In this document: positions 1-52,855 of the stretch, piece after piece | How the letters are laid out: each line of letters opens with the position of its first letter | Numbering within the stretch: position 1 is the first letter of the stretch | From: a virus | Taxonomy: Duplodnaviria; Caudoviricetes | DNA length: 52,855 nucleotides | Direction: 5' to 3' (one strand) | IMG/VR virus record: IMGVR_UViG_3300044995_000307 | Location: 1 to 52,855 of that record | Program-made: the position numbers and the translations under genes | Notes under the pieces: model-generated | Seen by the model: the letters and a program-made list of their open reading frames with translations, nothing else | The model's database searches: none | Told to the model about the DNA's origin: nothing

Positions 1-56
1 TCTATACAAACGACTTTTTGATTTATTCTAAATTTTGGCGGTCTATTTGGTAACAT
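1..56 (-). CDS. 5' part of a hypothetical protein (runs off left edge)
   Basis: Hand translation from ATG at 56: MLPNRPPKFRINQKVVCI..., open to the edge; overlaps the helicase stop. Confidence 0.5.
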   Translation of the reverse strand, partial: MLPNRPPKFRINQKVVCI

Positions 57-1971
57 CTTCTTTTATATTTAAAATTAATTTATTTTTGCATTCCCAAAGA
101 ATTTCTATTAATTTTTCTTTTTTTGTGCTATTACTTTCATAGCATATTAAACTATCATTCATTAAAGATATTTTGTTTTTATAAGCAATTTTGCCAGAAT
201 GTATAATTATTTTATCAAAATATGGAGTTTTTACATATGTAGAAAAGAAATCCCAAATAACAATTTTTCCAGTAAGTTGTATTTCTGTACTATAAGCCAA
301 ATGTTGCTCCACTTGTTTAATAAATTTTTCTTTTTCTTTCTCTTTTGTATTATTTTTTATTAAATTAATATCTATTTTTTTACCTTTTGTAGTTTCTATA
401 GAGATAAACATCTTTATTAATTCTTTACTAAATTTACTAAAAACGTCATAAATTTTGGATTTTACTAAATGCTTTTCAGACAATTGTTCATAAGTTCTGT
501 TATAATCACCCCAACTACTATCAGTTACCGATAAAACTTGCCTACTAAAAGAAAATTCTATAACATATTCTATACCATTACCTAATAGTAATGTAATTGG
601 TTCATATTCTTTTTCTAAATTTTTAACTCTTAATATGTTAGATAATTTTGATTTTTCTATTATAAAATTTCCAATTTCTAATTTTTGGTTTAGTACTTCT
701 TTATCTACTAATTCATTATGTTTAATTGCTTTTTCTAAAGAATTTGATAATGATTCTATATACTGATCAAGATCTATTTCAACTATTTCATCACAATATT
801 CAGAGTCTAAATCTTCTTCTAAATGTTCAGAATCACCATCTGTTTTTTTAACAAGTATTTTCTTTTTATTGGATTCATCTGTATAAGAACCATCCAGTGA
901 CCAAAATCTTTTTAGAGAAGGAGTACCATGCTCTCTAACGCAACCAGCATTATCTATTATTGTTAATATGTCTCCGTCTGATTTTAGCCTAAGACCTCTT
1001 CCAACCATTTGTAAGTACATTTGTAAAGATAATGTTGGTCTTAATAACTGAACACATTTTGTCTCTGGAAAATCAACACCTTCTATCATTGTTTCTATAG
1101 AGACAATATTTTGTATTAAATTATTAGTATAATCATTAAATATTTTTTCTCTCTCTTTTTCTGGAGTTAAACCATCTATGTATGCAGTTAGCCATCCTTC
1201 TCTGTTGTATCTTTCACAAATAATCTTTGCATGAGACCTGTCTACACAAAATATTAATGATTGTTTATCATTTGCATATTTTCTAAAAGAGTTAACAGCA
1301 TCTTCTATCCTTTTATCATCTTTCATATAGCTAGATAAAGATGATATTTTGTAATCAGCAGAATTTCTTTCTACAGATTTTTTAATATCTTTTGTTGGAG
1401 TACCATATATCTTATAATTTGATAGATAACCCATTGATATAAGATCTGCTGTATCTACATTCGATATAAGCTTTTCATAATACTTGTTCAATGGTTTTTT
1501 ATCTTTGCGTATAGGAGTTGCTGTTACTCCTAATAATTTGTAATTAGGATTATGATCTAAAATTCTGTTAAGAACTATTTCATAAGATTCAGACGCTGTT
1601 CTATGGGCTTCATCTATGATTACATAATCGAATGATTTATTTTTAATTTCTTCAAATCTATTATCTCTCACTAAAGTATTTATGCTGCCTATTAAAACAT
1701 TAGAATTTATATTTTCTTCTATTTTGCCAGCAACTAAACCAATTTCTATGTTAAGATTATTAAAATGGGTTTTTAGTTGCTTTAATAAACTTAGACGATG
1801 AGCTAGTACTAATATTCTTTTATTATTTAAAAATTCTTGAGAGACAAATTCTGATACAATAACACTTTTACCACCACCAGTAGGTAGAACATATAATACT
1901 GATTTATTTAAATCTTCATCAAAGGATTTTTTTATCTCATTTAAATCTTTTAATTGATAGTCTCTTAACAT
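43..1971 (-). CDS. Superfamily 2 DEAH-box helicase (RadD/YejH/IRC3-like)
   Basis: Q-motif LRDYQ, Walker A LPTGGGKS, DEAH, TAT (motif III), EGVD (V), QMVGRGLR (VI). Confidence 0.92.
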   Translation of the reverse strand: MLRDYQLKDLNEIKKSFDEDLNKSVLYVLPTGGGKSVIVSEFVSQEFLNNKRILVLAHRLSLLKQLKTHFNNLNIEIGLVAGKIEENINSNVLIGSINTLVRDNRFEEIKNKSFDYVIIDEAHRTASESYEIVLNRILDHNPNYKLLGVTATPIRKDKKPLNKYYEKLISNVDTADLISMGYLSNYKIYGTPTKDIKKSVERNSADYKISSLSSYMKDDKRIEDAVNSFRKYANDKQSLIFCVDRSHAKIICERYNREGWLTAYIDGLTPEKEREKIFNDYTNNLIQNIVSIETMIEGVDFPETKCVQLLRPTLSLQMYLQMVGRGLRLKSDGDILTIIDNAGCVREHGTPSLKRFWSLDGSYTDESNKKKILVKKTDGDSEHLEEDLDSEYCDEIVEIDLDQYIESLSNSLEKAIKHNELVDKEVLNQKLEIGNFIIEKSKLSNILRVKNLEKEYEPITLLLGNGIEYVIEFSFSRQVLSVTDSSWGDYNRTYEQLSEKHLVKSKIYDVFSKFSKELIKMFISIETTKGKKIDINLIKNNTKEKEKEKFIKQVEQHLAYSTEIQLTGKIVIWDFFSTYVKTPYFDKIIIHSGKIAYKNKISLMNDSLICYESNSTKKEKLIEILWECKNKLILNIKEDVTK

Positions 1972-2056
1972 GTAAATATAATAATCGCTAAAATAAAAAA
2001 TGTTTCAAAAATAATTATAAGTAAAATTACTTTTTTTAAAATTTACTAAAATAGTT

Positions 2057-2374
2057 TTATTCATTTTTTGTTTCAAGGAAAATTTCTGTCGTATAATTTA
2101 ATGTAATAGGATCAGACTCATAAAGATTAACAAGATATTGTACTTTATAATTACAATCGTCTTTGGATTCTATAACAACATGTAATAAACCATTGTTAGT
2201 AGTTATTATTGCGTTATTAAATATTTCTACGTTTAAATATTTGATTTTATCATCAGAATAATAAATTTTTTCTATACAACTATTATCATCATTTACAAGT
2301 AATTTTATTAACTTGGTTTGAGAATACGATAACAAAGATGTTATCAATAAAATGCTAGTTATGATATATTTCAT
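2057..2374 (-). CDS. Secreted hypothetical protein
   Basis: Signal-peptide-like N-terminus MKYIITSILLITSLLSYS|Q. Confidence 0.6.
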   Translation of the reverse strand: MKYIITSILLITSLLSYSQTKLIKLLVNDDNSCIEKIYYSDDKIKYLNVEIFNNAIITTNNGLLHVVIESKDDCNYKVQYLVNLYESDPITLNYTTEIFLETKNE

Positions 2375-2660
2375 TGGTTATTATTCTTAATAAGTGTGGT
2401 AATTCTTCTTGTCTAAAATGATTAAATGAAAATATAACAACTCTATTAGAGTTAATATTGGTCGCATCTACAGAAAACGCTTGTGATAAATCATATTTGT
2501 ATAAATGTATTGCCTCTATTTCTCTTATATTATTAGTATTAATAACCATAAAAAAGAAATTTTTGTTTAATAAAAGAAAATAGATCTCACCTTCTACAGA
2601 ATTATCTTTAGTAAAATTTAATCTGTTTGTTATATTTAGCAAAAATTCATTAGTTGTCAT
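2355..2660 (-). CDS. Hypothetical protein
   Basis: 101 aa ORF overlapping neighbours in a tightly packed minus-strand run. Confidence 0.55.
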   Translation of the reverse strand: MTTNEFLLNITNRLNFTKDNSVEGEIYFLLLNKNFFFMVINTNNIREIEAIHLYKYDLSQAFSVDATNINSNRVVIFSFNHFRQEELPHLLRIITNEIYHN

Positions 2661-2835
2661 TGTTTATTTTAGATAAAGTTTGCCCAAAAATATTTTTATC
2701 TAAAGATCCTATTGCAGTTAAAGCCACTAGCTTAGTTCTTCTTTTTAATGAATCTTTAGACATATTTGAGATATATTTATCTTTACAGATAGTATCTAAT
2801 CTCTCATTAATGCTGAACAATACTTGTGGTATCAT
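2650..2835 (-). CDS. Small hypothetical protein
   Basis: 61 aa ORF filling the gap between co-oriented genes. Confidence 0.4.
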   Translation of the reverse strand: MIPQVLFSINERLDTICKDKYISNMSKDSLKRRTKLVALTAIGSLDKNIFGQTLSKINNDN

Positions 2836-3457
2836 AAAGTACAGTTTTTAAATTTTCTAAATTTTTTATTTCTTCTAACAAAATTGTATAGTAACCTAAT
2901 TCTTTTTTTATTAAAACGTAATCATGTAAAATGTCTACATTTCTAATATTTCCAAGAATACAAACTGTTTCATCTGATTCTTCATACTCCTTAAAATTTT
3001 CGACAAAATCTATTAACTCATCTAACTCACTATCTTTAAATTTTATAACACAATTGTTATATTTGTTTAATAATAAGTAATTGGTCTTTATAACTGGTCT
3101 TGAATTAAATAATTTTCTTAATTGCATGTTCGATCTAAATATAATTCTATCAAGAGTATGGTCTACCCAGATATCTACTTTTTGTCCTTTTTTAAATAAA
3201 TCAACATGTCCTATGTTGATTAAATTTTGTAGATAATTATCTTCTACTTTTGTTAATGATACAATATTAAAAATTTTATTGTCTATATTTTCTGTTGATA
3301 TTGCTATGGTTGCATCATTAGAGCATATTTTTTTCACACAATTAATAAAGTTTGTAACATCATCATTATCGCCTAATATTTCTATAAAACTAGAAATATT
3401 GTTTATGTCATATTGACAATTATTTTTTACAAAACCCATAATAATTTTATTAGGCAT
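2807..3457 (-). CDS. Hypothetical protein
   Basis: 216 aa ORF in AT-rich DNA; no motif recognised. Confidence 0.7.
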   Translation of the reverse strand: MPNKIIMGFVKNNCQYDINNISSFIEILGDNDDVTNFINCVKKICSNDATIAISTENIDNKIFNIVSLTKVEDNYLQNLINIGHVDLFKKGQKVDIWVDHTLDRIIFRSNMQLRKLFNSRPVIKTNYLLLNKYNNCVIKFKDSELDELIDFVENFKEYEESDETVCILGNIRNVDILHDYVLIKKELGYYTILLEEIKNLENLKTVLYDTTSIVQH

Positions 3458-3520
3458 AAATTTTAAAAATTAATTTTGTGAAATTGCTAAATGTATTAGT
3501 ATAAAGAAGATATTAAAAGC

Positions 3521-4012
3521 TTAATTAAAATCTTCCCCATTAGAAAAACTATTAAGTAATAATATAAATTCAAATTTATCTGAACAAAGATATTTTAACT
3601 TATCATTAATATGATGAGAAGACCCACCATAAATTATAGATTTAGACATATTTCTATATCCATAATTTTCTACAAAAGACGATAGATTCTTGTGATCTTT
3701 AAAATAGAATACATGAAAATTATCAAAATTATCATATAATGCTTTATTGTTTTTTATTATTTCATACCCATAGCATAAACAAAAATTATCATTTCTAACA
3801 GTTATTACTTCATTGTCTATTTGTATAGATAAAATTCCATTTCTCAAAAATAATGAACACTTTTCTTTTAGCCCATACATAGAAAATTCACAAAAAATAT
3901 CATAAAATACGTTTGAATCATTATGTAAATTTGATACTTCATTAGCAATTAAATGAGATCCAAAGATTTTTTCTATAATAAAGCTTTTTCCAAAAAAGAA
4001 TATATGTAACAT
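3521..4012 (-). CDS. Hypothetical protein
   Basis: 163 aa ORF preceded by TTGAAAC...ATATAT. Confidence 0.65.
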   Translation of the reverse strand: MLHIFFFGKSFIIEKIFGSHLIANEVSNLHNDSNVFYDIFCEFSMYGLKEKCSLFLRNGILSIQIDNEVITVRNDNFCLCYGYEIIKNNKALYDNFDNFHVFYFKDHKNLSSFVENYGYRNMSKSIIYGGSSHHINDKLKYLCSDKFEFILLLNSFSNGEDFN

Positions 4013-4061
4013 TAAATAAGATTTTTATTAATATATCCTGTATTAATTAATGTTTCAAACA

Positions 4062-4238
4062 TTAATTGTTGATTTTGGAAAAATTAATAGCTTTTCTTTT
4101 AGAAATTTTTCCCATACCACCACAAACTTTACAATCTTTTTTTTCACCTTTACATGCAGGACAATCAACTAAAGAATCTAAATCATTATTGATTAAATTA
4201 GACTCACTAACATTAACAAGTTTTTTTCCTTTTGCCAT
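4062..4238 (-). CDS. Small zinc-finger protein (DnaJ-type CxxCxG pair); missing from ORF track
   Basis: Hand translation, 58 aa: MAKGKKLVNVSESNLINNDLDSLVDCPACKGEKKDCKVCGGMGKISKRKAINFSKINN. Confidence 0.7.
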   Translation of the reverse strand: MAKGKKLVNVSESNLINNDLDSLVDCPACKGEKKDCKVCGGMGKISKRKAINFSKINN

Positions 4239-4241
4239 AAC

Positions 4242-4514
4242 TCATATGATTTGCTGAATATTTATTTTATTTTTTATTATAAAAGAATCTATATCAACAC
4301 CTAAATCAGCAATATTATTTTCTAATTCATCTAACAAAATGTCCTTTTGTAATGAACAATGTTTTTTAACAAGTTTGAATAAACCATCATCAAAACTAAA
4401 TAAATTACCTATTAATGTTTCTTTCAATTGCTCGGTTACAAGAAAAATTTTCTTCTCTTTCTCATATATTATAAAAAATACTGATTTTCTTTTTAAATCT
4501 ATGTACTCACACAT
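4242..4514 (-). CDS. Hypothetical protein
   Basis: 90 aa ORF in operon-like spacing. Confidence 0.55.
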   Translation of the reverse strand: MCEYIDLKRKSVFFIIYEKEKKIFLVTEQLKETLIGNLFSFDDGLFKLVKKHCSLQKDILLDELENNIADLGVDIDSFIIKNKINIQQII

Positions 4515-4521
4515 AAATTAT

Positions 4522-4974
4522 TTAATAAACTGGATGGTTTACTGTAGAACAAAGACCAGAATAACTACCCCAATTTTCTTTAAATTTTTTAGAAGCAACC
4601 TCTATTTCTTCTTTATATTGTGAATTCTTAATTATAAAAGTAACTATAGCTAACTGTAATAATTTAAGAAATTGTTCACTACTTAGTATAGTAGATTGTT
4701 CATTAAGATATGCTAAAAGGTTATCTGGTGATTTAAATATAGATCTGCTAAAATTTTTAGAAAATTTTGCTTTTGGTAAATATTCTTGACAAAAATTACT
4801 GATTGATAACAAATCAGATATTTTTTCTATTTGGGAGTATCCTTTTTTATTTATACAAGCTATAGCTGTATTATAAGAAGCTTCTATTAATTTTTTACTA
4901 TTTGCTTCTTTATGATAAAAAAAAGGTTTAGCTCCTAAAGTAAATAAGTAGTCTCTAATTAAAAAAATTTTCAT
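4522..4974 (-). CDS. Hypothetical protein
   Basis: 150 aa ORF. Confidence 0.6.
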   Translation of the reverse strand: MKIFLIRDYLFTLGAKPFFYHKEANSKKLIEASYNTAIACINKKGYSQIEKISDLLSISNFCQEYLPKAKFSKNFSRSIFKSPDNLLAYLNEQSTILSSEQFLKLLQLAIVTFIIKNSQYKEEIEVASKKFKENWGSYSGLCSTVNHPVY

Positions 4975-4988
4975 AACGTATTTATAAA

Positions 4989-5585
4989 ATGTATATTAGT
5001 AAATTTCACATAAAACCTTTAATAAATTGTTTTGAAAACAAAGAAAAATCAAATAATAATGTTTCAGAAGTTATTGGCTCTCTTAGAAAACCAGACAACA
5101 TTACTAACATAGAAAAATCATATCCAAAAGTTTTATTTGATACTATTATAGATGGTGATGTTTATAAAGTAGAAGTTATTTTTAGTAAAAAAATCATTAA
5201 CAAAGAAGTATCGATAGAGATAAGTGCTAATTTTCATATTGAAGATAAAAAAATAACTGATTTATCTAATAAAAATCAACAATTTTCTGTTACTAGTAAA
5301 ATATTTTATTCTATATTAAAAGTTATTAGTTTATTAGAAGATAGTTTCTTTAAAACAAATAATATAAAGTTTTCAGCAATAAAAATAGTAGGCGTTAGTA
5401 GAGAAGGCAAAGATAATGAAAAAAATAATGCTAGATTAAAATTATATTCTATATACATTAAGCATATATTGAATAAAATTGGGAAAAAAGTGAATACAAT
5501 AAAACATTTTATTGATTATGGAGATTTAGGATTTTATATGGAAGTAGAACCTTTTACAAAAGAAGACATTAAATCTATTTTATAA
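4989..5585 (+). CDS. Hypothetical protein
   Basis: 198 aa ORF, divergent from the previous gene. Confidence 0.7.
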   Translation: MYISKFHIKPLINCFENKEKSNNNVSEVIGSLRKPDNITNIEKSYPKVLFDTIIDGDVYKVEVIFSKKIINKEVSIEISANFHIEDKKITDLSNKNQQFSVTSKIFYSILKVISLLEDSFFKTNNIKFSAIKIVGVSREGKDNEKNNARLKLYSIYIKHILNKIGKKVNTIKHFIDYGDLGFYMEVEPFTKEDIKSIL

Positions 5586-5586
5586 A

Positions 5587-5715
5587 TTACTTCTTAGAAG
5601 AAACTATAATATCTCTAAATATTTTTATAAGGTCTCCTATTCTTTTTAATAAGATTATATTAATAATTAACATAGAAAATGTCATTATCGATAAAATGAT
5701 AACATAAATTTCCAT
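5587..5715 (-). CDS. Small single-pass membrane peptide
   Basis: ATG at 5715, 4 nt after the helicase stop, gives 42 aa MEIYVIILSIMTFSMLIINIILLKR...; better than the overlapping 5796 start. Confidence 0.5.
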   Translation of the reverse strand: MEIYVIILSIMTFSMLIINIILLKRIGDLIKIFRDIIVSSKK

Positions 5716-5719
5716 ATTG

Positions 5720-7024
5720 CTAACACTCAATAGATTTTGTTTTATTTTTAAAATAATCTTTATAAAATTCAAGTATTCTTTTATCCAAAAATACATCTGA
5801 TCTTTTTAATGGTCTTATTAAAGTTATTCCTTTTAATGTTCTACACCTACTCATGGCAACGTAAACCTGACCACTTGCAAAAGCTCCATTGCCAAAATCT
5901 ATATTTACTTTATCTAAAGTAGCTCCTTGCATTTTGTGAGTAGTCATTGCCCAAGCTAAAGTAACTGGCAGCTGTATCATTTTTCCAGAAGGTTTTGACT
6001 CTATTTTTTTATCTTTTTTAGAAAATGAATAATCAACTGATGTGTATTCTTTTCTATTAACTAAAAATTGTTGATTTCCTATTTGAACAATTATATAGTC
6101 TAAATTATTAGAAATATCAACAACAGTGGCTATTGTACCGTTATACCAGCGTCCTTCTACATCATTACTTCTCATCATTACTCTTGCACCAACTTTTAAA
6201 AATATTTCTTCATCAACTGGACAAGAATTAGGATTAAAAGAACCTTCTACTTCTGCTTTAAAAACAAATAATTTACTATTTAATTTTGATAGCTGCTTTT
6301 CATTTATTTGCTTAGCTATAGCGTTTGTGCTACAAATAGTAGTAGTATTAAAATAATCTACATCTGGATTATAGCATATCTTATTAATACTAGCTATTTC
6401 ATCTTCTGATATTTGATCATATTTAATTTTATTAAGTAAGTTAATAAAGTTAGTATTATTTTGTCTAAAAACTTTAGTAAAAGGAACTCTGTGATAAAAA
6501 GAATTTGATAAGCAATTAGAAGAAAAAAAGAATTCTGTTTTATACAATGATTTAATCATGTCTTTGTCACCACCTTCTTTGATTACTGGTGGTAATTGAC
6601 ATAAGTCCCCAATCATTATAATTTGTTTTCCTGCAAAGGGTGCATTGTCGCCAAGATTTATTTTAAAAAAATTATCTATATAATCAAGGAGATCTGCTCT
6701 AACCATAGATATCTCATCAATTATAACAGTATCTATATTTCTATAAACGTCTAATAATTCTCCATTTATTATTCTTACATCATGGTGCGTTAACGGTTTA
6801 GGTGGTGCATGAAAAAATTTGTGTATAGTAGTACCGCCAATATTTACAGCAGCTACTCCAGTAGGTGCTACTAATACAGTTTTTTTCTTAGTATTATTAA
6901 TAAAATACTTTATAAATGTACTTTTACCGCTACCAGCATCACCCAGTATTAATAAATTATCATTAGTATCATTAGCAATTTTAAATGCTAATTCAAATTC
7001 ATCAGTTAAAATTATTTTGTCCAT
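5720..7024 (-). CDS. PIF1/RecD-like superfamily 1B DNA helicase
   Basis: GDAGSGKS, APTGVAA, TIH, DEISM, GDLCQLPPV, FRQ, LAWAMTTHKMQG, GQVYVAMSR. Confidence 0.93.
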   Translation of the reverse strand: MDKIILTDEFELAFKIANDTNDNLLILGDAGSGKSTFIKYFINNTKKKTVLVAPTGVAAVNIGGTTIHKFFHAPPKPLTHHDVRIINGELLDVYRNIDTVIIDEISMVRADLLDYIDNFFKINLGDNAPFAGKQIIMIGDLCQLPPVIKEGGDKDMIKSLYKTEFFFSSNCLSNSFYHRVPFTKVFRQNNTNFINLLNKIKYDQISEDEIASINKICYNPDVDYFNTTTICSTNAIAKQINEKQLSKLNSKLFVFKAEVEGSFNPNSCPVDEEIFLKVGARVMMRSNDVEGRWYNGTIATVVDISNNLDYIIVQIGNQQFLVNRKEYTSVDYSFSKKDKKIESKPSGKMIQLPVTLAWAMTTHKMQGATLDKVNIDFGNGAFASGQVYVAMSRCRTLKGITLIRPLKRSDVFLDKRILEFYKDYFKNKTKSIEC

Positions 7025-7111
7025 ATTATTATAATTACATTATTTCATTAGTACAGTTTCTTTAAATAAATAATATATCTTAAAAATATTGAACTAAAAA
7101 AACATATAAAA

Positions 7112-7630
7112 ATGATAAAAAGAGAAGTTAAATTAGCTAAAAGATTACCATTATTGGAAAATTTGACAATAGTATATGGTAGAAATTTATCAAAATTATT
7201 TGAATCTCAAGATATATCTGAAAAAGAATACAATGAGGAAGATTTATTAGATCTTGATGAACAAAAAATTATGGAAGCTGTTAATGCAGCTGAATTAAAG
7301 CCAGGAGACAAGATTTTATTAAACCATAAAACAGACGGAGAAATTGAAGCAGCTGTAAAAAAAGTTGTTGGTGATAGAATCTATTGGGCTAATCCAGATG
7401 GTAAAATGGGTTCTCTTTCAGTAAAGAACGCTATTAAAAAAATTGGTAAACCAAAAGAACCAACTAATACTAATGAAGAAAAAATTTCTAAAAGAAAAGA
7501 ATTATTTAAGAAAATTAGTGAATCAAAAAAATTAGCTAATACTAATGAAGAAAAAATTTCTAAAAGAAAAGAATTATTTAAGAAAATTAGTGAATCAAAA
7601 AAATTAGATAGATTCAAAAGATCATTATAA
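7112..7630 (+). CDS. Hypothetical protein with SH3/KOW-like core and duplicated C-terminal segment
   Basis: LKPGDKILL...VKKVVGDRIYW; NTNEEKISKRKELFKKISESKKL occurs twice. Confidence 0.7.
   Translation: MIKREVKLAKRLPLLENLTIVYGRNLSKLFESQDISEKEYNEEDLLDLDEQKIMEAVNAAELKPGDKILLNHKTDGEIEAAVKKVVGDRIYWANPDGKMGSLSVKNAIKKIGKPKEPTNTNEEKISKRKELFKKISESKKLANTNEEKISKRKELFKKISESKKLDRFKRSL
7464..7607 (+). repeat. Perfect 72 bp x2 in-frame tandem duplication
   Basis: 7464-7535 is identical to 7536-7607. Confidence 0.95.
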
Positions 7631-7648
7631 TTAGAATTTATTCTTTAA

Positions 7649-7682
7649 TTTTTTAGGCTGATCAGTTGATCAGCCTAAAAAA
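7649..7682. terminator. Intrinsic terminator-like hairpin
   Basis: ttttttaggctgatca-gt-tgatcagcctaaaaaa perfect inverted repeat. Confidence 0.8.
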
Positions 7683-7718
7683 TATCATAATATATACACC
7701 ATATTCAAAATAAGCAAT

Positions 7719-8096
7719 ATGGATAAAATAGTAATACAAAAAGAATTAGAAGAAATTTATACAGAATTATTAGAAGAAGAAGACAACAAAACTATAACTA
7801 ATCCTATAGAAAAAGAATTTTTGGAAGGTAAAAAAATAGGGTTACAAGAATCTTTAGAAGAATACAAAGTTTTTCTAAATAAATGTAATGATGCTACTAG
7901 TTTTTCTATAGGAGTAATTTCTTTTAACAATGAAAAAATAAAAGACTTACTAAAAGAAAGAGATGAATTTTCTGGTAGCAATAGAGAAAAAGGAATTTTG
8001 TTTGGACACATTGCTTTTAATTCAATTATTAATACTTATTTGCTAGAACTGGGTAGCAGATTAGCTAAAGAAGCTTATATTTCTAATAATAAATAA
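7719..8096 (+). CDS. Hypothetical protein
   Basis: 125 aa helical, acidic ORF upstream of the tail tube gene. Confidence 0.7.
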   Translation: MDKIVIQKELEEIYTELLEEEDNKTITNPIEKEFLEGKKIGLQESLEEYKVFLNKCNDATSFSIGVISFNNEKIKDLLKERDEFSGSNREKGILFGHIAFNSIINTYLLELGSRLAKEAYISNNK

Positions 8097-8113
8097 AGAA
8101 AATTAAAATAGTC

Positions 8114-8692
8114 ATGGCTCAAAATGAATATTCTTTTAGTGGAAGCAAAACATCAGTTTCTAAAGATGAACCACTATTTTTAACAAAGTTTAAAGTTACT
8201 TTTGTATTGCCTCCACCATTACAGGCACAATTTGATAGTTCCATATTATCAGAACAATTACAAAAAATTGCAGGATTTGATGTAGATAGATTACCAGCAC
8301 CAGTAGAACAATATTATAGATCTTTAAAAAGAAGATTTGTTGGTACTGTTGCTACAGATGGTGATGCTATTGATTTAGATGTTACTTTTAATGTTAACGT
8401 TAATAAAGATGGTATTATATATCCTTATAATATTTTAAGAGCTTGGAGCAAGTTGTGCTATGATCCTAGAACTGGTTTACAATTATTAAAGCCAGATTAT
8501 ACTGGTCAAATAGTTGTAGAATTAGCTAATAAAGTTGGTACTGTTTTAAAGAAATTTTATTCACCATGTATTTTCCCATCTAAACCAATTAACTCTTATG
8601 ATTTAGAATATAAAAGCGAAAACATGTATGAATTAAACATGGCTTTTGCGGTAGAAGATTGGACTGAACTTATTATAGGCGATCCACAATAA
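8114..8692 (+). CDS. Tail tube protein (T4 gp19-like)
   Basis: 192 aa; EPLFLTKFKVTF, RAWSKLCYDPRTG..KPDYTG, FP...LEY pattern; sheath gene nearby. Confidence 0.75.
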   Translation: MAQNEYSFSGSKTSVSKDEPLFLTKFKVTFVLPPPLQAQFDSSILSEQLQKIAGFDVDRLPAPVEQYYRSLKRRFVGTVATDGDAIDLDVTFNVNVNKDGIIYPYNILRAWSKLCYDPRTGLQLLKPDYTGQIVVELANKVGTVLKKFYSPCIFPSKPINSYDLEYKSENMYELNMAFAVEDWTELIIGDPQ

Positions 8693-8720
8693 AGTTGTAA
8701 CAGAATTATTAAAAAACATA

Positions 8721-8761
8721 TTTAATTTTTAAGCTACTCAAAAGGTAGCTTAAAAATTAAA
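8721..8761. terminator. Bidirectional terminator-like hairpin between convergent genes
   Basis: tttaatttttaagctac-tcaaaag-gtagcttaaaaattaaa. Confidence 0.75.
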
Positions 8762-9484
8762 TTCATATTTTTTAATATAAAATTTTTTTTCAGAAAAGTC
8801 TAATTTATCTTTAGCAGAAATCTCATTATATATGTTGATTAGGTTATTACCATACCTAATAGTTTTTAAATTATTAAATTTTATAACTACTTTTATAGTT
8901 TTATCAAAATCAGTTATCAAATAATCATTTGTATTTGGTGGATATATTGCATAAATTAATTGCTGAAAAATTTCTTTCTCTAAGAAAACATTAATTCTAG
9001 GGTCTTCATTACCCCATTTTAAAAATTCTTTAACATTTTCAAAGCCATTTTGTAAAATATCCTTCAGATGCTGATTGTTATTAATTAATTTTACTGATTG
9101 AGTATTATTTAATACCAGCTCAAGAGAGTGATTACTATAAAATAATATATTAATCTCATTTGATAGAAAATCTTCTTCTAATGGTAGCTCCTTTTCACCA
9201 TATATTTTACAAACAACCGTATTGCCATATTTTATTTTTAAAATGTGATTAGAAATTATTTCTTTGCCACCATTTTTATCATTTATATTAAGATCTTTAA
9301 TAAGTTTTTGCCAATTATCTTTATTAAGATACTTTACAATAGCAGTCTTATTTTTATTAAAATGAGATGCACATTCATTCCAAATACTTAACAAATAATT
9401 GTAAGTTAGACTATTTTCCTTTTCCTTAATTCTATACAAGGTTGAATTTTTTTCGTAATAAAGCTGAAAATCTTTCTTGTTCAT
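8750..9484 (-). CDS. Hypothetical protein
   Basis: 244 aa ORF. Confidence 0.7.
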   Translation of the reverse strand: MNKKDFQLYYEKNSTLYRIKEKENSLTYNYLLSIWNECASHFNKNKTAIVKYLNKDNWQKLIKDLNINDKNGGKEIISNHILKIKYGNTVVCKIYGEKELPLEEDFLSNEINILFYSNHSLELVLNNTQSVKLINNNQHLKDILQNGFENVKEFLKWGNEDPRINVFLEKEIFQQLIYAIYPPNTNDYLITDFDKTIKVVIKFNNLKTIRYGNNLINIYNEISAKDKLDFSEKKFYIKKYEFNF

Positions 9485-9881
9485 TTAGCAATATTTTATT
9501 TCTTAAAAAATTTATAAAAGCAAATATTTTTGTATCATATATGTCACTAGGTTCTTTTTCTATTGGAAAATAATTATTATAAAAATAGTCTAAATTGATT
9601 ATAGCGAATTTCAATTTGCCGTATTTGTTTATCCAATCACAAGTTTTTATAAAAAATTCAAGATGATGTTTATAAATATTTATATATGGATTATTAAGTA
9701 AATCTACACAAACAGATTCACTAAATATATCATTTATAAATGATTCTTCAATATCTCTTAATTTGTTTTCAATATATTGAGATTCATGCTTAAATTTTCT
9801 ATTAATTTCCCTATTAGAAAATTTTTCATTAAAATTAGGAAATACTAAATCAAATTTTGTTCTCTTTGTTACTGCTTTCAT
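9432..9881 (-). CDS. Hypothetical protein
   Basis: 149 aa ORF. Confidence 0.65.
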   Translation of the reverse strand: MKAVTKRTKFDLVFPNFNEKFSNREINRKFKHESQYIENKLRDIEESFINDIFSESVCVDLLNNPYINIYKHHLEFFIKTCDWINKYGKLKFAIINLDYFYNNYFPIEKEPSDIYDTKIFAFINFLRNKILLNEQERFSALLRKKFNLV

Positions 9882-9908
9882 CTATCATTAGTAATTAATA
9901 AGATTATT

Positions 9909-10213
9909 TTAAAACACTGACATAAATTTTTCTTTAAATTTTTCTATTAAGTTATCTACATGACATTTTTGATTACTTTTACAAAAGCAAGCAAGCCTTT
10001 TACCAGACAACTCTATCAATTTGTTCAACAAATATTCATTAGTTTCTAACCGTTCTTTATGTTTTTTAAAGATTCTTCTTTATTATTGGTTTTGTAAGAA
10101 GCTATTTTTGAATCTTTGTGACTAAATGGATTACCCCAAATACTTGGTCTTCCACAATATACATCATACTCTTCAGAAATATGTACTCTTATTGGTAACT
10201 TTATGTTATCCAT
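9909..10213 (-). pseudogene. DUF4326-like protein interrupted by a -1 frameshift; missing from ORF track
   Basis: Frame 0: MDNIKLPIRVHISEEYDVYCGRPSIWGNPF...EESLK; -1 frame: KHKERL...LSGKRLACFCKSNQKCHVDNL...F*. Shift at TCT TTA AAA AAC (10061-10072). Confidence 0.75.
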
Positions 10214-10279
10214 GATTTAGTACTTTTTTACAAGTAGTATTATTCATCCATATAAGCTAATTTAGTATATTAGCTAGAT

Positions 10280-11140
10280 TTAGCAAACTTGTTTAAATCT
10301 ATATCCTTTAAATTTTAATTGCCCCCCAAAGATAGTATTATTTTGCTTATCTATTTTAGCATCATCTATTGTAATGTATTTCTTATAGTTTTCAATTATC
10401 ATATAAGGATGATTTTTTTCACTTAATAAAAATCCATTGACAGCAGCAAATCTATTCATAGATGATCTATCTTCATTTGTTAAATTAAGCACATATACTG
10501 TGTCAGTATCTGCATAAATAACTTTATTTTCTAAGATTTTGTGTAGATTAGTCATTATTTCGCTACTTATCTTGCAAATTTCATTTGGAATGTTTTTTTC
10601 AGCAGACAATAAATTGTGATTTTTTGAAAACATCCCATAAGTCATGTTAATGAAAGTTTTTAACAATTTAAATAATTGAGAATCTTTCTCTATTTCTGAT
10701 AATATTTTTAATGAAGCATTCATTACTTCAATTAGGTTTGAATGACTAAATTTAACATTTTTAAAATTGTTTACTAAAATATTTGGAAAAAATAATTGAA
10801 ATGATATTTCAGCAACATCTTTCAAAAGTATTCCCTTTTTAGTAACATTAAACCAAAGATATGGTCTAAATTCATTTTTTTGAACAACAGAATAATGTTC
10901 TACAATAGGTTGTTTAAATCCTAATTCTAAATGTATCAAAGTATAAACATAAAACCACATTTCTGGATACATTTTGTACGGATTTTGGCTTAAAAATTTA
11001 TCTGACCATTCTTTATCATTTGTCTTATTAAAAATATAAGACATCATCTGAATAATATCAAAATTGTTTTTTAGCTCTTTTTGGTCATTATACTGTGACC
11101 AATCTAAATAAGCTTTTTCTAAAATGTTTGTTGTTTCCAT
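10280..11140 (-). CDS. Miniature family B DNA polymerase-like palm/fingers protein
   Basis: Motif B-like LKTFINMTYG, motif C VIYADTDTVYV, downstream KKY; motif A-like ISFQLFFPNIL lacks the catalytic Asp; only 286 aa. Confidence 0.75.
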   Translation of the reverse strand: METTNILEKAYLDWSQYNDQKELKNNFDIIQMMSYIFNKTNDKEWSDKFLSQNPYKMYPEMWFYVYTLIHLELGFKQPIVEHYSVVQKNEFRPYLWFNVTKKGILLKDVAEISFQLFFPNILVNNFKNVKFSHSNLIEVMNASLKILSEIEKDSQLFKLLKTFINMTYGMFSKNHNLLSAEKNIPNEICKISSEIMTNLHKILENKVIYADTDTVYVLNLTNEDRSSMNRFAAVNGFLLSEKNHPYMIIENYKKYITIDDAKIDKQNNTIFGGQLKFKGYRFKQVC

Positions 11141-11262
11141 GTTTAATAGTTTTTGAAGTTATCTCAAATAATTTTTAATTAATTCTATTAAAATTAGCTG
11201 TAATAATAGCTTTAGTTTCATACATGTATACTATAATATACATTTTTAATTTTGATAACATA

Positions 11263-12677
11263 TCATACATTATTTTTATTCCAGACATACTTTAATAATC
11301 CAGAACCATATATTTTATAAATATTCTTTTTTATTAATACCTCTTGTAAATTATCATTACTATTTTTTAATACCTTATGTTTTTGTAACTTATATCTTGA
11401 TATTTTTTTAAATCCATCAGTATACCAAAATCTATCATTAGTAACTTTTTCAAGACGCATTCCTAATTTTTCATAAACTTTTCCAGTAAAGTAATCTCTA
11501 TCAGAATAAGTAATTACAAAATCTGGCTTATTATCTTCTAAAAAATAATTCCATAATTTTTCAGCACCCCCAATAACGATAGTATTAATTTTAGTACACA
11601 ATCTTTGAATTTCCCAATGATCTTTTTTCTTTATAAAGCTCATTAATTGTACTAATTCTCCATTATAATATAGACCATAACACACAGTACTAGAATTGTA
11701 ACCTTGTAAATGATTACCTTCTAAAAATAATCTTTCTTCTTTTAAATTAACTTTTTTCAAAACACATTTTCTTGCATATATCTTTTCTTTAATAATACCT
11801 ATAGATGTTAGCAATATTGATTTAGAAATCTCTTTTTTATATTTCCAATCATCTTCCCATAAATTTATTACTCTGTAACCAAGCTTTTGAAATAATTCAT
11901 ATCTGTTGAAATGATGATTTTTATCTTTAAATTTAGAAGAATGCCAAATTAATCCATTACATTCTATTATAAGATTTTTTGATTCTATTAATATATCAAC
12001 ATTTGTTTTGTTATTAAATTTAGTACTATTTTCTTCTATATGAACAAATTCTTTTATAAATCTTTTAACTTCTTCTTTAAAAAAGACTTATGATCATCAA
12101 TTGGATTACATTTTGTGCATATTTCGCTCTTTGTGTAAAATCTGGTTTTTAGAGTTTCTCTTAATATTTTGAATTCTGTATTACACTCTTTATGATATAA
12201 TGTACATTCTATATTATCATGCTTTAATAAAACGTAATTATTACCTATTTTATTAGTCCACTTTAATATGTGGTTATTTTTCATTTTTTCTTTAAAAGAA
12301 TTTGTTTGAGAATTATGGCTTACATTATATTTTTCGTTTAATGTTTTTTTAAGTTTATTTTTAACAATTTCTGATTTCATAACATTATCACAGCCATACT
12401 TTTTAGTAATTGTGATTTTTTGTTTTTCTTTGAATTCTTTTATCTTTTGTGGATTATCTGTACCGTACTTACGTAACATTCTTTTACTCAATAGCACTGA
12501 ATCATTACCATTATTATTTTTTTGTGTAATTATTGATTGTTTAGCAGAACAACTAGCACTACAAAAAACATATTTAGCTTTTTTTGAATTCCATTTTTTA
12601 GGTTTTCCACATATACATTTAGGAATTTCACTTCCATTTTCTAAATGCCATTTTTCTTTAGCTTTCATAATTAACAT
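11263..12677 (-). pseudogene. Hef-like homing endonuclease-type gene split by a -1 frameshift (track ORFs 12054..12677 + 11263..11814)
   Basis: The -1 frame is open from about 12078 through VDILIESKNLIIECNGLIWH...WEDDW...KIYARKC into the downstream ORF; collinear with intact paralogues at 20658 and 25213. Confidence 0.8.
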
Positions 12678-12685
12678 TTAAAATA

Positions 12686-12714
12686 TTTTGGCTGGTTAAA
12701 TTAACCAGCCAAAA
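12686..12714. terminator. Terminator-like hairpin after the tail sheath gene
   Basis: ttttggctggttaa-a-ttaaccagccaaaa. Confidence 0.8.
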
Positions 12715-12770
12715 ACTAAAACAAACTACTAAAAACAACAATTAAAACAACTACTAAAACAGCAAAATTA

Positions 12771-15700
12771 TTATATTGCAATAAAATTACCAACAACTGG
12801 GTTATTACCTCTAGTGAGGGTAACTCTATTAATAAACTTCTTAGCAACTTCTGTTAATGTTAATTCAACATCAATAACAGCTGCACCATTTTGAGTAACC
12901 CAAAATGGATTGTTACTTCTGTCGAAAATTATTTTAAAATCTTCAATAGCTCCAAAACCATCTCTAATATTTGCATAATATTGTGTTAATGCAGCTTCAA
13001 CAGTAGTTCTTAAGATATCATTGTTAAATTCAAAAGGGAAATTGTCTAAAATTTGTTCAGTATCAATTTCCATAGTAATCAATGTATCTCTAGCATGAAT
13101 GTTGTTTAAAATACTATTGAATTTTTGATAACTAGTTTCATTACCACCAATAATTACTCTTCCATCAGCTTTTTTATAAATTGGATTTATACCTTTTTCT
13201 TCTAAAGCACCTCTTTGTTCTTTAGTTAAAGGATAAGTAACTCCGCTAACAGCATATTTAGCAGTACCAGTAATAACACCAGAATTAGTACCCGCAACTG
13301 CTTTAAAAGGATTGGAACGATACTTTCTAATAAAATTATTAGAAACAAATGGTGCTGCCACTGGCTCTATAATATCTCCGTTATCTAATCTTACTTCTAG
13401 ATTAGGGAAGAAGAAACCAACAAATGATGCACCTTGTTCTTCTTCTGGAAGGGTATATAGGAAAGTAGGATTCTCTGCAATATTACCACCATCATTAATA
13501 TACTCAATATTAAGTACTGGTAATGGATCAGAAGGACTAGGAGTATCAGTAAATCTAGGATCTTGGCTATCTCTAAATTCTTGTACTGTAGGAGTATTTA
13601 AAATACCAAGACATTTTTGTCTCTTTTTAATAAATTTAGATAATATACTTTTAGAATTTGGTTCTAACCCATGATTAAATGTATCAACAAAATATCTAAA
13701 GCTAATCATTTCTGGATCAGCCATAGCTTCAGCTAAGTTAGTTTCTGTTAAAACAGAATAAATTTCTTTCATTCTAGCATTAGTTCCATCTGGCATGTGA
13801 GATGGTTTAACAGTATACCCTTCTAATGTAGTAATATCAAAAGTATTAAACATTTGAGCTAAAGGAATAAACCTTTCAACTTGAGTATTAGAGTTTACAT
13901 CAACAAATAGTTTTATGGTATTATCACATTCTACATCTAAATGAGTTGGAACTGGAGACCCATGTCTTTTAATAGACAAAATTCTTGCCATTATAGGATC
14001 TCCATTTACATCTTCTCCACTAAGATAATGACCAACTTTTATATCATTTACAAAAGATATTGGTATTCTAACAGTTTTTGAATTAACAACTGTTGCTGGT
14101 AACCTTTTATTAATAGAACCTACTAAAGAAATAATATTAAATAAAGTCGGAGTAGTAACTGGATAACCCATAGAATCTAATGTAGATCCAAAAGTAGGTG
14201 CATTACCAGGAGTAATAGGTATAGTTAAATTAGAATCAGTAAAGAATGATATTTTTAATAATTCTCTAAAATCATTTGGTGGGAAAATATTACCTTGTGA
14301 ATTTACTAATTCAAATTTAACATAATAAGTATTTCCAGTTACTTCTACTTTATCGCCATTAGTTAGCTCACCACTCTTCCAGTCTAAATAAACTTGAGAT
14401 TTTTTATCAGCATAATAAAATGTTGATGATCCGTCAATATCAAATCTGTTAATTTCTGAATCATAATGAAAATCACCAGTAGTACCAGTTACTCCACCAG
14501 AAAAAGAACCTGCTGTAGCTGCTACAGTACCAGTTACAGTTACGCTAAGGGTATAACTATTTGCTGTAGCTCCACTGCCAGAAGGTGCTGTAATAGTAAA
14601 GTTAGCTAAGTTACTAGTACCAGTATAACCATGATTACCAGTATTTGCCATAACATCAGCTATTAATCCAGTAGCTACGTCAGTTGGAGTATCTAAGTTT
14701 TGAACAGTGTATGAACCTAAAAGAATAGGAGTTGGCGTATTTGAATATAACTGAATAGTGTTTCCATTAGAACCTGCATTTGTAATAGTACCAGAAGCCG
14801 TTGCTAAAATTTCTGTTACAGGAGGAGACACCCAAAGATCTACAAAAGAACCACTATTGCTATTTTCTAATGATTTGAATTGATTGGTTACAGTAAATGT
14901 AACTGCACTAACTGTTTTTAAAACAGAAGTTACTTGTAAGGCTGGTTCAGTTATTGTAATACCTGCTGCAAGACCAGCAGGAGTAGTAACACCTCTAAAT
15001 AAATCTCCAATCTCTAATTCAGTATGTAATGTATTAAAATTAGGATTAGAGTTAGTTACTTGTACTGTGATACTCTTAACATTAGAAGTTACAGTTACAC
15101 CAGTGGTAGCATGCAGCACAAATGGCGTAAATGAAGATTTTTTAGTATAAGTAAAATCTTGTGTAAGCTTTCTTTTATATGATAAAAAGTTGGCATTGCT
15201 AACATTATTAGTAAGCAATCTGTGTCCAACCATATCAAGATATTTTACATTAGAATTAGTTTCATATGCATCTAATTCTCTCTTATCAATAGCACAAAGA
15301 ACGCCAGTTACTAAAGTTTCTCTATTAATTAAACTTTCTATATCTAATGATTGACCATTCTTGTCTCTAAATTCTGGAATAATACAACCAGTGTATAATC
15401 TAACAAGATTAACATTAGGATTATTAACAAATTCTTCTAACTTAGAAGCTATTAAACCATTATTATCAAAATATTGACCAAAAATAGGATCTGTAGACAA
15501 CTGTGCATATTTTGCTGGACTAAAATCACCATTTATAACATAAACATCAACAAAATAATCCGATATTAAATCTGTAGGTTTAATATATTTTGGTATTAAA
15601 TCCTCATTAACATACCAATCTCTTGCAGTTACAGCAAATTGTCTAGCAAATGATGATTTTTTTATGATAAAGGATAATTTGTTCTTAGAAACATTAGCTA

Positions 15701-16220
15701 AATTTAGTATACTTTTTTGATCTTGAATGTCTCTTGTTGCTAATAAGTAATTTTTATCAGCAAACCAAAATCTCTCTTTATTAAAATAAGATGCTAATAA
15801 TTTTTTCTTTACGTTACCATTTAAAGTGGCTACGTCTGTAGAAAATGATCTATATTCAGCTGTATCAGCATTTATAGTAGGATTACCATTACCGTCTAAT
15901 TCATTATTGACTTTTAATAAATTTAAAGCTATTACTGGACCTTCTTCTAAAGCTACATCTAAAGCTAAATGAAACCAAGAACCTTTTCTTTCAAGAGTGA
16001 TATCTCTTGGTCCGAAAAGTCTTTCTGCAGTTTCTCTATCTCCTTTATTGATGAAAACAGGAGCATTAAATATTCCTGTTTTAGAGTAACCAACAACTAA
16101 TCTGATAGGTTCAGTTGATTGTACATTGGGTGACTTACTAGCATCTCTGTATATTGTATATACACCAGATGCACGAAAAGTAGTAAGTAATGAATTAAGT
16201 GTAATTAAACCTTCTGCCAT
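12771..16220 (-). CDS. Tail sheath protein (T4 gp18-like), enlarged
   Basis: N-terminal SGVYT..D, G.FNAPV..LFG; C-terminal AVAG..SGVI, LEEKGINPI, GNET, LNNIHARD, FEFNN, DRSNN, KFI. Confidence 0.9.
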   Translation of the reverse strand: MAEGLITLNSLLTTFRASGVYTIYRDASKSPNVQSTEPIRLVVGYSKTGIFNAPVFINKGDRETAERLFGPRDITLERKGSWFHLALDVALEEGPVIALNLLKVNNELDGNGNPTINADTAEYRSFSTDVATLNGNVKKKLLASYFNKERFWFADKNYLLATRDIQDQKSILNLANVSKNKLSFIIKKSSFARQFAVTARDWYVNEDLIPKYIKPTDLISDYFVDVYVINGDFSPAKYAQLSTDPIFGQYFDNNGLIASKLEEFVNNPNVNLVRLYTGCIIPEFRDKNGQSLDIESLINRETLVTGVLCAIDKRELDAYETNSNVKYLDMVGHRLLTNNVSNANFLSYKRKLTQDFTYTKKSSFTPFVLHATTGVTVTSNVKSITVQVTNSNPNFNTLHTELEIGDLFRGVTTPAGLAAGITITEPALQVTSVLKTVSAVTFTVTNQFKSLENSNSGSFVDLWVSPPVTEILATASGTITNAGSNGNTIQLYSNTPTPILLGSYTVQNLDTPTDVATGLIADVMANTGNHGYTGTSNLANFTITAPSGSGATANSYTLSVTVTGTVAATAGSFSGGVTGTTGDFHYDSEINRFDIDGSSTFYYADKKSQVYLDWKSGELTNGDKVEVTGNTYYVKFELVNSQGNIFPPNDFRELLKISFFTDSNLTIPITPGNAPTFGSTLDSMGYPVTTPTLFNIISLVGSINKRLPATVVNSKTVRIPISFVNDIKVGHYLSGEDVNGDPIMARILSIKRHGSPVPTHLDVECDNTIKLFVDVNSNTQVERFIPLAQMFNTFDITTLEGYTVKPSHMPDGTNARMKEIYSVLTETNLAEAMADPEMISFRYFVDTFNHGLEPNSKSILSKFIKKRQKCLGILNTPTVQEFRDSQDPRFTDTPSPSDPLPVLNIEYINDGGNIAENPTFLYTLPEEEQGASFVGFFFPNLEVRLDNGDIIEPVAAPFVSNNFIRKYRSNPFKAVAGTNSGVITGTAKYAVSGVTYPLTKEQRGALEEKGINPIYKKADGRVIIGGNETSYQKFNSILNNIHARDTLITMEIDTEQILDNFPFEFNNDILRTTVEAALTQYYANIRDGFGAIEDFKIIFDRSNNPFWVTQNGAAVIDVELTLTEVAKKFINRVTLTRGNNPVVGNFIAI

Positions 16221-16295
16221 TTTTGATTGTTTTTATTTTTCTATTTATTGATAAAAGTAAAAATTATTTATCAATTGGCAGTTTAATAGATATAA

Positions 16296-16826
16296 TTACA
16301 TCTTTTTACAAAACATTTTGTATTCAAACAGTCTGCTTCTTTTTAAAGAAAGGCTTTCTTTATAAGTAGAATCGCTCGTTCTATATTTACAATATTTGAG
16401 GAAATCATTTTCATTAACGTTGTTATCGATTATTTTCTTTTTTAGGGAACTCTTATTATAAGTTTCAATACCTAAAGAAAATATAAAATGTGCTATAGAT
16501 AACTGCTGATTATAGTCTAAAGATTTGTGTAATTTATTAACATAATCTAATGCTAGCTGAAAATCTTTCCTCAATAATGAATCTGCTACAACTTCTGATA
16601 TTGTATCATAATGTTCATAATTATTAATTCTATGACCATACCCTATCGTTAATTTTCCAGAAGGACATAAATAAGGTTTATTAACAAAACCTTCTGTATT
16701 TTTAATATCATTTATAACTTCTTCAAATAGTATTTTTTCTTTGTCAAAATAGTGAATATTAATTTTTTTGAAATATTGATTTAAAGAAAATGGTAACAAA
16801 TTTATTAACAATAATATAATTCTCAT
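16296..16826 (-). CDS. GH24 phage lysozyme (endolysin-like)
   Basis: IKNTEGFVNKPYLCPSGKLTIGYGH (E-x8-C-x5-T), F.LG, L.R.R..E; hydrophobic N-terminus. Confidence 0.85.
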   Translation of the reverse strand: MRIILLLINLLPFSLNQYFKKINIHYFDKEKILFEEVINDIKNTEGFVNKPYLCPSGKLTIGYGHRINNYEHYDTISEVVADSLLRKDFQLALDYVNKLHKSLDYNQQLSIAHFIFSLGIETYNKSSLKKKIIDNNVNENDFLKYCKYRTSDSTYKESLSLKRSRLFEYKMFCKKM

Positions 16827-16987
16827 AAAGTAATTTTTTGTATAAAAATGATTCTTTTATTAAAAAGTTTCAAATTTTATACATTTATGTTTTTTATGAA
16901 TGGTAAATTATATTAAATGTATATAATTTAAAGGATATTGTCTATATAAAATTTTGTTAAAAAATTTGCACATGTCATAATTGTGAC

Positions 16988-18853
16988 CTAAGGAACTAAA
17001 AATGATTCTGGCTCTAACATCTTGTTTTGCTCTGTTATAGACATATAATTATAATCAATATGATACTCAATATAATAATTTTTGTATTCAGAATCTCTAC
17101 CTTTCATATTTTTTAAATAATATTTTTTATTAAGCTTCATTTGAGGAGTTTGAATTATCCCGATTACTGAATCTAATCTATGAATAATACCACTAGATTC
17201 TCCAAGATGTCTTAACGTTAAATCATCTGCTCCATAACCATCAATTTTTATTTGATGAGCAGTAAGAGTTGCCCATTTATGTTCTATCCCAGCAGCATAC
17301 AAATCATTAACATTTACTTTATGATGTTGGTAGCTATTTTCAAATGCTAAAAATCCATGATTATTAGCCATTTCAGTTAAATAATCTATTACAAGTACAT
17401 GTATTTTTTTACCTAAATATTGCTCTAAATTCAAAACCCAATTAGTTACACTTTCTGGTGTTGCTACAGAAAACCTTTTAGTCCATAATTCTCCTATAGG
17501 TGAAAAACCATCAACAAAATCCATTGTTGATGAAGAATACTTTTCTATGTGTCTTTTTATAATTTCTGACATTCTAACAGTATCATTAGACAAATTGACA
17601 TATTCATTAATTGGTATATTAAAAGCATTTGCACCTATTCTTTTATATAGCTTTTCAACTGACATTTCAACACTGGCTAAAGCAACATTACATCCATTCA
17701 TCCATAAATTTTTAGCAAATTGACCTAGCCATATAGAATTGTGACTTAATATATCATTTGTATAATAACTATGATCTTCTGAATCAATTTGTAAATCAAA
17801 CATGTTTTCAAATATATCTGTTTGATAAATTGTAATAGTCTCTATTCCATCTTTTGTAATAATTTCATTTCCACTAATTAAATCGCTAACTGGTTTTAAA
17901 CCATTTGGAGTGAATATTAAATGTTCATCAGCACATTTTAATACTTTTCCTAAAGAAGTGTTTAGTATGTAAACGTTATATTCTATTGTTTTACCGATTG
18001 CTTTAATTTTAACCCACCGATCATTACTGGTTAATACTTCATAGTTCTCTGGTTCTATTGTTTGCAAAAATTTTCCCTTAACATTTTCTTTTACTAAAGA
18101 ATAAGTAGTTAAATAATTAAAAAATTTACCAATGTAAATCTTTTCAATTTTTTTACTTAATGTATGTCTTATTGTGATATGAGTGTCATAACACACACAT
18201 TTACCAATATTACTTTCTCCAACTAATAAAGTGAACTCTCCAGGAGTTAATCCACCATTGGGATTGCCACTGACCCATGTATTAAATAATGGAAATCCTG
18301 TATTGTATAATTCAGAAGGTGGTATTTGTCTATGAGCATCTGGGTCTAATATGCTTTTACCTAAGTCAGTATCAATTGATATAGAACTTCTTCTATTAAA
18401 AATTTCTCTAGATTTTTTTATTATATCGAAAACATTATCTGGAGTAATTTCTTGTTTTCTTTCCCATTCTAATGCTAATTTATGACCTTTTTGATGATTT
18501 TGCCAAGCAATCCAAGCAGGTATTGCTTTTTTCATATAATCTTCAGAAAACTGACTTAGATCAGTTTCTAATATTTGCTTAGCATTTATTAAAAATAACC
18601 TAATATTTTCTTCTTTTGATAATTCTTTATCAATAATAATATTAGATTGATCGTCTTCTATTATTATTTTTATTTGATCTAAAGATGGGTTTTTTAAATT
18701 AAAAGGAATTTCATTAAATTCATTATAAAATTTTTTTGTAACCTTATACAATGCATTTACAAATTTATTCTTAAAAAAATCTTCATCTACTACAGCAAAT
18801 AATTTGTTTTTACAGACATATAGGTAAGATACATTCTCAAAAGTTAAATTCAT
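16988..18853 (-). CDS. dnaB: Replicative DNA helicase (DnaB/T4 gp41-like) containing an intein
   Basis: Walker A GESNIGK[intein]S, SVEMS, LVIDY, TAHQ, GESSGI...D, KGR. Confidence 0.88.
   Translation of the reverse strand: MNLTFENVSYLYVCKNKLFAVVDEDFFKNKFVNALYKVTKKFYNEFNEIPFNLKNPSLDQIKIIIEDDQSNIIIDKELSKEENIRLFLINAKQILETDLSQFSEDYMKKAIPAWIAWQNHQKGHKLALEWERKQEITPDNVFDIIKKSREIFNRRSSISIDTDLGKSILDPDAHRQIPPSELYNTGFPLFNTWVSGNPNGGLTPGEFTLLVGESNIGKCVCYDTHITIRHTLSKKIEKIYIGKFFNYLTTYSLVKENVKGKFLQTIEPENYEVLTSNDRWVKIKAIGKTIEYNVYILNTSLGKVLKCADEHLIFTPNGLKPVSDLISGNEIITKDGIETITIYQTDIFENMFDLQIDSEDHSYYTNDILSHNSIWLGQFAKNLWMNGCNVALASVEMSVEKLYKRIGANAFNIPINEYVNLSNDTVRMSEIIKRHIEKYSSSTMDFVDGFSPIGELWTKRFSVATPESVTNWVLNLEQYLGKKIHVLVIDYLTEMANNHGFLAFENSYQHHKVNVNDLYAAGIEHKWATLTAHQIKIDGYGADDLTLRHLGESSGIIHRLDSVIGIIQTPQMKLNKKYYLKNMKGRDSEYKNYYIEYHIDYNYMSITEQNKMLEPESFLVP
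17738..18199 (-). mobile_element. Mini-intein (154 aa, no endonuclease) in the helicase P-loop
   Basis: Begins CVCYDTHI after GK, block B LKCADEHL, ends HSYYTNDILSHN followed by Ser. Confidence 0.92.
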
Positions 18854-18856
18854 AAA

Positions 18857-19090
18857 TTAAGAAATTTTTTCTATGAATGATTCTTCATTATTAATGGTTA
18901 TTAAACCCTCTGTACTAGCAGAATTTATAATAGCAGTAATTCTTTCTTTTGATGTATTACAAAAATGTTCTTGTAATTCTTTAAAAGTAAATTTCTTTTT
19001 CTTTTTTTCTTTAAATAAAAACATTAAATCATTGTGATCTAATGAATCACCAAGCAATTTATAATCGCCATTAAGATATTTTATCTTCAT
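18857..19090 (-). CDS. Small winged-helix-like protein
   Basis: FTFKELQEHF..SKERITAIINSASTEGLI pattern. Confidence 0.5.
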   Translation of the reverse strand: MKIKYLNGDYKLLGDSLDHNDLMFLFKEKKKKKFTFKELQEHFCNTSKERITAIINSASTEGLITINNEESFIEKIS

Positions 19091-20571
19091 TAATCTAAAT
19101 CAAATAAACCGTTAGACTCTAATTCTGATAAAGAATTATTAATTTCATCTTCACTCATGGTTTCCTGTTGCTCTAGCTCATTCTTACCACCATATTCAAA
19201 GAATGGTCTAATAACTTTATCTAACTTTAATAAAACATCATCATTCCATATTTCTTTTTTAAATAATGATTTTGTAGGTACTGTTACTCCCAAATGTGCA
19301 ACAGCCCATTCTGGTGAAGTATCTTTACCAAAAGCAAATTTATAACTTGCAATATCAGCTTTATAGGAACATCCTATTGCTAATTTTGTATCAAATAATT
19401 CTTTACTGTTTTTTGATGGTAAATTTCCTCCAACTACGTATACTCTACCATTTTTAATATTTTCTTTTAAATTTTCATAAAAATATTCTTGTTTGTCTTT
19501 ACTAGACATTTCAAAACATTCTTTATAAGAAAAAATTTGCTTATCATAATTATTTTCTTGCAATTTCTTTTTTGATATAAGCATACTAGGTAAATCAAAA
19601 TATTCTACAAATTTGCCTCTACCTACTCCACAATTGTCTACTGTTGCAAAATTATCTAACCCTAAAAACTTGTTCATACCTTTATTAAAGTTAATCTTAA
19701 TTTCAACTTTCTTAAAAGGTGCAACGAACCTATTTTCAAAAGTCTCTGCTATTACTATTACCCCTGTTTTTTCTTTTCCATTGCTAGATTCTTCATAATC
19801 TGGTCTTTTTCTTAAATAAGTTATTATACTAGAAAAATATATTGAACCCATGCCACCACTTATTACTTTCTCTTTCATTCCATTACCACTAATTGAATCT
19901 CTTTCGTAAATATGAGCAGTTCCATACAGTGGTATTCCACATTTACCAAGTCTAGTAGATGCAAGATTCATTAACAATTTTAACTCTCTGGCAGCACTCC
20001 CCATGTCAACTTTAATATCACCCTTTAAAGCATCATCAAGTTGTTTTGCACCTAATAATCCGTTATAAGAATCTAAAAAAAGAGCAATTTTAGGTAATTG
20101 CTTACCTTCTTTTTTCATTTGCAATAAAGATTGTGTAAGCTTTGCTACAAAAACTGTTATTTCATTTGCTGTTTCTGGTTGTGATACCCTACACTGATCC
20201 TCTTTAATACCAAAATCATAAATTAATTTTTTCTTTGTTGGTGAATTTTCTGTCTCAAAATAATAAAGAAAATAACCATTTTCTTGGAATGATTTCATTA
20301 TATTAAATAATAAAAACGATTTACCAGTTTTAGGATCCCCTGCTATTGTTACAATTTTATTGTTTGGTGCACCAGCGATAATACTTCCACTCCATAATGC
20401 ATTTAATAAACAATTACCAGTATCTAAAAATTCTGTAGATTCAAAATCATTAAAATCTTTTAATAAAGAACCACCTTTATCAAATTCTGATAGAAATTTG
20501 TTTATATCAGCATAATTGTCTATTCTGCCTGAAAATGGTTTTGCTTTTGGAACTTTGTTAAATTGACTCAT
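19090..20571 (-). CDS. uvsX: RecA-like recombinase (UvsX)
   Basis: DTG..LNALWSGS, GDPKTGKS, FETE, FLDS, DMG..AR, SGG.G, NRF..PF; adjacent to DnaB as in T4-like phages. Confidence 0.9.
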   Translation of the reverse strand: MSQFNKVPKAKPFSGRIDNYADINKFLSEFDKGGSLLKDFNDFESTEFLDTGNCLLNALWSGSIIAGAPNNKIVTIAGDPKTGKSFLLFNIMKSFQENGYFLYYFETENSPTKKKLIYDFGIKEDQCRVSQPETANEITVFVAKLTQSLLQMKKEGKQLPKIALFLDSYNGLLGAKQLDDALKGDIKVDMGSAARELKLLMNLASTRLGKCGIPLYGTAHIYERDSISGNGMKEKVISGGMGSIYFSSIITYLRKRPDYEESSNGKEKTGVIVIAETFENRFVAPFKKVEIKINFNKGMNKFLGLDNFATVDNCGVGRGKFVEYFDLPSMLISKKKLQENNYDKQIFSYKECFEMSSKDKQEYFYENLKENIKNGRVYVVGGNLPSKNSKELFDTKLAIGCSYKADIASYKFAFGKDTSPEWAVAHLGVTVPTKSLFKKEIWNDDVLLKLDKVIRPFFEYGGKNELEQQETMSEDEINNSLSELESNGLFDLD

Positions 20572-20657
20572 TTTACTTATTATTTTTGACTATATTAATT
20601 AATGGTTAGCTATATATTTGTTTCAATATATACATAGAATAATAAAAAACTTTTACC

Positions 20658-22346
20658 ATGAGCAACTTAGATTATTTTAAATCATTAATATTAAAAAATA
20701 AATTTTCATATGTTAGTATACTTAAGAAAAATAGTTTATTTGATAGTTTCATGAATAGTTTCCCTTATTTAAAAGATATTTACGGTGACAATATTTCTAA
20801 TAAACAAGTTGCTTGGCATTTAATTAATTCCCCAGAAATACAGATGTGTGATGTCTGTAAAAAAAAGCCAAAATTGTTTATTTACATGAAAGGCAAATAT
20901 GCAGAAACATGTAGTGAGGCTTGTAGGAGAAAGCTTGTTTCATCTAGAATAGATTTTAACGAATTATCAAAAAAAGTAAAACAAACGATAGCTGCTAAGT
21001 ATGGATCAGAAAATTTTTTTAAAACAAAAGAATTTAAAGAAAAAAATAAAGCAACATGTTTAAAAAAATATGGAACTGAATATTATCTTCAAACAGACGA
21101 ATTTAAAGAAAAAAGTAAAGCAACATGTTTGAAAAAATATGGAGTTGACATAGTTTCTAAGTCAGAAAAAATAAAAGAGAAAGTAAAAGAAAATAATCTG
21201 TTAAAATATAAAAAAGAACATTTCTTTCAAACAGAAGAATTTAAAGAAAAAAGTAAAGCAACATGCTTAAAAAAATATGGCACAGAAAAAATATTAGAAA
21301 GTAGCAACCATAAAAATATCCTTTTTAAAAATAATAAACCAGATTATGAGAAAATGCTAAAAGCATTTAATTTTTCTTTAATAAGATATGGCAAAACATG
21401 TGAAATTAGTTGTCAATGTGGAAAGACATTTAACATAAACAGAAATACCTTAAATAATCGAATTTATAAAGGAATTAATATATGTAGAAATTTTTGTGAT
21501 AAAGATATAAAAATATCATCTGGTCATAAAAAATTATTAGAGCAAATCCAAGAATTTTATAAAGGAAATATTTTAATAAATCATAAAATATTTAATCAAG
21601 AGCTAGATATATTTTTACCAGATTTGAACATTGGAATAGAGTACAATGGGTTATATTGGCATGGTGAATTAAAAAAAGAACAAAATTATCATAAAAATAA
21701 GTTTTTGTTTTTTGAAAATATTGGAATTAGACTAATATCTGTTTGGTCTGATGATTTTATCAATAAAAATGATTTAGTAATTAATGTTATTAAAAATGCT
21801 ATTACTGGTGGTGAAAAGATATTTGCTAGAAATTGTCATGTAAAGTTAGTAGAAAAAGAAAAAGAATTTAAATTCTTAGAAGAAAATCATTTACAAGGTT
21901 ATAATGGAAGTACTGTTTGTTATGGCTTATATCATAATGAAGAATTAGTACAATTAATGAGTTTTACATATTGGAAAAGTAAAAAATCATGGGAGATTCA
22001 AAGGTTATGCACAAAAATGGACATTAATGTAATTGGTGGAACAGAAAAATTATGGAAGCATTTTTTATCTAATAATAATCCTAAGCATGTTTTCAGTTAT
22101 TCTTCTTGTGATTATTTTACTGGAAAAGTTTATGAAAAATTAGGAATGAATCTTGAAAAAATTACAGAACCTAGCTACTGGTGGAGTGATGGTTATGAAA
22201 GAATAACTAGGCAATCTGTTCAAAAACATAAGTTAATTAAAATGTTTCCAGAAATGTCTAATATGAGCGAAATAGAAATAATGAAAAGTCTTAAATATTT
22301 TAGAGTGTTTAATTGTGGTAATAAAAAATATTCTATTACATTTTAA
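20658..22346 (+). CDS. Hef-like homing endonuclease-type protein (KYG repeats, Zn ribbon, PD-(D/E)xK-like domain, C-terminal GNAT-like domain)
   Basis: CxxC pairs, EFKEKxKATCLKKYG x3, LDIFLPDLNIGIEYNGLYWH, KIFARNC...NHLQG...WEIQRLC; opposite orientation to neighbours. Confidence 0.75.
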   Translation: MSNLDYFKSLILKNKFSYVSILKKNSLFDSFMNSFPYLKDIYGDNISNKQVAWHLINSPEIQMCDVCKKKPKLFIYMKGKYAETCSEACRRKLVSSRIDFNELSKKVKQTIAAKYGSENFFKTKEFKEKNKATCLKKYGTEYYLQTDEFKEKSKATCLKKYGVDIVSKSEKIKEKVKENNLLKYKKEHFFQTEEFKEKSKATCLKKYGTEKILESSNHKNILFKNNKPDYEKMLKAFNFSLIRYGKTCEISCQCGKTFNINRNTLNNRIYKGINICRNFCDKDIKISSGHKKLLEQIQEFYKGNILINHKIFNQELDIFLPDLNIGIEYNGLYWHGELKKEQNYHKNKFLFFENIGIRLISVWSDDFINKNDLVINVIKNAITGGEKIFARNCHVKLVEKEKEFKFLEENHLQGYNGSTVCYGLYHNEELVQLMSFTYWKSKKSWEIQRLCTKMDINVIGGTEKLWKHFLSNNNPKHVFSYSSCDYFTGKVYEKLGMNLEKITEPSYWWSDGYERITRQSVQKHKLIKMFPEMSNMSEIEIMKSLKYFRVFNCGNKKYSITF

Positions 22347-22349
22347 TTA

Positions 22350-23135
22350 TTAAAAAATTACTGCAAATGAGATAATTTTAGACACATCTAAAATTCCATT
22401 TTCAATTGGGTTTGTTTTAAAAATTGCTGTAATTTCATTATTATTGATAAAATCATAATTATCTTCATCCCAAATAGTAATATTGACATGTTTATCTGAC
22501 TTACCACTAGCAAATTCTACTACGCCTATTGCTTTATGAGCTAGTTCATTAAAAGCATCACTATCTTTTAAAGAATTTAGATTATTTAACAAGGATTTAT
22601 CAATTTTAAATAATAATATTTTACGATTATTAATGATACTTTCATAATCCAAATTATAAATATTTTTGTTTATAGAATAATATTTTTCTTTAATTAACTT
22701 AGAAAGTTCTATAACAAGTTCTAAATCTTCTAAAACCATTAATTTTTCATCGATAACTTCCATTGGATAGCTAAATAAAGTCCCATCACATATTAAAAAA
22801 CCTCTTTCATGTTTATAAATGAAAAAACTTGGATAAAAAAAATGATTGATAAATCCATTTTGATTGAATGGATTATATTGTAATAATTTGTCTTCTATGT
22901 TAGGGAAAGTATCTTTTAAGACATACTTTTCTAAGAATTGCAAAACTTCTTCTGTTGATAAAAATGAAGATTTAAATTCTCTAAAAAAATTATGCTTAGT
23001 AGGTTTTGCAATTAGATTATTATCTTTAGAAAATGATACGTTTCTTTTTGTTAAAGATATAAGTATTACTTTAGAAGAAGATATCTCCAATAATTGTTCT
23101 TCTTTTGAAAGCTCTAAAAATTTTTTAAAGTCCAT
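22350..23135 (-). CDS. Hypothetical protein
   Basis: 261 aa ORF in the replication cluster. Confidence 0.7.
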   Translation of the reverse strand: MDFKKFLELSKEEQLLEISSSKVILISLTKRNVSFSKDNNLIAKPTKHNFFREFKSSFLSTEEVLQFLEKYVLKDTFPNIEDKLLQYNPFNQNGFINHFFYPSFFIYKHERGFLICDGTLFSYPMEVIDEKLMVLEDLELVIELSKLIKEKYYSINKNIYNLDYESIINNRKILLFKIDKSLLNNLNSLKDSDAFNELAHKAIGVVEFASGKSDKHVNITIWDEDNYDFINNNEITAIFKTNPIENGILDVSKIISFAVIF

Positions 23136-23156
23136 TGTTTATTTTTAATGATTATA

Positions 23157-23432
23157 TTAACTATCACTATTGGTTTCATTATACCATTGAGTAACTTTTA
23201 GCCAATCATTTTTAACTTCTTGTGCAATTTGATCACTATTGGTTATTATCCTATCCAATATTGAAAATTCAGCAAACGGTTCATAATCTTTTAAATTTAA
23301 AGATGGTAATCTTGAAAGATCTTTTCCAGCTAGTAAATTAGGGTCTTGCACTGATAAAAGTTCATTAGTAACTTTATGTTTATAGTCAATTATTAAAAAT
23401 GGATATTTTTTTAAAAATTCTTTTAAAGTCAT
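23157..23432 (-). CDS. Hypothetical protein
   Basis: 91 aa ORF with 4 nt start/stop overlap. Confidence 0.65.
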   Translation of the reverse strand: MTLKEFLKKYPFLIIDYKHKVTNELLSVQDPNLLAGKDLSRLPSLNLKDYEPFAEFSILDRIITNSDQIAQEVKNDWLKVTQWYNETNSDS

Positions 23433-23926
23433 TTTTTGCAGTTATGTATCACTTTTAAAAGATATTCTTTAAAACCACTTTTTTTAGTAATACTTTCATA
23501 AAATACCATTACACTTAAACCTAATGATTTCAAATAATTTATTTTTAATCTATCTTTTTCTCTGATTATGTTTGTATCAATAATCCTATTTTTAATTTTT
23601 ATAAATCTTTCATTAAAAAAAGTAGGATTTACATGAATAACGTCTCCAAAAATTTCTATAATAAGATTTTTATCAGGAAAGAAAAAATCTGCTGAATATT
23701 TGCCAAATCTTTTATTATGTATAAATTTTACATTATTGTTTGATAAAAAGTTAATTAGCTCTAATTCTTGATTACTAATAGAATGTGACTTTTTCTTATT
23801 ACAAAAAATACATGTTTCTTCATTATTTTTAACTCTTTTATTGTATAAACGCTTTGTTATATAATAATGCCTATTACATTTTTCATCGAAGCAATAGTAA
23901 TAGCTACCATATTCTTCTATTACCAT
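23429..23926 (-). CDS. Zn-ribbon plus Vsr/DUF559-like endonuclease
   Basis: C..C pairs, S.QE, YSADFFFPDKNLIIEIFGDVIH, KDRLK..YLKSLG...FYE. Confidence 0.75.
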   Translation of the reverse strand: MVIEEYGSYYYCFDEKCNRHYYITKRLYNKRVKNNEETCIFCNKKKSHSISNQELELINFLSNNNVKFIHNKRFGKYSADFFFPDKNLIIEIFGDVIHVNPTFFNERFIKIKNRIIDTNIIREKDRLKINYLKSLGLSVMVFYESITKKSGFKEYLLKVIHNCKK

Positions 23927-25185
23927 ATTCCACCAAACAATAATATTTCAGCGTTTATTTTAGGTATACCTAATACACTTAGTATATTATTCATTGGATT
24001 TAAAAATACAGCCTCAAATTGTGCTTCATAATTTATTGGCATAGCTATTTCTGCTGGAAAGAATCCTGGAAAGAATCCAAAAACATGTCCATTTTGTGAA
24101 TGATAGTATTGTATTTTGTTACCGCTTTTTATAAATGGGTATTTGCTTTTATAGTTACTATTATATAATAAGTAATTGTAAACAGCAGCTGCTCTAACAT
24201 GCTCTGGACAACCAGATACTAATTTCAATTCTGTAGTATCTGATATAACATACTTGTTATAGTTATTAACTTTCTTAAAAAACGATATGTTTGATATATT
24301 ATTAGTAGTTGTAAATTGATCTTTAATTTCTTTTAGTAATTTAACTAACTTATCAGTATTCATTTCAATACCACTATCCATAATAAATTCTATTGTTCTT
24401 TTCATTTGTTCTCTTACATATTTAGGAGTAGATTTTTTATTTATATCTATGCCTTTGAAAGATAATGATTTTAACCTGTCATTAATTATCTTTCCACTCC
24501 ACATGGAATTTTTTATGTACATTTTTTTTGCTACCCACAAAATAGAATAATTGATTTGTTCTAAAGCTAATTTAAAAGAAGGTTTTCCGTTAGGTCTTTT
24601 AGTAAAAGCACCATACTTTTCACAAAATTTATCTAACATTATAGAATAATAATTGATTAAGCCATAGTGATAAACTTTTAATATGAACTCAAGCTTTACA
24701 TAATCTGGATTATTGTAATTTGGTATTACTTTATAAACCTTTGCTATAGTTTCATCATATGAAGGAGTGTACGTTACATTTTTATAAATTTTATCGAATA
24801 CTACCATTATAGAGTCAGTATCTGCATAATGCACAGTGTCAAAATTATGATAAGCTGGTACTGTACACCCAATCTTAGCTAGTAAAGCTTTGTCTTTAGG
24901 AAATAATTCTTTGAAATAGTAGTTAGTTATGTTTATAGTATATTTTATTAATGATCTTGACTGGGTAGTAACAGACTCTGCTACTCTTCTTTCATATAAT
25001 ATAAATTTTTTAAAACCTAATACGCCATATATTGAATTGAGAATTATTTTCTTTGATTTGTTACCATTATCTCTTATTATTCTTAGTTTCTTTAATCTAT
25101 TAATTTCTGAAAGAATTTCTTCTTTTGAGTATTTTTTACCTTGCTCTAATTTAGAATGATGAAGTTTTTCTTGTACTAAAATCAT
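23920..25185 (-). CDS. Family B DNA polymerase, C-terminal subunit of a split gene (gp43B-like)
   Basis: KIILNSIYG (motif B), YADTDS (motif C), AKKMY, KG.D..KKSTP, P.HVRAA..YN; no exonuclease domain or motif A. Confidence 0.9.
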   Translation of the reverse strand: MILVQEKLHHSKLEQGKKYSKEEILSEINRLKKLRIIRDNGNKSKKIILNSIYGVLGFKKFILYERRVAESVTTQSRSLIKYTINITNYYFKELFPKDKALLAKIGCTVPAYHNFDTVHYADTDSIMVVFDKIYKNVTYTPSYDETIAKVYKVIPNYNNPDYVKLEFILKVYHYGLINYYSIMLDKFCEKYGAFTKRPNGKPSFKLALEQINYSILWVAKKMYIKNSMWSGKIINDRLKSLSFKGIDINKKSTPKYVREQMKRTIEFIMDSGIEMNTDKLVKLLKEIKDQFTTTNNISNISFFKKVNNYNKYVISDTTELKLVSGCPEHVRAAAVYNYLLYNSNYKSKYPFIKSGNKIQYYHSQNGHVFGFFPGFFPAEIAMPINYEAQFEAVFLNPMNNILSVLGIPKINAEILLFGGIW

Positions 25186-25212
25186 AGAATATATATTAAA
25201 ACCTAAAACACA

Positions 25213-26847
25213 ATGAATGAAATTACTAGCCTACACAATGAATTAAAAAAATCGACAGAACATATACTTAGACCACAAGTTTTAAGTATGCTTATAAAAA
25301 ATAATGATAAATTGCTTTCCATATTAATGCAATTGACAAAATTTTTAGATAATGAAAAAAACGTTAGTTTCAAAAGAAGATTATGGCACTTTCAAAATAA
25401 TTGTTATGAAAAAGTTTTATGTAAAGAATGTGGTATCAATTATGCTAATTGGTCAGAAAGTAAAGGTTACACATCTTGTTCAAAAAAGTGTACAGAAAAT
25501 AAAAAGAAAAAAATATTCTTAGAAAAATATGGCGTAGATAACCCTAATAAATCACATTTAATTAAAGCTAAAATAGAAGAAACTAATAAAAAGAAATATG
25601 GCAGTAAAACAGTTTTTGGAACTAAACATTTTAAAGATATATTGGGTGTTGATAACCCAATGAAAAGCGACATTATTAAAGAAAAAAGAAAATTAGCTAT
25701 ACTTCAAAAATATGGAGTAGATCATACGTCAAGGACTACTGAAGTAAAAAACAAAATAAAAACATATTTAGAAAATAATAAAAAAGATATTGCTGTAAAA
25801 GTAAAAAAATCTCTAAAGGAAAAATATGGCGTTGATAATCCAATGAAGAGTGATATTATAAAAAATTTAATAAAAGACAAATTTATAAAAAATCATAAGT
25901 TAGATGGATTCACCTTAATTAATATAAATAACGGTAAATTTGAATTTAATTGTCACACATGCAATAATGACTTTGTTATAGATAAAACTACCTATTATAA
26001 TAGAATAAAAAATAACATTAGCATATGTCCAGAGTGTTTTCCTTTAAATAATAAATGGAGTAATTTAGAAAATGAATTACTTAAATTTATTGAAGAAAAT
26101 TATGATGGTGTTATTATTAAAAATGATAGAGAAGTTATAAAACCAGAAGAAATAGACATTTTGTTACCAGAATTAAAAATAGGAATAGAGTTTAATGGCT
26201 TGTACTGGCACAGTAGTATTAACAAAGAAGTTAATTATCATAAAGAAAAAGAATTAGCATGTAGAAAAAAAGGAATCCAATTAATACAAATCTGGGAAGA
26301 TGACTGGATTTATAAAAAAGAAATGATAAAAGGAATACTACTCAACAAATTCAATAAAAGTAAAAAAATATTTGCTAGAAAAACTACATTAAAATTAATT
26401 AACTATAAAGAGTTTAGTAAATTTATAAATGAAAACCATTTGCAAGGAAGTATTCCAGCAAATTTATATTATGGATTGTATAGTGACAATTATTTAGTAT
26501 GTGCTATGAGTTTTAGAAAAGAAAAAGAAATATGGGAAATATCTAGACTAGCTACAAAAATAGGCTATTCAGTAATAGGTGGAGTTAGCAAAATATTAAA
26601 ATCATTTGAAAAATTAGCAAAACCAAAAACTTTAATTTCTTATTGTTGCAAAGATTACTTTAATGGCAACACTTATTTAAACGTTGGTATGAAACTAGTT
26701 AAAGAAACAAAGCCAAGTTTATTTTTTGTTAATAAAAAATTCGATAAGAGAATTAATAGAAGAAGATTACAAAAATCAGACCAATCAGAATATTATAAAG
26801 TTTATAACTCTGGCAATTTGTTGTTCATTAAAGAATACTATTCTTAG
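25213..26847 (+). CDS. Hef-like homing endonuclease-type protein
   Basis: KYGVDNP repeats, CxxC, IDILLPELKIGIEFNGLYWH, WEDDW, KIFARK, NHLQG; paralogue of 20658..22346. Confidence 0.75.
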   Translation: MNEITSLHNELKKSTEHILRPQVLSMLIKNNDKLLSILMQLTKFLDNEKNVSFKRRLWHFQNNCYEKVLCKECGINYANWSESKGYTSCSKKCTENKKKKIFLEKYGVDNPNKSHLIKAKIEETNKKKYGSKTVFGTKHFKDILGVDNPMKSDIIKEKRKLAILQKYGVDHTSRTTEVKNKIKTYLENNKKDIAVKVKKSLKEKYGVDNPMKSDIIKNLIKDKFIKNHKLDGFTLININNGKFEFNCHTCNNDFVIDKTTYYNRIKNNISICPECFPLNNKWSNLENELLKFIEENYDGVIIKNDREVIKPEEIDILLPELKIGIEFNGLYWHSSINKEVNYHKEKELACRKKGIQLIQIWEDDWIYKKEMIKGILLNKFNKSKKIFARKTTLKLINYKEFSKFINENHLQGSIPANLYYGLYSDNYLVCAMSFRKEKEIWEISRLATKIGYSVIGGVSKILKSFEKLAKPKTLISYCCKDYFNGNTYLNVGMKLVKETKPSLFFVNKKFDKRINRRRLQKSDQSEYYKVYNSGNLLFIKEYYS

Positions 26848-29507
26848 ACAGATTCTTTAGCATTTACTATTTCTAAATTACTAAATCCATTAGTATTTTT
26901 AATATTTATATAATTGTCAAAATAGGAATTGCTAATTGGAGAATGATTTACTACCAATATCTTTATCTTATAAATGTCTACGATATATTTTTTTAATAAA
27001 TCTAATGTTATATTTATATTTTCAGAATGTAATGATGAAAATACTTCATCATAAAAACAAAAGTTAATTCCTGGATATCTAGTTATCATTAATTTCATAA
27101 TAGAGATTAATATAGCAGTATCTATCATTTTTTTCTGACCAGTACTAATATTTGATATTTCTCTATGATTTCTGTATAATATTGGCTTAAATTCAGAATT
27201 GAATTTGCATCGAATATTTATATTTTGCTCCAGTAATATTGAGTTGATATTATTGTTTATCTCTGGAGTATAATTTTTAATGATATAAGACTTGATACCA
27301 GCATCTGATATAGTTTTTTGAAAAATTAAATGATTGATTAAATATTCTTTTTTGTTTTCTAATAAAGATAGCTTTGCTTCTTTTTCTTCTTGTAATTTTT
27401 TTAATTTGGCTTCCTGTGATAATAGATGGCTGTCTATTGAATCAGAATTTATTTTGTTTATCTCTTCTTTAATTAGTAATAATCGTTGTGTAACGTTTGA
27501 TATTAATTCACTATTATTTTTAAGTAATTCCTCTTTTACTTTAAGAGAATTTATATCTTCATTATGACTATTTATGTTAGCAATATCTACGTTAGTATTA
27601 TAATAATCACCTAGTTCTGATTTTTTAGCTTGTATAAATGATTCTAATGCAGATTTATCTGATTGTAGTTTTATTATTTTATTAATTATGTTATCTAAAT
27701 GATTTTTTTTAGGTAATAAGTTACTTTTTATAGCATTTAATTCATTTGTTATTGACTCTTCATCTATTGGCTCTTCTACAAAATTAGAAAATTTTTCTTT
27801 ATTGTTATTAATAAAAAACTCTAAAGAGTTAATTTCTTTGTCCAGATTTAATAATGAAGATTTAACAAAATATAAATCCTCTTTTTCTAATTTAATTAGG
27901 TCTTTTTCTAAATGTAATATTTCTTTTTCAAGATCGTTAATGTCTTCTATATTAAAATTTTCATTTAATAAAGAATCATATTCTGGAATTCTGGTAAATC
28001 CACTTGTTAAATCCTTTATTCTATAATCACTATTGATAATGGATTGCTTAATAATTTCAATTCTTTTACCACAATCATGAAGTAATATTTCTTGAGATTC
28101 TAATAATTTAGCGTTTTCTACAAATGTTTTTTCTAATGTTTCTAATTCATCTTTTATTTCTACCAAATGTGACTTATGAGAATCTGAACTTAATTCTGTA
28201 TAGCATGTTGGACAAATACCATTCTCATAAGCTTTTACAATGCTTTTGTTCTTTGATATTTCTTTTTGTAAATCTTGGGATATATTTTTGTATGATTTTA
28301 TTAAATCATTTATCGATGAAAATAATTTTTCTTCATTAAATAAAGCAGTTTTATATTGCTCTAATTCATCATTACATTGTTTCAGTAATTCTTTATTTTC
28401 TTTAGATTTTTTATAATATAACTTTAATTCCAATAATTTTTTCTTTTCTTGTAAACTTGACTGTTTCTCTTGCAAACTTCTTTCTAATAAAGATAAACTT
28501 TCTTTTTTTAAAGATTCTTCGCTTTTAAGTTGTTCTAATTTAGACAATTGGTCTTGGAAAAATTTGAACTCTTTTATTAATGATAATTTATCAAATTTTT
28601 TATTTATATTCAATATGCTTTCATTGATAATGTTAATTTCATTAGTAGTATCATTTTTTTGTTTAGAAAGTTCTTCTAATTGTAATATAATATTTTTTAA
28701 TTCAGATTCTTTTAGTACAGTAATATAATTGAGTATTGATACTTTTAATGATTTTATTTCTTTTTTAAGAGAGACGTCTGTTGTTTGTAACTGTTTTAAA
28801 TATTCTTCCTTTTGATTTAATTCATTGGTAAGCTCTTCAAATTTTTTCTTTTTTTCTTCTTTTTGATTTTTTATATAATCATCTATATTTTCTTTAATAC
28901 TTAATATCAAATTTTCATTTGAGTCGATTTCGTATTCTAATTTTTGTATTTCTTGTTGTATTAATGATATTTCTTTAGATACAGAGGTAAACATATCATT
29001 TAATACAAAAAAAGAAAATAATCTGTCTCTTATTTTTCTACAATCATCCGCTGATAATTCTAAAAAAGATTTTGATTGCCCAATTGCAGGATTTACTATA
29101 TTGTTGAATAACTGATACGGATACTCTAATATGTTTTCTTTAATGAACTTTTTAGTTTCTGGAATCAAGCCAGTATTTTCTGGAGATTCACTATCCCCTT
29201 TAAAAACTTTTAAAGAATTTAAAGATGAGATACCATAGTTAGATTCTATTCTCCAAATAGACCCATCTCTTTTTTTATAATAAACACAAATAAATCCATT
29301 ACCATTAATTTCATTTGCTATTTCTTTTACTGGAATTGAATCATATTCTTGATAAAGACCTATTTTGATTATTTTTATTATAGAACTTTTACCAACACCA
29401 TTTTGTCCACATACTTGCGTAAAATTACCTAATTTATCAAAATCAATTTCTTGCATTGTGTTACCATACGCAAATATATTTTTAAATTTTACTTTTAATA
29501 TAGCCAT
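26844..29507 (-). CDS. SbcC/Rad50-like ATPase (T4 gp46-like)
   Basis: FKN, GQNGVGKSS, long coiled coil, CPTC hook, ISTGQK, FYDE, H-loop. Confidence 0.93.
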   Translation of the reverse strand: MAILKVKFKNIFAYGNTMQEIDFDKLGNFTQVCGQNGVGKSSIIKIIKIGLYQEYDSIPVKEIANEINGNGFICVYYKKRDGSIWRIESNYGISSLNSLKVFKGDSESPENTGLIPETKKFIKENILEYPYQLFNNIVNPAIGQSKSFLELSADDCRKIRDRLFSFFVLNDMFTSVSKEISLIQQEIQKLEYEIDSNENLILSIKENIDDYIKNQKEEKKKKFEELTNELNQKEEYLKQLQTTDVSLKKEIKSLKVSILNYITVLKESELKNIILQLEELSKQKNDTTNEINIINESILNINKKFDKLSLIKEFKFFQDQLSKLEQLKSEESLKKESLSLLERSLQEKQSSLQEKKKLLELKLYYKKSKENKELLKQCNDELEQYKTALFNEEKLFSSINDLIKSYKNISQDLQKEISKNKSIVKAYENGICPTCYTELSSDSHKSHLVEIKDELETLEKTFVENAKLLESQEILLHDCGKRIEIIKQSIINSDYRIKDLTSGFTRIPEYDSLLNENFNIEDINDLEKEILHLEKDLIKLEKEDLYFVKSSLLNLDKEINSLEFFINNNKEKFSNFVEEPIDEESITNELNAIKSNLLPKKNHLDNIINKIIKLQSDKSALESFIQAKKSELGDYYNTNVDIANINSHNEDINSLKVKEELLKNNSELISNVTQRLLLIKEEINKINSDSIDSHLLSQEAKLKKLQEEKEAKLSLLENKKEYLINHLIFQKTISDAGIKSYIIKNYTPEINNNINSILLEQNINIRCKFNSEFKPILYRNHREISNISTGQKKMIDTAILISIMKLMITRYPGINFCFYDEVFSSLHSENINITLDLLKKYIVDIYKIKILVVNHSPISNSYFDNYINIKNTNGFSNLEIVNAKESV

Positions 29508-29508
29508 A

Positions 29509-30654
29509 TTAATCAGTTATTTCTTTATTAAATTCTCTATATAAATCGTCAAATTTCTTTACTAGAAAATCTTTTACAACATCGTTCAATACTACCTCTT
29601 GCTTTTCAAGTATAACAGCAGACAGTTCATTTATAAATTTATTATAATAATCGTTTATTGATAAAAATTCATTATTTTGTGACTCTTCAAAATCGTCATT
29701 GTATATAGTACCTATTGGGTCAAATCTTATACTCTTATAAGAATCTATATTAGAACTAATGAAATTTGTATTAAATGGCTTTAAAGATCCAGGAACAAGT
29801 AATCTTACAAATTTATTACTTAGTATTTCCTTAGCTTCACTTACTTCTTTGTTTATTAAATTGACATAATTTTCTACAAGATATTTTGGACTTACCTTAT
29901 TTTCTATAACTTTTAATTCATTTGTTAAATAATCATAAACTTCTACATAATTAGAATTACCTTGCTCTTGCCATCTCGTTTGATAAGGGCTACCGATATA
30001 TTTTACATTTTTTATTATTTGTCTTGTATGAATATGACCCATTATTACTTCATTAAAAGTTTGAAAATCATTGACAGACAAATTATTTTCTTTTTCTACT
30101 GGTAACCCCTCTTTAGAAAACCCATATATGTCGTTGTGGCCATATAAATTATAGCACCCATCTTCTTTTGCTTGTGAAACAAATGAATTAAATTGATTTT
30201 TATCATGTATATATGGTATCAATAAATTCTTTCTGCCATTTATGTCATTAACATAAAAAGGCTTATCTATGATATAAGAATTTTTTATTAGAGAAAATGA
30301 AAAATTAGCATTAATTTCTATCTTATCGGTAAAAGGTGTATCATGATTACCAACTAAGAAGAATAATTGTACATTATTGATTTTAGCAAGCTCTAAATTA
30401 AGTGAAAGAAAATAACAAAAAATAGTAACATCTATTGTTTGCTTTTTATCAAATTGATCACCTAAAAATATTATAGAAATATTCCTGTTAGGATTACTCA
30501 ACGACAAATCCTTTACTAGAGGTATTAATATTTTTTCATAGAATTCTTTTGTAACGTTAAACATTTCTAAAGAATTCTGATTTCTTCCTACATGTAAATC
30601 TCCTACCCTAACCGTTAAATCTAATTGAAGGCAATTTAACAAACTTATAGACAT
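29509..30654 (-). CDS. SbcD/Mre11-like nuclease (T4 gp47-like)
   Basis: GDLH, GD.FD, GNHD, GH, GHIH, YIGSP; directly upstream of the gp46-like gene. Confidence 0.92.
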   Translation of the reverse strand: MSISLLNCLQLDLTVRVGDLHVGRNQNSLEMFNVTKEFYEKILIPLVKDLSLSNPNRNISIIFLGDQFDKKQTIDVTIFCYFLSLNLELAKINNVQLFFLVGNHDTPFTDKIEINANFSFSLIKNSYIIDKPFYVNDINGRKNLLIPYIHDKNQFNSFVSQAKEDGCYNLYGHNDIYGFSKEGLPVEKENNLSVNDFQTFNEVIMGHIHTRQIIKNVKYIGSPYQTRWQEQGNSNYVEVYDYLTNELKVIENKVSPKYLVENYVNLINKEVSEAKEILSNKFVRLLVPGSLKPFNTNFISSNIDSYKSIRFDPIGTIYNDDFEESQNNEFLSINDYYNKFINELSAVILEKQEVVLNDVVKDFLVKKFDDLYREFNKEITD

Positions 30655-31361
30655 TAAAACAATTTTTTACTGTTAATACTAACTCTACTACTTAATCCAA
30701 GTATTAATTGCTCTTGATGATCAATATCTAATATTTCATACACTAGTTTCTCTTCTGCATTAAAATAGTCACAAAATATTATAAACAAATCTATAAATTC
30801 TATTTTTAAATTACTGGATAAAAAGTGATAAAATTTTTTAAATATGATTTGTAATTCATCTTTATTCAAGAAATTTATAATATTGTCTATTGGTTTAATA
30901 TCATCTATTAATACTTTTTGTATGATTTTAGACTTATCATAAACTAACATATAGTTATCATCAATATTATTCATTATAAAATAATAACCCTTTAATTTTT
31001 TGACAATAACTGGGCAATCCATAGGAAATTTTTTATCAAGAATAGGTATTAATGATTTAAATCTATGGTCTTCATTAACTAGATTTGATAAAAATTTGCT
31101 TATATAAAAAAGTATTTCTTGATTGTCATATTTGTCTGAATGTTTTACTAAATTTTTAGTAAAAGATTCAGTAAAATCTATTTGCTGTTCCAAATTTGAT
31201 ATATTGCTAGAGTACATTTCAGCTATCATTTCATCATCGAACATTTTTTCAAGTTCTTCTAAAGAGCATTCATAATAAGAACATAATATTTTTTTAGCCT
31301 CTTTTAAAGATTTACAATTGCTAAAATCTATTATCTTATAATTTTTTTCTTCTTTAGACAT
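30654..31361 (-). CDS. Hypothetical protein (C-terminus loosely gp33-like)
   Basis: 235 aa ORF; helical C-terminus IDLFIIFCDYFNAEEKLVYEIL; function call is weak. Confidence 0.55.
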   Translation of the reverse strand: MSKEEKNYKIIDFSNCKSLKEAKKILCSYYECSLEELEKMFDDEMIAEMYSSNISNLEQQIDFTESFTKNLVKHSDKYDNQEILFYISKFLSNLVNEDHRFKSLIPILDKKFPMDCPVIVKKLKGYYFIMNNIDDNYMLVYDKSKIIQKVLIDDIKPIDNIINFLNKDELQIIFKKFYHFLSSNLKIEFIDLFIIFCDYFNAEEKLVYEILDIDHQEQLILGLSSRVSINSKKLF

Positions 31362-31362
31362 A

Positions 31363-32190
31363 TTACTCTTTTACTAAAGTATTAAAAAAGATAGAATTTT
31401 CATTTTCTTTAATTAAAATGAAGTAATTATTGTTGGGAGATATTTTTATATTAACTTCAATATCACTTTCAGAAGAAACATAATCCAATATAGTCAAAAA
31501 AGAATTCAAAACAATTTTTTCATCTTTATTATAAAAAATTTTAATGTTTTTAACATCATCTATAGATTTAACCCAACTATCTCCTTTTTTACTACAAAAT
31601 GTTGGTAATTTGTCTTTTTCTAATATTATTCTATAGTATCTTTCTGTGTCTACTGTTGTGCTAGAATCTGTAAATAATTTTGTATAATTTTGTATTTCTT
31701 TTATGAACTCTAAAGATACATTGAAAGAACATACACATGGCATAGTTTCATTAGACAGAATACTATTCCAAATAGTATCATTTAAAAAAGGCATTTGAGA
31801 GAATTCAAAATCACTAGTATGAAGTTTTATGCTGGTATTCTTGTTTTTAAATAATATAGAAGAACAAACGTTATTATCACCATTTCTTTTAAAAAGAAAT
31901 TCCCCATCTATTTTTTCATTTTTTGTTTTTATCAATGATTCTACTACTTTAATAAGCTTTGTAGTACTAGACATTGGCAACAATATTTTACCATCTATAT
32001 TATCTGATTTTGTAAATGGATTTTGTAATCTTCTGTAAATTAAATATGATTTGCTAGAAGGATGTGCCTTTGTATAAATGCTATCATTAGTAACTTCTAA
32101 TATCTGCTTGTTGTTGATATCAGAAAATTTAAGAAAATTTAAAAATTCCCTTAAAGAAAGTTCACTAAATTTAATTTTATTTGTATCCAT
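31363..32190 (-). CDS. Possible sliding clamp (gp45-like)
   Basis: 275 aa, two similar alpha/beta halves, located in the gp46/47/polymerase cluster; no diagnostic motif. Confidence 0.45.
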   Translation of the reverse strand: MDTNKIKFSELSLREFLNFLKFSDINNKQILEVTNDSIYTKAHPSSKSYLIYRRLQNPFTKSDNIDGKILLPMSSTTKLIKVVESLIKTKNEKIDGEFLFKRNGDNNVCSSILFKNKNTSIKLHTSDFEFSQMPFLNDTIWNSILSNETMPCVCSFNVSLEFIKEIQNYTKLFTDSSTTVDTERYYRIILEKDKLPTFCSKKGDSWVKSIDDVKNIKIFYNKDEKIVLNSFLTILDYVSSESDIEVNIKISPNNNYFILIKENENSIFFNTLVKE

Positions 32191-32192
32191 TT

Positions 32193-32702
32193 TTATAGTA
32201 TTTCGTTAATATCAGTGTTACTAGAAATTTTGTCTAAATCATCAAATTTTTCTTTTGGTCTAGGCTGATATATTACATTTCTGCCTTTAGGATATCTTTC
32301 ATTAAGTTTTAATACATTATATTTTATAATATCCATTAAAGTAAAATTAAATAATTTTAATAATACCATATAATACCACAATAAATCTCCCATTTCTGAT
32401 TTTAACTTGCTTTTATCAAGCTTTTTACCATGATAAATTGATTTTCTTATTAAAGAAGTAATTTCTCCAGACTCTTCGTTAATTCCCATTATCACAGAAG
32501 ATAGCTGATCTGAACGATTTTCTATAATAGATTCATTGAATCCTCTTATGCAATACTCTGAATATTTGTTAATATAGTCATTATGACTTCTTGTAATATA
32601 ATTGTTGGTTGGAAAAACTATTTTAAAGAAAAATATTTTAAAAACTTTATACTCTCTTAAAAGAGAATGATCTTTTTTATCTAATAATTCATATAGTCTC
32701 AT
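32193..32702 (-). CDS. MazG-like nucleotide pyrophosphohydrolase (MazZ candidate)
   Basis: GINEESGE...KSEMGDLLWY...NVLKLNERYP acidic ExxE/ExxD pattern. Confidence 0.85.
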   Translation of the reverse strand: MRLYELLDKKDHSLLREYKVFKIFFFKIVFPTNNYITRSHNDYINKYSEYCIRGFNESIIENRSDQLSSVIMGINEESGEITSLIRKSIYHGKKLDKSKLKSEMGDLLWYYMVLLKLFNFTLMDIIKYNVLKLNERYPKGRNVIYQPRPKEKFDDLDKISSNTDINEIL

Positions 32703-32753
32703 TGCTATTATAAAATATTAACAAAAGTTGGTTTCATCTTTAAATACAATTAA

Positions 32754-32790
32754 TTTTTTGCCTGAACTTAAGTAAGCTCAGGCAAAAAAA
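32754..32790. terminator. Terminator-like hairpin
   Basis: ttttttgcctgaactta-ag-taagctcaggcaaaaaaa (one mismatch, G-U on the minus strand). Confidence 0.75.
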
Positions 32791-32808
32791 ATATGAATTA
32801 AATTTATT

Positions 32809-33231
32809 TTATTCGCTTGTTTCTGATTCGCTTGTTTCTGATTCGCTTGTTTCTAATTTATCTAATATTTCTTGAGCTAATGTTACTGTTTTTTCTATTT
32901 CAGGAACAAAAGGAATTGTTTGTTTTATAAAAAATTCTTCATTAATGATTTCTTTAGAAAACAATCTTTTACCAGCATCATATTCTAAAAATGATGCTGC
33001 ATAGATCATTTCTGCAGTATCTGCTGGATTGTCATTATTTAAAGACAATAATTCTTTAAAACTGACTGGTACTGCTAAAGAACCTTTATAATCAAAAATT
33101 TTTTTAGCAACTTTTAAAAAATCTGCTTTTGAAACACCAGATTTTAATTCTACTAAATAACCATTTATTACCTGTCTTTCAACAGTTGGTTGAACATTAC
33201 TGATTAATTGTGATTTAACTATTGTAGCCAT
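32809..33231 (-). CDS. Hypothetical protein with (ETSES)3 tail
   Basis: 140 aa ORF followed by a terminator hairpin. Confidence 0.75.
   Translation of the reverse strand: MATIVKSQLISNVQPTVERQVINGYLVELKSGVSKADFLKVAKKIFDYKGSLAVPVSFKELLSLNNDNPADTAEMIYAASFLEYDAGKRLFSKEIINEEFFIKQTIPFVPEIEKTVTLAQEILDKLETSESETSESETSE
32811..32854. repeat. 15 bp x3 tandem repeat
   Basis: attcgcttgtttctg three times (last copy 14 nt). Confidence 0.95.
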
Positions 33232-33297
33232 TTTTAATTTTAATTTTGATTTGAATGATATTTATTAATATATATACACAACCCAAAATTAAAAAAT

Positions 33298-33780
33298 ATG
33301 ATAGATGATGATTTAATAGAACAAGAAATGAGAAGAATAAATGGCTTCAATGAAGAAGACATCATAGAAGAAAATGATTATCCTTACCAAGAAAAAGAAA
33401 TTATAGAAGAAAATGATAATATTGACTTTTATGGAAACATAAAAGTTATGATGAAAGATGGCTTGCCTTATCTGCCACCAGAAAATTCAATAATTGAAAA
33501 AGAAACAACTAACAATCAGCAACCAATACAAAAAAGTTCTAATACAAATAATAAAGAAATATTAATATTGCTAGAAAAAGCAAAAAAAGAAGAAATAGAA
33601 CTGACGATTAAGATAAGTACAATTAAGAAGAGTTTATTTAATGTATTAATGGAAAATTTCCCAGAGGATAAAGAAAAAATATTAGAAATCTTATCTGATG
33701 GTATAGATCAATCAGATAGGGAAATGTTGAGATCATCTATAAAAGAATCTATTAAAAAATATTTTGATGAACAAAATTAA
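33298..33780 (+). CDS. Acidic hypothetical protein
   Basis: 160 aa ORF. Confidence 0.7.
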   Translation: MIDDDLIEQEMRRINGFNEEDIIEENDYPYQEKEIIEENDNIDFYGNIKVMMKDGLPYLPPENSIIEKETTNNQQPIQKSSNTNNKEILILLEKAKKEEIELTIKISTIKKSLFNVLMENFPEDKEKILEILSDGIDQSDREMLRSSIKESIKKYFDEQN

Positions 33781-34120
33781 AATAGTGCTATCAGAAGTTT
33801 TTTTAGATGATGATATATTTCCTGGATACGAACTGATTGATGTTGGTAAAAGCAATTTATTCCAAAAAAACAATGATATAAATATATTTTTTGATGTAAA
33901 AAGATTAATAGAAGAATGTAATAAACTTATATCAAAAAATCAAAAACCACTAGTTATTTTAGTTAACTCAAAAGTAGATAATGAAGCTATATATGATAAA
34001 ATTTTCAATATGAATATACCTTTGTCTTTATCATTAATAATGGAAGAATTTAGAGAAGACAAAAGATTTGAAAAAATCTATACGGTTGATGAAAATTTAT
34101 TAGTAAAAATACATATCTAA
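33764..34120 (+). CDS. Hypothetical protein
   Basis: 118 aa ORF, coupled to neighbours. Confidence 0.65.
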   Translation: MMNKIKIVLSEVFLDDDIFPGYELIDVGKSNLFQKNNDINIFFDVKRLIEECNKLISKNQKPLVILVNSKVDNEAIYDKIFNMNIPLSLSLIMEEFREDKRFEKIYTVDENLLVKIHI

Positions 34121-34818
34121 TGAGAGTGTTTAATTTTTTTTCATTTAGGAATATAAAAAAGAATGAAAAAGGCGATCTTGAATTTACAAAGCCGTTAATA
34201 GAAAATTTCAAAAACGTTACTAAAGAACAATCTTCCTTCATCATTACTAAAGAATTAGAAATGAGACCAGATCTAATATCCAACTTAGTAACAGAAGAAA
34301 ATGAAGATTTTTCTGATATGATATTAAAACAAAATGGATTAGGTTGCTTTACAGAAATAAGAGAAAATATGATTATTGAGATTCCAAATGTAAATTCTGT
34401 ATTAGCACAAATTAAAAAAACCAACCAAAAACAAGAAAATCAATCCAAAAAAGAGCTTAATAAAAAATTACCAATAAAAGATAAACAAAGATTATTAGAA
34501 ATAATAGAAATTAATGAAATAAGAACACCAAACATGGTTGCTGAAGGCTCTTCACCAATAGAGGTTAGCAATGGTGTTATTGAGTTAGGGACTGATGTTG
34601 TTTCTAAAAAATGTAAACAAGATTTAACTAAATCTCAATTAATTTCAGAACAGATAAAGAAAGCTATTAAAGATAAAATAAAAAACCAAAACGATCAAAC
34701 AACTAATTTTGAAGAAATATCAAATGCTTCAAAAAGAGTAGAAGCAACTTTATTTTTTAACAATAAGCAAGCAGAAAAAAATAATATTAGCAACTTTAAA
34801 TTAAACCAATCTTTTTAG
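34120..34818 (+). CDS. Baseplate wedge protein (gp53/LysM-like N-terminus)
   Basis: EMRPDLIS...DMILKQNGL...IRENMIIEIP. Confidence 0.6.
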   Translation: MRVFNFFSFRNIKKNEKGDLEFTKPLIENFKNVTKEQSSFIITKELEMRPDLISNLVTEENEDFSDMILKQNGLGCFTEIRENMIIEIPNVNSVLAQIKKTNQKQENQSKKELNKKLPIKDKQRLLEIIEINEIRTPNMVAEGSSPIEVSNGVIELGTDVVSKKCKQDLTKSQLISEQIKKAIKDKIKNQNDQTTNFEEISNASKRVEATLFFNNKQAEKNNISNFKLNQSF

Positions 34819-36127
34819 CTAAACTCAATCTAATAGATTCTTTTAATTTTAAATCTGATATTATACTATACATTTTTTCTTTATTAAAAGAATCATTATT
34901 TCTAAATATTTCTTTAGTTAATTCATAAGAATTATCTACTCCTTTTATTTTTAAATAAAGTTGAATGAATTCTGAATAAACTTGATAATTGTTATCTAGT
35001 TTTTTTGAATCTTTGTTTACGTAAAGTTCTCTAATACCACTAGAAATATTTTGTATAGCTAAAGATAAATGTGCATAAGGAACTGCTATATTTCTCATGA
35101 TAGTGCTATCACTAAGATCTCTTTGTAATCTAGAAATTTCTAATTCATTTATAAATACATCAAATAAAGCCTTAGAAATTTTTAAATTACCTTCTGCATT
35201 TTCAAATTTTATAGGATTTACTTTATGAGACATAGTACTACTTCCAACTTGCTCTTTATCAACTGCAATTAAAAAATCACCATTATGTATGGAAATCCAA
35301 ATATTTTTACACATGTCTTCAAGTATTATAGCAATTCTTTTGAATTTTTCCATATTATCTCTAATAGAAGAGTAATAATCTATTTGTGAAGTTAACTCAT
35401 AGCTACTATATCTTTCAAAATTGTTTCTGAAATTTGTATTTTCCCTAACGTATCGATTAACAAATGATAAAAAGAAATAATTCCAATCAAATTTAGAATC
35501 TATTAATTTCAAACTAAAGAGATTATTAACAGCACCACCAAATTTTATTTTACCATTTTTTAATTGATCAATTTGATTTTTAATTCTTTCTTTGTAAGTA
35601 GAGAAATATTCATTTACAGTAATTGGTATTGCTATTTTACCATGTGTATATGAAGGTAATTTTGCATTTAAATCAATTGAAGAAAAAGAACTTTCCATAA
35701 CAAAAAGCTCTTTTATTATGTTATTGTTTAATTCTATAGCACAAATATTGTAATAAAGTATGTTTAAATCTTGACTTGTTAAACCAAAATGTAAAAATCT
35801 TGCAAAATTTTGTAAGTTATATTGAGATAATATGTAACTTGCAGTATATTCAATACTTTTTATTTCATGTTTTGTAACAGATTCTTGTTTCTTAAAAAAA
35901 TCTATAATTTTATCTTTTTCTTCTTTATTATTGCGAATATTTTCTTTTATTAAAGAAAATGCTGCTTTTTCGTCTTTAGTTAATTCCTTTTTTAAGTAAT
36001 TTAATAAGAAATGTTCTAAATAACAAATTTCAATATTAATGTATGTTAGTATTTTTTTATCTTCACTGATAATATTATTAATATTTGCTAACTTATCAGA
36101 GTATCTAGAATCTAATGGACTTATCAT
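34796..36127 (-). CDS. purB: Adenylosuccinate lyase (divergent)
   Basis: ISPLDSRY, HFGLTSQD, THG, KFGGA, GSSTMSHKVNPIKFENAEGN, SRLQRDLSDST.MRN. Confidence 0.93.
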   Translation of the reverse strand: MISPLDSRYSDKLANINNIISEDKKILTYINIEICYLEHFLLNYLKKELTKDEKAAFSLIKENIRNNKEEKDKIIDFFKKQESVTKHEIKSIEYTASYILSQYNLQNFARFLHFGLTSQDLNILYYNICAIELNNNIIKELFVMESSFSSIDLNAKLPSYTHGKIAIPITVNEYFSTYKERIKNQIDQLKNGKIKFGGAVNNLFSLKLIDSKFDWNYFFLSFVNRYVRENTNFRNNFERYSSYELTSQIDYYSSIRDNMEKFKRIAIILEDMCKNIWISIHNGDFLIAVDKEQVGSSTMSHKVNPIKFENAEGNLKISKALFDVFINELEISRLQRDLSDSTIMRNIAVPYAHLSLAIQNISSGIRELYVNKDSKKLDNNYQVYSEFIQLYLKIKGVDNSYELTKEIFRNNDSFNKEKMYSIISDLKLKESIRLSLAKKIGLI

Positions 36128-36129
36128 TT

Positions 36130-36558
36130 TTAAATAGTTTTTATTGTAATAATGGTAGTAGTTATTAATAAAGTAGTTAACAATAGGTAGTTTAGTAGAT
36201 TAGATAATACAAGCTTTCCTTTTAAAGACTTGTTTTCATCTTGTAAATATTTTATATCAGCATTTTTTATTGTAATTATTGAATCTTTCAAATTTACTTG
36301 CAATTGTAAATTTTTTATTTGATTTCCCTGCACAAGTTGTATAGAGTCATTTATTAAATTTAATTTTTGATTATTAATGTCTTTTTGTTGCAAATAATCT
36401 CTTTCAGCAATTATCATATTAACTAATATGATTTCTTTGTGAGAAAGAAAAACACCACTATCTTTTTCTAATACTATCTTCTTGAGCGATTGCCCTTGAC
36501 AAAAATAAGATAGATTCATCAAGAGAATTATTAGAAAGAATCTGTATTTTGTTTTCAT
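36130..36558 (-). CDS. Signal peptide + coiled coil + C-terminal TM protein (spanin-like)
   Basis: MKTKYRFFLIILLMNLSYFCQG|Q; hydrophobic C-terminus; overlaps the upstream gene by 101 nt. Confidence 0.55.
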   Translation of the reverse strand: MKTKYRFFLIILLMNLSYFCQGQSLKKIVLEKDSGVFLSHKEIILVNMIIAERDYLQQKDINNQKLNLINDSIQLVQGNQIKNLQLQVNLKDSIITIKNADIKYLQDENKSLKGKLVLSNLLNYLLLTTLLITTTIITIKTI

Positions 36559-36808
36559 AATCTTTTTTTATTATATAGTTATTTGTTACAATTTGTGATT
36601 TAGAAGAATCTAATAAAATTTTTATTGAATCTAATTTTAAAAAATCTTTTTTTAAATCTTTAATTTGATTTTCTATATTAGATGTATCTACTGGTTTATA
36701 GCTTTTTTTAATATCATTAAGATAATAAAATAAACCAGCTAAGCATAATATTAATAAAATTATTATTAATACTATTTTATAGTCCACTTGGCTCTCCGAT
36801 TTTTCCAT
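36458..36808 (-). CDS. N-terminally anchored coiled-coil protein (i-spanin-like)
   Basis: TM IVLIIILLILCLAGLFYYL followed by coiled coil. Confidence 0.55.
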   Translation of the reverse strand: MEKSESQVDYKIVLIIILLILCLAGLFYYLNDIKKSYKPVDTSNIENQIKDLKKDFLKLDSIKILLDSSKSQIVTNNYIIKKDYENKIQILSNNSLDESILFLSRAIAQEDSIRKR

Positions 36809-38684
36809 ACGGGTTATTTGGTTTATTAGTACTTGTTCCTATATTTCTGTTATTGAAAATTAATTCACAATTATCTATAACGTCTGCAACACTAGGTTTC
36901 GGTAATATTCTACAAGAATTTATTACATGCTGATATTCAAAGTCTAAGCATCTATTGAAAAATCTTATATTTGAAATATTTAAATTAGATCCCAACAAGT
37001 AAGGGCTACCATTATTGATATCTATGTTTAGAAAATTAGAAGTTTCTTCTATTTTATCATGCAGCAGTAAACTTGTTGAATTAGTATTATCATCTAATAA
37101 ATTCCATATGTATGTTCCAAAATACTTAAATTGATTATTAATATTAAAATTAATACAATACCACTTATTTAAATCTAAAGGAGTTATATTAAAATGTCTT
37201 TGATTAATGCCATACATTAATAAGATTTTATCTTCCAATAAAAATAAGGATAACTGCTTTTCTCCATTTATATTAAACAAATTAAATGAATCAACTAAAG
37301 TTAATTGAGATTGCTCTTGAGTAGATAATAATCTTGGAAGTTCTATTATAAATTTATTGTTAACTATGCCTCTTATTTGATAATACTTATTACCAATTTG
37401 TAATATTTTATATTCCTTATAAATTGATGTTTTACTAATATCAAATTCTAATTCCAATAAGTCATTGCTAATACTTTGAGATATAAAATTGATATTAATA
37501 TTATCTAATTTTTTAGTTAATCGTATCCAAGAAGCATAGCCAAATGATTTATCTTTGTTAATATTAATTTTTGCTTTATAAGACAAAGCTACGTTAAATT
37601 TACTTATAAAAGAAAAGTTATACATGTTCTTTATTAATTCAGAGCCATTATTACGAATATCTACAAACGATATCGTATTATTGCTATCAACATATTCTCT
37701 AACATTATCATCAGATAAAGTTTTATTAGAATTTTGATTGTCATCTACAATATCTTGTATATCTTCTTTTTCCTCTTTTGAATATATCTTATCTAAATTT
37801 AAAGTAAAATCTTCTAAAAATTTAATTGTATCATCAGATTTTTCTACAGATTTATCATCTTCAAATTCATCTAAATAAAGCACATAAGAAAGTGCTGATT
37901 GGTTAGTACCTTTTTTAAGATAATTGCTACTAACATAGTACATCTTATTTTCTATTGGGAAATATAAAAAATCGCCATTAGTTGGTTTTTCATTTAGTCC
38001 AAATATTGATTCAAAATAATTTTTATCAACCTCTACTTCAAAATTCTCAAATTCATAACCCCATTCAGTTATTTCTGGTTTATTTTCTGGAAACTGGTCT
38101 TCTTGTAAAAATAAATTAATACATTTATATTCTTCTTCTTTATAATGAGTATAAGTTCTTAAAGATGAATTAACCCCGCTAGGTAATGGTTTTATATGCC
38201 AATAATTTGCTTTAACTCCTCTATTAGAGTTTAACCAAAAATTTAATTTTTTATCAATATTAGCAGCAAATTCACCTATTTCTAAAAAATCGAAAGTTTT
38301 AAATTCAGAATATTCATTTAAATCAGGATCTATATTTTGTGGATATGTTTTTTCTTCAAATTCTATTAATAATCTATAAGATTTGATTGTAACAGGCTGT
38401 AAAATAGAATTAGAAGACATAAAAAATTTAAAACCAATATAAAATGGCTGTTGCTCTGGAACTGGTACTTTATCATCCACTATAGACCAAAGACTCCAGT
38501 TTTTATTATCAAAACTTGTAGAATAATACACCACTATAGAGTGATTATTAGTATAATTTTCAAATTCATGGCTGAAACTTATACTAATTACATCTTTAAA
38601 ATTATCTGGTATTTTATGTATGAATAAGCTGCCTTGATTTTTTAAAATATGATTTACTTTATAGACAAATTCTTTCATCATCAA
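36777..38684 (-). CDS. Neck/head-closure protein (gp14-like) with added domains
   Basis: ITEWG.EF...FESIFG..EKPTNGDFLYFPIENKMYYV; C-terminal LamG-like pattern (SWIR, LNKWYCI, ISNIRFFN). Confidence 0.6.
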   Translation of the reverse strand: MMMKEFVYKVNHILKNQGSLFIHKIPDNFKDVISISFSHEFENYTNNHSIVVYYSTSFDNKNWSLWSIVDDKVPVPEQQPFYIGFKFFMSSNSILQPVTIKSYRLLIEFEEKTYPQNIDPDLNEYSEFKTFDFLEIGEFAANIDKKLNFWLNSNRGVKANYWHIKPLPSGVNSSLRTYTHYKEEEYKCINLFLQEDQFPENKPEITEWGYEFENFEVEVDKNYFESIFGLNEKPTNGDFLYFPIENKMYYVSSNYLKKGTNQSALSYVLYLDEFEDDKSVEKSDDTIKFLEDFTLNLDKIYSKEEKEDIQDIVDDNQNSNKTLSDDNVREYVDSNNTISFVDIRNNGSELIKNMYNFSFISKFNVALSYKAKININKDKSFGYASWIRLTKKLDNININFISQSISNDLLELEFDISKTSIYKEYKILQIGNKYYQIRGIVNNKFIIELPRLLSTQEQSQLTLVDSFNLFNINGEKQLSLFLLEDKILLMYGINQRHFNITPLDLNKWYCINFNINNQFKYFGTYIWNLLDDNTNSTSLLLHDKIEETSNFLNIDINNGSPYLLGSNLNISNIRFFNRCLDFEYQHVINSCRILPKPSVADVIDNCELIFNNRNIGTSTNKPNNPYGKIGEPSGL

Positions 38685-38710
38685 ATATGTATCATTAAAG
38701 TATATAAAAC

Positions 38711-39193
38711 ATGTATAAAATAAAATTAATATCTTTATTTAAAGAGATAAGATTTCAACTAGAAATTAGAGAAATTTTTAAAGAAATAGTATTAAATGCT
38801 ACAATACAAGAAAAGTACTCTATTAAAGATGAAGAAGGTGAAGAAAATGGAGTTAACCTATCAAAAATGAACGTATTATACGTTTGGATACCAATACCAG
38901 ATAGATTAGAACCACAGCAACATGAATCTTTTATAAGTAATTATTTACAATTGCTTAGCGATATAATGATGCAAAGTGATTTAATAGGTCTACTTAAAAC
39001 TGATGCTTTGGCATTTAAAAATGAAGACAGTTATTATTTTTTAATAAAATATTATAGACCATTTCCTCTTAAAGTATTATTCTATTCATTAATAGAATTA
39101 AGTATACTTTCATTATTATTTTCTTATTTTATAAAAAAATCAGATATAATTTTCAATATTTTAAAAACATTAATTAATCATTTATTTCTATGA
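38711..39193 (+). CDS. Hypothetical membrane protein
   Basis: C-terminal hydrophobic helix. Confidence 0.65.
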   Translation: MYKIKLISLFKEIRFQLEIREIFKEIVLNATIQEKYSIKDEEGEENGVNLSKMNVLYVWIPIPDRLEPQQHESFISNYLQLLSDIMMQSDLIGLLKTDALAFKNEDSYYFLIKYYRPFPLKVLFYSLIELSILSLLFSYFIKKSDIIFNILKTLINHLFL

Positions 39194-39810
39194 ATAAAAA
39201 ATATTTTTATTATTTGTTCTTGTTTATACCGTTTTGTTCATCTACAGTATCCGCTATACACATAGAAAAATTTTTAAGACTTGGTAATCCCATATGGTTA
39301 AGTATACCAGTAGCTTCTGTTTATGAAGCTGCTAATATAATTATAGTAATGCTATTATCTGACAAAATATTAAAAAATAGGACATTTGCCTTTATTACAT
39401 TTATAATTTTAATATTTATGCAGGTAGTTGGTAACGTATATTTTTCATATGAATATTATTCTAAGTATATTGTTGGAGATTATTTTAAAGAAATATATTC
39501 AATAATATTTGATGAAACTGATGAAAAATTTATTAAAGTAATATTGTCTTTATTAATAGGTGCTGTAATACCAATAGTGTCTCTATTATTGACAAAAATA
39601 ATATCAGACATGAAAAATGAAAACGAAGAAAAATTAGACCAAGATCCTGTTAAAAAAGAAATAGAAACAGAAGACTTAGTAAAAAAAACAGAGGAGAAAG
39701 AATTAGTAGAAGAAGCTAATAAAGAAGAAATTAAAAACAATTTATCTAATTATCAAGATAAAGATATATATAGTAATATTAGTAATATTAAAACCGATGA
39801 TATTAGATAA
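39190..39810 (+). CDS. Multi-pass membrane protein with charged tail
   Basis: About four hydrophobic segments, then an E/K-rich C-terminus. Confidence 0.7.
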   Translation: MNKKYFYYLFLFIPFCSSTVSAIHIEKFLRLGNPIWLSIPVASVYEAANIIIVMLLSDKILKNRTFAFITFIILIFMQVVGNVYFSYEYYSKYIVGDYFKEIYSIIFDETDEKFIKVILSLLIGAVIPIVSLLLTKIISDMKNENEEKLDQDPVKKEIETEDLVKKTEEKELVEEANKEEIKNNLSNYQDKDIYSNISNIKTDDIR

Positions 39811-40720
39811 AAATACTTGCTTAGAATGTTTTAATTGTGGAGAAAAAGAAAAAAATCTTATACTAGACGTTTTTTGTTTTAAAATAGACTCTGACGATAA
39901 TTGTGATAAATTGTGTTTAAAAGATTTAAAATTACCTGTAACAGATCATTCTTGTCTTACAAAAACATTATTGGAAAAACAAAGTATAATATTAGATTCT
40001 AGCAAAATATTTCTTGTAAAAGTTGATAAAAATAAAAATGTTTGGTGGAGAAAAATAAACAGGTATACAGATTTATTTAAAAATATAAGCTACGACCTAC
40101 AATTACAATTAAACACAGTAAATTTAGCTAATGATAATACATTAATAGAGTATTCATTAACAATGACTCAAAATACGTCTTCTGTGTTAGTTACTTGGAA
40201 TAACTTTCCCACTAGCGTATTTGCTTATAACGGGACTACATGGAGTAATTTGACTAATGTTACATGGAATACTTTCAATCCACTTAATCTTAATACTTTA
40301 CACCAATATCCAACGTTATCATTAAGTGGTGAATTTTCTATGAACTTTGATGGTAACATTCAATCAAAAACTAAAGAAATAACCTTTGAATTAACCAATG
40401 GGTATTTTAAATATTCTATTGTTTGTGAAATTACTTTAGATAAGCTTAATAATACTATAACTAATGAAATAAAATCAGTTATATTAACTGGAGAGTTATA
40501 TTCAGAAGAATTTATAGTTACTAATAAATCTAGTGCAGTAACAAATAATGGTTCAGAGTTACAACTTGATGAAGAACATAACATTTTTACACAAAAGGTA
40601 GAAGAGTTCTTTTCTTTAAAAGGCTTTTTGTTTCTTTCTTCAACAAAAGATATTTCATCTATTAAAATTTTTAACCAAGACAAATCAAGTAAATCTCTTT
40701 CAATTATCAAATATTCATAA
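39797..40720 (+). CDS. Hypothetical protein with Cys-rich N-terminus
   Basis: 307 aa; CLECFNC...C...CDKLC; internal TWNN/TWSN/TWNT segment. Confidence 0.7.
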   Translation: MILDKNTCLECFNCGEKEKNLILDVFCFKIDSDDNCDKLCLKDLKLPVTDHSCLTKTLLEKQSIILDSSKIFLVKVDKNKNVWWRKINRYTDLFKNISYDLQLQLNTVNLANDNTLIEYSLTMTQNTSSVLVTWNNFPTSVFAYNGTTWSNLTNVTWNTFNPLNLNTLHQYPTLSLSGEFSMNFDGNIQSKTKEITFELTNGYFKYSIVCEITLDKLNNTITNEIKSVILTGELYSEEFIVTNKSSAVTNNGSELQLDEEHNIFTQKVEEFFSLKGFLFLSSTKDISSIKIFNQDKSSKSLSIIKYS

Positions 40721-40753
40721 TTGAAACTTGATAAAAATTACTCAATATATATA
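40721..40753 (+). promoter_or_regulatory. Candidate promoter upstream of HU
   Basis: TTGAAAC...AATATATATAAT. Confidence 0.45.
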
Positions 40754-40793
40754 ATCTCACAATTAACTAATTATTAACTAAAAAAAGATCGCT

Positions 40794-41072
40794 ATGACTC
40801 TAGAACAATTAGAAAAAGAAGTTGCGACCGAAACTGGTCTAACTATCAAAGATTCGAAAGCTGCAATCACAGCTATTTCTAAAGCTTTATTAAAAGACTT
40901 AAAGAAAGGTAATTCTACTAGAATTCCTTCTTTGGGAACATTTTCAGTAAAACAGCATAAAGCTAGAACTGGAAAAAACCCAAGAACTCAAGAACCAATT
41001 CAAATTCCTGCTAAAAAAGTTATTGCTTTTAAGGCAGCTAAAGTGGTTCGTGAGGCTATTAACAAAAAATAG
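40794..41072 (+). CDS. hup: HU histone-like DNA-binding protein
   Basis: LGTFSV...ARTGKNPRTQEPIQIPAKKVIAFKA signature. Confidence 0.95.
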   Translation: MTLEQLEKEVATETGLTIKDSKAAITAISKALLKDLKKGNSTRIPSLGTFSVKQHKARTGKNPRTQEPIQIPAKKVIAFKAAKVVREAINKK

Positions 41073-41094
41073 CCTTTTTAAAAAAAAAAGTAAT

Positions 41095-41127
41095 AATGAC
41101 CAACGAAACTAATTCGTTGGTCATTTT
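41095..41127 (+). terminator. Intrinsic terminator after HU
   Basis: aatgaccaacgaa-actaa-ttcgttggtcatt-tt. Confidence 0.8.
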
Positions 41128-41157
41128 ATATTAGTACTTTACTAAAAATCAAATAAT

Positions 41158-41655
41158 ATGAAATATTCTAAATTCAAATCAATCTATTTACAGCTAGAAT
41201 CAATTTCTTCTTATCAAGAATTACCAATAGGTGCTGTTCTTGCAAAAAATCTTTCAAAAATGAAAAAAATTATTACAGAAAAAGAAGAAGAAATTGAAAA
41301 AATAGTACAAAAATATGCAATATTAGATGAAAAAGGTGAATTGCTAGGCATAAAGCAAGAAGATGGCACTAGAAAAGATTTGAAAAAATCTCCATACACT
41401 TATGATGAAATAGACGTAGAAGATAGAGAAAAATTCCAAGAAGAAATTAAAAAAGTAATGGATTCAGAAGTTGAATTTGAACCAATATCAATTTCCTCAT
41501 CTAAAAAAATTTTCGTAAAATACACTAAAGAAGATGATAAAAAAGGCGTAATAACTTTAGAAAGACAATCTACATTAATTGATGAACTAGAGCAAAAACT
41601 AGTACCAGTTGCAATATCGTTTCTAATAGACAATAATATTTTATTAGAAGATTAG
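41158..41655 (+). CDS. Hypothetical protein
   Basis: 165 aa ORF, helical and charged. Confidence 0.7.
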   Translation: MKYSKFKSIYLQLESISSYQELPIGAVLAKNLSKMKKIITEKEEEIEKIVQKYAILDEKGELLGIKQEDGTRKDLKKSPYTYDEIDVEDREKFQEEIKKVMDSEVEFEPISISSSKKIFVKYTKEDDKKGVITLERQSTLIDELEQKLVPVAISFLIDNNILLED

Positions 41656-41670
41656 TGCAATCTTAATAAT

Positions 41671-41708
41671 AATATTCTTTTGGAGGGTTTCCCCTCCAAA
41701 AGAATATT
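41671..41708. terminator. Bidirectional terminator between convergent genes
   Basis: aatattcttttggaggg-tttc-ccctccaaaagaatatt. Confidence 0.85.
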
Positions 41709-41724
41709 TTAAAGTATTACTTTA

Positions 41725-43173
41725 TTAATTATCAAATATAACTTTTGAATCTACAAATTCAGAAGTACCTAATCCGAAAAGATAAACGTTATTATATTTT
41801 TCCATTACTGGCTTAACAAATTGATCTAACCATCGATAACATTTTTGTGATACAAAATCAGTAACCCCTTCCATGTCTGGATCAATCCAATTCATAAAAT
41901 TCATATGAATGTATATTTTATGAATAGTTTGGTTATACTTTATTGCTTCATCAAGATTTATACTAGAGTATGTTGCAACCCTTCTAGGTAATTTAGTAAG
42001 ACTAGTTAATATTGCAGATTCTTTAATAATTATTCCATTTTCTTCTTGTAAGGCTTCCCAAGTAATTTCTTTAGAATCTGGGAAAAAATCTCCGCTGTAT
42101 GAGTCAACTTTATTATAAGGTATTGATGGATATCTGTCTATTAATGGTTTAGTAAGATGTATGTTAGGCCTGCTAGTTACATAGATAAACTTATCTCTAA
42201 TTATTATTTCAAAATAATCGGGCGGATATTCATTAGCAATAGGTTTTATTAATTGTGCTATTTTTTCACTAATAGAGTCAGAATCTTCTGGTAGATTTTC
42301 TCCAAAATGATTCTTATATAACTCTTCAATAGAATAAGAATTTATTGACTCTGATTTGCTAATTAATTTATAAGAAGCTATTCTAATAGGATAAGTTCTA
42401 TCATTAAGGAATACGTTACCAACAACAGATGGTGGTAAAAATCCATCATTTAAAGCAGAACTAACTGTAACATTTCTGCTAGTGGTATAAGGAGCAAATC
42501 TCCAATAATTATTACTTAATGGAAATCCTTGCCCAATAGAGTATAAACCACTTTTACCTTTACTTAATAAGTCTAAAATTTCCTCTTCTACTACACATAC
42601 CATATCCGATATTTCTTTAATATCTTTAGCAGTAACTAAAGTTTTATTTCTAACAGCTTTTTTAGCAAGAACAGCACCACTACCAGAAGCAGTAGTACCA
42701 GTTTTTATAGTTCCATCTCTAAGATCTTCTTCGCTATAATAATTACCATCTAGATCACATAAACCTTTTTCAAAATCTATATCAATTTTTTGAATAACAG
42801 CTGCTCTACTAGAAATTCTTACTTTTGATCTTGGAATACCACAAAATTCTATTTCTTTAAATAAAGATTCTAGTTCAAAACTTGCTCCAGAAGTAATGAA
42901 TATTTTTTCAAGTTTGTCATGGTACAATGAACCGCTAGGTAAAGCTTTAAAAACTATTTCTACTTTTTCTCCATTAGAATTTGTGTCTGTTACCGTATGA
43001 GAAGCATTTGCAGAATTACTAGTCAAAATAAATGAATAATCAGTATTTTTAACTAAAAAAGCTTCTAAAGAGCCTTTACCAGAGCTACCTTGTGCAGCAT
43101 CTAAAAGAAAATTTATTTTACCAGGAATTATGGTATTATTAAGTTTGTTTGAGTAATTAAATTTGTTTTTCAT
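41725..43173 (-). CDS. purZ: PurZ-type adenylosuccinate synthetase homologue (candidate N6-succino-2-amino-dAMP synthetase)
   Basis: LLDAAQGSSGKG (Ser at the PurA Asp13 position), NASHT, LPSG, GTTASGSG, QGFPLS, PYTTSR, RTYPIRIA, SG..PDS.E, TSLTKLPRRV, NFMNW. PurA fold is near certain; the PurZ assignment is probable. Confidence 0.78.
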   Translation of the reverse strand: MKNKFNYSNKLNNTIIPGKINFLLDAAQGSSGKGSLEAFLVKNTDYSFILTSNSANASHTVTDTNSNGEKVEIVFKALPSGSLYHDKLEKIFITSGASFELESLFKEIEFCGIPRSKVRISSRAAVIQKIDIDFEKGLCDLDGNYYSEEDLRDGTIKTGTTASGSGAVLAKKAVRNKTLVTAKDIKEISDMVCVVEEEILDLLSKGKSGLYSIGQGFPLSNNYWRFAPYTTSRNVTVSSALNDGFLPPSVVGNVFLNDRTYPIRIASYKLISKSESINSYSIEELYKNHFGENLPEDSDSISEKIAQLIKPIANEYPPDYFEIIIRDKFIYVTSRPNIHLTKPLIDRYPSIPYNKVDSYSGDFFPDSKEITWEALQEENGIIIKESAILTSLTKLPRRVATYSSINLDEAIKYNQTIHKIYIHMNFMNWIDPDMEGVTDFVSQKCYRWLDQFVKPVMEKYNNVYLFGLGTSEFVDSKVIFDN

Positions 43174-43250
43174 ATTAATTCGTATTATATTAATTAGTAA
43201 AATTTATTTGCCTTAATAAATTTGCTAGTTATAAACTTATTTTATTAAAA

Positions 43251-43282
43251 CTGTAATAATAGAAAATATAATTTTTGTTTCA
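43251..43282 (-). promoter_or_regulatory. Candidate promoter upstream of purZ (TGAAAC...TATTAT)
   Basis: Minus strand reads TGAAACAAAAATTATATTTTCTATTATTACAG; TGAAAC recurs upstream of several other genes. Confidence 0.4.
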
Positions 43283-43323
43283 GTATGTCTATAACAAAGA
43301 TAAAAAAACATAAAATAAAAATA

Positions 43324-43746
43324 TTATTTTGAAAAAATATATTTAAAGGAAATATTAAAAGTACAATTATAAACTATTCCAATAATTAATAAAGACAGTA
43401 ATACTGCTAATACATTGGTATTAACAATAAAAAAACCACACATTATTAAAGAAATTATTTTGATACTTTTAAAAAAATGCCAAGCGTCACAAAATTGAAC
43501 AGGAATATTTATGCCAATTTTAAAAAAAGATATTTTCTTTCTAGAGCCATCTTCATTATACTTATTTTTCCAACCAACATTATAATGATCTGCAAAAAAA
43601 TATAATATGAAATGATGTAATCTGGTTGTTGGCTTTTCTATATTAAATATAGATTTATTCCAATGGAAACATATTTTATCCATTATAGCACTTGAAAAAC
43701 CAGACAATAATGAAAAAAATATCATTAAAAGTATTTTGATTAACAT
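43324..43746 (-). CDS. Membrane protein
   Basis: N- and C-terminal TM helices; AIMD...WKNKY...DAWHFFK. Confidence 0.7.
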   Translation of the reverse strand: MLIKILLMIFFSLLSGFSSAIMDKICFHWNKSIFNIEKPTTRLHHFILYFFADHYNVGWKNKYNEDGSRKKISFFKIGINIPVQFCDAWHFFKSIKIISLIMCGFFIVNTNVLAVLLSLLIIGIVYNCTFNISFKYIFSK

Positions 43747-44084
43747 TATAAAATGTTTTTGTATTCTTTGTAAAGAAGAACTATTATACTAATGTATGTG
43801 CTTAATATTAGATACATTATAATTGACCCAACAGACATTAGTGATAATACAGCAATTCCTATTATTATTAATGGTATTGAATAATATCTTAAAGCAAATA
43901 CATGTAATACAAAAACTATAAAGAAGAATAACCCAAATATTAGATATCCTTCTGAATCTAATTTTTCAGTGTCTTGATTAAAAAATGTACTTATAGATAA
44001 GAAAGTAAAAATAGCAAAGACAATTTTTACTTCTAATTTAGAAGTAAAAATTAAATATTTAATAAAATTAATAATATCCTTCAT
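43746..44084 (-). CDS. Small multi-pass membrane protein
   Basis: 112 aa, mostly hydrophobic. Confidence 0.65.
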   Translation of the reverse strand: MKDIINFIKYLIFTSKLEVKIVFAIFTFLSISTFFNQDTEKLDSEGYLIFGLFFFIVFVLHVFALRYYSIPLIIIGIAVLSLMSVGSIIMYLILSTYISIIVLLYKEYKNIL

Positions 44085-45138
44085 AACTAATCAAAATGTT
44101 CTTTTCATTTATTTTAGCAAATTGTAATAGTTTCTTATACTTTAAAGAATAAAATATTTTATTAAAATTATTTAACGGTAAACTACATTCACTATCTAAG
44201 ATTATTTCGCTATTGTTATCTAACAAAAAAATTTTAACATAATCTTTAGTAGCTATAAATATTTTGTTTAAATCTTTTACATAAGAAATATTTGTTATAT
44301 CTACTCCACTAAAAATAGGCTTTATAGGATATATTTCTCCAGTAGTATGAACTCTTGCAAGATTTATTTGATCATTATTTAATACAAAAAACATTTTATC
44401 AATATATGGAGTTATTCCTTTAAATGAAGTCCTGTTCTCTATTATAGAAAAAGACTTTGCTTTAATATTGCAATTATATAATTTTTTTGTTCTAGTATTA
44501 ACAAAGAACAAATTATCATTAAAAATATTAACTAAATCAATGTCTAAATCTTTATAAGAATATATCTTACTATAATTCTTTGAAAATATATCAAATCCTT
44601 TATCATTGACTATTACTAAATAATTTTCGTTAGATAAAATGCCTTTATAAAAGCTATCAAACGCTATATGTTTCTTAATTAATCTTACATTAGTTTTATT
44701 ATTACTGATTGTTACCTTTAATAATCGATGAATACTTGATGAGATTTCACTAACAAGTATGTAAACGTTATCTTTAAAATATAAAAAATCTTTGATATGA
44801 TAATATGAGTTGAGCTGTTGCTTATTAACTATTTCAAATGAATCTACAGAAACTGTGTATAATATATTATTATTGTCAATAATTAACAAAAAATCTTTAT
44901 AAAAGTATAGATGATTAATGATTAATTCATTTAAAATAAATCTAAAATTGTAAGTATGACTAGTACAAATATTTCTTTTTTCTACACTGGATGGATCTTC
45001 TATTTCTTTTAAAAAATTTTCTTTATCAACGCTGCTAATTAACTTATATAAAGAATTATTATATAAAAATAAATCAAACTTTTTTGAAGGAATTTCCCCT
45101 TTATCAAAATTAAAGAAAACTTTGTCTATTTTAGCCAT
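44068..45138 (-). CDS. Beta-propeller-like protein
   Basis: Recurrent short beta-strand units about 40 aa apart. Confidence 0.55.
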   Translation of the reverse strand: MAKIDKVFFNFDKGEIPSKKFDLFLYNNSLYKLISSVDKENFLKEIEDPSSVEKRNICTSHTYNFRFILNELIINHLYFYKDFLLIIDNNNILYTVSVDSFEIVNKQQLNSYYHIKDFLYFKDNVYILVSEISSSIHRLLKVTISNNKTNVRLIKKHIAFDSFYKGILSNENYLVIVNDKGFDIFSKNYSKIYSYKDLDIDLVNIFNDNLFFVNTRTKKLYNCNIKAKSFSIIENRTSFKGITPYIDKMFFVLNNDQINLARVHTTGEIYPIKPIFSGVDITNISYVKDLNKIFIATKDYVKIFLLDNNSEIILDSECSLPLNNFNKIFYSLKYKKLLQFAKINEKNILISYEGYY

Positions 45139-45355
45139 TAATTAATGAGTTAATCTTTGATAACTGTGATTGTGTTAAAGCATTTTTAAACCAATCTTTA
45201 CTCATCATTATTTTCAAATGATCAATATTTCTTTCAATAATTTCTGCTTTTTCTTCATCATTATTGCTTGAAGATAATAATGATTCTATTAAATTAACAG
45301 AATCGAATGCTGCACTAATTGATTTTTCTATTTGTTCTTGAGTAAAATTTTCCAT
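45131..45355 (-). CDS. Small protein downstream of fibre genes (possible chaperone)
   Basis: AAFDSVNLI...IERNIDHLKIM..KDWF. Confidence 0.6.
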   Translation of the reverse strand: MENFTQEQIEKSISAAFDSVNLIESLLSSSNNDEEKAEIIERNIDHLKIMMSKDWFKNALTQSQLSKINSLING

Positions 45356-45356
45356 G

Positions 45357-45542
45357 TTACAATTTTATTATAACTTGATTATTTATTATTTCAACTTCTA
45401 AAGCAAAAATAGCTTCATAATCTAATTCACCTTCTTCTGTACGAGGTAAAATATTTTCATCTATATCAAAAACCTCATTTTTACCATTATTTTTTAAATC
45501 ACCTATTGCTACTATTTTATTATTGATTATTTGTACTTTCAT
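45357..45542 (-). CDS. Small hypothetical protein
   Basis: 61 aa, 1 nt from the downstream gene. Confidence 0.6.
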   Translation of the reverse strand: MKVQIINNKIVAIGDLKNNGKNEVFDIDENILPRTEEGELDYEAIFALEVEIINNQVIIKL

Positions 45543-45557
45543 AATATTTTAATTTTT

Positions 45558-46790
45558 TTATCTAAAATCATATCTTAAAATATGTCTAACAGTTGCAACA
45601 CCAGCAGGACCAATATAATAATAATACTCAAGTTGTTTATTAAAATATCTTAATTGTGAAAACATTGGTATGTTAATCACAACAGACTCACCTGTCATAA
45701 CATTAATAAAATAAGCTAAACCTAATGGATTATTAGTAGCTGCAAATAAAGCCCAATCTGGATTACTTGCATCGTATAAAACTTGATAAGCATTATTTGG
45801 AGCAGTTATTGAATTTCCTAATGTCAATGAAATTGTAGGTTCACCTGTTGATGGATTTATTTCAAGAATTCTTAAACCACCAACACCAACATTACTTTGT
45901 GAAAAAAATACATAAGTTTTACCATTGCTTGCGTAAATAGGTTGTATATAATGTGTCATATTTCCAAAATATGGCATATTATATGTACCAATCAGTGCAT
46001 ATGTATTAATATTATATACTCTAAAAGTATTAGCACCATTTGTGCTTGTACATATAAATCCATTTACTTCATCAAACCACCAAACCATATATGTAAATCC
46101 AGATCCTGTAGTTTGGTCTATCAATAATGTTGTTGTAAGTGTAGTAGAATCTATTTCATATAATCTAAAAAGAGAAACTGTTGATTGAAATGTTACATAG
46201 TATAAACGATTATTTCTAACTATATAATTCCCTCCAGATATAGTACCACTATAGGTACTTGTAAATGTTCCAATAATAGTATTAGTAACAGCATTCATTC
46301 TTGTTATAGTCAAAGTGCCAGCTACGCTAGTAATAGCCCAATATTCGTTGTTTATATAAACTACTCTTATAACATCGTGGCTACAATTTATATTTGTTAT
46401 ATTTGTGTATATTTCATTATGATTTGGCCTTGTAAATATTATTACGTTATCAGTGTTGGGTCCACCTGCTATTACATACTTATCATTTATTTCATCATAT
46501 AACCAATTTTGTATACCTAATAAACCATTACCATTATTTGTATTACCAGGATTAACGGTCATGTATTTTAATGAGAAGGTATTAAATGGATTTATTTTAT
46601 CCACTTTCTCAGGATTAGTAAATGGTGTTTCGCCAGCATTTAATGTAAATCCATTTCTAACTATGTAAGTTCTCCAATCGTTAGTTGCTGCTTGCCATGC
46701 AAATTTCTGTCCTTCTGTAAACACAGAAGTGTTTGTCCAAGTAAACAATTTTTCATTATCTTTTACTTTTTTAGCAAATCCTTGCGACAT
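45558..46790 (-). CDS. Beta-propeller-like virion/receptor-binding candidate
   Basis: 410 aa, rich in T/N/G/Y beta strands; lies in the tail appendage cluster. Confidence 0.6.
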   Translation of the reverse strand: MSQGFAKKVKDNEKLFTWTNTSVFTEGQKFAWQAATNDWRTYIVRNGFTLNAGETPFTNPEKVDKINPFNTFSLKYMTVNPGNTNNGNGLLGIQNWLYDEINDKYVIAGGPNTDNVIIFTRPNHNEIYTNITNINCSHDVIRVVYINNEYWAITSVAGTLTITRMNAVTNTIIGTFTSTYSGTISGGNYIVRNNRLYYVTFQSTVSLFRLYEIDSTTLTTTLLIDQTTGSGFTYMVWWFDEVNGFICTSTNGANTFRVYNINTYALIGTYNMPYFGNMTHYIQPIYASNGKTYVFFSQSNVGVGGLRILEINPSTGEPTISLTLGNSITAPNNAYQVLYDASNPDWALFAATNNPLGLAYFINVMTGESVVINIPMFSQLRYFNKQLEYYYYIGPAGVATVRHILRYDFR

Positions 46791-46792
46791 AT

Positions 46793-47662
46793 CTAATTAA
46801 ATATTATAAAATTACTAGAGTTTGAATAAAACAAAACTTTATTTTTGGTAACACTTTTTGTAAATTCTCCTTTATCTATTTGAATAGTATATGTGTTTAT
46901 GACACCATATATTAAATCAGCATTGTTTCCATTAATAATAAAATCATTCTTGTCTACTAGCAATTTGTAGTTTATTAGCAACAAAGTATCTTTACCTATT
47001 TTATTATATGATCCTTTTTGTATGTCAATTATATAATTTTTTAATAAATCTAAATTGATTCCTGATAAATTATATTGTCCATTTTCTTTTTGTATAAAGT
47101 AACTTTTTAATAAAGAAAGATTATTACCAATTTTGTCATAATTACCAGATATTATGCTAATGGTGAAATTTTTTAATAAATCAGCTTGATTACCTGTGTA
47201 AATTAGTGTAGTACTCTCTTGTGCTAAATAATAATTTTTTAACAAATTCACTTGGTTACCATTTATTAAAAAAGAAGAATTTTCGCTACTAATATAAAAT
47301 TTTTTTAATATATTTGTATTTTTACCAGTGTATTGATAATCACCTTTATCAATAGATATCAATCTGTTGTAAGCATAATTAACATCTTTGCCAGTGTATT
47401 GATAATCATCTTTTTCTGCTATTATTTTACTAACCTTTAACAATTCGTTATCAATACCAACGACTGAATAAGATGTATTATTTAAAGAAATTTTATTAAC
47501 CTTTCTTAAAGAGATGTTGTTACCATTTACTAAATATGTTCCCTTTTCAGCATCTATTGTAATACCAGAAGGGGGTATTTTGTCAGACTGACTTCTTAAC
47601 TTGAGATCTTTATCACTAGGTAGTAATTTACTAGAAAAACTCCTTAAATATAAGTCTGACAT
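46793..47662 (-). CDS. Repeat-containing structural protein
   Basis: About ten 22-aa units IxxxKGxYxxxGxxxxLLKxY. Confidence 0.7.
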   Translation of the reverse strand: MSDLYLRSFSSKLLPSDKDLKLRSQSDKIPPSGITIDAEKGTYLVNGNNISLRKVNKISLNNTSYSVVGIDNELLKVSKIIAEKDDYQYTGKDVNYAYNRLISIDKGDYQYTGKNTNILKKFYISSENSSFLINGNQVNLLKNYYLAQESTTLIYTGNQADLLKNFTISIISGNYDKIGNNLSLLKSYFIQKENGQYNLSGINLDLLKNYIIDIQKGSYNKIGKDTLLLINYKLLVDKNDFIINGNNADLIYGVINTYTIQIDKGEFTKSVTKNKVLFYSNSSNFIIFN

Positions 47663-47663
47663 A

Positions 47664-48458
47664 TTATATTGCTGTTGGAGTAATATTAAAATCAGTTACA
47701 TCAAAAACATTGGGGCTTCCTACTTTTCTAGCAGTAATAACATAATTGCTATCATTATCATATCTAAAGAATTCATAAACGCCAGTAGTAGGATTACTAA
47801 CAGTAGATCCAATATAAAACATCTTTCCATCAACAAATTTATGTAAATAAACATCACAGCTACCCAATATAGAACCAGAATTATCTCTAGTGACCCCCGA
47901 TATTTTATGTGTTGGTTGATAATATTCATCCCAAACACACTGCACCCAGTAAGCATTTTGTAAATATTGATTTGCACTTGCTGTTGGTAAAAAAGAAGTA
48001 ACCAAAATTGCTTCTCCAGGTCTTAATACAAAGTCTGTATCTTCTACTAATTTTGGAAGCAAATTATTGTCCCAAGAAACTTGTTGCTCTGCTGCACCTC
48101 TTAATCTATTTGTATATTGCTGATAAATTTGTGAAGTAAAATTGGTATTTATATAACTATTATTACCATCTTCTACTGATGCTAATATTTTAACACCTTG
48201 ATTTGATGACTCAATAGTGTGAAATGCGTTCTTATTTAATTCACAGCCACCAGAAATATCTTTTGCTGATAATCTACAAGTTCTAACCAAAGGATTTATA
48301 CTGGTAGATACAACTATAGAATCGTCTTGCACTAATAACCTTCTTACATATATTGCTACAGTAGAACTATATTGATTAACTATTGCAAACAAATTCTGTA
48401 TTGTAGAACTATTTCCAGGTTGTATATTGGTTACAGAAGTTCCTGTGAATAATCTCAT
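47664..48458 (-). CDS. Putative structural protein, paralogue of 48467..49018 plus C-terminal beta-sandwich
   Basis: Shared NLF.I.NQ, QQY..RL..AA.Q, DN.LLP, F.LRP.E, VQCVW; tail ISGVTRD...TG.YEF. Confidence 0.7.
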   Translation of the reverse strand: MRLFTGTSVTNIQPGNSSTIQNLFAIVNQYSSTVAIYVRRLLVQDDSIVVSTSINPLVRTCRLSAKDISGGCELNKNAFHTIESSNQGVKILASVEDGNNSYINTNFTSQIYQQYTNRLRGAAEQQVSWDNNLLPKLVEDTDFVLRPGEAILVTSFLPTASANQYLQNAYWVQCVWDEYYQPTHKISGVTRDNSGSILGSCDVYLHKFVDGKMFYIGSTVSNPTTGVYEFFRYDNDSNYVITARKVGSPNVFDVTDFNITPTAI

Positions 48459-48466
48459 ATATAATA

Positions 48467-49018
48467 TTAGATATTATCATCTTCTTCCCATACACATTGT
48501 ACAAACCAATGATTAGTATTTGGGTTAGAAGTACCAGCAGCTGCGACTACCTGTACTAATAAAGACTCATTTGGTCTTAATATAAATGGTGTACTTTCAA
48601 TAAATGTTGGTAATAATGAATTATCCAAAGCTAATACCTGGCCAGCAGCAGTATGTAATCTCATACAATATTGTTGCCAAATAGTATCACCTGCTGTGGC
48701 TGTAATGGCTGTAGCCGATCCGCCATCTGATGCACTAGCTGCTCTAATTACTACTTGTGAAGCAGAAGATTGTGTTGTATTAAATGCTTGTTTACTTAGA
48801 ACAGTACCACCAGTAGGTAAAGAAGACGGGCGTGAAACTTTCACTAATGGCATAACAGCAGTTAAAGCAGCAGTAGCATCTAATTGACATACCAATTTTC
48901 TAATTTTTACCAATCTGTTAGAACCAGATTGATTTTCAATAGAAAATAAATTATGAGTGGTTGCTGCTGCTCCTAATATTCTAAATGATGCTGCTGCTCC
49001 TGTAAATACTACTGCCAT
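48467..49018 (-). CDS. Putative structural protein
   Basis: A/S/T-rich, 183 aa; paralogous to the downstream gene. Confidence 0.7.
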   Translation of the reverse strand: MAVVFTGAAASFRILGAAATTHNLFSIENQSGSNRLVKIRKLVCQLDATAALTAVMPLVKVSRPSSLPTGGTVLSKQAFNTTQSSASQVVIRAASASDGGSATAITATAGDTIWQQYCMRLHTAAGQVLALDNSLLPTFIESTPFILRPNESLLVQVVAAAGTSNPNTNHWFVQCVWEEDDNI

Positions 49019-49023
49019 AATTA

Positions 49024-49434
49024 TTATTGTAATGTAAATAATCCATCAGTTCCATCAAAATCTATTATCAGCTGCTCACCATTTGCTAATGTTATTGAAG
49101 AGCCATAATCAAACCAAGCTATTAAATTTTTGTTCGTAGATGTATCATCATAGATTACTACATATCTAAATAGTCCAACAGAACCACCACTAGCCGTTAA
49201 GGTCAGATCTTGTAGCATTAACTTGTATAGACCACCTGTTTGAGAACTTGATAAAGTTGTTATATTTCTGCTACTTAAATTTGTGTAGCTAATTTGTGTA
49301 ATATCTGCTAATATGGCATTTGAAGAACTTGGTGCAGTATTAGTCAATGCAACCATCAATTGATTAGAACCTAAATTGTGAACACCGTTAGCTATTGCTG
49401 CAACAAAAGCATGAAATTTATTATAAACTGCCAT
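49024..49434 (-). CDS. Small virion structural protein
   Basis: ALTNTAP...FRYVVIYDDT..LIAWFDYG..ITLANGE pattern typical of small phage tail-associated proteins. Confidence 0.7.
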   Translation of the reverse strand: MAVYNKFHAFVAAIANGVHNLGSNQLMVALTNTAPSSSNAILADITQISYTNLSSRNITTLSSSQTGGLYKLMLQDLTLTASGGSVGLFRYVVIYDDTSTNKNLIAWFDYGSSITLANGEQLIIDFDGTDGLFTLQ

Positions 49435-49436
49435 AA

Positions 49437-49793
49437 TTAATTTTCTATTGTTTTACTAATTATGTTATATTTATTATTCAAATAAGCAAAACCTAGAATT
49501 AATGTTTTATTTGCTACAGTACTAGAAGGCAGCAAAGAACCAAAATCCTGATAATCTGAACCCCATGTTATTGACCTTTGAACCCCATCATCTTTTATTA
49601 TTATTATAAATTTTTGAAAATCTGCAACATCTCCTATAGGATTGTTTATTGTTATATTTTGAGACAAATTTTTTATATTAAATGTATCAAAAAGATTAAT
49701 TTGGGGAGTTAAAGAGCTTACATTGTTTAATGTTTGAACTCTTGGTATGTAATTTGTAATACTGTTTGTTATTCTGTTAAATCCTTGTGACAT
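49437..49793 (-). CDS. Tail-fibre-tip-like small protein
   Basis: NITINNP...IIIKDDGVQRSITWGS...LPSSTVANKT..LGF.Y. Confidence 0.65.
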   Translation of the reverse strand: MSQGFNRITNSITNYIPRVQTLNNVSSLTPQINLFDTFNIKNLSQNITINNPIGDVADFQKFIIIIKDDGVQRSITWGSDYQDFGSLLPSSTVANKTLILGFAYLNNKYNIISKTIEN

Positions 49794-50116
49794 TATTGTA
49801 TCTCCTCTCCATAAATGTTAAAAGATAAATTATTGCTATTAGATTCTACTCTTATAATGTCATTTCCAGAAGCAGTTATACCAGCAGTTACAATAAAAGT
49901 ATCATAAGGTGATATCTCTAGTTGAAAATATAAATAGTCATTATTTTGAGTAGGGCCACCACCTACTGTGTGCGATATGTTGAATAAAGCAACTGTGTTA
50001 CCTCTGTTACAAACAAAAATAGAACTAATAACAGTTTGTGTACCGTTTGGCACTACATATAAATCAGTTTCTGTGTTAGCTACTGGTGAAGAAGATCCTA
50101 ATTTTTTTAAACCCAT
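49793..50116 (-). CDS. Small jelly-roll-like structural protein
   Basis: LYVVP..TVISSIFVCN...GIT...DIIRV...SFNIYGEE. Confidence 0.65.
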   Translation of the reverse strand: MGLKKLGSSSPVANTETDLYVVPNGTQTVISSIFVCNRGNTVALFNISHTVGGGPTQNNDYLYFQLEISPYDTFIVTAGITASGNDIIRVESNSNNLSFNIYGEEIQ

Positions 50117-50117
50117 G

Positions 50118-51284
50118 TTAAGCTCCCATTAATAAAAATATTTTTTTATAACTTTTTAATGAATTATATTCGCTTTGTGTTAAATGAATATAATTGCCTT
50201 GATTTAAGCCATCTAGCTCATTATGTAATACTGCTTGCGAAGGTATAAATGTGTTTGATTCATAATTATACACATTACCGCTAGTAGAATTTTTTTGAAT
50301 AATTATCTTACCAACTAATATTGTATGGTTAGTAACTAATTGTGGCAATGGTGGTTCTTGCTCTAATTCTGCATCACTTAATTTAGTATACTGATTTCTT
50401 CCTATTACTTCATAAATGTGATTATTGTTTTCTATGTCTCTATAATACCAGTTTACTACATAATGGTTATTAGATAATGGTGTCAAATTATTCCCATTAT
50501 CATAATCTGTATTATTAATAGATGCCCCACCATTAAATACGGTTTTATCCCATTGGCCAGCAGTATGATATAATCTAAATAGAACGTCATCATTACTATT
50601 TATAGATGGAAGTATATTTTTTTTAATACCATTATAAACTACTCCTTGACCTATTGTTATTATTAAAGAAGGAGAGGCTAATGCAATTTTTAAGCTACCA
50701 TTCTTTTTTACAAATTTGTTTACTTCATATAATCTGTCTAAAATTTTATTAGGTAATCCAGAAGCCTCATACTCCCAATCTAACACATGTAAGTTATTCC
50801 CATCTCTATATACAGTAAGATACTTAGCTAAATCACTTCTACGATAATTAGGCTCTGTTTGTGATATTACAAATTCTGGAGATCCTGAATTATAATCAAC
50901 ATATATGTAGTTAGTTGCACCATCTGCTAAATGTGGAAAATCAGTACCAGTGTCTCCACCAGTTACTGGAAGTGATTTTTTAGTACCAGAATAATTTTGA
51001 TCATCAAACAATGATACTATTAAATTAGGCAATGTTATAGTACCATCATTATTATCGACAAAAGTATTAGTATTATAAAGTACTCCTACAAAATTATTAT
51101 CACTAATATTACTTATTAATTTAAATTTTGATGGGTGCGTTTCTGGCGTTTGTCCAGGAATTGTATCTACGATTACTTCAAAAATATATTTTCCACCACT
51201 TGTATATTCATACGTTATATAATCATTGACAACGTATTTGTCAATAGGTTGATATTCATATAATTTTATACCTATTTTAGCCAT
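50118..51284 (-). CDS. Putative tail-associated structural protein
   Basis: 388 aa; NYIYVDYN.G.P; C-terminal HNELDGLNQGNYIHLT. Confidence 0.65.
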   Translation of the reverse strand: MAKIGIKLYEYQPIDKYVVNDYITYEYTSGGKYIFEVIVDTIPGQTPETHPSKFKLISNISDNNFVGVLYNTNTFVDNNDGTITLPNLIVSLFDDQNYSGTKKSLPVTGGDTGTDFPHLADGATNYIYVDYNSGSPEFVISQTEPNYRRSDLAKYLTVYRDGNNLHVLDWEYEASGLPNKILDRLYEVNKFVKKNGSLKIALASPSLIITIGQGVVYNGIKKNILPSINSNDDVLFRLYHTAGQWDKTVFNGGASINNTDYDNGNNLTPLSNNHYVVNWYYRDIENNNHIYEVIGRNQYTKLSDAELEQEPPLPQLVTNHTILVGKIIIQKNSTSGNVYNYESNTFIPSQAVLHNELDGLNQGNYIHLTQSEYNSLKSYKKIFLLMGA

Positions 51285-52855
51285 TAGTATATTCTAAATT
51301 TACCACCACCAACATATTTAATAAAAATAGCACTCCATCCAGTCATATTATAAGAAGTACCTCCATCTATTGTTTCAGTGGCTGTATCAAATACCCCTAT
51401 ATCTACGTTTACATTAGCTCCCATGATCAAATAAGTTTTACCTACTCTTATAGAAGTAGTGTCTGGTAAAGTAAGACCAGTAGCTACCGTACAATTTAAA
51501 ATGTAATCAGAATCAGTAATTGAATAACTAGGAGAACCAATATTTTTGATATTGTCTTCTTCTAAGCCACCTCTATTTATAATACCACCATCTATTAAAG
51601 TTAAACCATTAATTCTCATTCTTTCATTGTAAGTAGCTGCTGCAGCATTCACTAACACTCTATTATGAGCAGATATTCTTAAACTTTCTACTAACACATT
51701 TTGAGAGTTACCAGAAGGTCCAGCAGGAGCTACTCTAAAGATAATGTCACCACCAATCCCTGTACCTGTACCTCTTGAACCATCTATATAAAATATATTA
51801 GCAGCAGCACTTTCATTTGCTAACGGTGTTACATCGTTTACATTGCTTCCTGGCTTTCCATGTATAGAAAGAGAAAAACTACCAGTAAATGCAGATACTT
51901 GTCCTCTACCTAAAAATGCTTTATTAATTACTGTACTATCACTACCAATTATCATTACATTGCTTTCTCTAATTGCTGCTAGCATTCCAATAGCAATAGC
52001 AGAAGTATAAGAAGAATTTGTAAAATTAGCACTGCGACCAATTAATACACTTGCAGAGGCATTATTTGTATTATATCCTGCATCCCAACCTATGAATACA
52101 TTATCATTTCCATTAGCATTATAAGCAGAATATACACCAATAGCAACATTTCTAGTTCCAATTGCCAGTTCTCTTAAAGAAAATGCTCCAATAGCAACAT
52201 TTTCAGAGCCAGTAGTATTAGAATATGATGATTGATATCCTAAAGCAGTATTATTACTTCCTGTAGTATTGTAATATAATGAAAATACTCCAATAGCTAC
52301 ATTATTACCGCTTGTAGTATTAGAATATAGTGAATAAAGACCTAAAGCAGTATTATTAGATCCTGTAGTATTAAATCGTAATGATTCTCTACCTATTGCT
52401 GTATTAAAACTACCTGTAGTATTAAAACGCAACGAATCATGTCCAACAGCTGTGTTGCTATTACCTGTAGTATTAGAATATAATGAAGAATATCCAATAG
52501 CTACGTTGCTATTACCTGTAGTATTAAAAAATAATGAAGAATATCCAATAGCTACGTTGCTATTACCTGTAGTATTAAAAAATAATGACAAAGGGCCTAA
52601 AGCTGTATTATAAAAACCTGTAGTATTAAAAAATAATGATTGATACCCAATGGTTACATTTTCATATCCTGTAGTATTAGAATATAACGATCGATATCCT
52701 ATAGCTGTATTGTTAGTTCCTGTAGTATTAAAAAATAATGATTGAAAGCCTAAAGCAGTATTATTAAATCCTATGGTATTAGATCGTAATGATTCTCTAC
52801 CGATAGCTGTATTGTTAGTTCCTGTAGTATTAAAATATAATGAATAAAATCCAAT
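51284..52855 (-). CDS. Tail fibre/adhesin with 17-aa repeats (5' end outside window)
   Basis: Frame checked open from 52591 to the window edge; NTTGxxNxAxGxxSLxx repeats; C-terminal LTLP...GKTY..ETIDG domain. Confidence 0.85.
   Translation of the reverse strand: MGFYSLYFNTTGTNNTAIGRESLRSNTIGFNNTALGFQSLFFNTTGTNNTAIGYRSLYSNTTGYENVTIGYQSLFFNTTGFYNTALGPLSLFFNTTGNSNVAIGYSSLFFNTTGNSNVAIGYSSLYSNTTGNSNTAVGHDSLRFNTTGSFNTAIGRESLRFNTTGSNNTALGLYSLYSNTTSGNNVAIGVFSLYYNTTGSNNTALGYQSSYSNTTGSENVAIGAFSLRELAIGTRNVAIGVYSAYNANGNDNVFIGWDAGYNTNNASASVLIGRSANFTNSSYTSAIAIGMLAAIRESNVMIIGSDSTVINKAFLGRGQVSAFTGSFSLSIHGKPGSNVNDVTPLANESAAANIFYIDGSRGTGTGIGGDIIFRVAPAGPSGNSQNVLVESLRISAHNRVLVNAAAATYNERMRINGLTLIDGGIINRGGLEEDNIKNIGSPSYSITDSDYILNCTVATGLTLPDTTSIRVGKTYLIMGANVNVDIGVFDTATETIDGGTSYNMTGWSAIFIKYVGGGKFRIY
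52075..52855 (-). repeat. Degenerate 51 bp coding tandem repeat
   Basis: Recurrent cctgtagtatta at 51 nt period; about 13 regular units plus degenerate ones. Confidence 0.9.

Follow-up and report, generated by a model that had tools for sequence, protein, structure and literature searches.

The stretch of DNA analysed here (the window, 52,855 nucleotides; IMG/VR record IMGVR_UViG_3300044995_000307, Caudoviricetes) is a fragment with a CheckV completeness of 34 %, which implies a whole genome of about 155 kb. Its GC content is 25.1 %, with 36 % A and 39 % T. The chassis is T4-like, comprising a tail sheath, a UvsX-like recombinase, gp41-like and Dda-like helicases, a gp46/47-like nuclease and the C-terminal half of a split family-B DNA polymerase (23920-25185, minus strand; PF00136 match; phrog_262 positions 483-839 of 856), which in relatives is present as two separate ORFs. 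This agrees with the T4-like, AT-rich, PolB-carrying chassis of the original prediction; the term "giant" used there was too strong, as the complete relatives measure 129-167 kb. The gp47/SbcD-like nuclease subunit (29509-30654, minus strand; Metallophos; phrog_100) has homologues between PurB and PurZ in two related loci (L013 and L017) and marks a conserved DNA-metabolism neighbourhood housing both genes in relatives.

Three candidate pathway genes and their surroundings

Three genes, all on the minus strand as predicted, encode a MazG-type nucleoside-triphosphate pyrophosphohydrolase (P0003, 169 aa; 32193-32702), an adenylosuccinate lyase PurB (P0002, 443 aa; 34796-36127) and a long-form PurZ-type synthetase (P0001, 482 aa; 41725-43173). 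They had been described as interleaved with virion genes, a description that goes too far: the intervening ORFs give only an HU-like DNA-binding protein (40794-41072) and a weak PHROG "tail sheath" match (34120-34818, E 3e-7), the others being without assignable function.

P0003 matches PF03819 (E 1.4e-9; 38.5 bits against a cut-off of 22) and phrog_229, "MazG-like pyrophosphatase". Because only its residues 36-161 align to a relative, the annotated start may be too far upstream. With the MazZ of cyanophage S-2L and the MazG of T4-like cyanophages it shares the all-alpha NTP pyrophosphohydrolase superfamily and the EExGE and E..D metal motifs, but S-2L MazZ belongs to a different Pfam family (DUF550, PF04447) and BLAST finds no similarity between the two. 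The candidate gene for the first step is thus a PF03819 member and not, as the comparison with S-2L would have it, a member of DUF550. MazG is common in T4-like cyanophages; for this reason, and as P0003 is not MazZ/DUF550, its role is read only from its conserved position, at a distance of about 2 kb from PurB that recurs in five relatives (G014-G018). It is plausibly a candidate supplier of dGMP from dGTP.

P0002 has the domain architecture of bacterial PurB of the E. coli type, with Lyase_1 (E 1.8e-17) and ASL_C (E 1.5e-25), and keeps the catalytic loop SSxMxxKxNP as SSTMSHKVNP. It differs from the bacterial enzymes in being phage-encoded, in scoring 281 bits with NCBIfam PRK09285 (cut-off 446) and in being only about 35 % identical to the closest cellular PurB, all named ones being from Bacteroidota. 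The phage PurBs are on very long branches (1.5-5 substitutions per site; the bacterial median is 0.22). A genuine counterpart of P0002 was found in only one of 50,697 cultured-phage records, that of Flavobacterium phage MaF61, a cultured relative. In all described Z phages, i.e., those carrying 2-aminoadenine (Z), the lyase step is taken from the host. The proposal that this phage would supply it is partly supported: the gene is there and its linkage is kept in relatives, while its chemistry is a prediction.

Signature residues and phylogeny of the synthetase

The Pfam Adenylsucc_synt match of P0001 (PF00709, E 1.2e-11) is confined to its N-terminal third. The top NCBIfam model is PurZ (NF038379) with 109.8 bits, below the curated cut-off of 300, and an archaeal PurA model is close behind with 94.5 bits; both scores count against assigning the enzyme to Z synthesis. 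The top PDB sequence match is the PurZ of Vibrio phage phiVC8 (4.6e-22), which like that of S-2L (PDB 6FM1, 7ODX) is a succino-2-amino-deoxyadenylate synthetase. P0001 is 28 % identical to the phiVC8 and S-2L enzymes over about half the length, and its family is 28-30 % identical to characterised PurZ. The AF2 model (pLDDT 95.8) has the short-type adenylosuccinate-synthetase fold of these enzymes (TM 0.82-0.86, normalised to target); since Foldseek ranks the PurA of P. horikoshii and PurZ about equally, the fold does not discriminate between the two.

The residues are more telling. The P-loop of P0001 is GSSGKG (GSTGKG in phiVC8 and S-2L PurZ), with Ser at the position of the catalytic Asp13 of E. 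coli PurA. In the alignments this Asp is kept in all four canonical PurAs and in the archaeal PurA of P. horikoshii (PDB 5K7X), which has the short fold as well. Ser was present in all 128 P-loops located among the best 150 homologues of P0001, the motif not being located in the remaining 22. PMC12884076 gives the Asp-to-Ser change for 100 % of 147 phage PurZ-group sequences. Ser13 is not unique to PurZ: it also occurs in cellular short "GSEGKG" PurA paralogues of Acidobacteriota, Planctomycetota, Nitrosomonas, Sphingomonadaceae and others (at least 494 loci), which coexist with a canonical PurA in the four bacterial genomes checked, and in PurZ0 of Gordonia phage Archimedes and Arthrobacter phage Wayne (PDB 7VF6). 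Both groups share the short fold with P0001 but, unlike it, keep Glu14 and the GTP-type, guanine-binding Asp (D333 in E. coli), which was found in 4/4 PurA, 20/20 cellular Ser-type paralogues and 2/2 PurZ0. According to PMC12884076, the PurZ0 phages carry DutZ/DmtZ.

At the D333 position, the three characterised PurZ have N, N and Q, and P0001 has N428 within an ATP-type N-F-x-N donor pocket (N425-F426-M-N428) as in characterised PurZ. The 22-member core family has N in 19 members, D in two and W in one at this position, and 21 of the 22 have F at the position of F306 of S-2L. P0001 is therefore predicted to use ATP, which suits PurZ and not AMP synthesis. T273 of S-2L corresponds to T390, the LTKLPRR motif matches VTKLPRR of S-2L, and the substrate-contacting residues common to PurZ are kept (S30, T390, R264, R397/R398, Q215 and H59). 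Against the Z assignment, F12 of phiVC8 PurZ, to which a part in accommodating the 2-amino group is ascribed, is replaced by Q28 and is variable across the family. Homing-endonuclease inteins were found in 4/4 tested long homologues of P0001; such inteins are typical of important phage genes and were counted in favour of the Z assignment.

The greater length of P0001 (482 aa versus 343-359 aa in characterised PurZ) comes from about 90 inserted residues (about 267-355; 42109-42375, minus strand, from alignments). The insertion comes immediately after the P-I-R-I strand, where S-2L has a PurZ-specific loop insertion of 9 aa (A242-W250), and is modelled as strands and helices with a pLDDT of 88-96. 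Its length varies among family members. P0001 belongs to an undescribed long subfamily that carries this insertion. PMC8342488 attributes to the PurZ-specific loop a role in excluding the ribose 2'-OH. As the insertion adjoins a loop reading the sugar 2' position, specificity could have changed, which counts against the Z assignment.

In a synthetase tree of 99 rows (PMSF model), a split with support 99/98 separates four PurA, two PurZ0 and the 20 cellular paralogues, the latter forming their own clade, from the three characterised PurZ, 12 PurZ-clade representatives, 31 others and 27 family rows. P0001 is on the PurZ side, and its core family has support 100/100. A quick tree gave the same split at 98. 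The branching order inside the 73-row PurZ-side clade has a bootstrap of only about 48-49 %, not converged. Taken together, signature residues, donor pocket and tree position indicate that P0001 is PurZ-like and not PurA-like. The original naming of the synthetase as PurZ is upheld by these data and by the conserved linkage, and falls short in the profile score.

Conservation in related phages

The related set comprises 27 records, eight of which are complete genomes. PurB accompanies the synthetase homologue in 19/27 records (7/8 complete); the complete relative without it, G011, counts against a Z pathway. MazG homologues are present in 15/27 (8/8 complete) and a guanylate-kinase-family gene in 17/27 (8/8 complete), while PolB is found in 8/8 complete relatives and PolA in 0/8. 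In G016 the genes for PurZ, PurB and MazG lie inside 6 kb on one strand, and in G003, G007 and G010 a guanylate-kinase-like gene is beside or near PurZ. P0003 gave no match in MaF61, which also counts against a Z pathway. As the sampled loci of the relatives range from 27 to 55 % GC, the module is not tied to AT-rich genomes. Co-occurrence and linkage in relatives are thus observed directly, as are gene presence, PurZ-type residues and clade membership in the window.

Of the further genes sought, nucleotide kinases were found in the relatives, in the form of the guanylate-kinase-family gene. Cultured phages seldom carry a guanylate-kinase-like gene (20 of 50,697 records at E<=1e-3); the part of this genome outside the window, about two thirds, probably contains one. 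A preprint (10.1101/2025.10.22.683976) assigns dZMP phosphorylation to guanylate kinase, there an enzyme of the host. The window, about 34 % of the genome, holds no DatZ, DUF550/MazZ, DutZ or PolA, and the analysis as a whole found no canonical DatZ, DUF550/MazZ or DpoZ. The search for an HD-domain DatZ gave nothing stronger than weakly matching HD_3-type proteins, in 8/27 relatives at E<=0.1 (three above cut-off), a further point against a Z pathway. dUTPase-family genes occur in 4/27 relatives.

A proposed route to Z nucleotides and its alternatives

The window appears, with fair probability, to encode the central steps of a route to Z deoxynucleotides that is for the most part phage-borne, and the phage PolB would incorporate the product. 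P0003 would supply dGMP from dGTP, and P0001 would convert dGMP, Asp and ATP (or dATP as phosphoryl donor) into N6-succino-2-amino-dAMP, from which P0002 would release fumarate to give dZMP. A phage guanylate-kinase-like enzyme would then phosphorylate dZMP to dZDP, dZTP would be completed by a nucleoside-diphosphate kinase of the host, and insertion of Z opposite T would fall to the split family-B polymerase. What the four enzymes act on, the entry of Z into DNA and the extent of A replacement are deduced from the genes; as no clear dATP-removing enzyme was found, replacement could be partial.

A PurA-like enzyme and PurB form the two-step branch from IMP to AMP, and the pair might be an ordinary auxiliary metabolic set making AMP (dAMP) from IMP (dIMP) for replication of an AT-rich genome. 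The base composition of the window, the fact that no described Z system needs a phage PurB, and the names adenylosuccinate synthetase and lyase given by Pfam and the MaF61 annotation speak for this. It is nevertheless improbable: P0001 has lost the Asp13 kept in every true PurA examined and the GTP-specifying Asp, and lies across the 99/98 split from PurA; relatives reach 53-55 % GC at the sampled loci, the kinase found alongside belongs to the guanylate and not the adenylate family, and a GMP reductase/IMPDH-type gene able to feed IMP was found above cut-off in 0/27 related records. Slightly less improbable, if still unlikely, is that the PurZ fold and ATP use were kept while the enlarged 2'-loop changed the outcome or the substrate accepted (ribo-GMP or a different 6-oxopurine nucleotide, for instance); the product would then not be dZTP for bulk DNA, or Z would be made at the ribo level and later reduced by a phage ribonucleotide reductase. 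The insertion lies exactly at the ribonucleotide-excluding loop, V241 of S-2L is Ile in 18/22 family members, and MaF61 encodes ribonucleotide reductase subunits near its synthetase gene. The low identity and sub-cut-off score speak for this reading as well, and the long PurB branches are compatible with changed constraints. The PurZ substrate contacts are conserved, though, no observation demands a new substrate, and Z in ribonucleotide pools would be expected to enter RNA.

It is very unlikely that the genes serve counter-defence or host shut-off, by draining dGTP/dGMP or by producing dZ nucleotides, with the phage DNA remaining essentially A-containing. No phage with a PurZ-group gene and examined DNA composition is known to lack Z, and four genes with a kinase as the last step would point to a polymerisable product. 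Such a use would agree with the lack of a clear dATPase and of a Z-selective polymerase among the genes found, and with the toxicity to bacteria of an expressed Z cluster described in PMC8342488.

Synthesis of Z nucleotides for DNA, the preferred reading, would place the pathway in a T4-like myovirus of 130-170 kb that has PolB and no DatZ or MazZ adjacent to its synthetase, in contrast to the 38-66 kb phages of the phiVC8/S-2L type with PolA or PrimPol. Host-independent dZMP synthesis, as originally proposed, is favoured by signature residues, phylogeny and module linkage, and is weakened by a MazG outside the MazZ family and by the missing canonical dATP remover. If true, T4-like myoviruses would possess a largely host-independent route to dZ nucleotides.

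The three genes and their T4-like setting

The three genes predicted at 32193-43173 proved to be real open reading frames (ORFs) on the minus strand with the domains expected, and the observation of them is confirmed. A MazG domain was found at 32193-32702 (-), Adenylsucc_synt at 41725-43173 (-), and Lyase_1 with ASL_C at 34796-36127 (-), so that the lyase is indeed encoded by the phage. The 52,855-bp contig has a CheckV completeness of 34% and a GC content of 25.1%. PHROG matches identified a tail sheath (12771-16220), a gp41-like helicase (16988-18853), a UvsX-like recombinase (19090-20571), a Dda-like helicase (5720-7024), gp46/gp47-like nuclease genes (26844-29507 and 29509-30654), and the C-terminal half of a family-B polymerase (PolB; 23920-25185, -), all of which mark a T4-like myovirus. 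The nearest cultured phage is Flavobacterium phage MaF61, with a genome of 167.8 kb and a synthetase identity of 42%, which the text of PMC13269007 describes as a myovirus under electron microscopy. The original prediction of a very AT-rich, contractile-tailed phage with PolB was borne out; "giant" is an overstatement for a genome of roughly 155 kb, and the proposed interleaving of the three genes with virion genes could not be confirmed because most of the intervening ORFs have no assignable function.

The PolB half is a separate ORF of 421 aa flanked by two large homing-endonuclease genes at 20658-22346 (+) and 25213-26847 (+) (phrog_3339/559). Related phages likewise have PolB divided between two ORFs that lie tens of kb from each other. 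Split gp43 genes occur in some T4-like Aeromonas phages. An HU-type DNA-binding protein (PF00216, 9e-26) is encoded at 40794-41072 (+), and homologues lie near the synthetase gene in MaF61 and at loci L010, L022, and L134. PurB is flanked by two proteins of no assigned function. Homologues of the one encoded at 34120-34818 (+), which matches a "tail sheath" PHROG weakly, adjoin PurB at L134, L013, and L017, and those of the other, at 36777-38684 (-), do so at L013, L017, and L022. Nine public runs contain window positions 34000-43500, with shares of sampled words of 0.22-0.99, and 9/9 kept as assembled contigs. All nine carry the label of a hot-springs or microbial-mat metagenome, with two of them possible sources of the contig; a thermal habitat would be notable for a phage of 25% GC.

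The 443-aa PurB (P0002) combines the Lyase_1 and ASL_C architecture with a Ser-bearing fumarate-lyase catalytic loop, and scores below the NCBIfam equivalog cut-offs (281.1 vs 446 bits for NF006764 and 160.5 vs 326 for TIGR00928). It is about 35% identical to the nearest cellular PurB. Since the named cellular relatives are all from Bacteroidota, a host in that phylum is weakly suggested, in line with MaF61. Monophyly of the phage PurB proteins is not claimed, as its SH-aLRT value of 89 rests on very long branches. Among cultured-phage records, a genuine PurB was found in MaF61 only. The PurB matches in "Acinetobacter phage MD-2021a" were rejected as phage genes: the records (CAKLQF020000007.1 and CAKLQH020000006.1) carry purB, trmU, pst genes, and gmk, and resemble bacterial chromosome contigs. 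The MazG protein (P0003, 169 aa) belongs to PF03819, while S-2L MazZ belongs to PF04447. Its first 35 residues (32598-32702) have no counterpart in the homologue of the related contig G016, with which alignment begins only at residue 36, and the true start may lie downstream of the annotated one.

The synthetase and its place beside PurZ

Compared by sequence with solved structures, the 482-aa synthetase (P0001) came closest to PurZ of phiVC8 (4.6e-22) and S-2L (1.3e-16), with PurA of P. horikoshii (1.3e-14) behind them. Its best NCBIfam model was PurZ NF038379 at 109.8 bits, a score that does not reach the curated cut-off of 300. An AlphaFold model of the protein had a pLDDT of 95.8; Foldseek searches with it did not separate archaeal PurA from PurZ.

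Individual residues were more informative. In the alignment, the P-loop reads GSSGKG, with Ser30 in place of the catalytic Asp13 of PurA, the replacement by which PMC12884076 and PMC8515928 recognize the PurZ group; P. horikoshii PurA retains Asp at this position. Ser by itself is not diagnostic of PurZ because cellular paralogues carry it too. The donor pocket, N425-F426-M427-N428, is of the ATP/dATP type, as are NFCN of phiVC8 and NFAQ of S-2L. The residue roles are those given in PMC8342488, where N305, F306, and Q308 of S-2L and N297 of phiVC8 form an ATP/dATP-type pocket as opposed to one with a guanine-binding Asp; further roles in the comparison were taken from the metaGPA preprint. The guanine-binding Asp occupies the last pocket position in 4/4 canonical PurA, 20/20 short cellular paralogues, and 2/2 PurZ0 sequences aligned. 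T390 is equivalent to T273 of S-2L and does not discriminate among Ser-type enzymes, as it is common to PurZ0 and the cellular paralogues. The motif LTKLPRR corresponds to VTKLPRR in S-2L. At the position of phiVC8 F12, P0001 has Q28, and the residues seen in the core family are A (10), F (5), Y (2), and Q (1).

At E<=1e-30, the family of P0001 comprises 46 representative clusters. Its hallmark is an insertion right after the P-I-R-I/V strand, of about 90 aa in P0001 and shorter in some members. At the same site, S-2L PurZ has a 9-residue insertion credited in PMC8342488 with pressing Val241 against the 2' position. The synthetase homologues of 750-850 aa that were tested (P0010, P0019, P0036, and P0085) contained inteins with LAGLIDADG/Hom_end homing endonucleases in 4/4 cases; about a dozen homologues of this length occur among the 150 best matches.

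The phylogeny of PurA, PurZ, and PurZ0 was computed under LG+C20+F+G4 PMSF from 99 rows, namely 4 canonical PurA, 20 cellular paralogues, 2 PurZ0, 3 characterised PurZ, 12 representatives of the PurZ clade, 31 other representatives, and 27 family rows. The rows were drawn from the 150 best matches; a first tree omitted 33 matches outside 330-520 aa, and the 99-row set is a hand-picked subset of its rows, so that still more of the 150 matches are absent. PurA, PurZ0, and the cellular paralogues were split from all other rows with 99% ultrafast bootstrap and 98% SH-aLRT support, and a quick tree agreed with the PMSF tree on this split. P0001 and its family fell on the same side as the PurZ enzymes of phiVC8, S-2L, and SH-Ab 15497, apart from PurA. 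The 22-row core family had a support of 100/100. For the tree as a whole, the bootstrap stopped short of full convergence, and within the PurZ-side clade of 73 rows the branching of lineages is poorly supported. Only sequences on the PurZ side were found to combine Ser with an ATP-type pocket.

The PurZ0 paper is said to assign the two phosphate donors in the order GTP for PurZ0 and ATP for PurZ. The introduction of the preprint 10.1101/2025.10.22.683976 does likewise, whereas a statement in PMC12884076 attributes a preference for "ATP and GTP, respectively" to PurZ0 and PurZ; the latter assignment was set aside because the preprint, the PurZ0 paper, and the residue pattern say the reverse.

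In a genome scan, the short "GSEGKG" paralogue was found at at least 494 cellular loci, and it coexists with canonical PurA in 4/4 bacterial genomes checked. Loci L035-L114 and L119-L126 are of this kind; the paralogue is widespread in bacterial chromosomes, and in one archaeal MAG it is the sole PF00709 match.

The gene set in related phages

Related loci were found with an alignment of 11 sequences, one of 31 sequences having no conserved stretch. The resulting set of 27 records consists of 25 IMG/VR contigs encoding the long form of the synthetase, MaF61, and the window contig; eight of them are complete at >=90%. A PurB homologue is present in 19/27 records and in 7/8 complete ones, a MazG homologue in 15/27 and 8/8, and both a guanylate-kinase family protein and PolB in 17/27 and 8/8. 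In G016, PurZ, PurB, and MazG are encoded on a single strand inside 6 kb, and the ORFs between them gave no informative Pfam match. PurB and PurZ flank gp47 in G004 and G008. Three contigs have the kinase gene about 3.5 kb or less from PurZ: G007 and G010, where it is directly downstream of PurZ, and G003, where it is placed between PurB and PurZ. The kinase gene adjoins MazG in G019 and G020. Cultured phages otherwise seldom carry guanylate-kinase-like genes (20 of 50,697 records). In MaF61, locus L146 (66471-72132) brings three genes together inside 6 kb: a large gene for thymidylate synthase, the guanylate-kinase-like ORF95, whose 278 aa include an N-terminal extension of about 110 aa, and ORF97, an HD_3 "hydrolase".

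The window itself, about a third of the genome, contains no HD, DatZ, DUF550, dUTPase-like, or kinase gene. Domain searches of two sets of 20 window ORFs, together with PHROGs, gave no kinase or HD domain. Similarly, tblastn against the window with DatZ of S-2L, phiVC8, and SH-Ab 15497, MazZ of S-2L, and the dUTPase-like proteins of PurZ0 phages and their neighbours gave nothing below E 0.8. An adjacent DatZ of the YfbR-like/HD_3 type is likewise missing, with no HD or HD_3 match in this 34% of the genome. These searches agree with the remark that DatZ and kinases are not visible there. The wider search proposed for DatZ, DUF550, and kinases brought a mixed outcome, as the kinase family was recovered in the relatives, DUF550 was not, and only distant HD_3 proteins appeared. 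HD_3, the Pfam family of DatZ, matched in 8/27 records at E<=0.1, three of them over the cut-off (MaF61, G001, and G013), and the positive controls phiVC8 and S-2L both matched. The proteins concerned are distant, 250-370 aa in length and thus longer than DatZ, and not encoded next to purZ. Comparison of DatZ, MazZ, and dUTPase-like references with the HD proteins of the relatives by phmmer was marginal, with a best value of 4e-4 in a 17-sequence database. MazZ/DUF550 (PF04447) was found in 0/27 records, a weak absence because the control genomes were also unmatched. PolA, the polymerase family of DpoZ, was present in 1/27 records and in 0/8 complete ones, while the phiVC8 control matched. DpoZ is not universal in Z phages, as S-2L uses PrimPol.

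Readings of the gene set and their meaning

The synthetase and PurB might be an ordinary pair that converts IMP to AMP and simply supply AMP to an AT-rich phage. This explanation is weakened by the loss of Asp13, the ATP-type donor pocket, and the position of P0001 with PurZ in the tree. In addition, the co-occurring kinase is of the guanylate type and not of the adenylate type, and the sampled loci of relatives that bear the module span 27-55% GC. A further point against it concerns a conversion of G to I to A: no GMP reductase or IMPDH was found over the cut-off in the 27 records. Another reading is that the large loop insertion could shift the specificity of the synthetase. For the Z-pathway interpretation, the support comes from sequence, phylogeny, and the linkage of the genes rather than from chemistry. 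Of 17 "unmodified-contig" sequences in the PurZ literature, 3 clustered with PurZ, which would weigh against Z if they belong to the long-form subfamily.

In its full form, that interpretation is put forward tentatively, at slightly less than an even chance. A widespread, undescribed lineage of T4-like myoviruses of 130-170 kb (27-55% GC in the sampled loci), to which MaF61 belongs, would write its DNA with 2-aminoadenine by an almost host-independent route of four enzymes: MazG, a PurZ of the long form whose sugar-reading loop is enlarged, and a PurB and a guanylate-kinase-like enzyme of the phages' own. The Z-DNA would be replicated by a split family-B polymerase, without DatZ, MazZ, or DpoZ. 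In the present phage of 25% GC, found in runs labelled hot-spring or microbial-mat, the three hydrogen bonds of Z:T pairs would also offset the low thermal stability of an AT-rich genome. As the HD_3 proteins exceed DatZ in length and do not adjoin purZ, the means by which dATP would be kept out is in question, and A may be replaced by Z in part only.

In the papers covered, the preprint 10.1101/2025.10.22.683976 among them, Z-genomes are those of small phages that encode PurZ and use the PurB and guanylate kinase of the host. The Z triad of S-2L has been co-expressed in E. coli (PMC8342488). Within the literature covered, on PurZ with adenylosuccinate lyase, PurZ in myoviruses, and diaminopurine in Flavobacterium, the present arrangement was not found described; supplementary tables and trees were outside this scope, and long-form sequences may stand there. 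If the interpretation is true, Z-DNA would extend to large phages that have contractile tails and family-B polymerases, and the long form would be a new PurZ subfamily with an insertion at the specificity loop, accompanied by the first phage-borne PurB and a pathway-dedicated kinase. It would then have to be asked how dATP is kept out without DatZ or DpoZ. The portable set of four genes would be of interest for the production of Z-DNA in heterologous hosts.

Follow-up and report, generated by a model that had tools for sequence, protein, structure and literature searches.

A divergent PurB-family lyase near a PurZ-type synthetase gene in an AT-rich phage: a probable second-step enzyme of 2-aminoadenine nucleotide synthesis

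In the published PurZ pathway of phages phiVC8, S-2L, and SH-Ab 15497, the dSMP step is carried out by unmodified PurB of the bacterial host (10.1101/2025.10.22.683976, PMC12783734, and PMC12884076). Pairs of PurZ and PurB genes are already annotated in some cultured phages—MaF61, Hiyaa, and Ghobes—and are of an uncharacterised kind. Flavobacterium phage MaF61 (PQ858689, 167.8 kb) carries a ‘putative adenosuccinate lyase’ (ORF149) and a ‘putative adenosuccinate synthetase’ (ORF141), the same pair as at the locus described here; a term search of the MaF61 paper (PMC13269007) gave no match for adenosuccinate, adenylosuccinate, diaminopurine, or aminoadenine. Streptomyces phage Hiyaa (gene 76) and Gordonia phage Ghobes (gp36) each encode a ‘PurB-like adenylosuccinate lyase’, and their genomes also carry PurZ or PurZ0. 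The annotated PurZ of Hiyaa (gene 67) is situated 4.4 kb upstream, and a Pol I gene adjoins the lyase gene of Ghobes. Both are high-GC siphoviruses whose lyases are of the short PurB subfamily (B. subtilis/T. maritima type), unlike the long-type lyase reported below, which did not detect them as a query at E 1e-5.

The DNA analyzed here (hereafter the window) is a 52,855-nucleotide stretch of a Caudoviricetes record (IMGVR_UViG_3300044995_000307) with approximately 24% GC. Its minus strand encodes, at 34796–36127, a PurB-like adenylosuccinate lyase of 443 amino acids (P0001) of the long E. coli type; the open reading frame and coordinates proposed in a first-pass annotation proved exact, with the stop codon inside them. 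Both PF00206 (Lyase_1, 64.1 bits) and PF08328 (ASL_C, 89.9 bits) matched above their Pfam cut-offs, and adenylosuccinate lyases in the PDB matched with E-values from 2e-54 to 1e-37. Scores against the NCBIfam models were 281.1 bits for PRK09285, below the equivalog cut-off of 446, and 160.5 bits for TIGR00928, where the cut-off is 326.2. The AlphaFold2 model (pLDDT 92.7, pTM 0.91) was aligned by Foldseek to the long-type lyases 4EFC, 4MX2, 3BHG, and 2PTQ with query TM-scores of 0.81–0.86. The product is thus a real, full-length homologue of E. coli-type PurB (PRK09285; PDB 2PTQ/2PTR, 3BHG, 4EFC, 4MX2), which it resembles in domain architecture, fold, and length class, and with which it shares the catalytic His/Ser/Lys and the residues binding phosphate, fumarate, and N6, at 33–40% sequence identity. 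It differs in six departures at near-invariant positions, in an insert at approximately residues 225–245 that is modelled at low confidence, in lacking the N-terminal leader, and in gene setting—a phage genome with PurZ nearby rather than the purine regulon. Between P0001 and a 98%-identical twin, 7 of the 443 residues differ, none of them among the six special sites. A single-protein scan of viral contigs with P0001 returned one relative only, a distant one, and a metagenome scan returned 13 loci, none of them close and the twin not among them.

Two neighboring genes on the same strand support a link between the lyase and the Z pathway. The first, 5.6 kb from the PurB gene at 41725–43173, encodes a 482-residue PurZ-type (succino-2-amino-deoxyadenylate synthetase-like) protein, P0272, in a long form with approximately 90 extra residues beyond the PIRI motif. 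It matched phrog_1211 at 93.6 bits—a family that PHROGs names ‘2-aminooxy adenylosuccinate synthetase’, as the PurZ genes annotated in phiVC8 and Hiyaa are named too—and PF00709 at 44.5 bits, over the N-terminal part only. Its top PDB matches were 6fm1/6fko/6tnh (deposited as ‘adenylosuccinate synthetase’), which we take to be phiVC8 PurZ, and 7odx (titled PurZ), presumably the S-2L enzyme, ahead of 5k7x/2d7u (deposited as adenylosuccinate synthetase), which we assume to be archaeal PurA. The P-loop, GSSGKG, has Ser in place of the PurA Asp; the motifs PIR[VI], SG..(Y/F)PD..E.TW, and TKLPRR are common to P0272 and the PurZ proteins of phiVC8 and S-2L, and the aspartate-site motif of PurA, TTGR.R, is absent. 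The second neighbor, 2.1 kb from the PurB gene at 32193–32702, encodes a 169-residue MazG-domain nucleotide pyrophosphohydrolase-like protein (PF03819, 38.5 bits), a candidate equivalent of MazZ.

On the opposite strand, a 232-residue open reading frame (34120–34818) is convergent with PurB and overlaps its 3′ end by 23 bases. By tblastn, it is 32–33% identical to the open reading frame that directly follows PurB in viral records L016–L020 (L016:11292-11975), and the L016 homologue has no Pfam family above cut-off. Searches of the window with HD_3 and YfbR-like queries for a DatZ-type HD gene gave no match in what is a 34%-complete fragment. Likewise, PF04447 gave no match in the window, but it was silent in every control genome too, which makes this result uninformative. 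None of the HD-like open reading frames of MaF61, G001, G014, and G015 has a homologue there. A promoter scan returned 94 sites, against 97 expected from shuffled sequence.

The pairing of synthetase and lyase recurs well beyond the window. Among 14 viral records with a long Ser-type PurZ, PurB is present in the same record in 11 and adjacent in five, so that a check for co-occurrence with purZ, called for at first pass, came out positive both in the window and across records. Three long-PurZ records, one of them a complete 320-kb genome, have no detectable PurB, and neither of two records with the classic short PurZ has one. In L016–L020, the order is PurZ, PurB, the homologue of the window open reading frame at 34120–34818, and MazG, all within approximately 6 kb; the MazG gene, a homologue of that in the window, lies 1.9 kb downstream of PurB. 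Among phage records, 63 match a PurZ-like query and four match long PurB, and MaF61 alone is in both lists. The MaF61 synthetase is 42% identical to P0272, is likewise of the long form, and has FGSSGKG as its P-loop. The MaF61 lyase falls on the same side of a branch as P0001 with 95% SH-aLRT, shares the derived motifs DIVS and QLY with it, and has R at Q173 (E. coli numbering here and below). The two lyases are just 29% identical, and the other departures of the MaF61 protein are unlike those of P0001—K94I, E97V, K206R, E311M, R332T, and S340I, with D92, G212, and P299 kept.

At a probability of roughly 60%, we read P0001 as a catalytically competent adenylosuccinate-lyase-family enzyme that would act in a phage nucleotide module together with the PurZ-type synthetase and the MazG-like pyrophosphohydrolase. 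Having an intact, unusually divergent lyase of its own near a PurZ-type gene, this large and very AT-rich phage can itself probably catalyze step two in the synthesis of 2-aminoadenine (Z) nucleotides. The proposed reaction, dSMP to dZMP and fumarate, is that of the published pathway, where the enzyme is host PurB. In this scheme, the MazG-like enzyme would turn dGTP into dGMP, phage PurB would form dZMP by removing fumarate in the acid-base beta-elimination, with His and Ser, that is usual for the family, and kinases would carry this to dZTP for the phage family-B DNA polymerase. With a lyase gene of its own, the phage would not depend on host PurB for the second step, and the supply of Z needed would be very large because the phage DNA is approximately 76% A+T; such a gene is not strictly required, since host PurB already converts dSMP according to the papers cited above. 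The substrate of P0001, any shift in its preference, and Z as a component of the phage DNA are what we infer.

The residues of P0001 were compared with those of 149 representatives of 50%-identity clusters and of the 119 hits nearest to it in a word-based comparison, with conserved columns defined as those at least 90% conserved (55 columns) and residue roles taken from papers on the S. aureus and Leishmania enzymes. The five motifs singled out at first pass—DSRY, TKHEIK, SYTHGK, GGAVNN, and SSTMSHK—are all present as quoted, and the catalytic positions are indeed retained: H162 (E. coli H171), S296 (S295), and K302 (K301). In the signature loop (GSSxMPxKxNP), N304 and P305 are kept as well, and the loop Pro is replaced by Ser, as in 3 of the 149 representatives. 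The protein keeps 49 of the 55 conserved columns, including H171, S295, K301, R15, Y16, H91, T122, S123, Q247, N303, R335, S340, and R344, and departs at six—D92E, Q173K, G212N, Y278S, P299S, and G347A—the median among the representatives being one and only four of the 149 showing six or more. The first-pass statement that the changes strike normally conserved motifs holds for D92E, Q173K, G212N, and P299S. Glu at D92 occurs in 2 of 149 representatives, Lys at Q173 in none, and Asn at G212 and Ser at P299 in 3 each; none of the four occurs among the 119 closest bacterial-type PurBs. The remaining changes listed are ordinary variation: S of DSRY is found in 20 of 149 representatives, Y of SYTHGK in 13, and K and I of TKHEIK in 38 and 45, respectively. 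Two departures absent from that list, Y278S and G347A, are each found in none of the 149 and none of the 119. Clustering of the departures at motifs carries little extra information, since motifs are by definition where conserved columns are found.

Two of the rare changes, D92E and G212N, touch known active-site elements by position matching to the S. aureus and Leishmania enzymes. The S. aureus counterpart of D92 is Asp69, a residue in contact with ribose O3′/O4′, and G212 is part of the GAVG loop, by which the N6-binding Gln is positioned (PMC2917274); in Leishmania ASL, ribose is contacted by Asn117 and Asp119, the counterparts of N90 and D92 (PMC13539675). The ribose loop N-H-D reads K-H-E in P0001, where N90K lies below the 90% threshold (K in 38 of 149 representatives) and E is found in 2 of 149. 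The other substrate-binding residues named for these two enzymes are Arg and Tyr of D1, Gln247, Arg335, Ser340, and Arg344, and of all the named residues that fall in conserved columns, only D92 is changed.

The type of synthetase encoded nearby separates PurBs sharply. Those linked to Ser-type (PurZ-like) synthetases depart at 6–9 of the 55 conserved columns (8 full-length open reading frames), against 0–3 (median 0) both for those linked to Asp-type (PurA-like) synthetases (n = 18, of which 13 show no departure) and for those with no synthetase within 10 kb (n = 61). The two control groups (79 PurBs) were drawn from the best 80 of 160 and the best 80 of 243 viral PurB hits, and are samples, since only these hits were covered. 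Base composition was considered as a cause of the departures and rejected: for Asp-linked PurB genes, the median GC is 0.25 and the median number of departures is 0, and the PurB of the L016 clade has a GC of 0.41, yet shows 7.

This contrast might instead reflect a Z-pathway lyase whose odd residues mean nothing in particular—one evolving fast under relaxed constraint, for example after being freed from serving SAICAR as well as SAMP, and not positively re-tuned for dSMP. We regard such a history as unlikely, although several observations favor it. The substitutions differ among PurZ-linked lineages, and none at a conserved column is found in every one of them; recurrence is limited to Q173 (to K or R), Y278 (to S or M), and G347 (to A or P), and each of these is missing from some lineage. 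PurZ-linked PurBs are also the most divergent at the 374 non-conserved columns, with 0.22–0.32 identity to the majority versus 0.41–0.50 for PurA-linked ones, which makes generally faster evolution a confound, and unmodified host PurB handles dSMP according to the papers already cited. On the contrary, five PurBs of the L016 clade, a sister clade, are under purifying selection (dN/dS 0.045–0.15), and the same positions—K94, E97, R190, K206, Y278, S340/T341, and G347—are struck repeatedly across PurZ-linked lineages. In a comparison of 20 representatives by divergence, seven with similar identity to the majority (0.29–0.32) score 0–3, against 6–9 in the PurZ-linked open reading frames, these seven having been picked at no more than 3 departures; among representatives of overall divergence equal to that of PurZ-linked PurBs, some have 0–3 departures and others 4–9.

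The same observations bear on the first-pass proposal of a dedicated Z-pathway lyase re-tuned for dSMP. The link to the Z pathway stands, given the PurZ and MazG genes nearby, the recurrent pairing in 11 of 14 records, the canonical state of PurA-linked PurBs, and the absence of the four rare changes from the 119 closest bacterial-type PurBs; the motif signature of re-tuning is not supported as proposed, as other PurZ-linked lineages keep D92, G212, and P299, and a basic residue at Q173 is found besides the window only in MaF61. Q is kept in the L016 clade, G001, and L006, and Q173K was therefore rejected as a universal signature of Z. PurZ-linked lyases share the states DIVS and QL(Y/F)L, alongside their 6–9 departures against 0–3 in the 79 controls, a pattern for which overall divergence is a confound. 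Re-tuning of P0001 for dSMP, judged from sequence, is plausible and is put no more strongly, given that the lineages with PurZ lack a common substitution and that their PurBs diverge most overall. More tentatively still, PurZ-linked long-type PurBs could be one old phage clade of dedicated dSMP lyases without the dual SAMP/SAICAR role, in which Q173 to K/R, beside the catalytic His, and D92E, in the ribose loop, would set a preference for the 2-amino, 2′-deoxy substrate—a possibility that we consider doubtful. If it were true, large Bacteroidota myophages with family-B polymerases would make Z-DNA without any host purine enzyme.

A purine auxiliary function, in which synthetase and lyase turn IMP into AMP for an AT-rich genome with no 2-aminoadenine involved, appears improbable. 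Adjacent PurA–PurB pairs are common on large viral contigs, with Asp-type synthetases at 18 loci among the best 80 of 160 and best 80 of 243 viral PurB hits, and demand for adenine nucleotides would be high because the genome has approximately 24% GC. However, the window synthetase has Ser rather than Asp in its P-loop, carries four PurZ-only motifs without TTGR.R, and finds its nearest solved structures in 7odx (titled PurZ) and 6fm1/6fko/6tnh; moreover, PurBs accompanying genuine Asp-type synthetases are canonical (0–3 departures), and P0001 is not. A decaying or non-catalytic remnant, to which the sub-threshold NCBIfam score and the substitutions adjoining the catalytic His and within the signature loop might point, is very improbable given the full-length open reading frame, the retention of catalytic and scored binding residues apart from D92E (with N90K beside it), the confidently predicted model (pLDDT 92.7), the twin with none of its 7 differences at the six special sites, and the purifying selection in sister clades.

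The retention of a phage-borne lyase with PurZ in several unrelated phage groups suggests that, in large AT-rich phages at least, the second Z-DNA step is also under viral control. Comparing PurZ-linked with PurA-linked viral PurBs gives a clean contrast that offers Q173, D92, K94, E97, Y278, and G347 as candidate specificity positions, and a dSMP-preferring lyase, if that is what these proteins are, would be a useful part for Z-DNA production in engineered cells. Short-type lyases are also found with PurZ. When 76 canonical hits were used to define 90 conserved columns, one such PurB (P0275) departed at 27 of them, a figure given little weight because the reference set is narrow. In G002 and G003, the long PurZ type is paired with a short-type PurB of the other PurB subfamily, which is a second recruitment.

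The open reading frame at 34796-36127 (minus strand), read in the first-pass annotation as a phage PurB, was recovered with exactly these limits and encodes a real adenylosuccinate-lyase homologue of 443 aa (P0001), with Pfam Lyase_1 and ASL_C matches and a whole-length match to the NCBIfam E. coli-type purB model (281 bits, cut-off 446). P0001 also matched solved adenylosuccinate lyases with E-values down to 2e-54, and its AlphaFold2 model, built with 74 sequences, reached a pLDDT of 92.7 and a pTM of 0.91, with lower confidence for an insert (residues 231-240), the mobile signature loop, and residues 331-340. Foldseek grouped the model with long-type lyases (Trypanosoma, Leishmania, Legionella, and E. 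coli; query TM 0.81-0.86), and the nearest cellular homologues were PurBs of Bacteroidota. No Shine-Dalgarno-like sequence was evident in the A/T-rich stretch upstream of the start codon, as is usual in Bacteroidota. In sequence space the protein is an orphan: a single twin matches it at 98% (7 of its 443 residues differ), and all other relatives among 5.8 billion clustered proteins and 1.84 billion representatives were at most 40% identical.

The proposed link to PurZ, the synthetase that makes dSMP, was borne out within the window. A PurZ-type ORF of 482 aa lies 5.6 kb from PurB on the same strand (41725-43173, minus), matching the PHROG '2-aminooxy adenylosuccinate synthetase', the name borne by annotated PurZ genes, as well as the N-terminal third of Pfam Adenylsucc_synt. 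Its best solved relatives were 6fm1/6fko/6tnh, which we take to be phiVC8 PurZ, and 7odx, presumably from S-2L, followed by 5k7x/2d7u, assumed here to be archaeal PurA; among these, only 7odx carries a PurZ title. Aligned with phiVC8 PurZ, S-2L PurZ, E. coli PurA, and viral homologues, the protein showed a GSSGKG P-loop with Ser at the Asp position of PurA, shared the motifs PIR[VI], SG..(Y/F)PD..E.TW, and TKLPRR with these two characterised PurZs, lacked the TTGR.R motif of PurA, and carried ~90 extra residues. PurZ-type proteins of large phages (the window and loci L004-L011 and L016-L020) form a long variant of 414-482 aa, with one insert marked by GLCDL(D/N)G.Y and another, variable and 40-90 residues long, following the PIRI motif; they read NASHT where phiVC8 and S-2L PurZ read NAGHT, and some have GSSGKS in place of GSSGKG. 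On the other side of PurB, 2.1 kb away, lies a MazG-domain ORF, and a convergent ORF (34120-34818, plus strand) overlaps the PurB 3' end. A search for a DatZ-type HD gene in the 52.9-kb window fragment found none.

Co-occurrence with purZ, proposed at first pass as a check, was also seen in other phages. The cultured Flavobacterium phage MaF61 (167.8 kb) carries a long PurZ-type gene with FGSSGKG, 42% identical to that of the window, and its PurB-type gene shares 29% identity with the window PurB. IMG/VR scans found further long Ser-type (PurZ-like) synthetases and, with the window and MaF61 counted, PurB was present in 11 of the 14 records with such a synthetase: the window, MaF61, G001 (complete, 129 kb), G009 (a partial PurB gene at the contig end), G002, G003, and the five 150-kb records of L016-L020. 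The three long-PurZ records where PurB was not found were 21% complete, 64% complete, and one complete 320-kb genome; among classic short-PurZ records, PurB was found in 0 of 2. Gene order in L016-L020 runs from PurZ through two small ORFs to PurB, which is followed by a homologue of window ORF 34120-34818 and by MazG, all within 6 kb. That homologue (L016:11292-11975), directly after PurB in these phages, has a weak, sub-threshold Glyco_transf_41 hit as its sole Pfam match. In G002 and G003 the long PurZ type is accompanied by a PurB from the other, short subfamily, which means that recruitment of the lyase happened on at least two occasions. This short-type PurB (L022:1282-2556 and L023) is itself an orphan, at most 35% identical to anything else, and reads THGEVAG beside the catalytic His, versus THG(V/I)HAEP in canonical relatives. 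HD_3-like ORFs occurred above the Pfam cut-off in MaF61 and G001 and below it in the viral records G014 and G015; MazG was present in MaF61, G014, and G015.

We aligned P0001 with 149 representatives (50%-identity clusters) and the 119 best word-based hits, and compared the 55 columns conserved at 90% or more among the representatives. P0001 keeps 49 of these 55; the catalytic His, Ser, and Lys are retained, as first noted, together with binding residues Arg/Tyr, Thr/Ser, Gln, Asn, Arg, Ser, and Arg. Its six departures (E. coli PurB numbering) are D92E (the phage residue occurring in 2 of 149 representatives), G212N and P299S (3 of 149 each), and Q173K, Y278S, and G347A (0 of 149 each), and none of the six phage residues occurs in the 119 closest hits. 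So many departures in one PurB are unusual: the median among representatives is 1, and just 4 of 149 have at least six. The five motifs originally singled out (DSRY, TKHEIK, SYTHGK, GGAVNN, and SSTMSHK) are all in the ORF, yet are informative only in part: D92E, Q173K, G212N, and P299S are rare, whereas the S of DSRY (20/149), the K and I of TKHEIK (38/149 and 45/149), and the Y of SYTHGK (13/149) are common variants. According to PMC2917274, the residue equivalent to D92 in S. aureus PurB is Asp69, in contact with O3' and O4' of the ribose, and G212 lies within the GAVG loop that positions the N6-binding Gln; in PMC13539675, N90 and D92 are matched in the Leishmania enzyme by Asn117 and Asp119, both of which contact the ribose. 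The sequence itself places Q173 two positions past the catalytic His and P299 in the signature loop.

What is new here is the contrast between PurZ-linked and PurA-linked PurBs, with a short list of recurrent sites. As a control, we scored each PurB from the best 80 of 160 PurB-bearing viral loci, many with an adjacent PurA-like synthetase and an Asp P-loop (GDEAKGK, GDTGKGK), on the same 55 columns. Eight full-length PurB ORFs with a Ser-type synthetase in the locus or record showed 6-9 departures, compared with 0-3 (median 0) both in 18 ORFs with an Asp-type synthetase, a sample from the best 80 of 160 loci, and in 61 ORFs from those best 80 with no synthetase within 10 kb. Those eight ORFs come from the window, MaF61, G001, and the L016 clade, whose five genes are near-identical; not counted were the partial L006 gene, which lacks 30 of the 55 columns, and the two short-type genes. 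A second scan (best 80 of 243 loci) yielded 12 new loci, 11 with 0-4 departures and one, L105, with 10 of 55, the most departure-rich long-type PurB seen. PurZ was not found on its 19.5-kb IMG/VR fragment. L105 shares a sample series with L009, a PurZ-bearing fragment without PurB, and both fragments may derive from a single phage genome.

AT bias was rejected as the cause of the departures: median GC was 0.25 in Asp-linked PurBs versus 0.22 in the window PurB, and 0.41 in the L016 clade. The PurB genes of that clade are under purifying selection (dN/dS 0.045-0.15, ten pairs). Overall divergence limits the contrast, as Ser-linked PurBs are also the most divergent group outside the conserved columns (identity to the majority residue at 374 other columns: Ser-linked 0.22-0.32, Asp-linked 0.41-0.50, unlinked 0.33-0.55); the 20 most divergent representatives ranged from 0 to 9 departures, and several of those with high counts seem to belong to the same phage clades. 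A quick PMSF tree contains a branch (SH-aLRT 95%) that separates all five sampled Ser-linked PurBs, together with six departure-rich sequences of no available context, from all Asp-linked, unlinked, and cellular PurBs, a split that is provisional because of long branches. Derived states shared by Ser-linked PurBs (DINN to DIVS; NW.VLAE.IQT..RR to NYQ.FSE.IQLYLK) fit one old origin, and the long-type PurB-PurZ association may therefore be one evolutionary event, not four. Across the 55 columns, no departure is common to all Ser-linked lineages: Q173 is K in the window, R in MaF61, and Q in the others, two lineages have S or M at Y278, and three have A or P at G347. Departures at K94, E97, R190, K206, and S340/T341 recur in other Ser-linked lineages, not in the window.

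P0001 is probably catalytically active, its most likely role being the conversion of dSMP to dZMP within a phage-borne Z module. That P0001 is re-tuned for dSMP, as originally suggested, is a reasonable hypothesis with indirect support. Three papers assign dSMP conversion to host or bacterial PurB (10.1101/2025.10.22.683976, PMC12783734, PMC12884076), and a fourth has host enzymes completing the Z pathway (PMC8342488). We found no description of a phage-encoded lyase in the literature searched, the 2021 Science papers and supplements being outside its scope. The arrangement of a phage PurB beside PurZ, so far uncharacterised, already occurs in annotated genomes, one of them from a cultured relative in which both genes are of the long form. 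Cultured actinophages have such annotations too: in Streptomyces phage Hiyaa, PurZ is gene 67, and gene 76, at a distance of 4.4 kb, is named 'PurB-like adenylosuccinate lyase', and in Gordonia phage Ghobes the 'adenylosuccinate lyase' gp36 adjoins Pol I; both lyases are short type, unlike that of the window. Among 50,697 phage records, 63 matched the window PurZ-like protein and 4 its PurB, with MaF61 alone in both sets; a term search of the MaF61 paper had no hits, 'adenosuccinate' and 'adenylosuccinate' being among the terms.

Elsewhere, a short Asp-type PurA-like gene (~336-347 aa, WGDEAKGK) adjoins a canonical PurB in many contigs from giant-virus MAGs and in other large viral contigs (L030, L034-L036, L039, L040, L050, L051, L053, L055, L056, L058, L087, and L089), a pair that looks like a viral IMP-to-AMP module. 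The window itself, a 52.9-kb virus-record fragment (estimated 34% complete, G+C ~24%), also encodes helicases, DnaB-like, UvsX-like, and SbcC/SbcD-like proteins, and a lysozyme. An 1149-aa tail-sheath-like protein (12771-16220) has its match confined to the last ~380 residues, its long N-terminal part having no match in a PHROG search. A hairpin at 41095-41125, with a perfect 13-bp stem and a terminator score on both strands, sits between the convergent-side ORF 41158-41655 (plus) and the region downstream of the PurZ-type gene. Finally, the family-B DNA polymerase gene appears split or interrupted: the ORF at 23920-25185 (minus) matches the C-terminal part only, and is flanked on the opposite strand by two large homing/HNH-endonuclease ORFs (20658-22346 and 25213-26847).

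Follow-up and report, generated by a model that had tools for sequence, protein, structure and literature searches.

A long-form PurZ-type synthetase gene with a candidate lyase partner in an AT-rich phage genome

A PurZ-type synthetase of the long form

The open reading frame (ORF) at 41725-43173 of the window, which is the whole 52,855-nucleotide stretch of phage DNA analyzed here, encodes a protein with the fold and the diagnostic residues of PurZ, the phage enzyme that catalyzes the initial step toward the DNA base 2-aminoadenine (Z), and its similarity to PurZ is far beyond chance. The protein is probably an active PurZ-type enzyme that would combine dGMP, aspartate, and (d)ATP to succino-2-amino-dAMP and thereby feed a dZMP pathway. 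It belongs to a clade of long PurZ proteins that, judged from sequence, is new in form: a domain is inserted, an aromatic residue in the P-loop is lost, and a putative lyase of its own is encoded nearby. A literature search of limited coverage found no prior description of this clade. The window is very AT-rich (25.1% G+C) and amounts to ~34% of a genome. Sequencing runs holding this phage are labeled as hot-spring or microbial-mat metagenomes.

The gene and its motifs are arranged as follows.

41725..43173, minus strand: PurZ-type (succino-2-amino-deoxyadenylate synthase-like) gene, long form, 482 aa; a single ATG ORF, assigned by matches to PF00709, PHROG 1211, NCBIfam PurZ, and PDB sequences, by the model, the fold search, and the tree
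43072..43089, minus strand: P-loop G-S-S-G-K-G, residues 29-34, with Ser30 at the place of the PurA catalytic Asp
42994..43008, minus strand: N-A-S-H-T, residues 56-60, with invariant His59; Asn56 and Ala57 correspond to base-pocket residues for dGMP in S-2L PurZ (PMC8342488, in excerpt)
42526..42540, minus strand: SIGQG, residues 212-216, mapped back from the translated ORF
42379..42399, minus strand: RTYPIRI, residues 259-265, mapped back from the translated ORF
42067..42096, minus strand: SGDFFPDSKE, residues 360-369, mapped back from the translated ORF
41980..42006, minus strand: T-S-L-T-K-L-P-R-R, residues 390-398; Thr390 corresponds to PurZ Thr262/273, and Arg397 and Arg398 are invariant
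41887..41901, minus strand: N-F-M-N-W, residues 425-429, an adenine-type NTP-base motif in place of PurA T-K-L-D

All motifs listed in the initial annotation are present, and mapping of the ORF translation to the window puts GSSGKG at exactly 43072-43089. The ORF is intact: of 83 columns with at least 90% conservation across 60 relatives, 79 are unchanged in it and four carry conservative substitutions.

Family assignment by sequence and fold

By sequence, the best match is phage PurZ. Among PDB sequences, phiVC8 PurZ (6fm1) scores 81.7 bits (E 4.6e-22), S-2L PurZ 63.7 bits, and Pyrococcus PurA 57.2 bits. The NCBIfam PurZ model NF038379 reaches 109.8 bits (E 1.4e-31), far below its curated cut-off of 300 bits, compared to 94.5 bits for archaeal-type PurA and 51.4 bits for bacterial purA TIGR00184 (cut-off 395.55). 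Furthermore, the ORF is matched by PF00709 and by PHROG 1211, annotated as '2-aminooxy adenylosuccinate synthetase' (E 2.5e-26). A search of 1.84 billion proteins gave 929 representative homologs at E <= 1e-3, 46 of them at E <= 1e-30.

The predicted structure has the adenylosuccinate-synthetase fold (pLDDT 94.7, pTM 0.91). Foldseek matches it to PurA, PurZ, and PurZ0 at E <= 4.5e-19, with TM scores by target length of 0.88 for Pyrococcus PurA (5k7x), 0.86 for phiVC8 PurZ (6fm1), 0.82 for S-2L PurZ (7odx), 0.81 for PurZ0 (7vf6), and ~0.58-0.74 for bacterial and eukaryotic PurA. The earlier description of the protein as a PurA fold with PurZ diagnostic residues is upheld by HMMs, sequences of solved structures, the model with its fold search, the residue map, and the tree.

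Conservation of the active site

Residues of the ORF were mapped onto S-2L and phiVC8 PurZ in an alignment with 27 clade, 12 PurZ, three PurZ0, and three bacterial PurA rows. Residue roles were taken from the accessible parts of PMC8342488 and from section 8 of bioRxiv 10.1101/2025.10.22.683976. The background facts given in the initial annotation, including the residues that separate PurZ from PurA, agree with the S-2L residue list in these parts of PMC8342488.

The Ser30 column contains Ser in 27/27 clade, 12/12 PurZ, and 3/3 PurZ0 rows and Asp in all three bacterial PurA rows. Among 255 homologs, 150 of which are the top matches in a set of 1.84 billion representatives, an Asp is found in 0 of 209 recognizable P-loops. 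Besides S30 (Asp in PurA), the PurZ-only residues P262, W372, T390 (Gly in PurA), and F426 (Lys in PurA) occur in every one of the 27 clade rows. N425 and N428 are present in 26 of them, and the N428 column holds Asp in PurA and in the three PurZ0 rows. Asn425, Phe426, and Asn428 correspond to N305/F306/Q308 in S-2L and N294/F295/N297 in phiVC8. The substrate-contact positions specific to PurZ are likewise matched by T390 (S-2L T273), N428 (Q308/N297), F426 (phiVC8 F295), and W429 (phiVC8 Y298). Residues H59, Q215, R397, and R398 are invariant, i.e., the catalytic His, Gln, and Arg-Arg are present; His59 we take to be the catalytic His of PurA. Moreover, Arg175, the Arg contributed by the partner subunit, is conserved, and K-L-P-R-R is identical to S-2L PurZ.

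The dGMP pocket is conserved in G29, S30, N56, A57, T161, Q215, and R264, with I265 in place of Val. In S-2L PurZ, this Val is said to clash with a 2'-OH and the loop at this site is said to exclude ribose (PMC8342488, in excerpt). One contact has changed: the aromatic that stands two residues ahead of the Ser (phiVC8 F12, S-2L Y21) is Gln28 in the ORF, and the column holds Ala in 20, Phe in four, Gln in one, and Asn in one of the 27 clade rows. According to the accessible parts of PMC8342488 and bioRxiv 10.1101/2025.10.22.683976, the aromatic adjoins the 2-amino group, and the former describes S-2L Tyr21 as contributing backbone atoms to the substrate contact.

The initial annotation had pointed to NASHT and TSLT as departures from known PurZ, and both are seen. 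NASHT in place of NAGHT (G51 to Ser58) is typical of the clade (19/27 rows), and within T-S-L-T the Thr aligned with PurZ Thr262/273 is conserved in 27/27. Deviations of this type mark a separate clade and do not on their own point to another substrate.

Phylogenetic position

The tree (LG+G4) comprises 64 rows and is rooted on three bacterial PurA rows, with archaeal PurA outside the sampling. The outgroup includes two ordinary bacterial PurA genes that were retrieved with a short Ser-type protein as query. Thirty-three near-duplicate or further proteins of the locus and P sets were left out, as was the intein-bearing protein of locus L043. The long clade consists of 27 rows with support of 100/99 and is joined by a sister group at 99/98. 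Long clade and classical PurZ together form a clade of 48 rows (95/90), which lies within an ATP-type clade of 54 rows (98/96). PurZ0 (100/99) falls outside the latter. A 100/100 branch splits the three bacterial PurA rows from all 61 Ser-type rows, and the protein thus does not cluster within canonical PurA. Of the two placements proposed in the initial annotation, the tree puts it with PurZ and apart from PurA and PurZ0, and the HMM scores rank PurZ above PurA.

In this phylogeny, the long clade arises from within the radiation of ATP-type PurZ, which does not include PurZ0. This topology suggests that two assayed groups bracket the long clade, a bracket that depends on the bacterial-PurA-only root. 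The clade comprises 146 clusters at 90% identity. When two motifs of the clade were searched in 185,579 cellular genomes, 91 pattern matches resulted, none of which is a relative.

Insertions of the long form

Two insertions set the long form apart in the alignment.

42712..42759, minus strand: first clade-specific insertion C-D-L-D-G-N-Y-Y-S-E-E-D-L-R-D-G, residues 139-154 (16 residues), ahead of the G-T-T-x-S-G substrate loop; present in long-family rows and gapped in the PurZ and PurZ0 alignment rows
42103..42378, minus strand: inserted small alpha/beta domain, residues 266-357 (~92 residues), directly after P-I-R-I265; strands and helices are confidently modeled at 268-357

The second insertion sits in the loop where PurZ has a short insertion of its own, whose role in S-2L is described in the accessible part of PMC8342488. 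Between the anchor motifs, this loop spans 94 residues in the ORF, compared to 3-13 in classical PurZ. All 110 measurable long-family proteins have at least 30 additional residues here. A feature and structure search of the Atlas with residues 264-360 returned nothing above 0.85 by features and nothing above TM 0.47, and thus no fold relative that convinces. As the aromatic is lost and a 92-residue domain occupies the ribose-excluding loop, substrate choice may differ from that of classical PurZ.

Gene content around the synthetase

Three further genes of the window are relevant to a pathway.

34796..36127, minus strand: PurB-like adenylosuccinate lyase, divergent, 443 aa, with Lyase_1 and ASL_C domains
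32193..32702, minus strand: putative MazG-like nucleoside-triphosphate pyrophosphohydrolase, 169 aa, PF03819, PHROG 229
23920..25185, minus strand: piece of a family-B DNA polymerase, PF00136, matching positions 483-839 of 856 in PHROG 262

The lyase scores 281 bits against NCBIfam PRK09285, under the cut-off of 446. Its best PDB adenylosuccinate lyase match has an E value of 2.2e-54, and it keeps the signature loop G-S-S-T-M-x-H-K-V-N-P. Robust PurB-like matches (E <= 2.7e-23) come from seven of 29 related records; among the six that are at least 90% complete, three have such a gene and three lack it. In loci L025-L029, PurZ-like, PurB, and MazG genes lie together within 6 kb. The MazG-like protein was considered as a relative of S-2L MazZ and rejected, with no BLASTP alignment and no useful PDB sequence match. 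Family-A polymerase (PF00476) is found neither in the window nor in the nearest relatives, and the clade carriers that were typed have a family-B polymerase or are without a family-A enzyme. The predicted replicase is not of the DpoZ-type family-A kind.

In the accessible parts of the literature, described Z-DNA phages combine PurZ or PurZ0 with DatZ, MazZ, DUF550, DutZ or DmtZ and usually with the family-A polymerase DpoZ, and PurB of the host is named as the enzyme of the second step. In the window, a DUF550 and an HD protein are not found, which is weak evidence in ~34% of a genome. A tblastn search with the phiVC8 or S-2L reference finds DatZ next to the gene in 0/39 long-family loci, compared to 21/36 of loci L058-L093, most of which are classical PurZ loci. 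Among the 29 related records, phiVC8 DatZ is found in none (a search run without a positive control) and DUF550 exceeds its cut-off in none. No MazZ lies beside the synthetase gene, NDT is found in 0/5 records, and dUTPase in 1/5. As a dATP-removing step was not found in these searches, full replacement of A is doubtful.

HD-domain proteins (PF01966) are matched in 11 of the 29 related records, four of them over the cut-off. As DatZ candidates they were rejected: phmmer at E <= 10 matched neither DatZ to any of the 23 ORFs with a length of 100 aa or more in 10 regions. Five of six inspected HD ORFs are presumably small RelA/SpoT-type HD hydrolases, judged by motif. In one relative (L100), the HD ORF has a DatZ-like H-D-x-x-E motif.

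Proposed function and alternatives

We infer a route in which the synthetase probably acts on dGMP. First, ATP or dATP would phosphorylate the O6 of dGMP. Aspartate would then displace the phosphate to give N6-succino-2-amino-dAMP (dSMP), from which the phage PurB-like lyase would remove fumarate to give dZMP. Finally, kinases would convert dZMP to dZTP, which the family-B polymerase of the phage would insert opposite T. Its MazG-like enzyme may hydrolyze dGTP to provide dGMP for this route, reduce dATP, or both.

Synthetase and lyase might instead boost adenine nucleotides by turning IMP/dIMP into AMP/dAMP for a genome of 75% A+T, with Ser and N-F-x-N-W merely switching the donor to ATP. The base composition would fit, both steps are phage-encoded, the usual dATP-removing Z partners were not found, and the cultured Flavobacterium phage MaF61 has a ribonucleotide reductase near its synthetase/lyase pair. 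We consider this unlikely, since all 27 clade rows have Ser where PurA has its catalytic Asp, the other PurZ-only residues are kept, and the clade is nested among PurZ and not PurA. Moreover, phiVC8 PurZ reportedly loses its substrate selectivity upon the S14D change (section 8 of bioRxiv 10.1101/2025.10.22.683976). In addition, 23 records of the phage collection, several of them probably host DNA, closely match E. coli PurA, and thus a phage wanting PurA activity could keep the ordinary form.

Alternatively, the same chemistry could act on another 6-oxopurine nucleotide, e.g., a ribonucleotide or a modified guanine, and yield a product other than plain 2-aminoadenine. The replaced aromatic, Ser58 in 19/27 rows, the extended ribose-discriminating loop in 110/110 measurable members, and a set of partner genes that differs from that of known Z phages would be compatible with this. 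However, all reported side-chain contacts to the base and the 2-amino group are kept except the aromatic, which in S-2L contributes backbone atoms (PMC8342488, in excerpt), and Ile265 takes up more room than the Val to which a clash with the 2'-OH is ascribed. The 7-deazaguanine transglycosylase (TGT, PF01702) is found in 0/30 records, and the lyase indicates that aspartate donates the amine. We therefore regard another purine as improbable. Use of PurZ chemistry without bulk DNA replacement, i.e., partial Z incorporation or a drain on host dGMP and (d)ATP pools, would fit the searches in which DatZ, DUF550, and DpoZ were not found, but it is very unlikely given a dedicated lyase, which suggests that dZMP is wanted, and a clade that is large and conserved (the 46 closest representatives; 79/83 columns).

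Conversion of dGMP toward dZMP hence remains the favored function. Beyond this, the carriers might form an unrecognized lineage of purine-modified large myoviruses with family-B polymerases, in which long PurZ, with its domain at the sugar-discriminating loop and a pocket opened next to C2 of the purine, and the lyase would place Z at up to ~37% of bases by a novel exclusion of dATP, or would install another purine. We offer this as a speculative proposal with a small chance of being right. If the enzyme is active, PurZ chemistry reaches large phages that have a contractile tail, a T4-type replicase, and a lyase of their own, which raises the question of how adenine is kept out without any known dATPase. 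The domain inserted at the exact ribose-discrimination site of PurZ represents a natural experiment on substrate selection, and the clade has one cultured member, MaF61 on Flavobacterium.

Comparison with known systems

Bacterial PurA (E. coli b4177) shares the superfamily, the catalytic His, Gln, and Arg-Arg, and the partner Arg. It differs in that its P-loop carries Asp, its NTP-base motif is T-K-L-D, and the T390 column holds Gly, whereas the ORF has Ser30 and N-F-M-N-W. The short archaeal PurA of Pyrococcus horikoshii (5K7X/2D7U) is the best structural match (TM 0.88 by target) but uses GTP and IMP according to the entry title, and Asp-type proteins account for 0 of the best 150 representatives. 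PurZ0 (Arthrobacter phage Wayne, Gordonia phages; 7VF6) has the Ser P-loop, Thr at the T390 column, and the fold (TM 0.81) in common with the ORF. However, it keeps Asp at the N428 column, as in T-K-L-D of PurA, and branches outside the 54-row clade (98/96). Its partners are DutZ, DmtZ, and DUF5664 (PMC12884076, sections 24-25).

Classical PurZ of phiVC8 and S-2L provides the best sequence matches among solved structures. Common to both forms are the fold, the Ser P-loop, Thr390, K-L-P-R-R, the dGMP pocket, the partner Arg, and the N-F-x-N-aromatic adenine motif. Nevertheless, identity is only ~28%, over the first half, and the protein has 482 aa compared to 343 and 359 aa in phiVC8 and S-2L. 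The long form adds the 92-residue folded insert and another insert of 16 residues, and the P-loop aromatic is replaced by Gln. In contrast to classical PurZ phages, DatZ/MazZ are not found downstream, and the polymerase is of family B and not family A.

The closest protein in a cultured phage is ORF141 of Flavobacterium phage MaF61 (PQ858689), annotated as 'putative adenosuccinate synthetase'; the protein described here is 42% identical to it along 97% of its own length. The 167.8 kb genome belongs to a phage of myovirus morphology (PMC13269007, in excerpt) and, according to the accessible part of its description, was sequenced on Illumina; the base composition of the virion is not reported there. 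ORF141 falls into the same tree clade as the protein described here, and its insert is shorter, with 65 versus 94 residues between the anchor motifs. MaF61 likewise encodes a PurB-like lyase, ORF149, which lies 12 kb from ORF141.

Gene Content of the Window

The window is linear, with a G+C content of 25.1%, and its 52,855 bases are estimated to represent 34% of a genome (IMG/VR virus record). Its genes include a contractile-tail sheath, helicases, a UvsX-like recombinase, SbcCD and a piece of a family-B polymerase. The features discussed here are:

12771-16220, - strand: tail-sheath protein, 1149 aa, unusually long
20658-22346, + strand: homing/HNH-endonuclease-like ORF (PHROG 3339)
23920-25185, - strand: piece of a family-B DNA polymerase, 421 aa (PF00136; PHROG 262 positions 483-839 of 856)
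25213-26847, + strand: second homing/HNH-endonuclease-like ORF (PHROG 3339)
32193-32702: window-encoded MazG-like pyrophosphohydrolase
34796-36127: PurB-like lyase (Lyase_1 and ASL_C; 281 bits, cut-off 446)
40794-41072, + strand: small HU/IHF-like DNA-binding protein (PHROG 379, E 1e-23)
41725-43173, - strand: PurZ-like ORF, 482 aa

The 421-aa polymerase ORF matches the C-terminal part of a family-B polymerase only and is flanked by both endonuclease-like ORFs (E 8e-99 and 8e-95); homing endonucleases appear to have split or invaded the polymerase gene. In the sheath protein, the sheath-family match (PHROG 34521) is confined to the last ~380 residues. The HU/IHF-like gene is separated from the PurZ-like gene by 650 bases. 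Eight runs, labeled as hot-spring or microbial-mat metagenomes, contain 21-97% of the sampled words of positions 41000-44000. Pairs of equal size could be duplicate deposits of a single data set, and the source sample itself may be among the eight.

Identity of the PurZ-Like Protein

The initial annotation read the product of 41725-43173 (-) as a PurA-fold enzyme with PurZ diagnostic residues. All of its motifs are found in this ORF, with the P-loop G-S-S-G-K-G exactly at 43072-43089, and profile ranks, model fold, residue map and tree support the reading. The Pfam Adenylsucc_synt match is limited to the N-terminal third (E 1.2e-11), and PHROG 1211, which is named for the PurZ reaction, matches with E 2.5e-26. 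Among NCBIfam models, PurZ (109.8 bits) ranks above archaeal-type PurA (94.5) and bacterial purA (51.4), all far under their respective cut-offs. The top sequence matches among solved structures are phiVC8 PurZ (81.7 bits), S-2L PurZ (63.7) and Pyrococcus PurA (57.2). A confident structure model built on 61 relatives (pLDDT 94.7, pTM 0.91) has Pyrococcus PurA, phiVC8 PurZ, S-2L PurZ and PurZ0 as top fold matches (TM-scores by target 0.81-0.88), while bacterial and eukaryotic PurA reach about 0.58-0.74. Fold alone does not tell archaeal PurA and PurZ apart.

Residues named in PMC8342488 and bioRxiv 10.1101/2025.10.22.683976 were placed on a 64-row alignment. The S-2L dGMP pocket described in PMC8342488 (G22, S23, N49, A50, T132, Q190, R240, and V241) has its counterparts in G29, S30, N56, A57, T161, Q215, R264, and I265, and R175 corresponds to the partner-subunit Arg that binds the phosphate. 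The PurZ-only Ser in place of the catalytic Asp, Thr390, Pro262, Trp372, and Phe426 are retained in 27/27 rows of the window's clade; PurA has Gly at the Thr390 column and Lys at the Phe426 column. Asn425 and Asn428 are present in 26/27 clade rows, and the Asn428 column is Asp in 3/3 PurZ0 and 3/3 bacterial PurA rows. Because N-F-M-N-W replaces the Asp-type motif at this column, the sequence argues for ATP or dATP as the probable phosphate donor. One sentence in section 24 of PMC12884076 reverses these preferences, giving ATP for PurZ0 and GTP for PurZ. It is contradicted by ligand-bound PurZ structures (ATP or dATP) and by the introduction of bioRxiv 10.1101/2025.10.22.683976, and the Asp/Asn column of our alignment likewise opposes this assignment.

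Other positions deviate from known PurZ. Two positions ahead of the Ser, where known enzymes have an aromatic residue (phiVC8 F12, S-2L Y21, Trp in PurA), the window protein has Gln and 20/27 clade rows have Ala; S-2L Gly51 is replaced by Ser (Ser58) in 19/27, and S-2L Val241 by Ile in 24/27.

Relatives and Phylogenetic Position

The 90%-identity collection yields 146 matches; in the 50%-identity library, 929 proteins match at E <= 1e-3, of which 415 reach E <= 1e-10 and 46 reach E <= 1e-30. A P-loop is recognizable in 209 of 255 collected homologs, with Ser in 209/209 and Asp in 0/209. Of 65 matching GenBank phage records, only that of Flavobacterium phage MaF61 spans 80% or more of the protein (42% identity). 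When two clade-specific peptide patterns were run against 185,579 prokaryote species, with a single genome per species, none of the 91 pattern matches was a relative.

A careful tree (64 rows, 370 columns, LG+G4) was rooted on bacterial PurA. The three bacterial PurA rows are separated from all 61 Ser-type rows (branch 100/100), and the 27 rows of the window's clade form one branch (100/99). The sister group, joined at 99/98, comprises four viral proteins; at locus L059, the source of one of them, a DatZ-like gene lies immediately downstream. The two branches then group with classical PurZ and another large-phage group (95/90). PurZ0 (100/99) is placed outside the wider 54-row clade (98/96). 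Because, under this root, the two groups with measured activity bracket the window's clade, the economical inference is that it would share their chemistry; the weak point is that the only Asp-type PurA in the tree is bacterial, not archaeal. A second, separate clade of short Ser-type PurZ-like proteins comes from large viral contigs of 65-275 kb (L055, L062, L072, L081, and L084). As a group it is supported at 100/99; its sister is classical PurZ, and DatZ was not found within 10 kb of these five loci.

Proposed Pathway and Partner Genes

In the proposed pathway, the O6 of dGMP would be activated by (d)ATP and dGMP then condensed with aspartate, the phage lyase would free fumarate to give dZMP, and kinases and the family-B polymerase would accomplish the remainder. 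The signature loop G-S-S-T-M-x-H-K-V-N-P is intact in the lyase. No known enzyme for dATP removal was found, which is the chief argument against complete replacement of A by Z. The window contains no DUF550 and no HD protein, and no similarity was found between S-2L MazZ and the MazG-like protein.

Neighborhoods were compared for 80 related viral loci. DatZ adjoins the synthetase in 21/36 loci L058-L093, mostly classical PurZ loci, and in 0/39 long-family loci; within 10 kb of the synthetase, the latter have PurB-like genes in 9/39 and MazG-like genes in 6/39.

Partner genes in whole records of long-family carriers (n = 29, six of them at least 90% complete)
PurB-like, E <= 0.001: 10/29
PurB-like, E <= 2.7e-23: 7/29; 3/6 complete records
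MazG: 10/29, 8 above cut-off
DatZ: 0/29, in a search without positive control
DUF550 above cut-off: 0/29
Family-A polymerase: 6/30, window counted; 0 among the window's nearest relatives

As the gene order around MazG is common to the window and the related locus L025, their linkage is not independent evidence. Since PMC12884076 shows that dATP-removing enzymes were recruited several times independently, an unrecognized one is plausible, possibly the MazG-like protein. A complete 149.5-kb relative (G008) has a PurZ-like, PurB and MazG cluster and encodes a 252-aa HD protein (L100:361-1116, -). Its motif H-D-x-x-E-x-x-x-x-D resembles that of DatZ/YfbR-type enzymes, and the protein is a possible candidate dATPase. 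Small HD proteins of other long-PurZ relatives (L096:507-968, L097:394-963, L098:458-1036, L099:475-963, and L105:185-853) had no phmmer match to DatZ, and their motif suggests RelA/SpoT-type alarmone hydrolases rather than DatZ. That Z:T pairs might stabilize a 25% G+C genome is speculation only.

Comparison With Known PurZ Systems

The window protein carries two insertions. The first, of 16 residues (139-154), lies ahead of the G-T-T-x-S-G loop, and the second comes after P-I-R-I265. Between this anchor and the S-G motif the window protein has 94 residues, compared with 3 in phiVC8 PurZ, 9 in S-2L PurZ, 13 in DMU1 PurZ, and 3 in PurZ0 of Wayne. All 110 measurable proteins from the first 120 matches have 30 or more (30-37 in 68, 50-172 in 42). 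Residues 268-357 are modeled with high confidence as strands and helices, and feature and structure searches found no fold relative of this domain. In S-2L, A242-W250 is a PurZ-specific insertion that draws Val241 toward C2' and disfavors ribonucleotides (PMC8342488); the second insertion of the window protein occupies this loop. Several homologs (P0070, P0111, P0124, P0125, P0128, P0130, P0131, P0138, and others) are 750-850 aa long and align to the query in three separate segments. Precomputed Pfam domains for LAGLIDADG and intein splicing occur in two of them, and thus some phages have inteins inside their PurZ-like genes.

The main texts of the literature searched yielded no description of the long PurZ clade. 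The cultured relative MaF61 encodes the synthetase, a lyase 12 kb from it and a ribonucleotide reductase. The second, lyase step is described as a host function in PMC8342488 and in the introduction of bioRxiv 10.1101/2025.10.22.683976. Relative to known systems, the long clade, its inserted domain and altered P-loop neighbor are new, as is its occurrence in large myoviruses that have a family-B polymerase and lack the Z-cluster partners.
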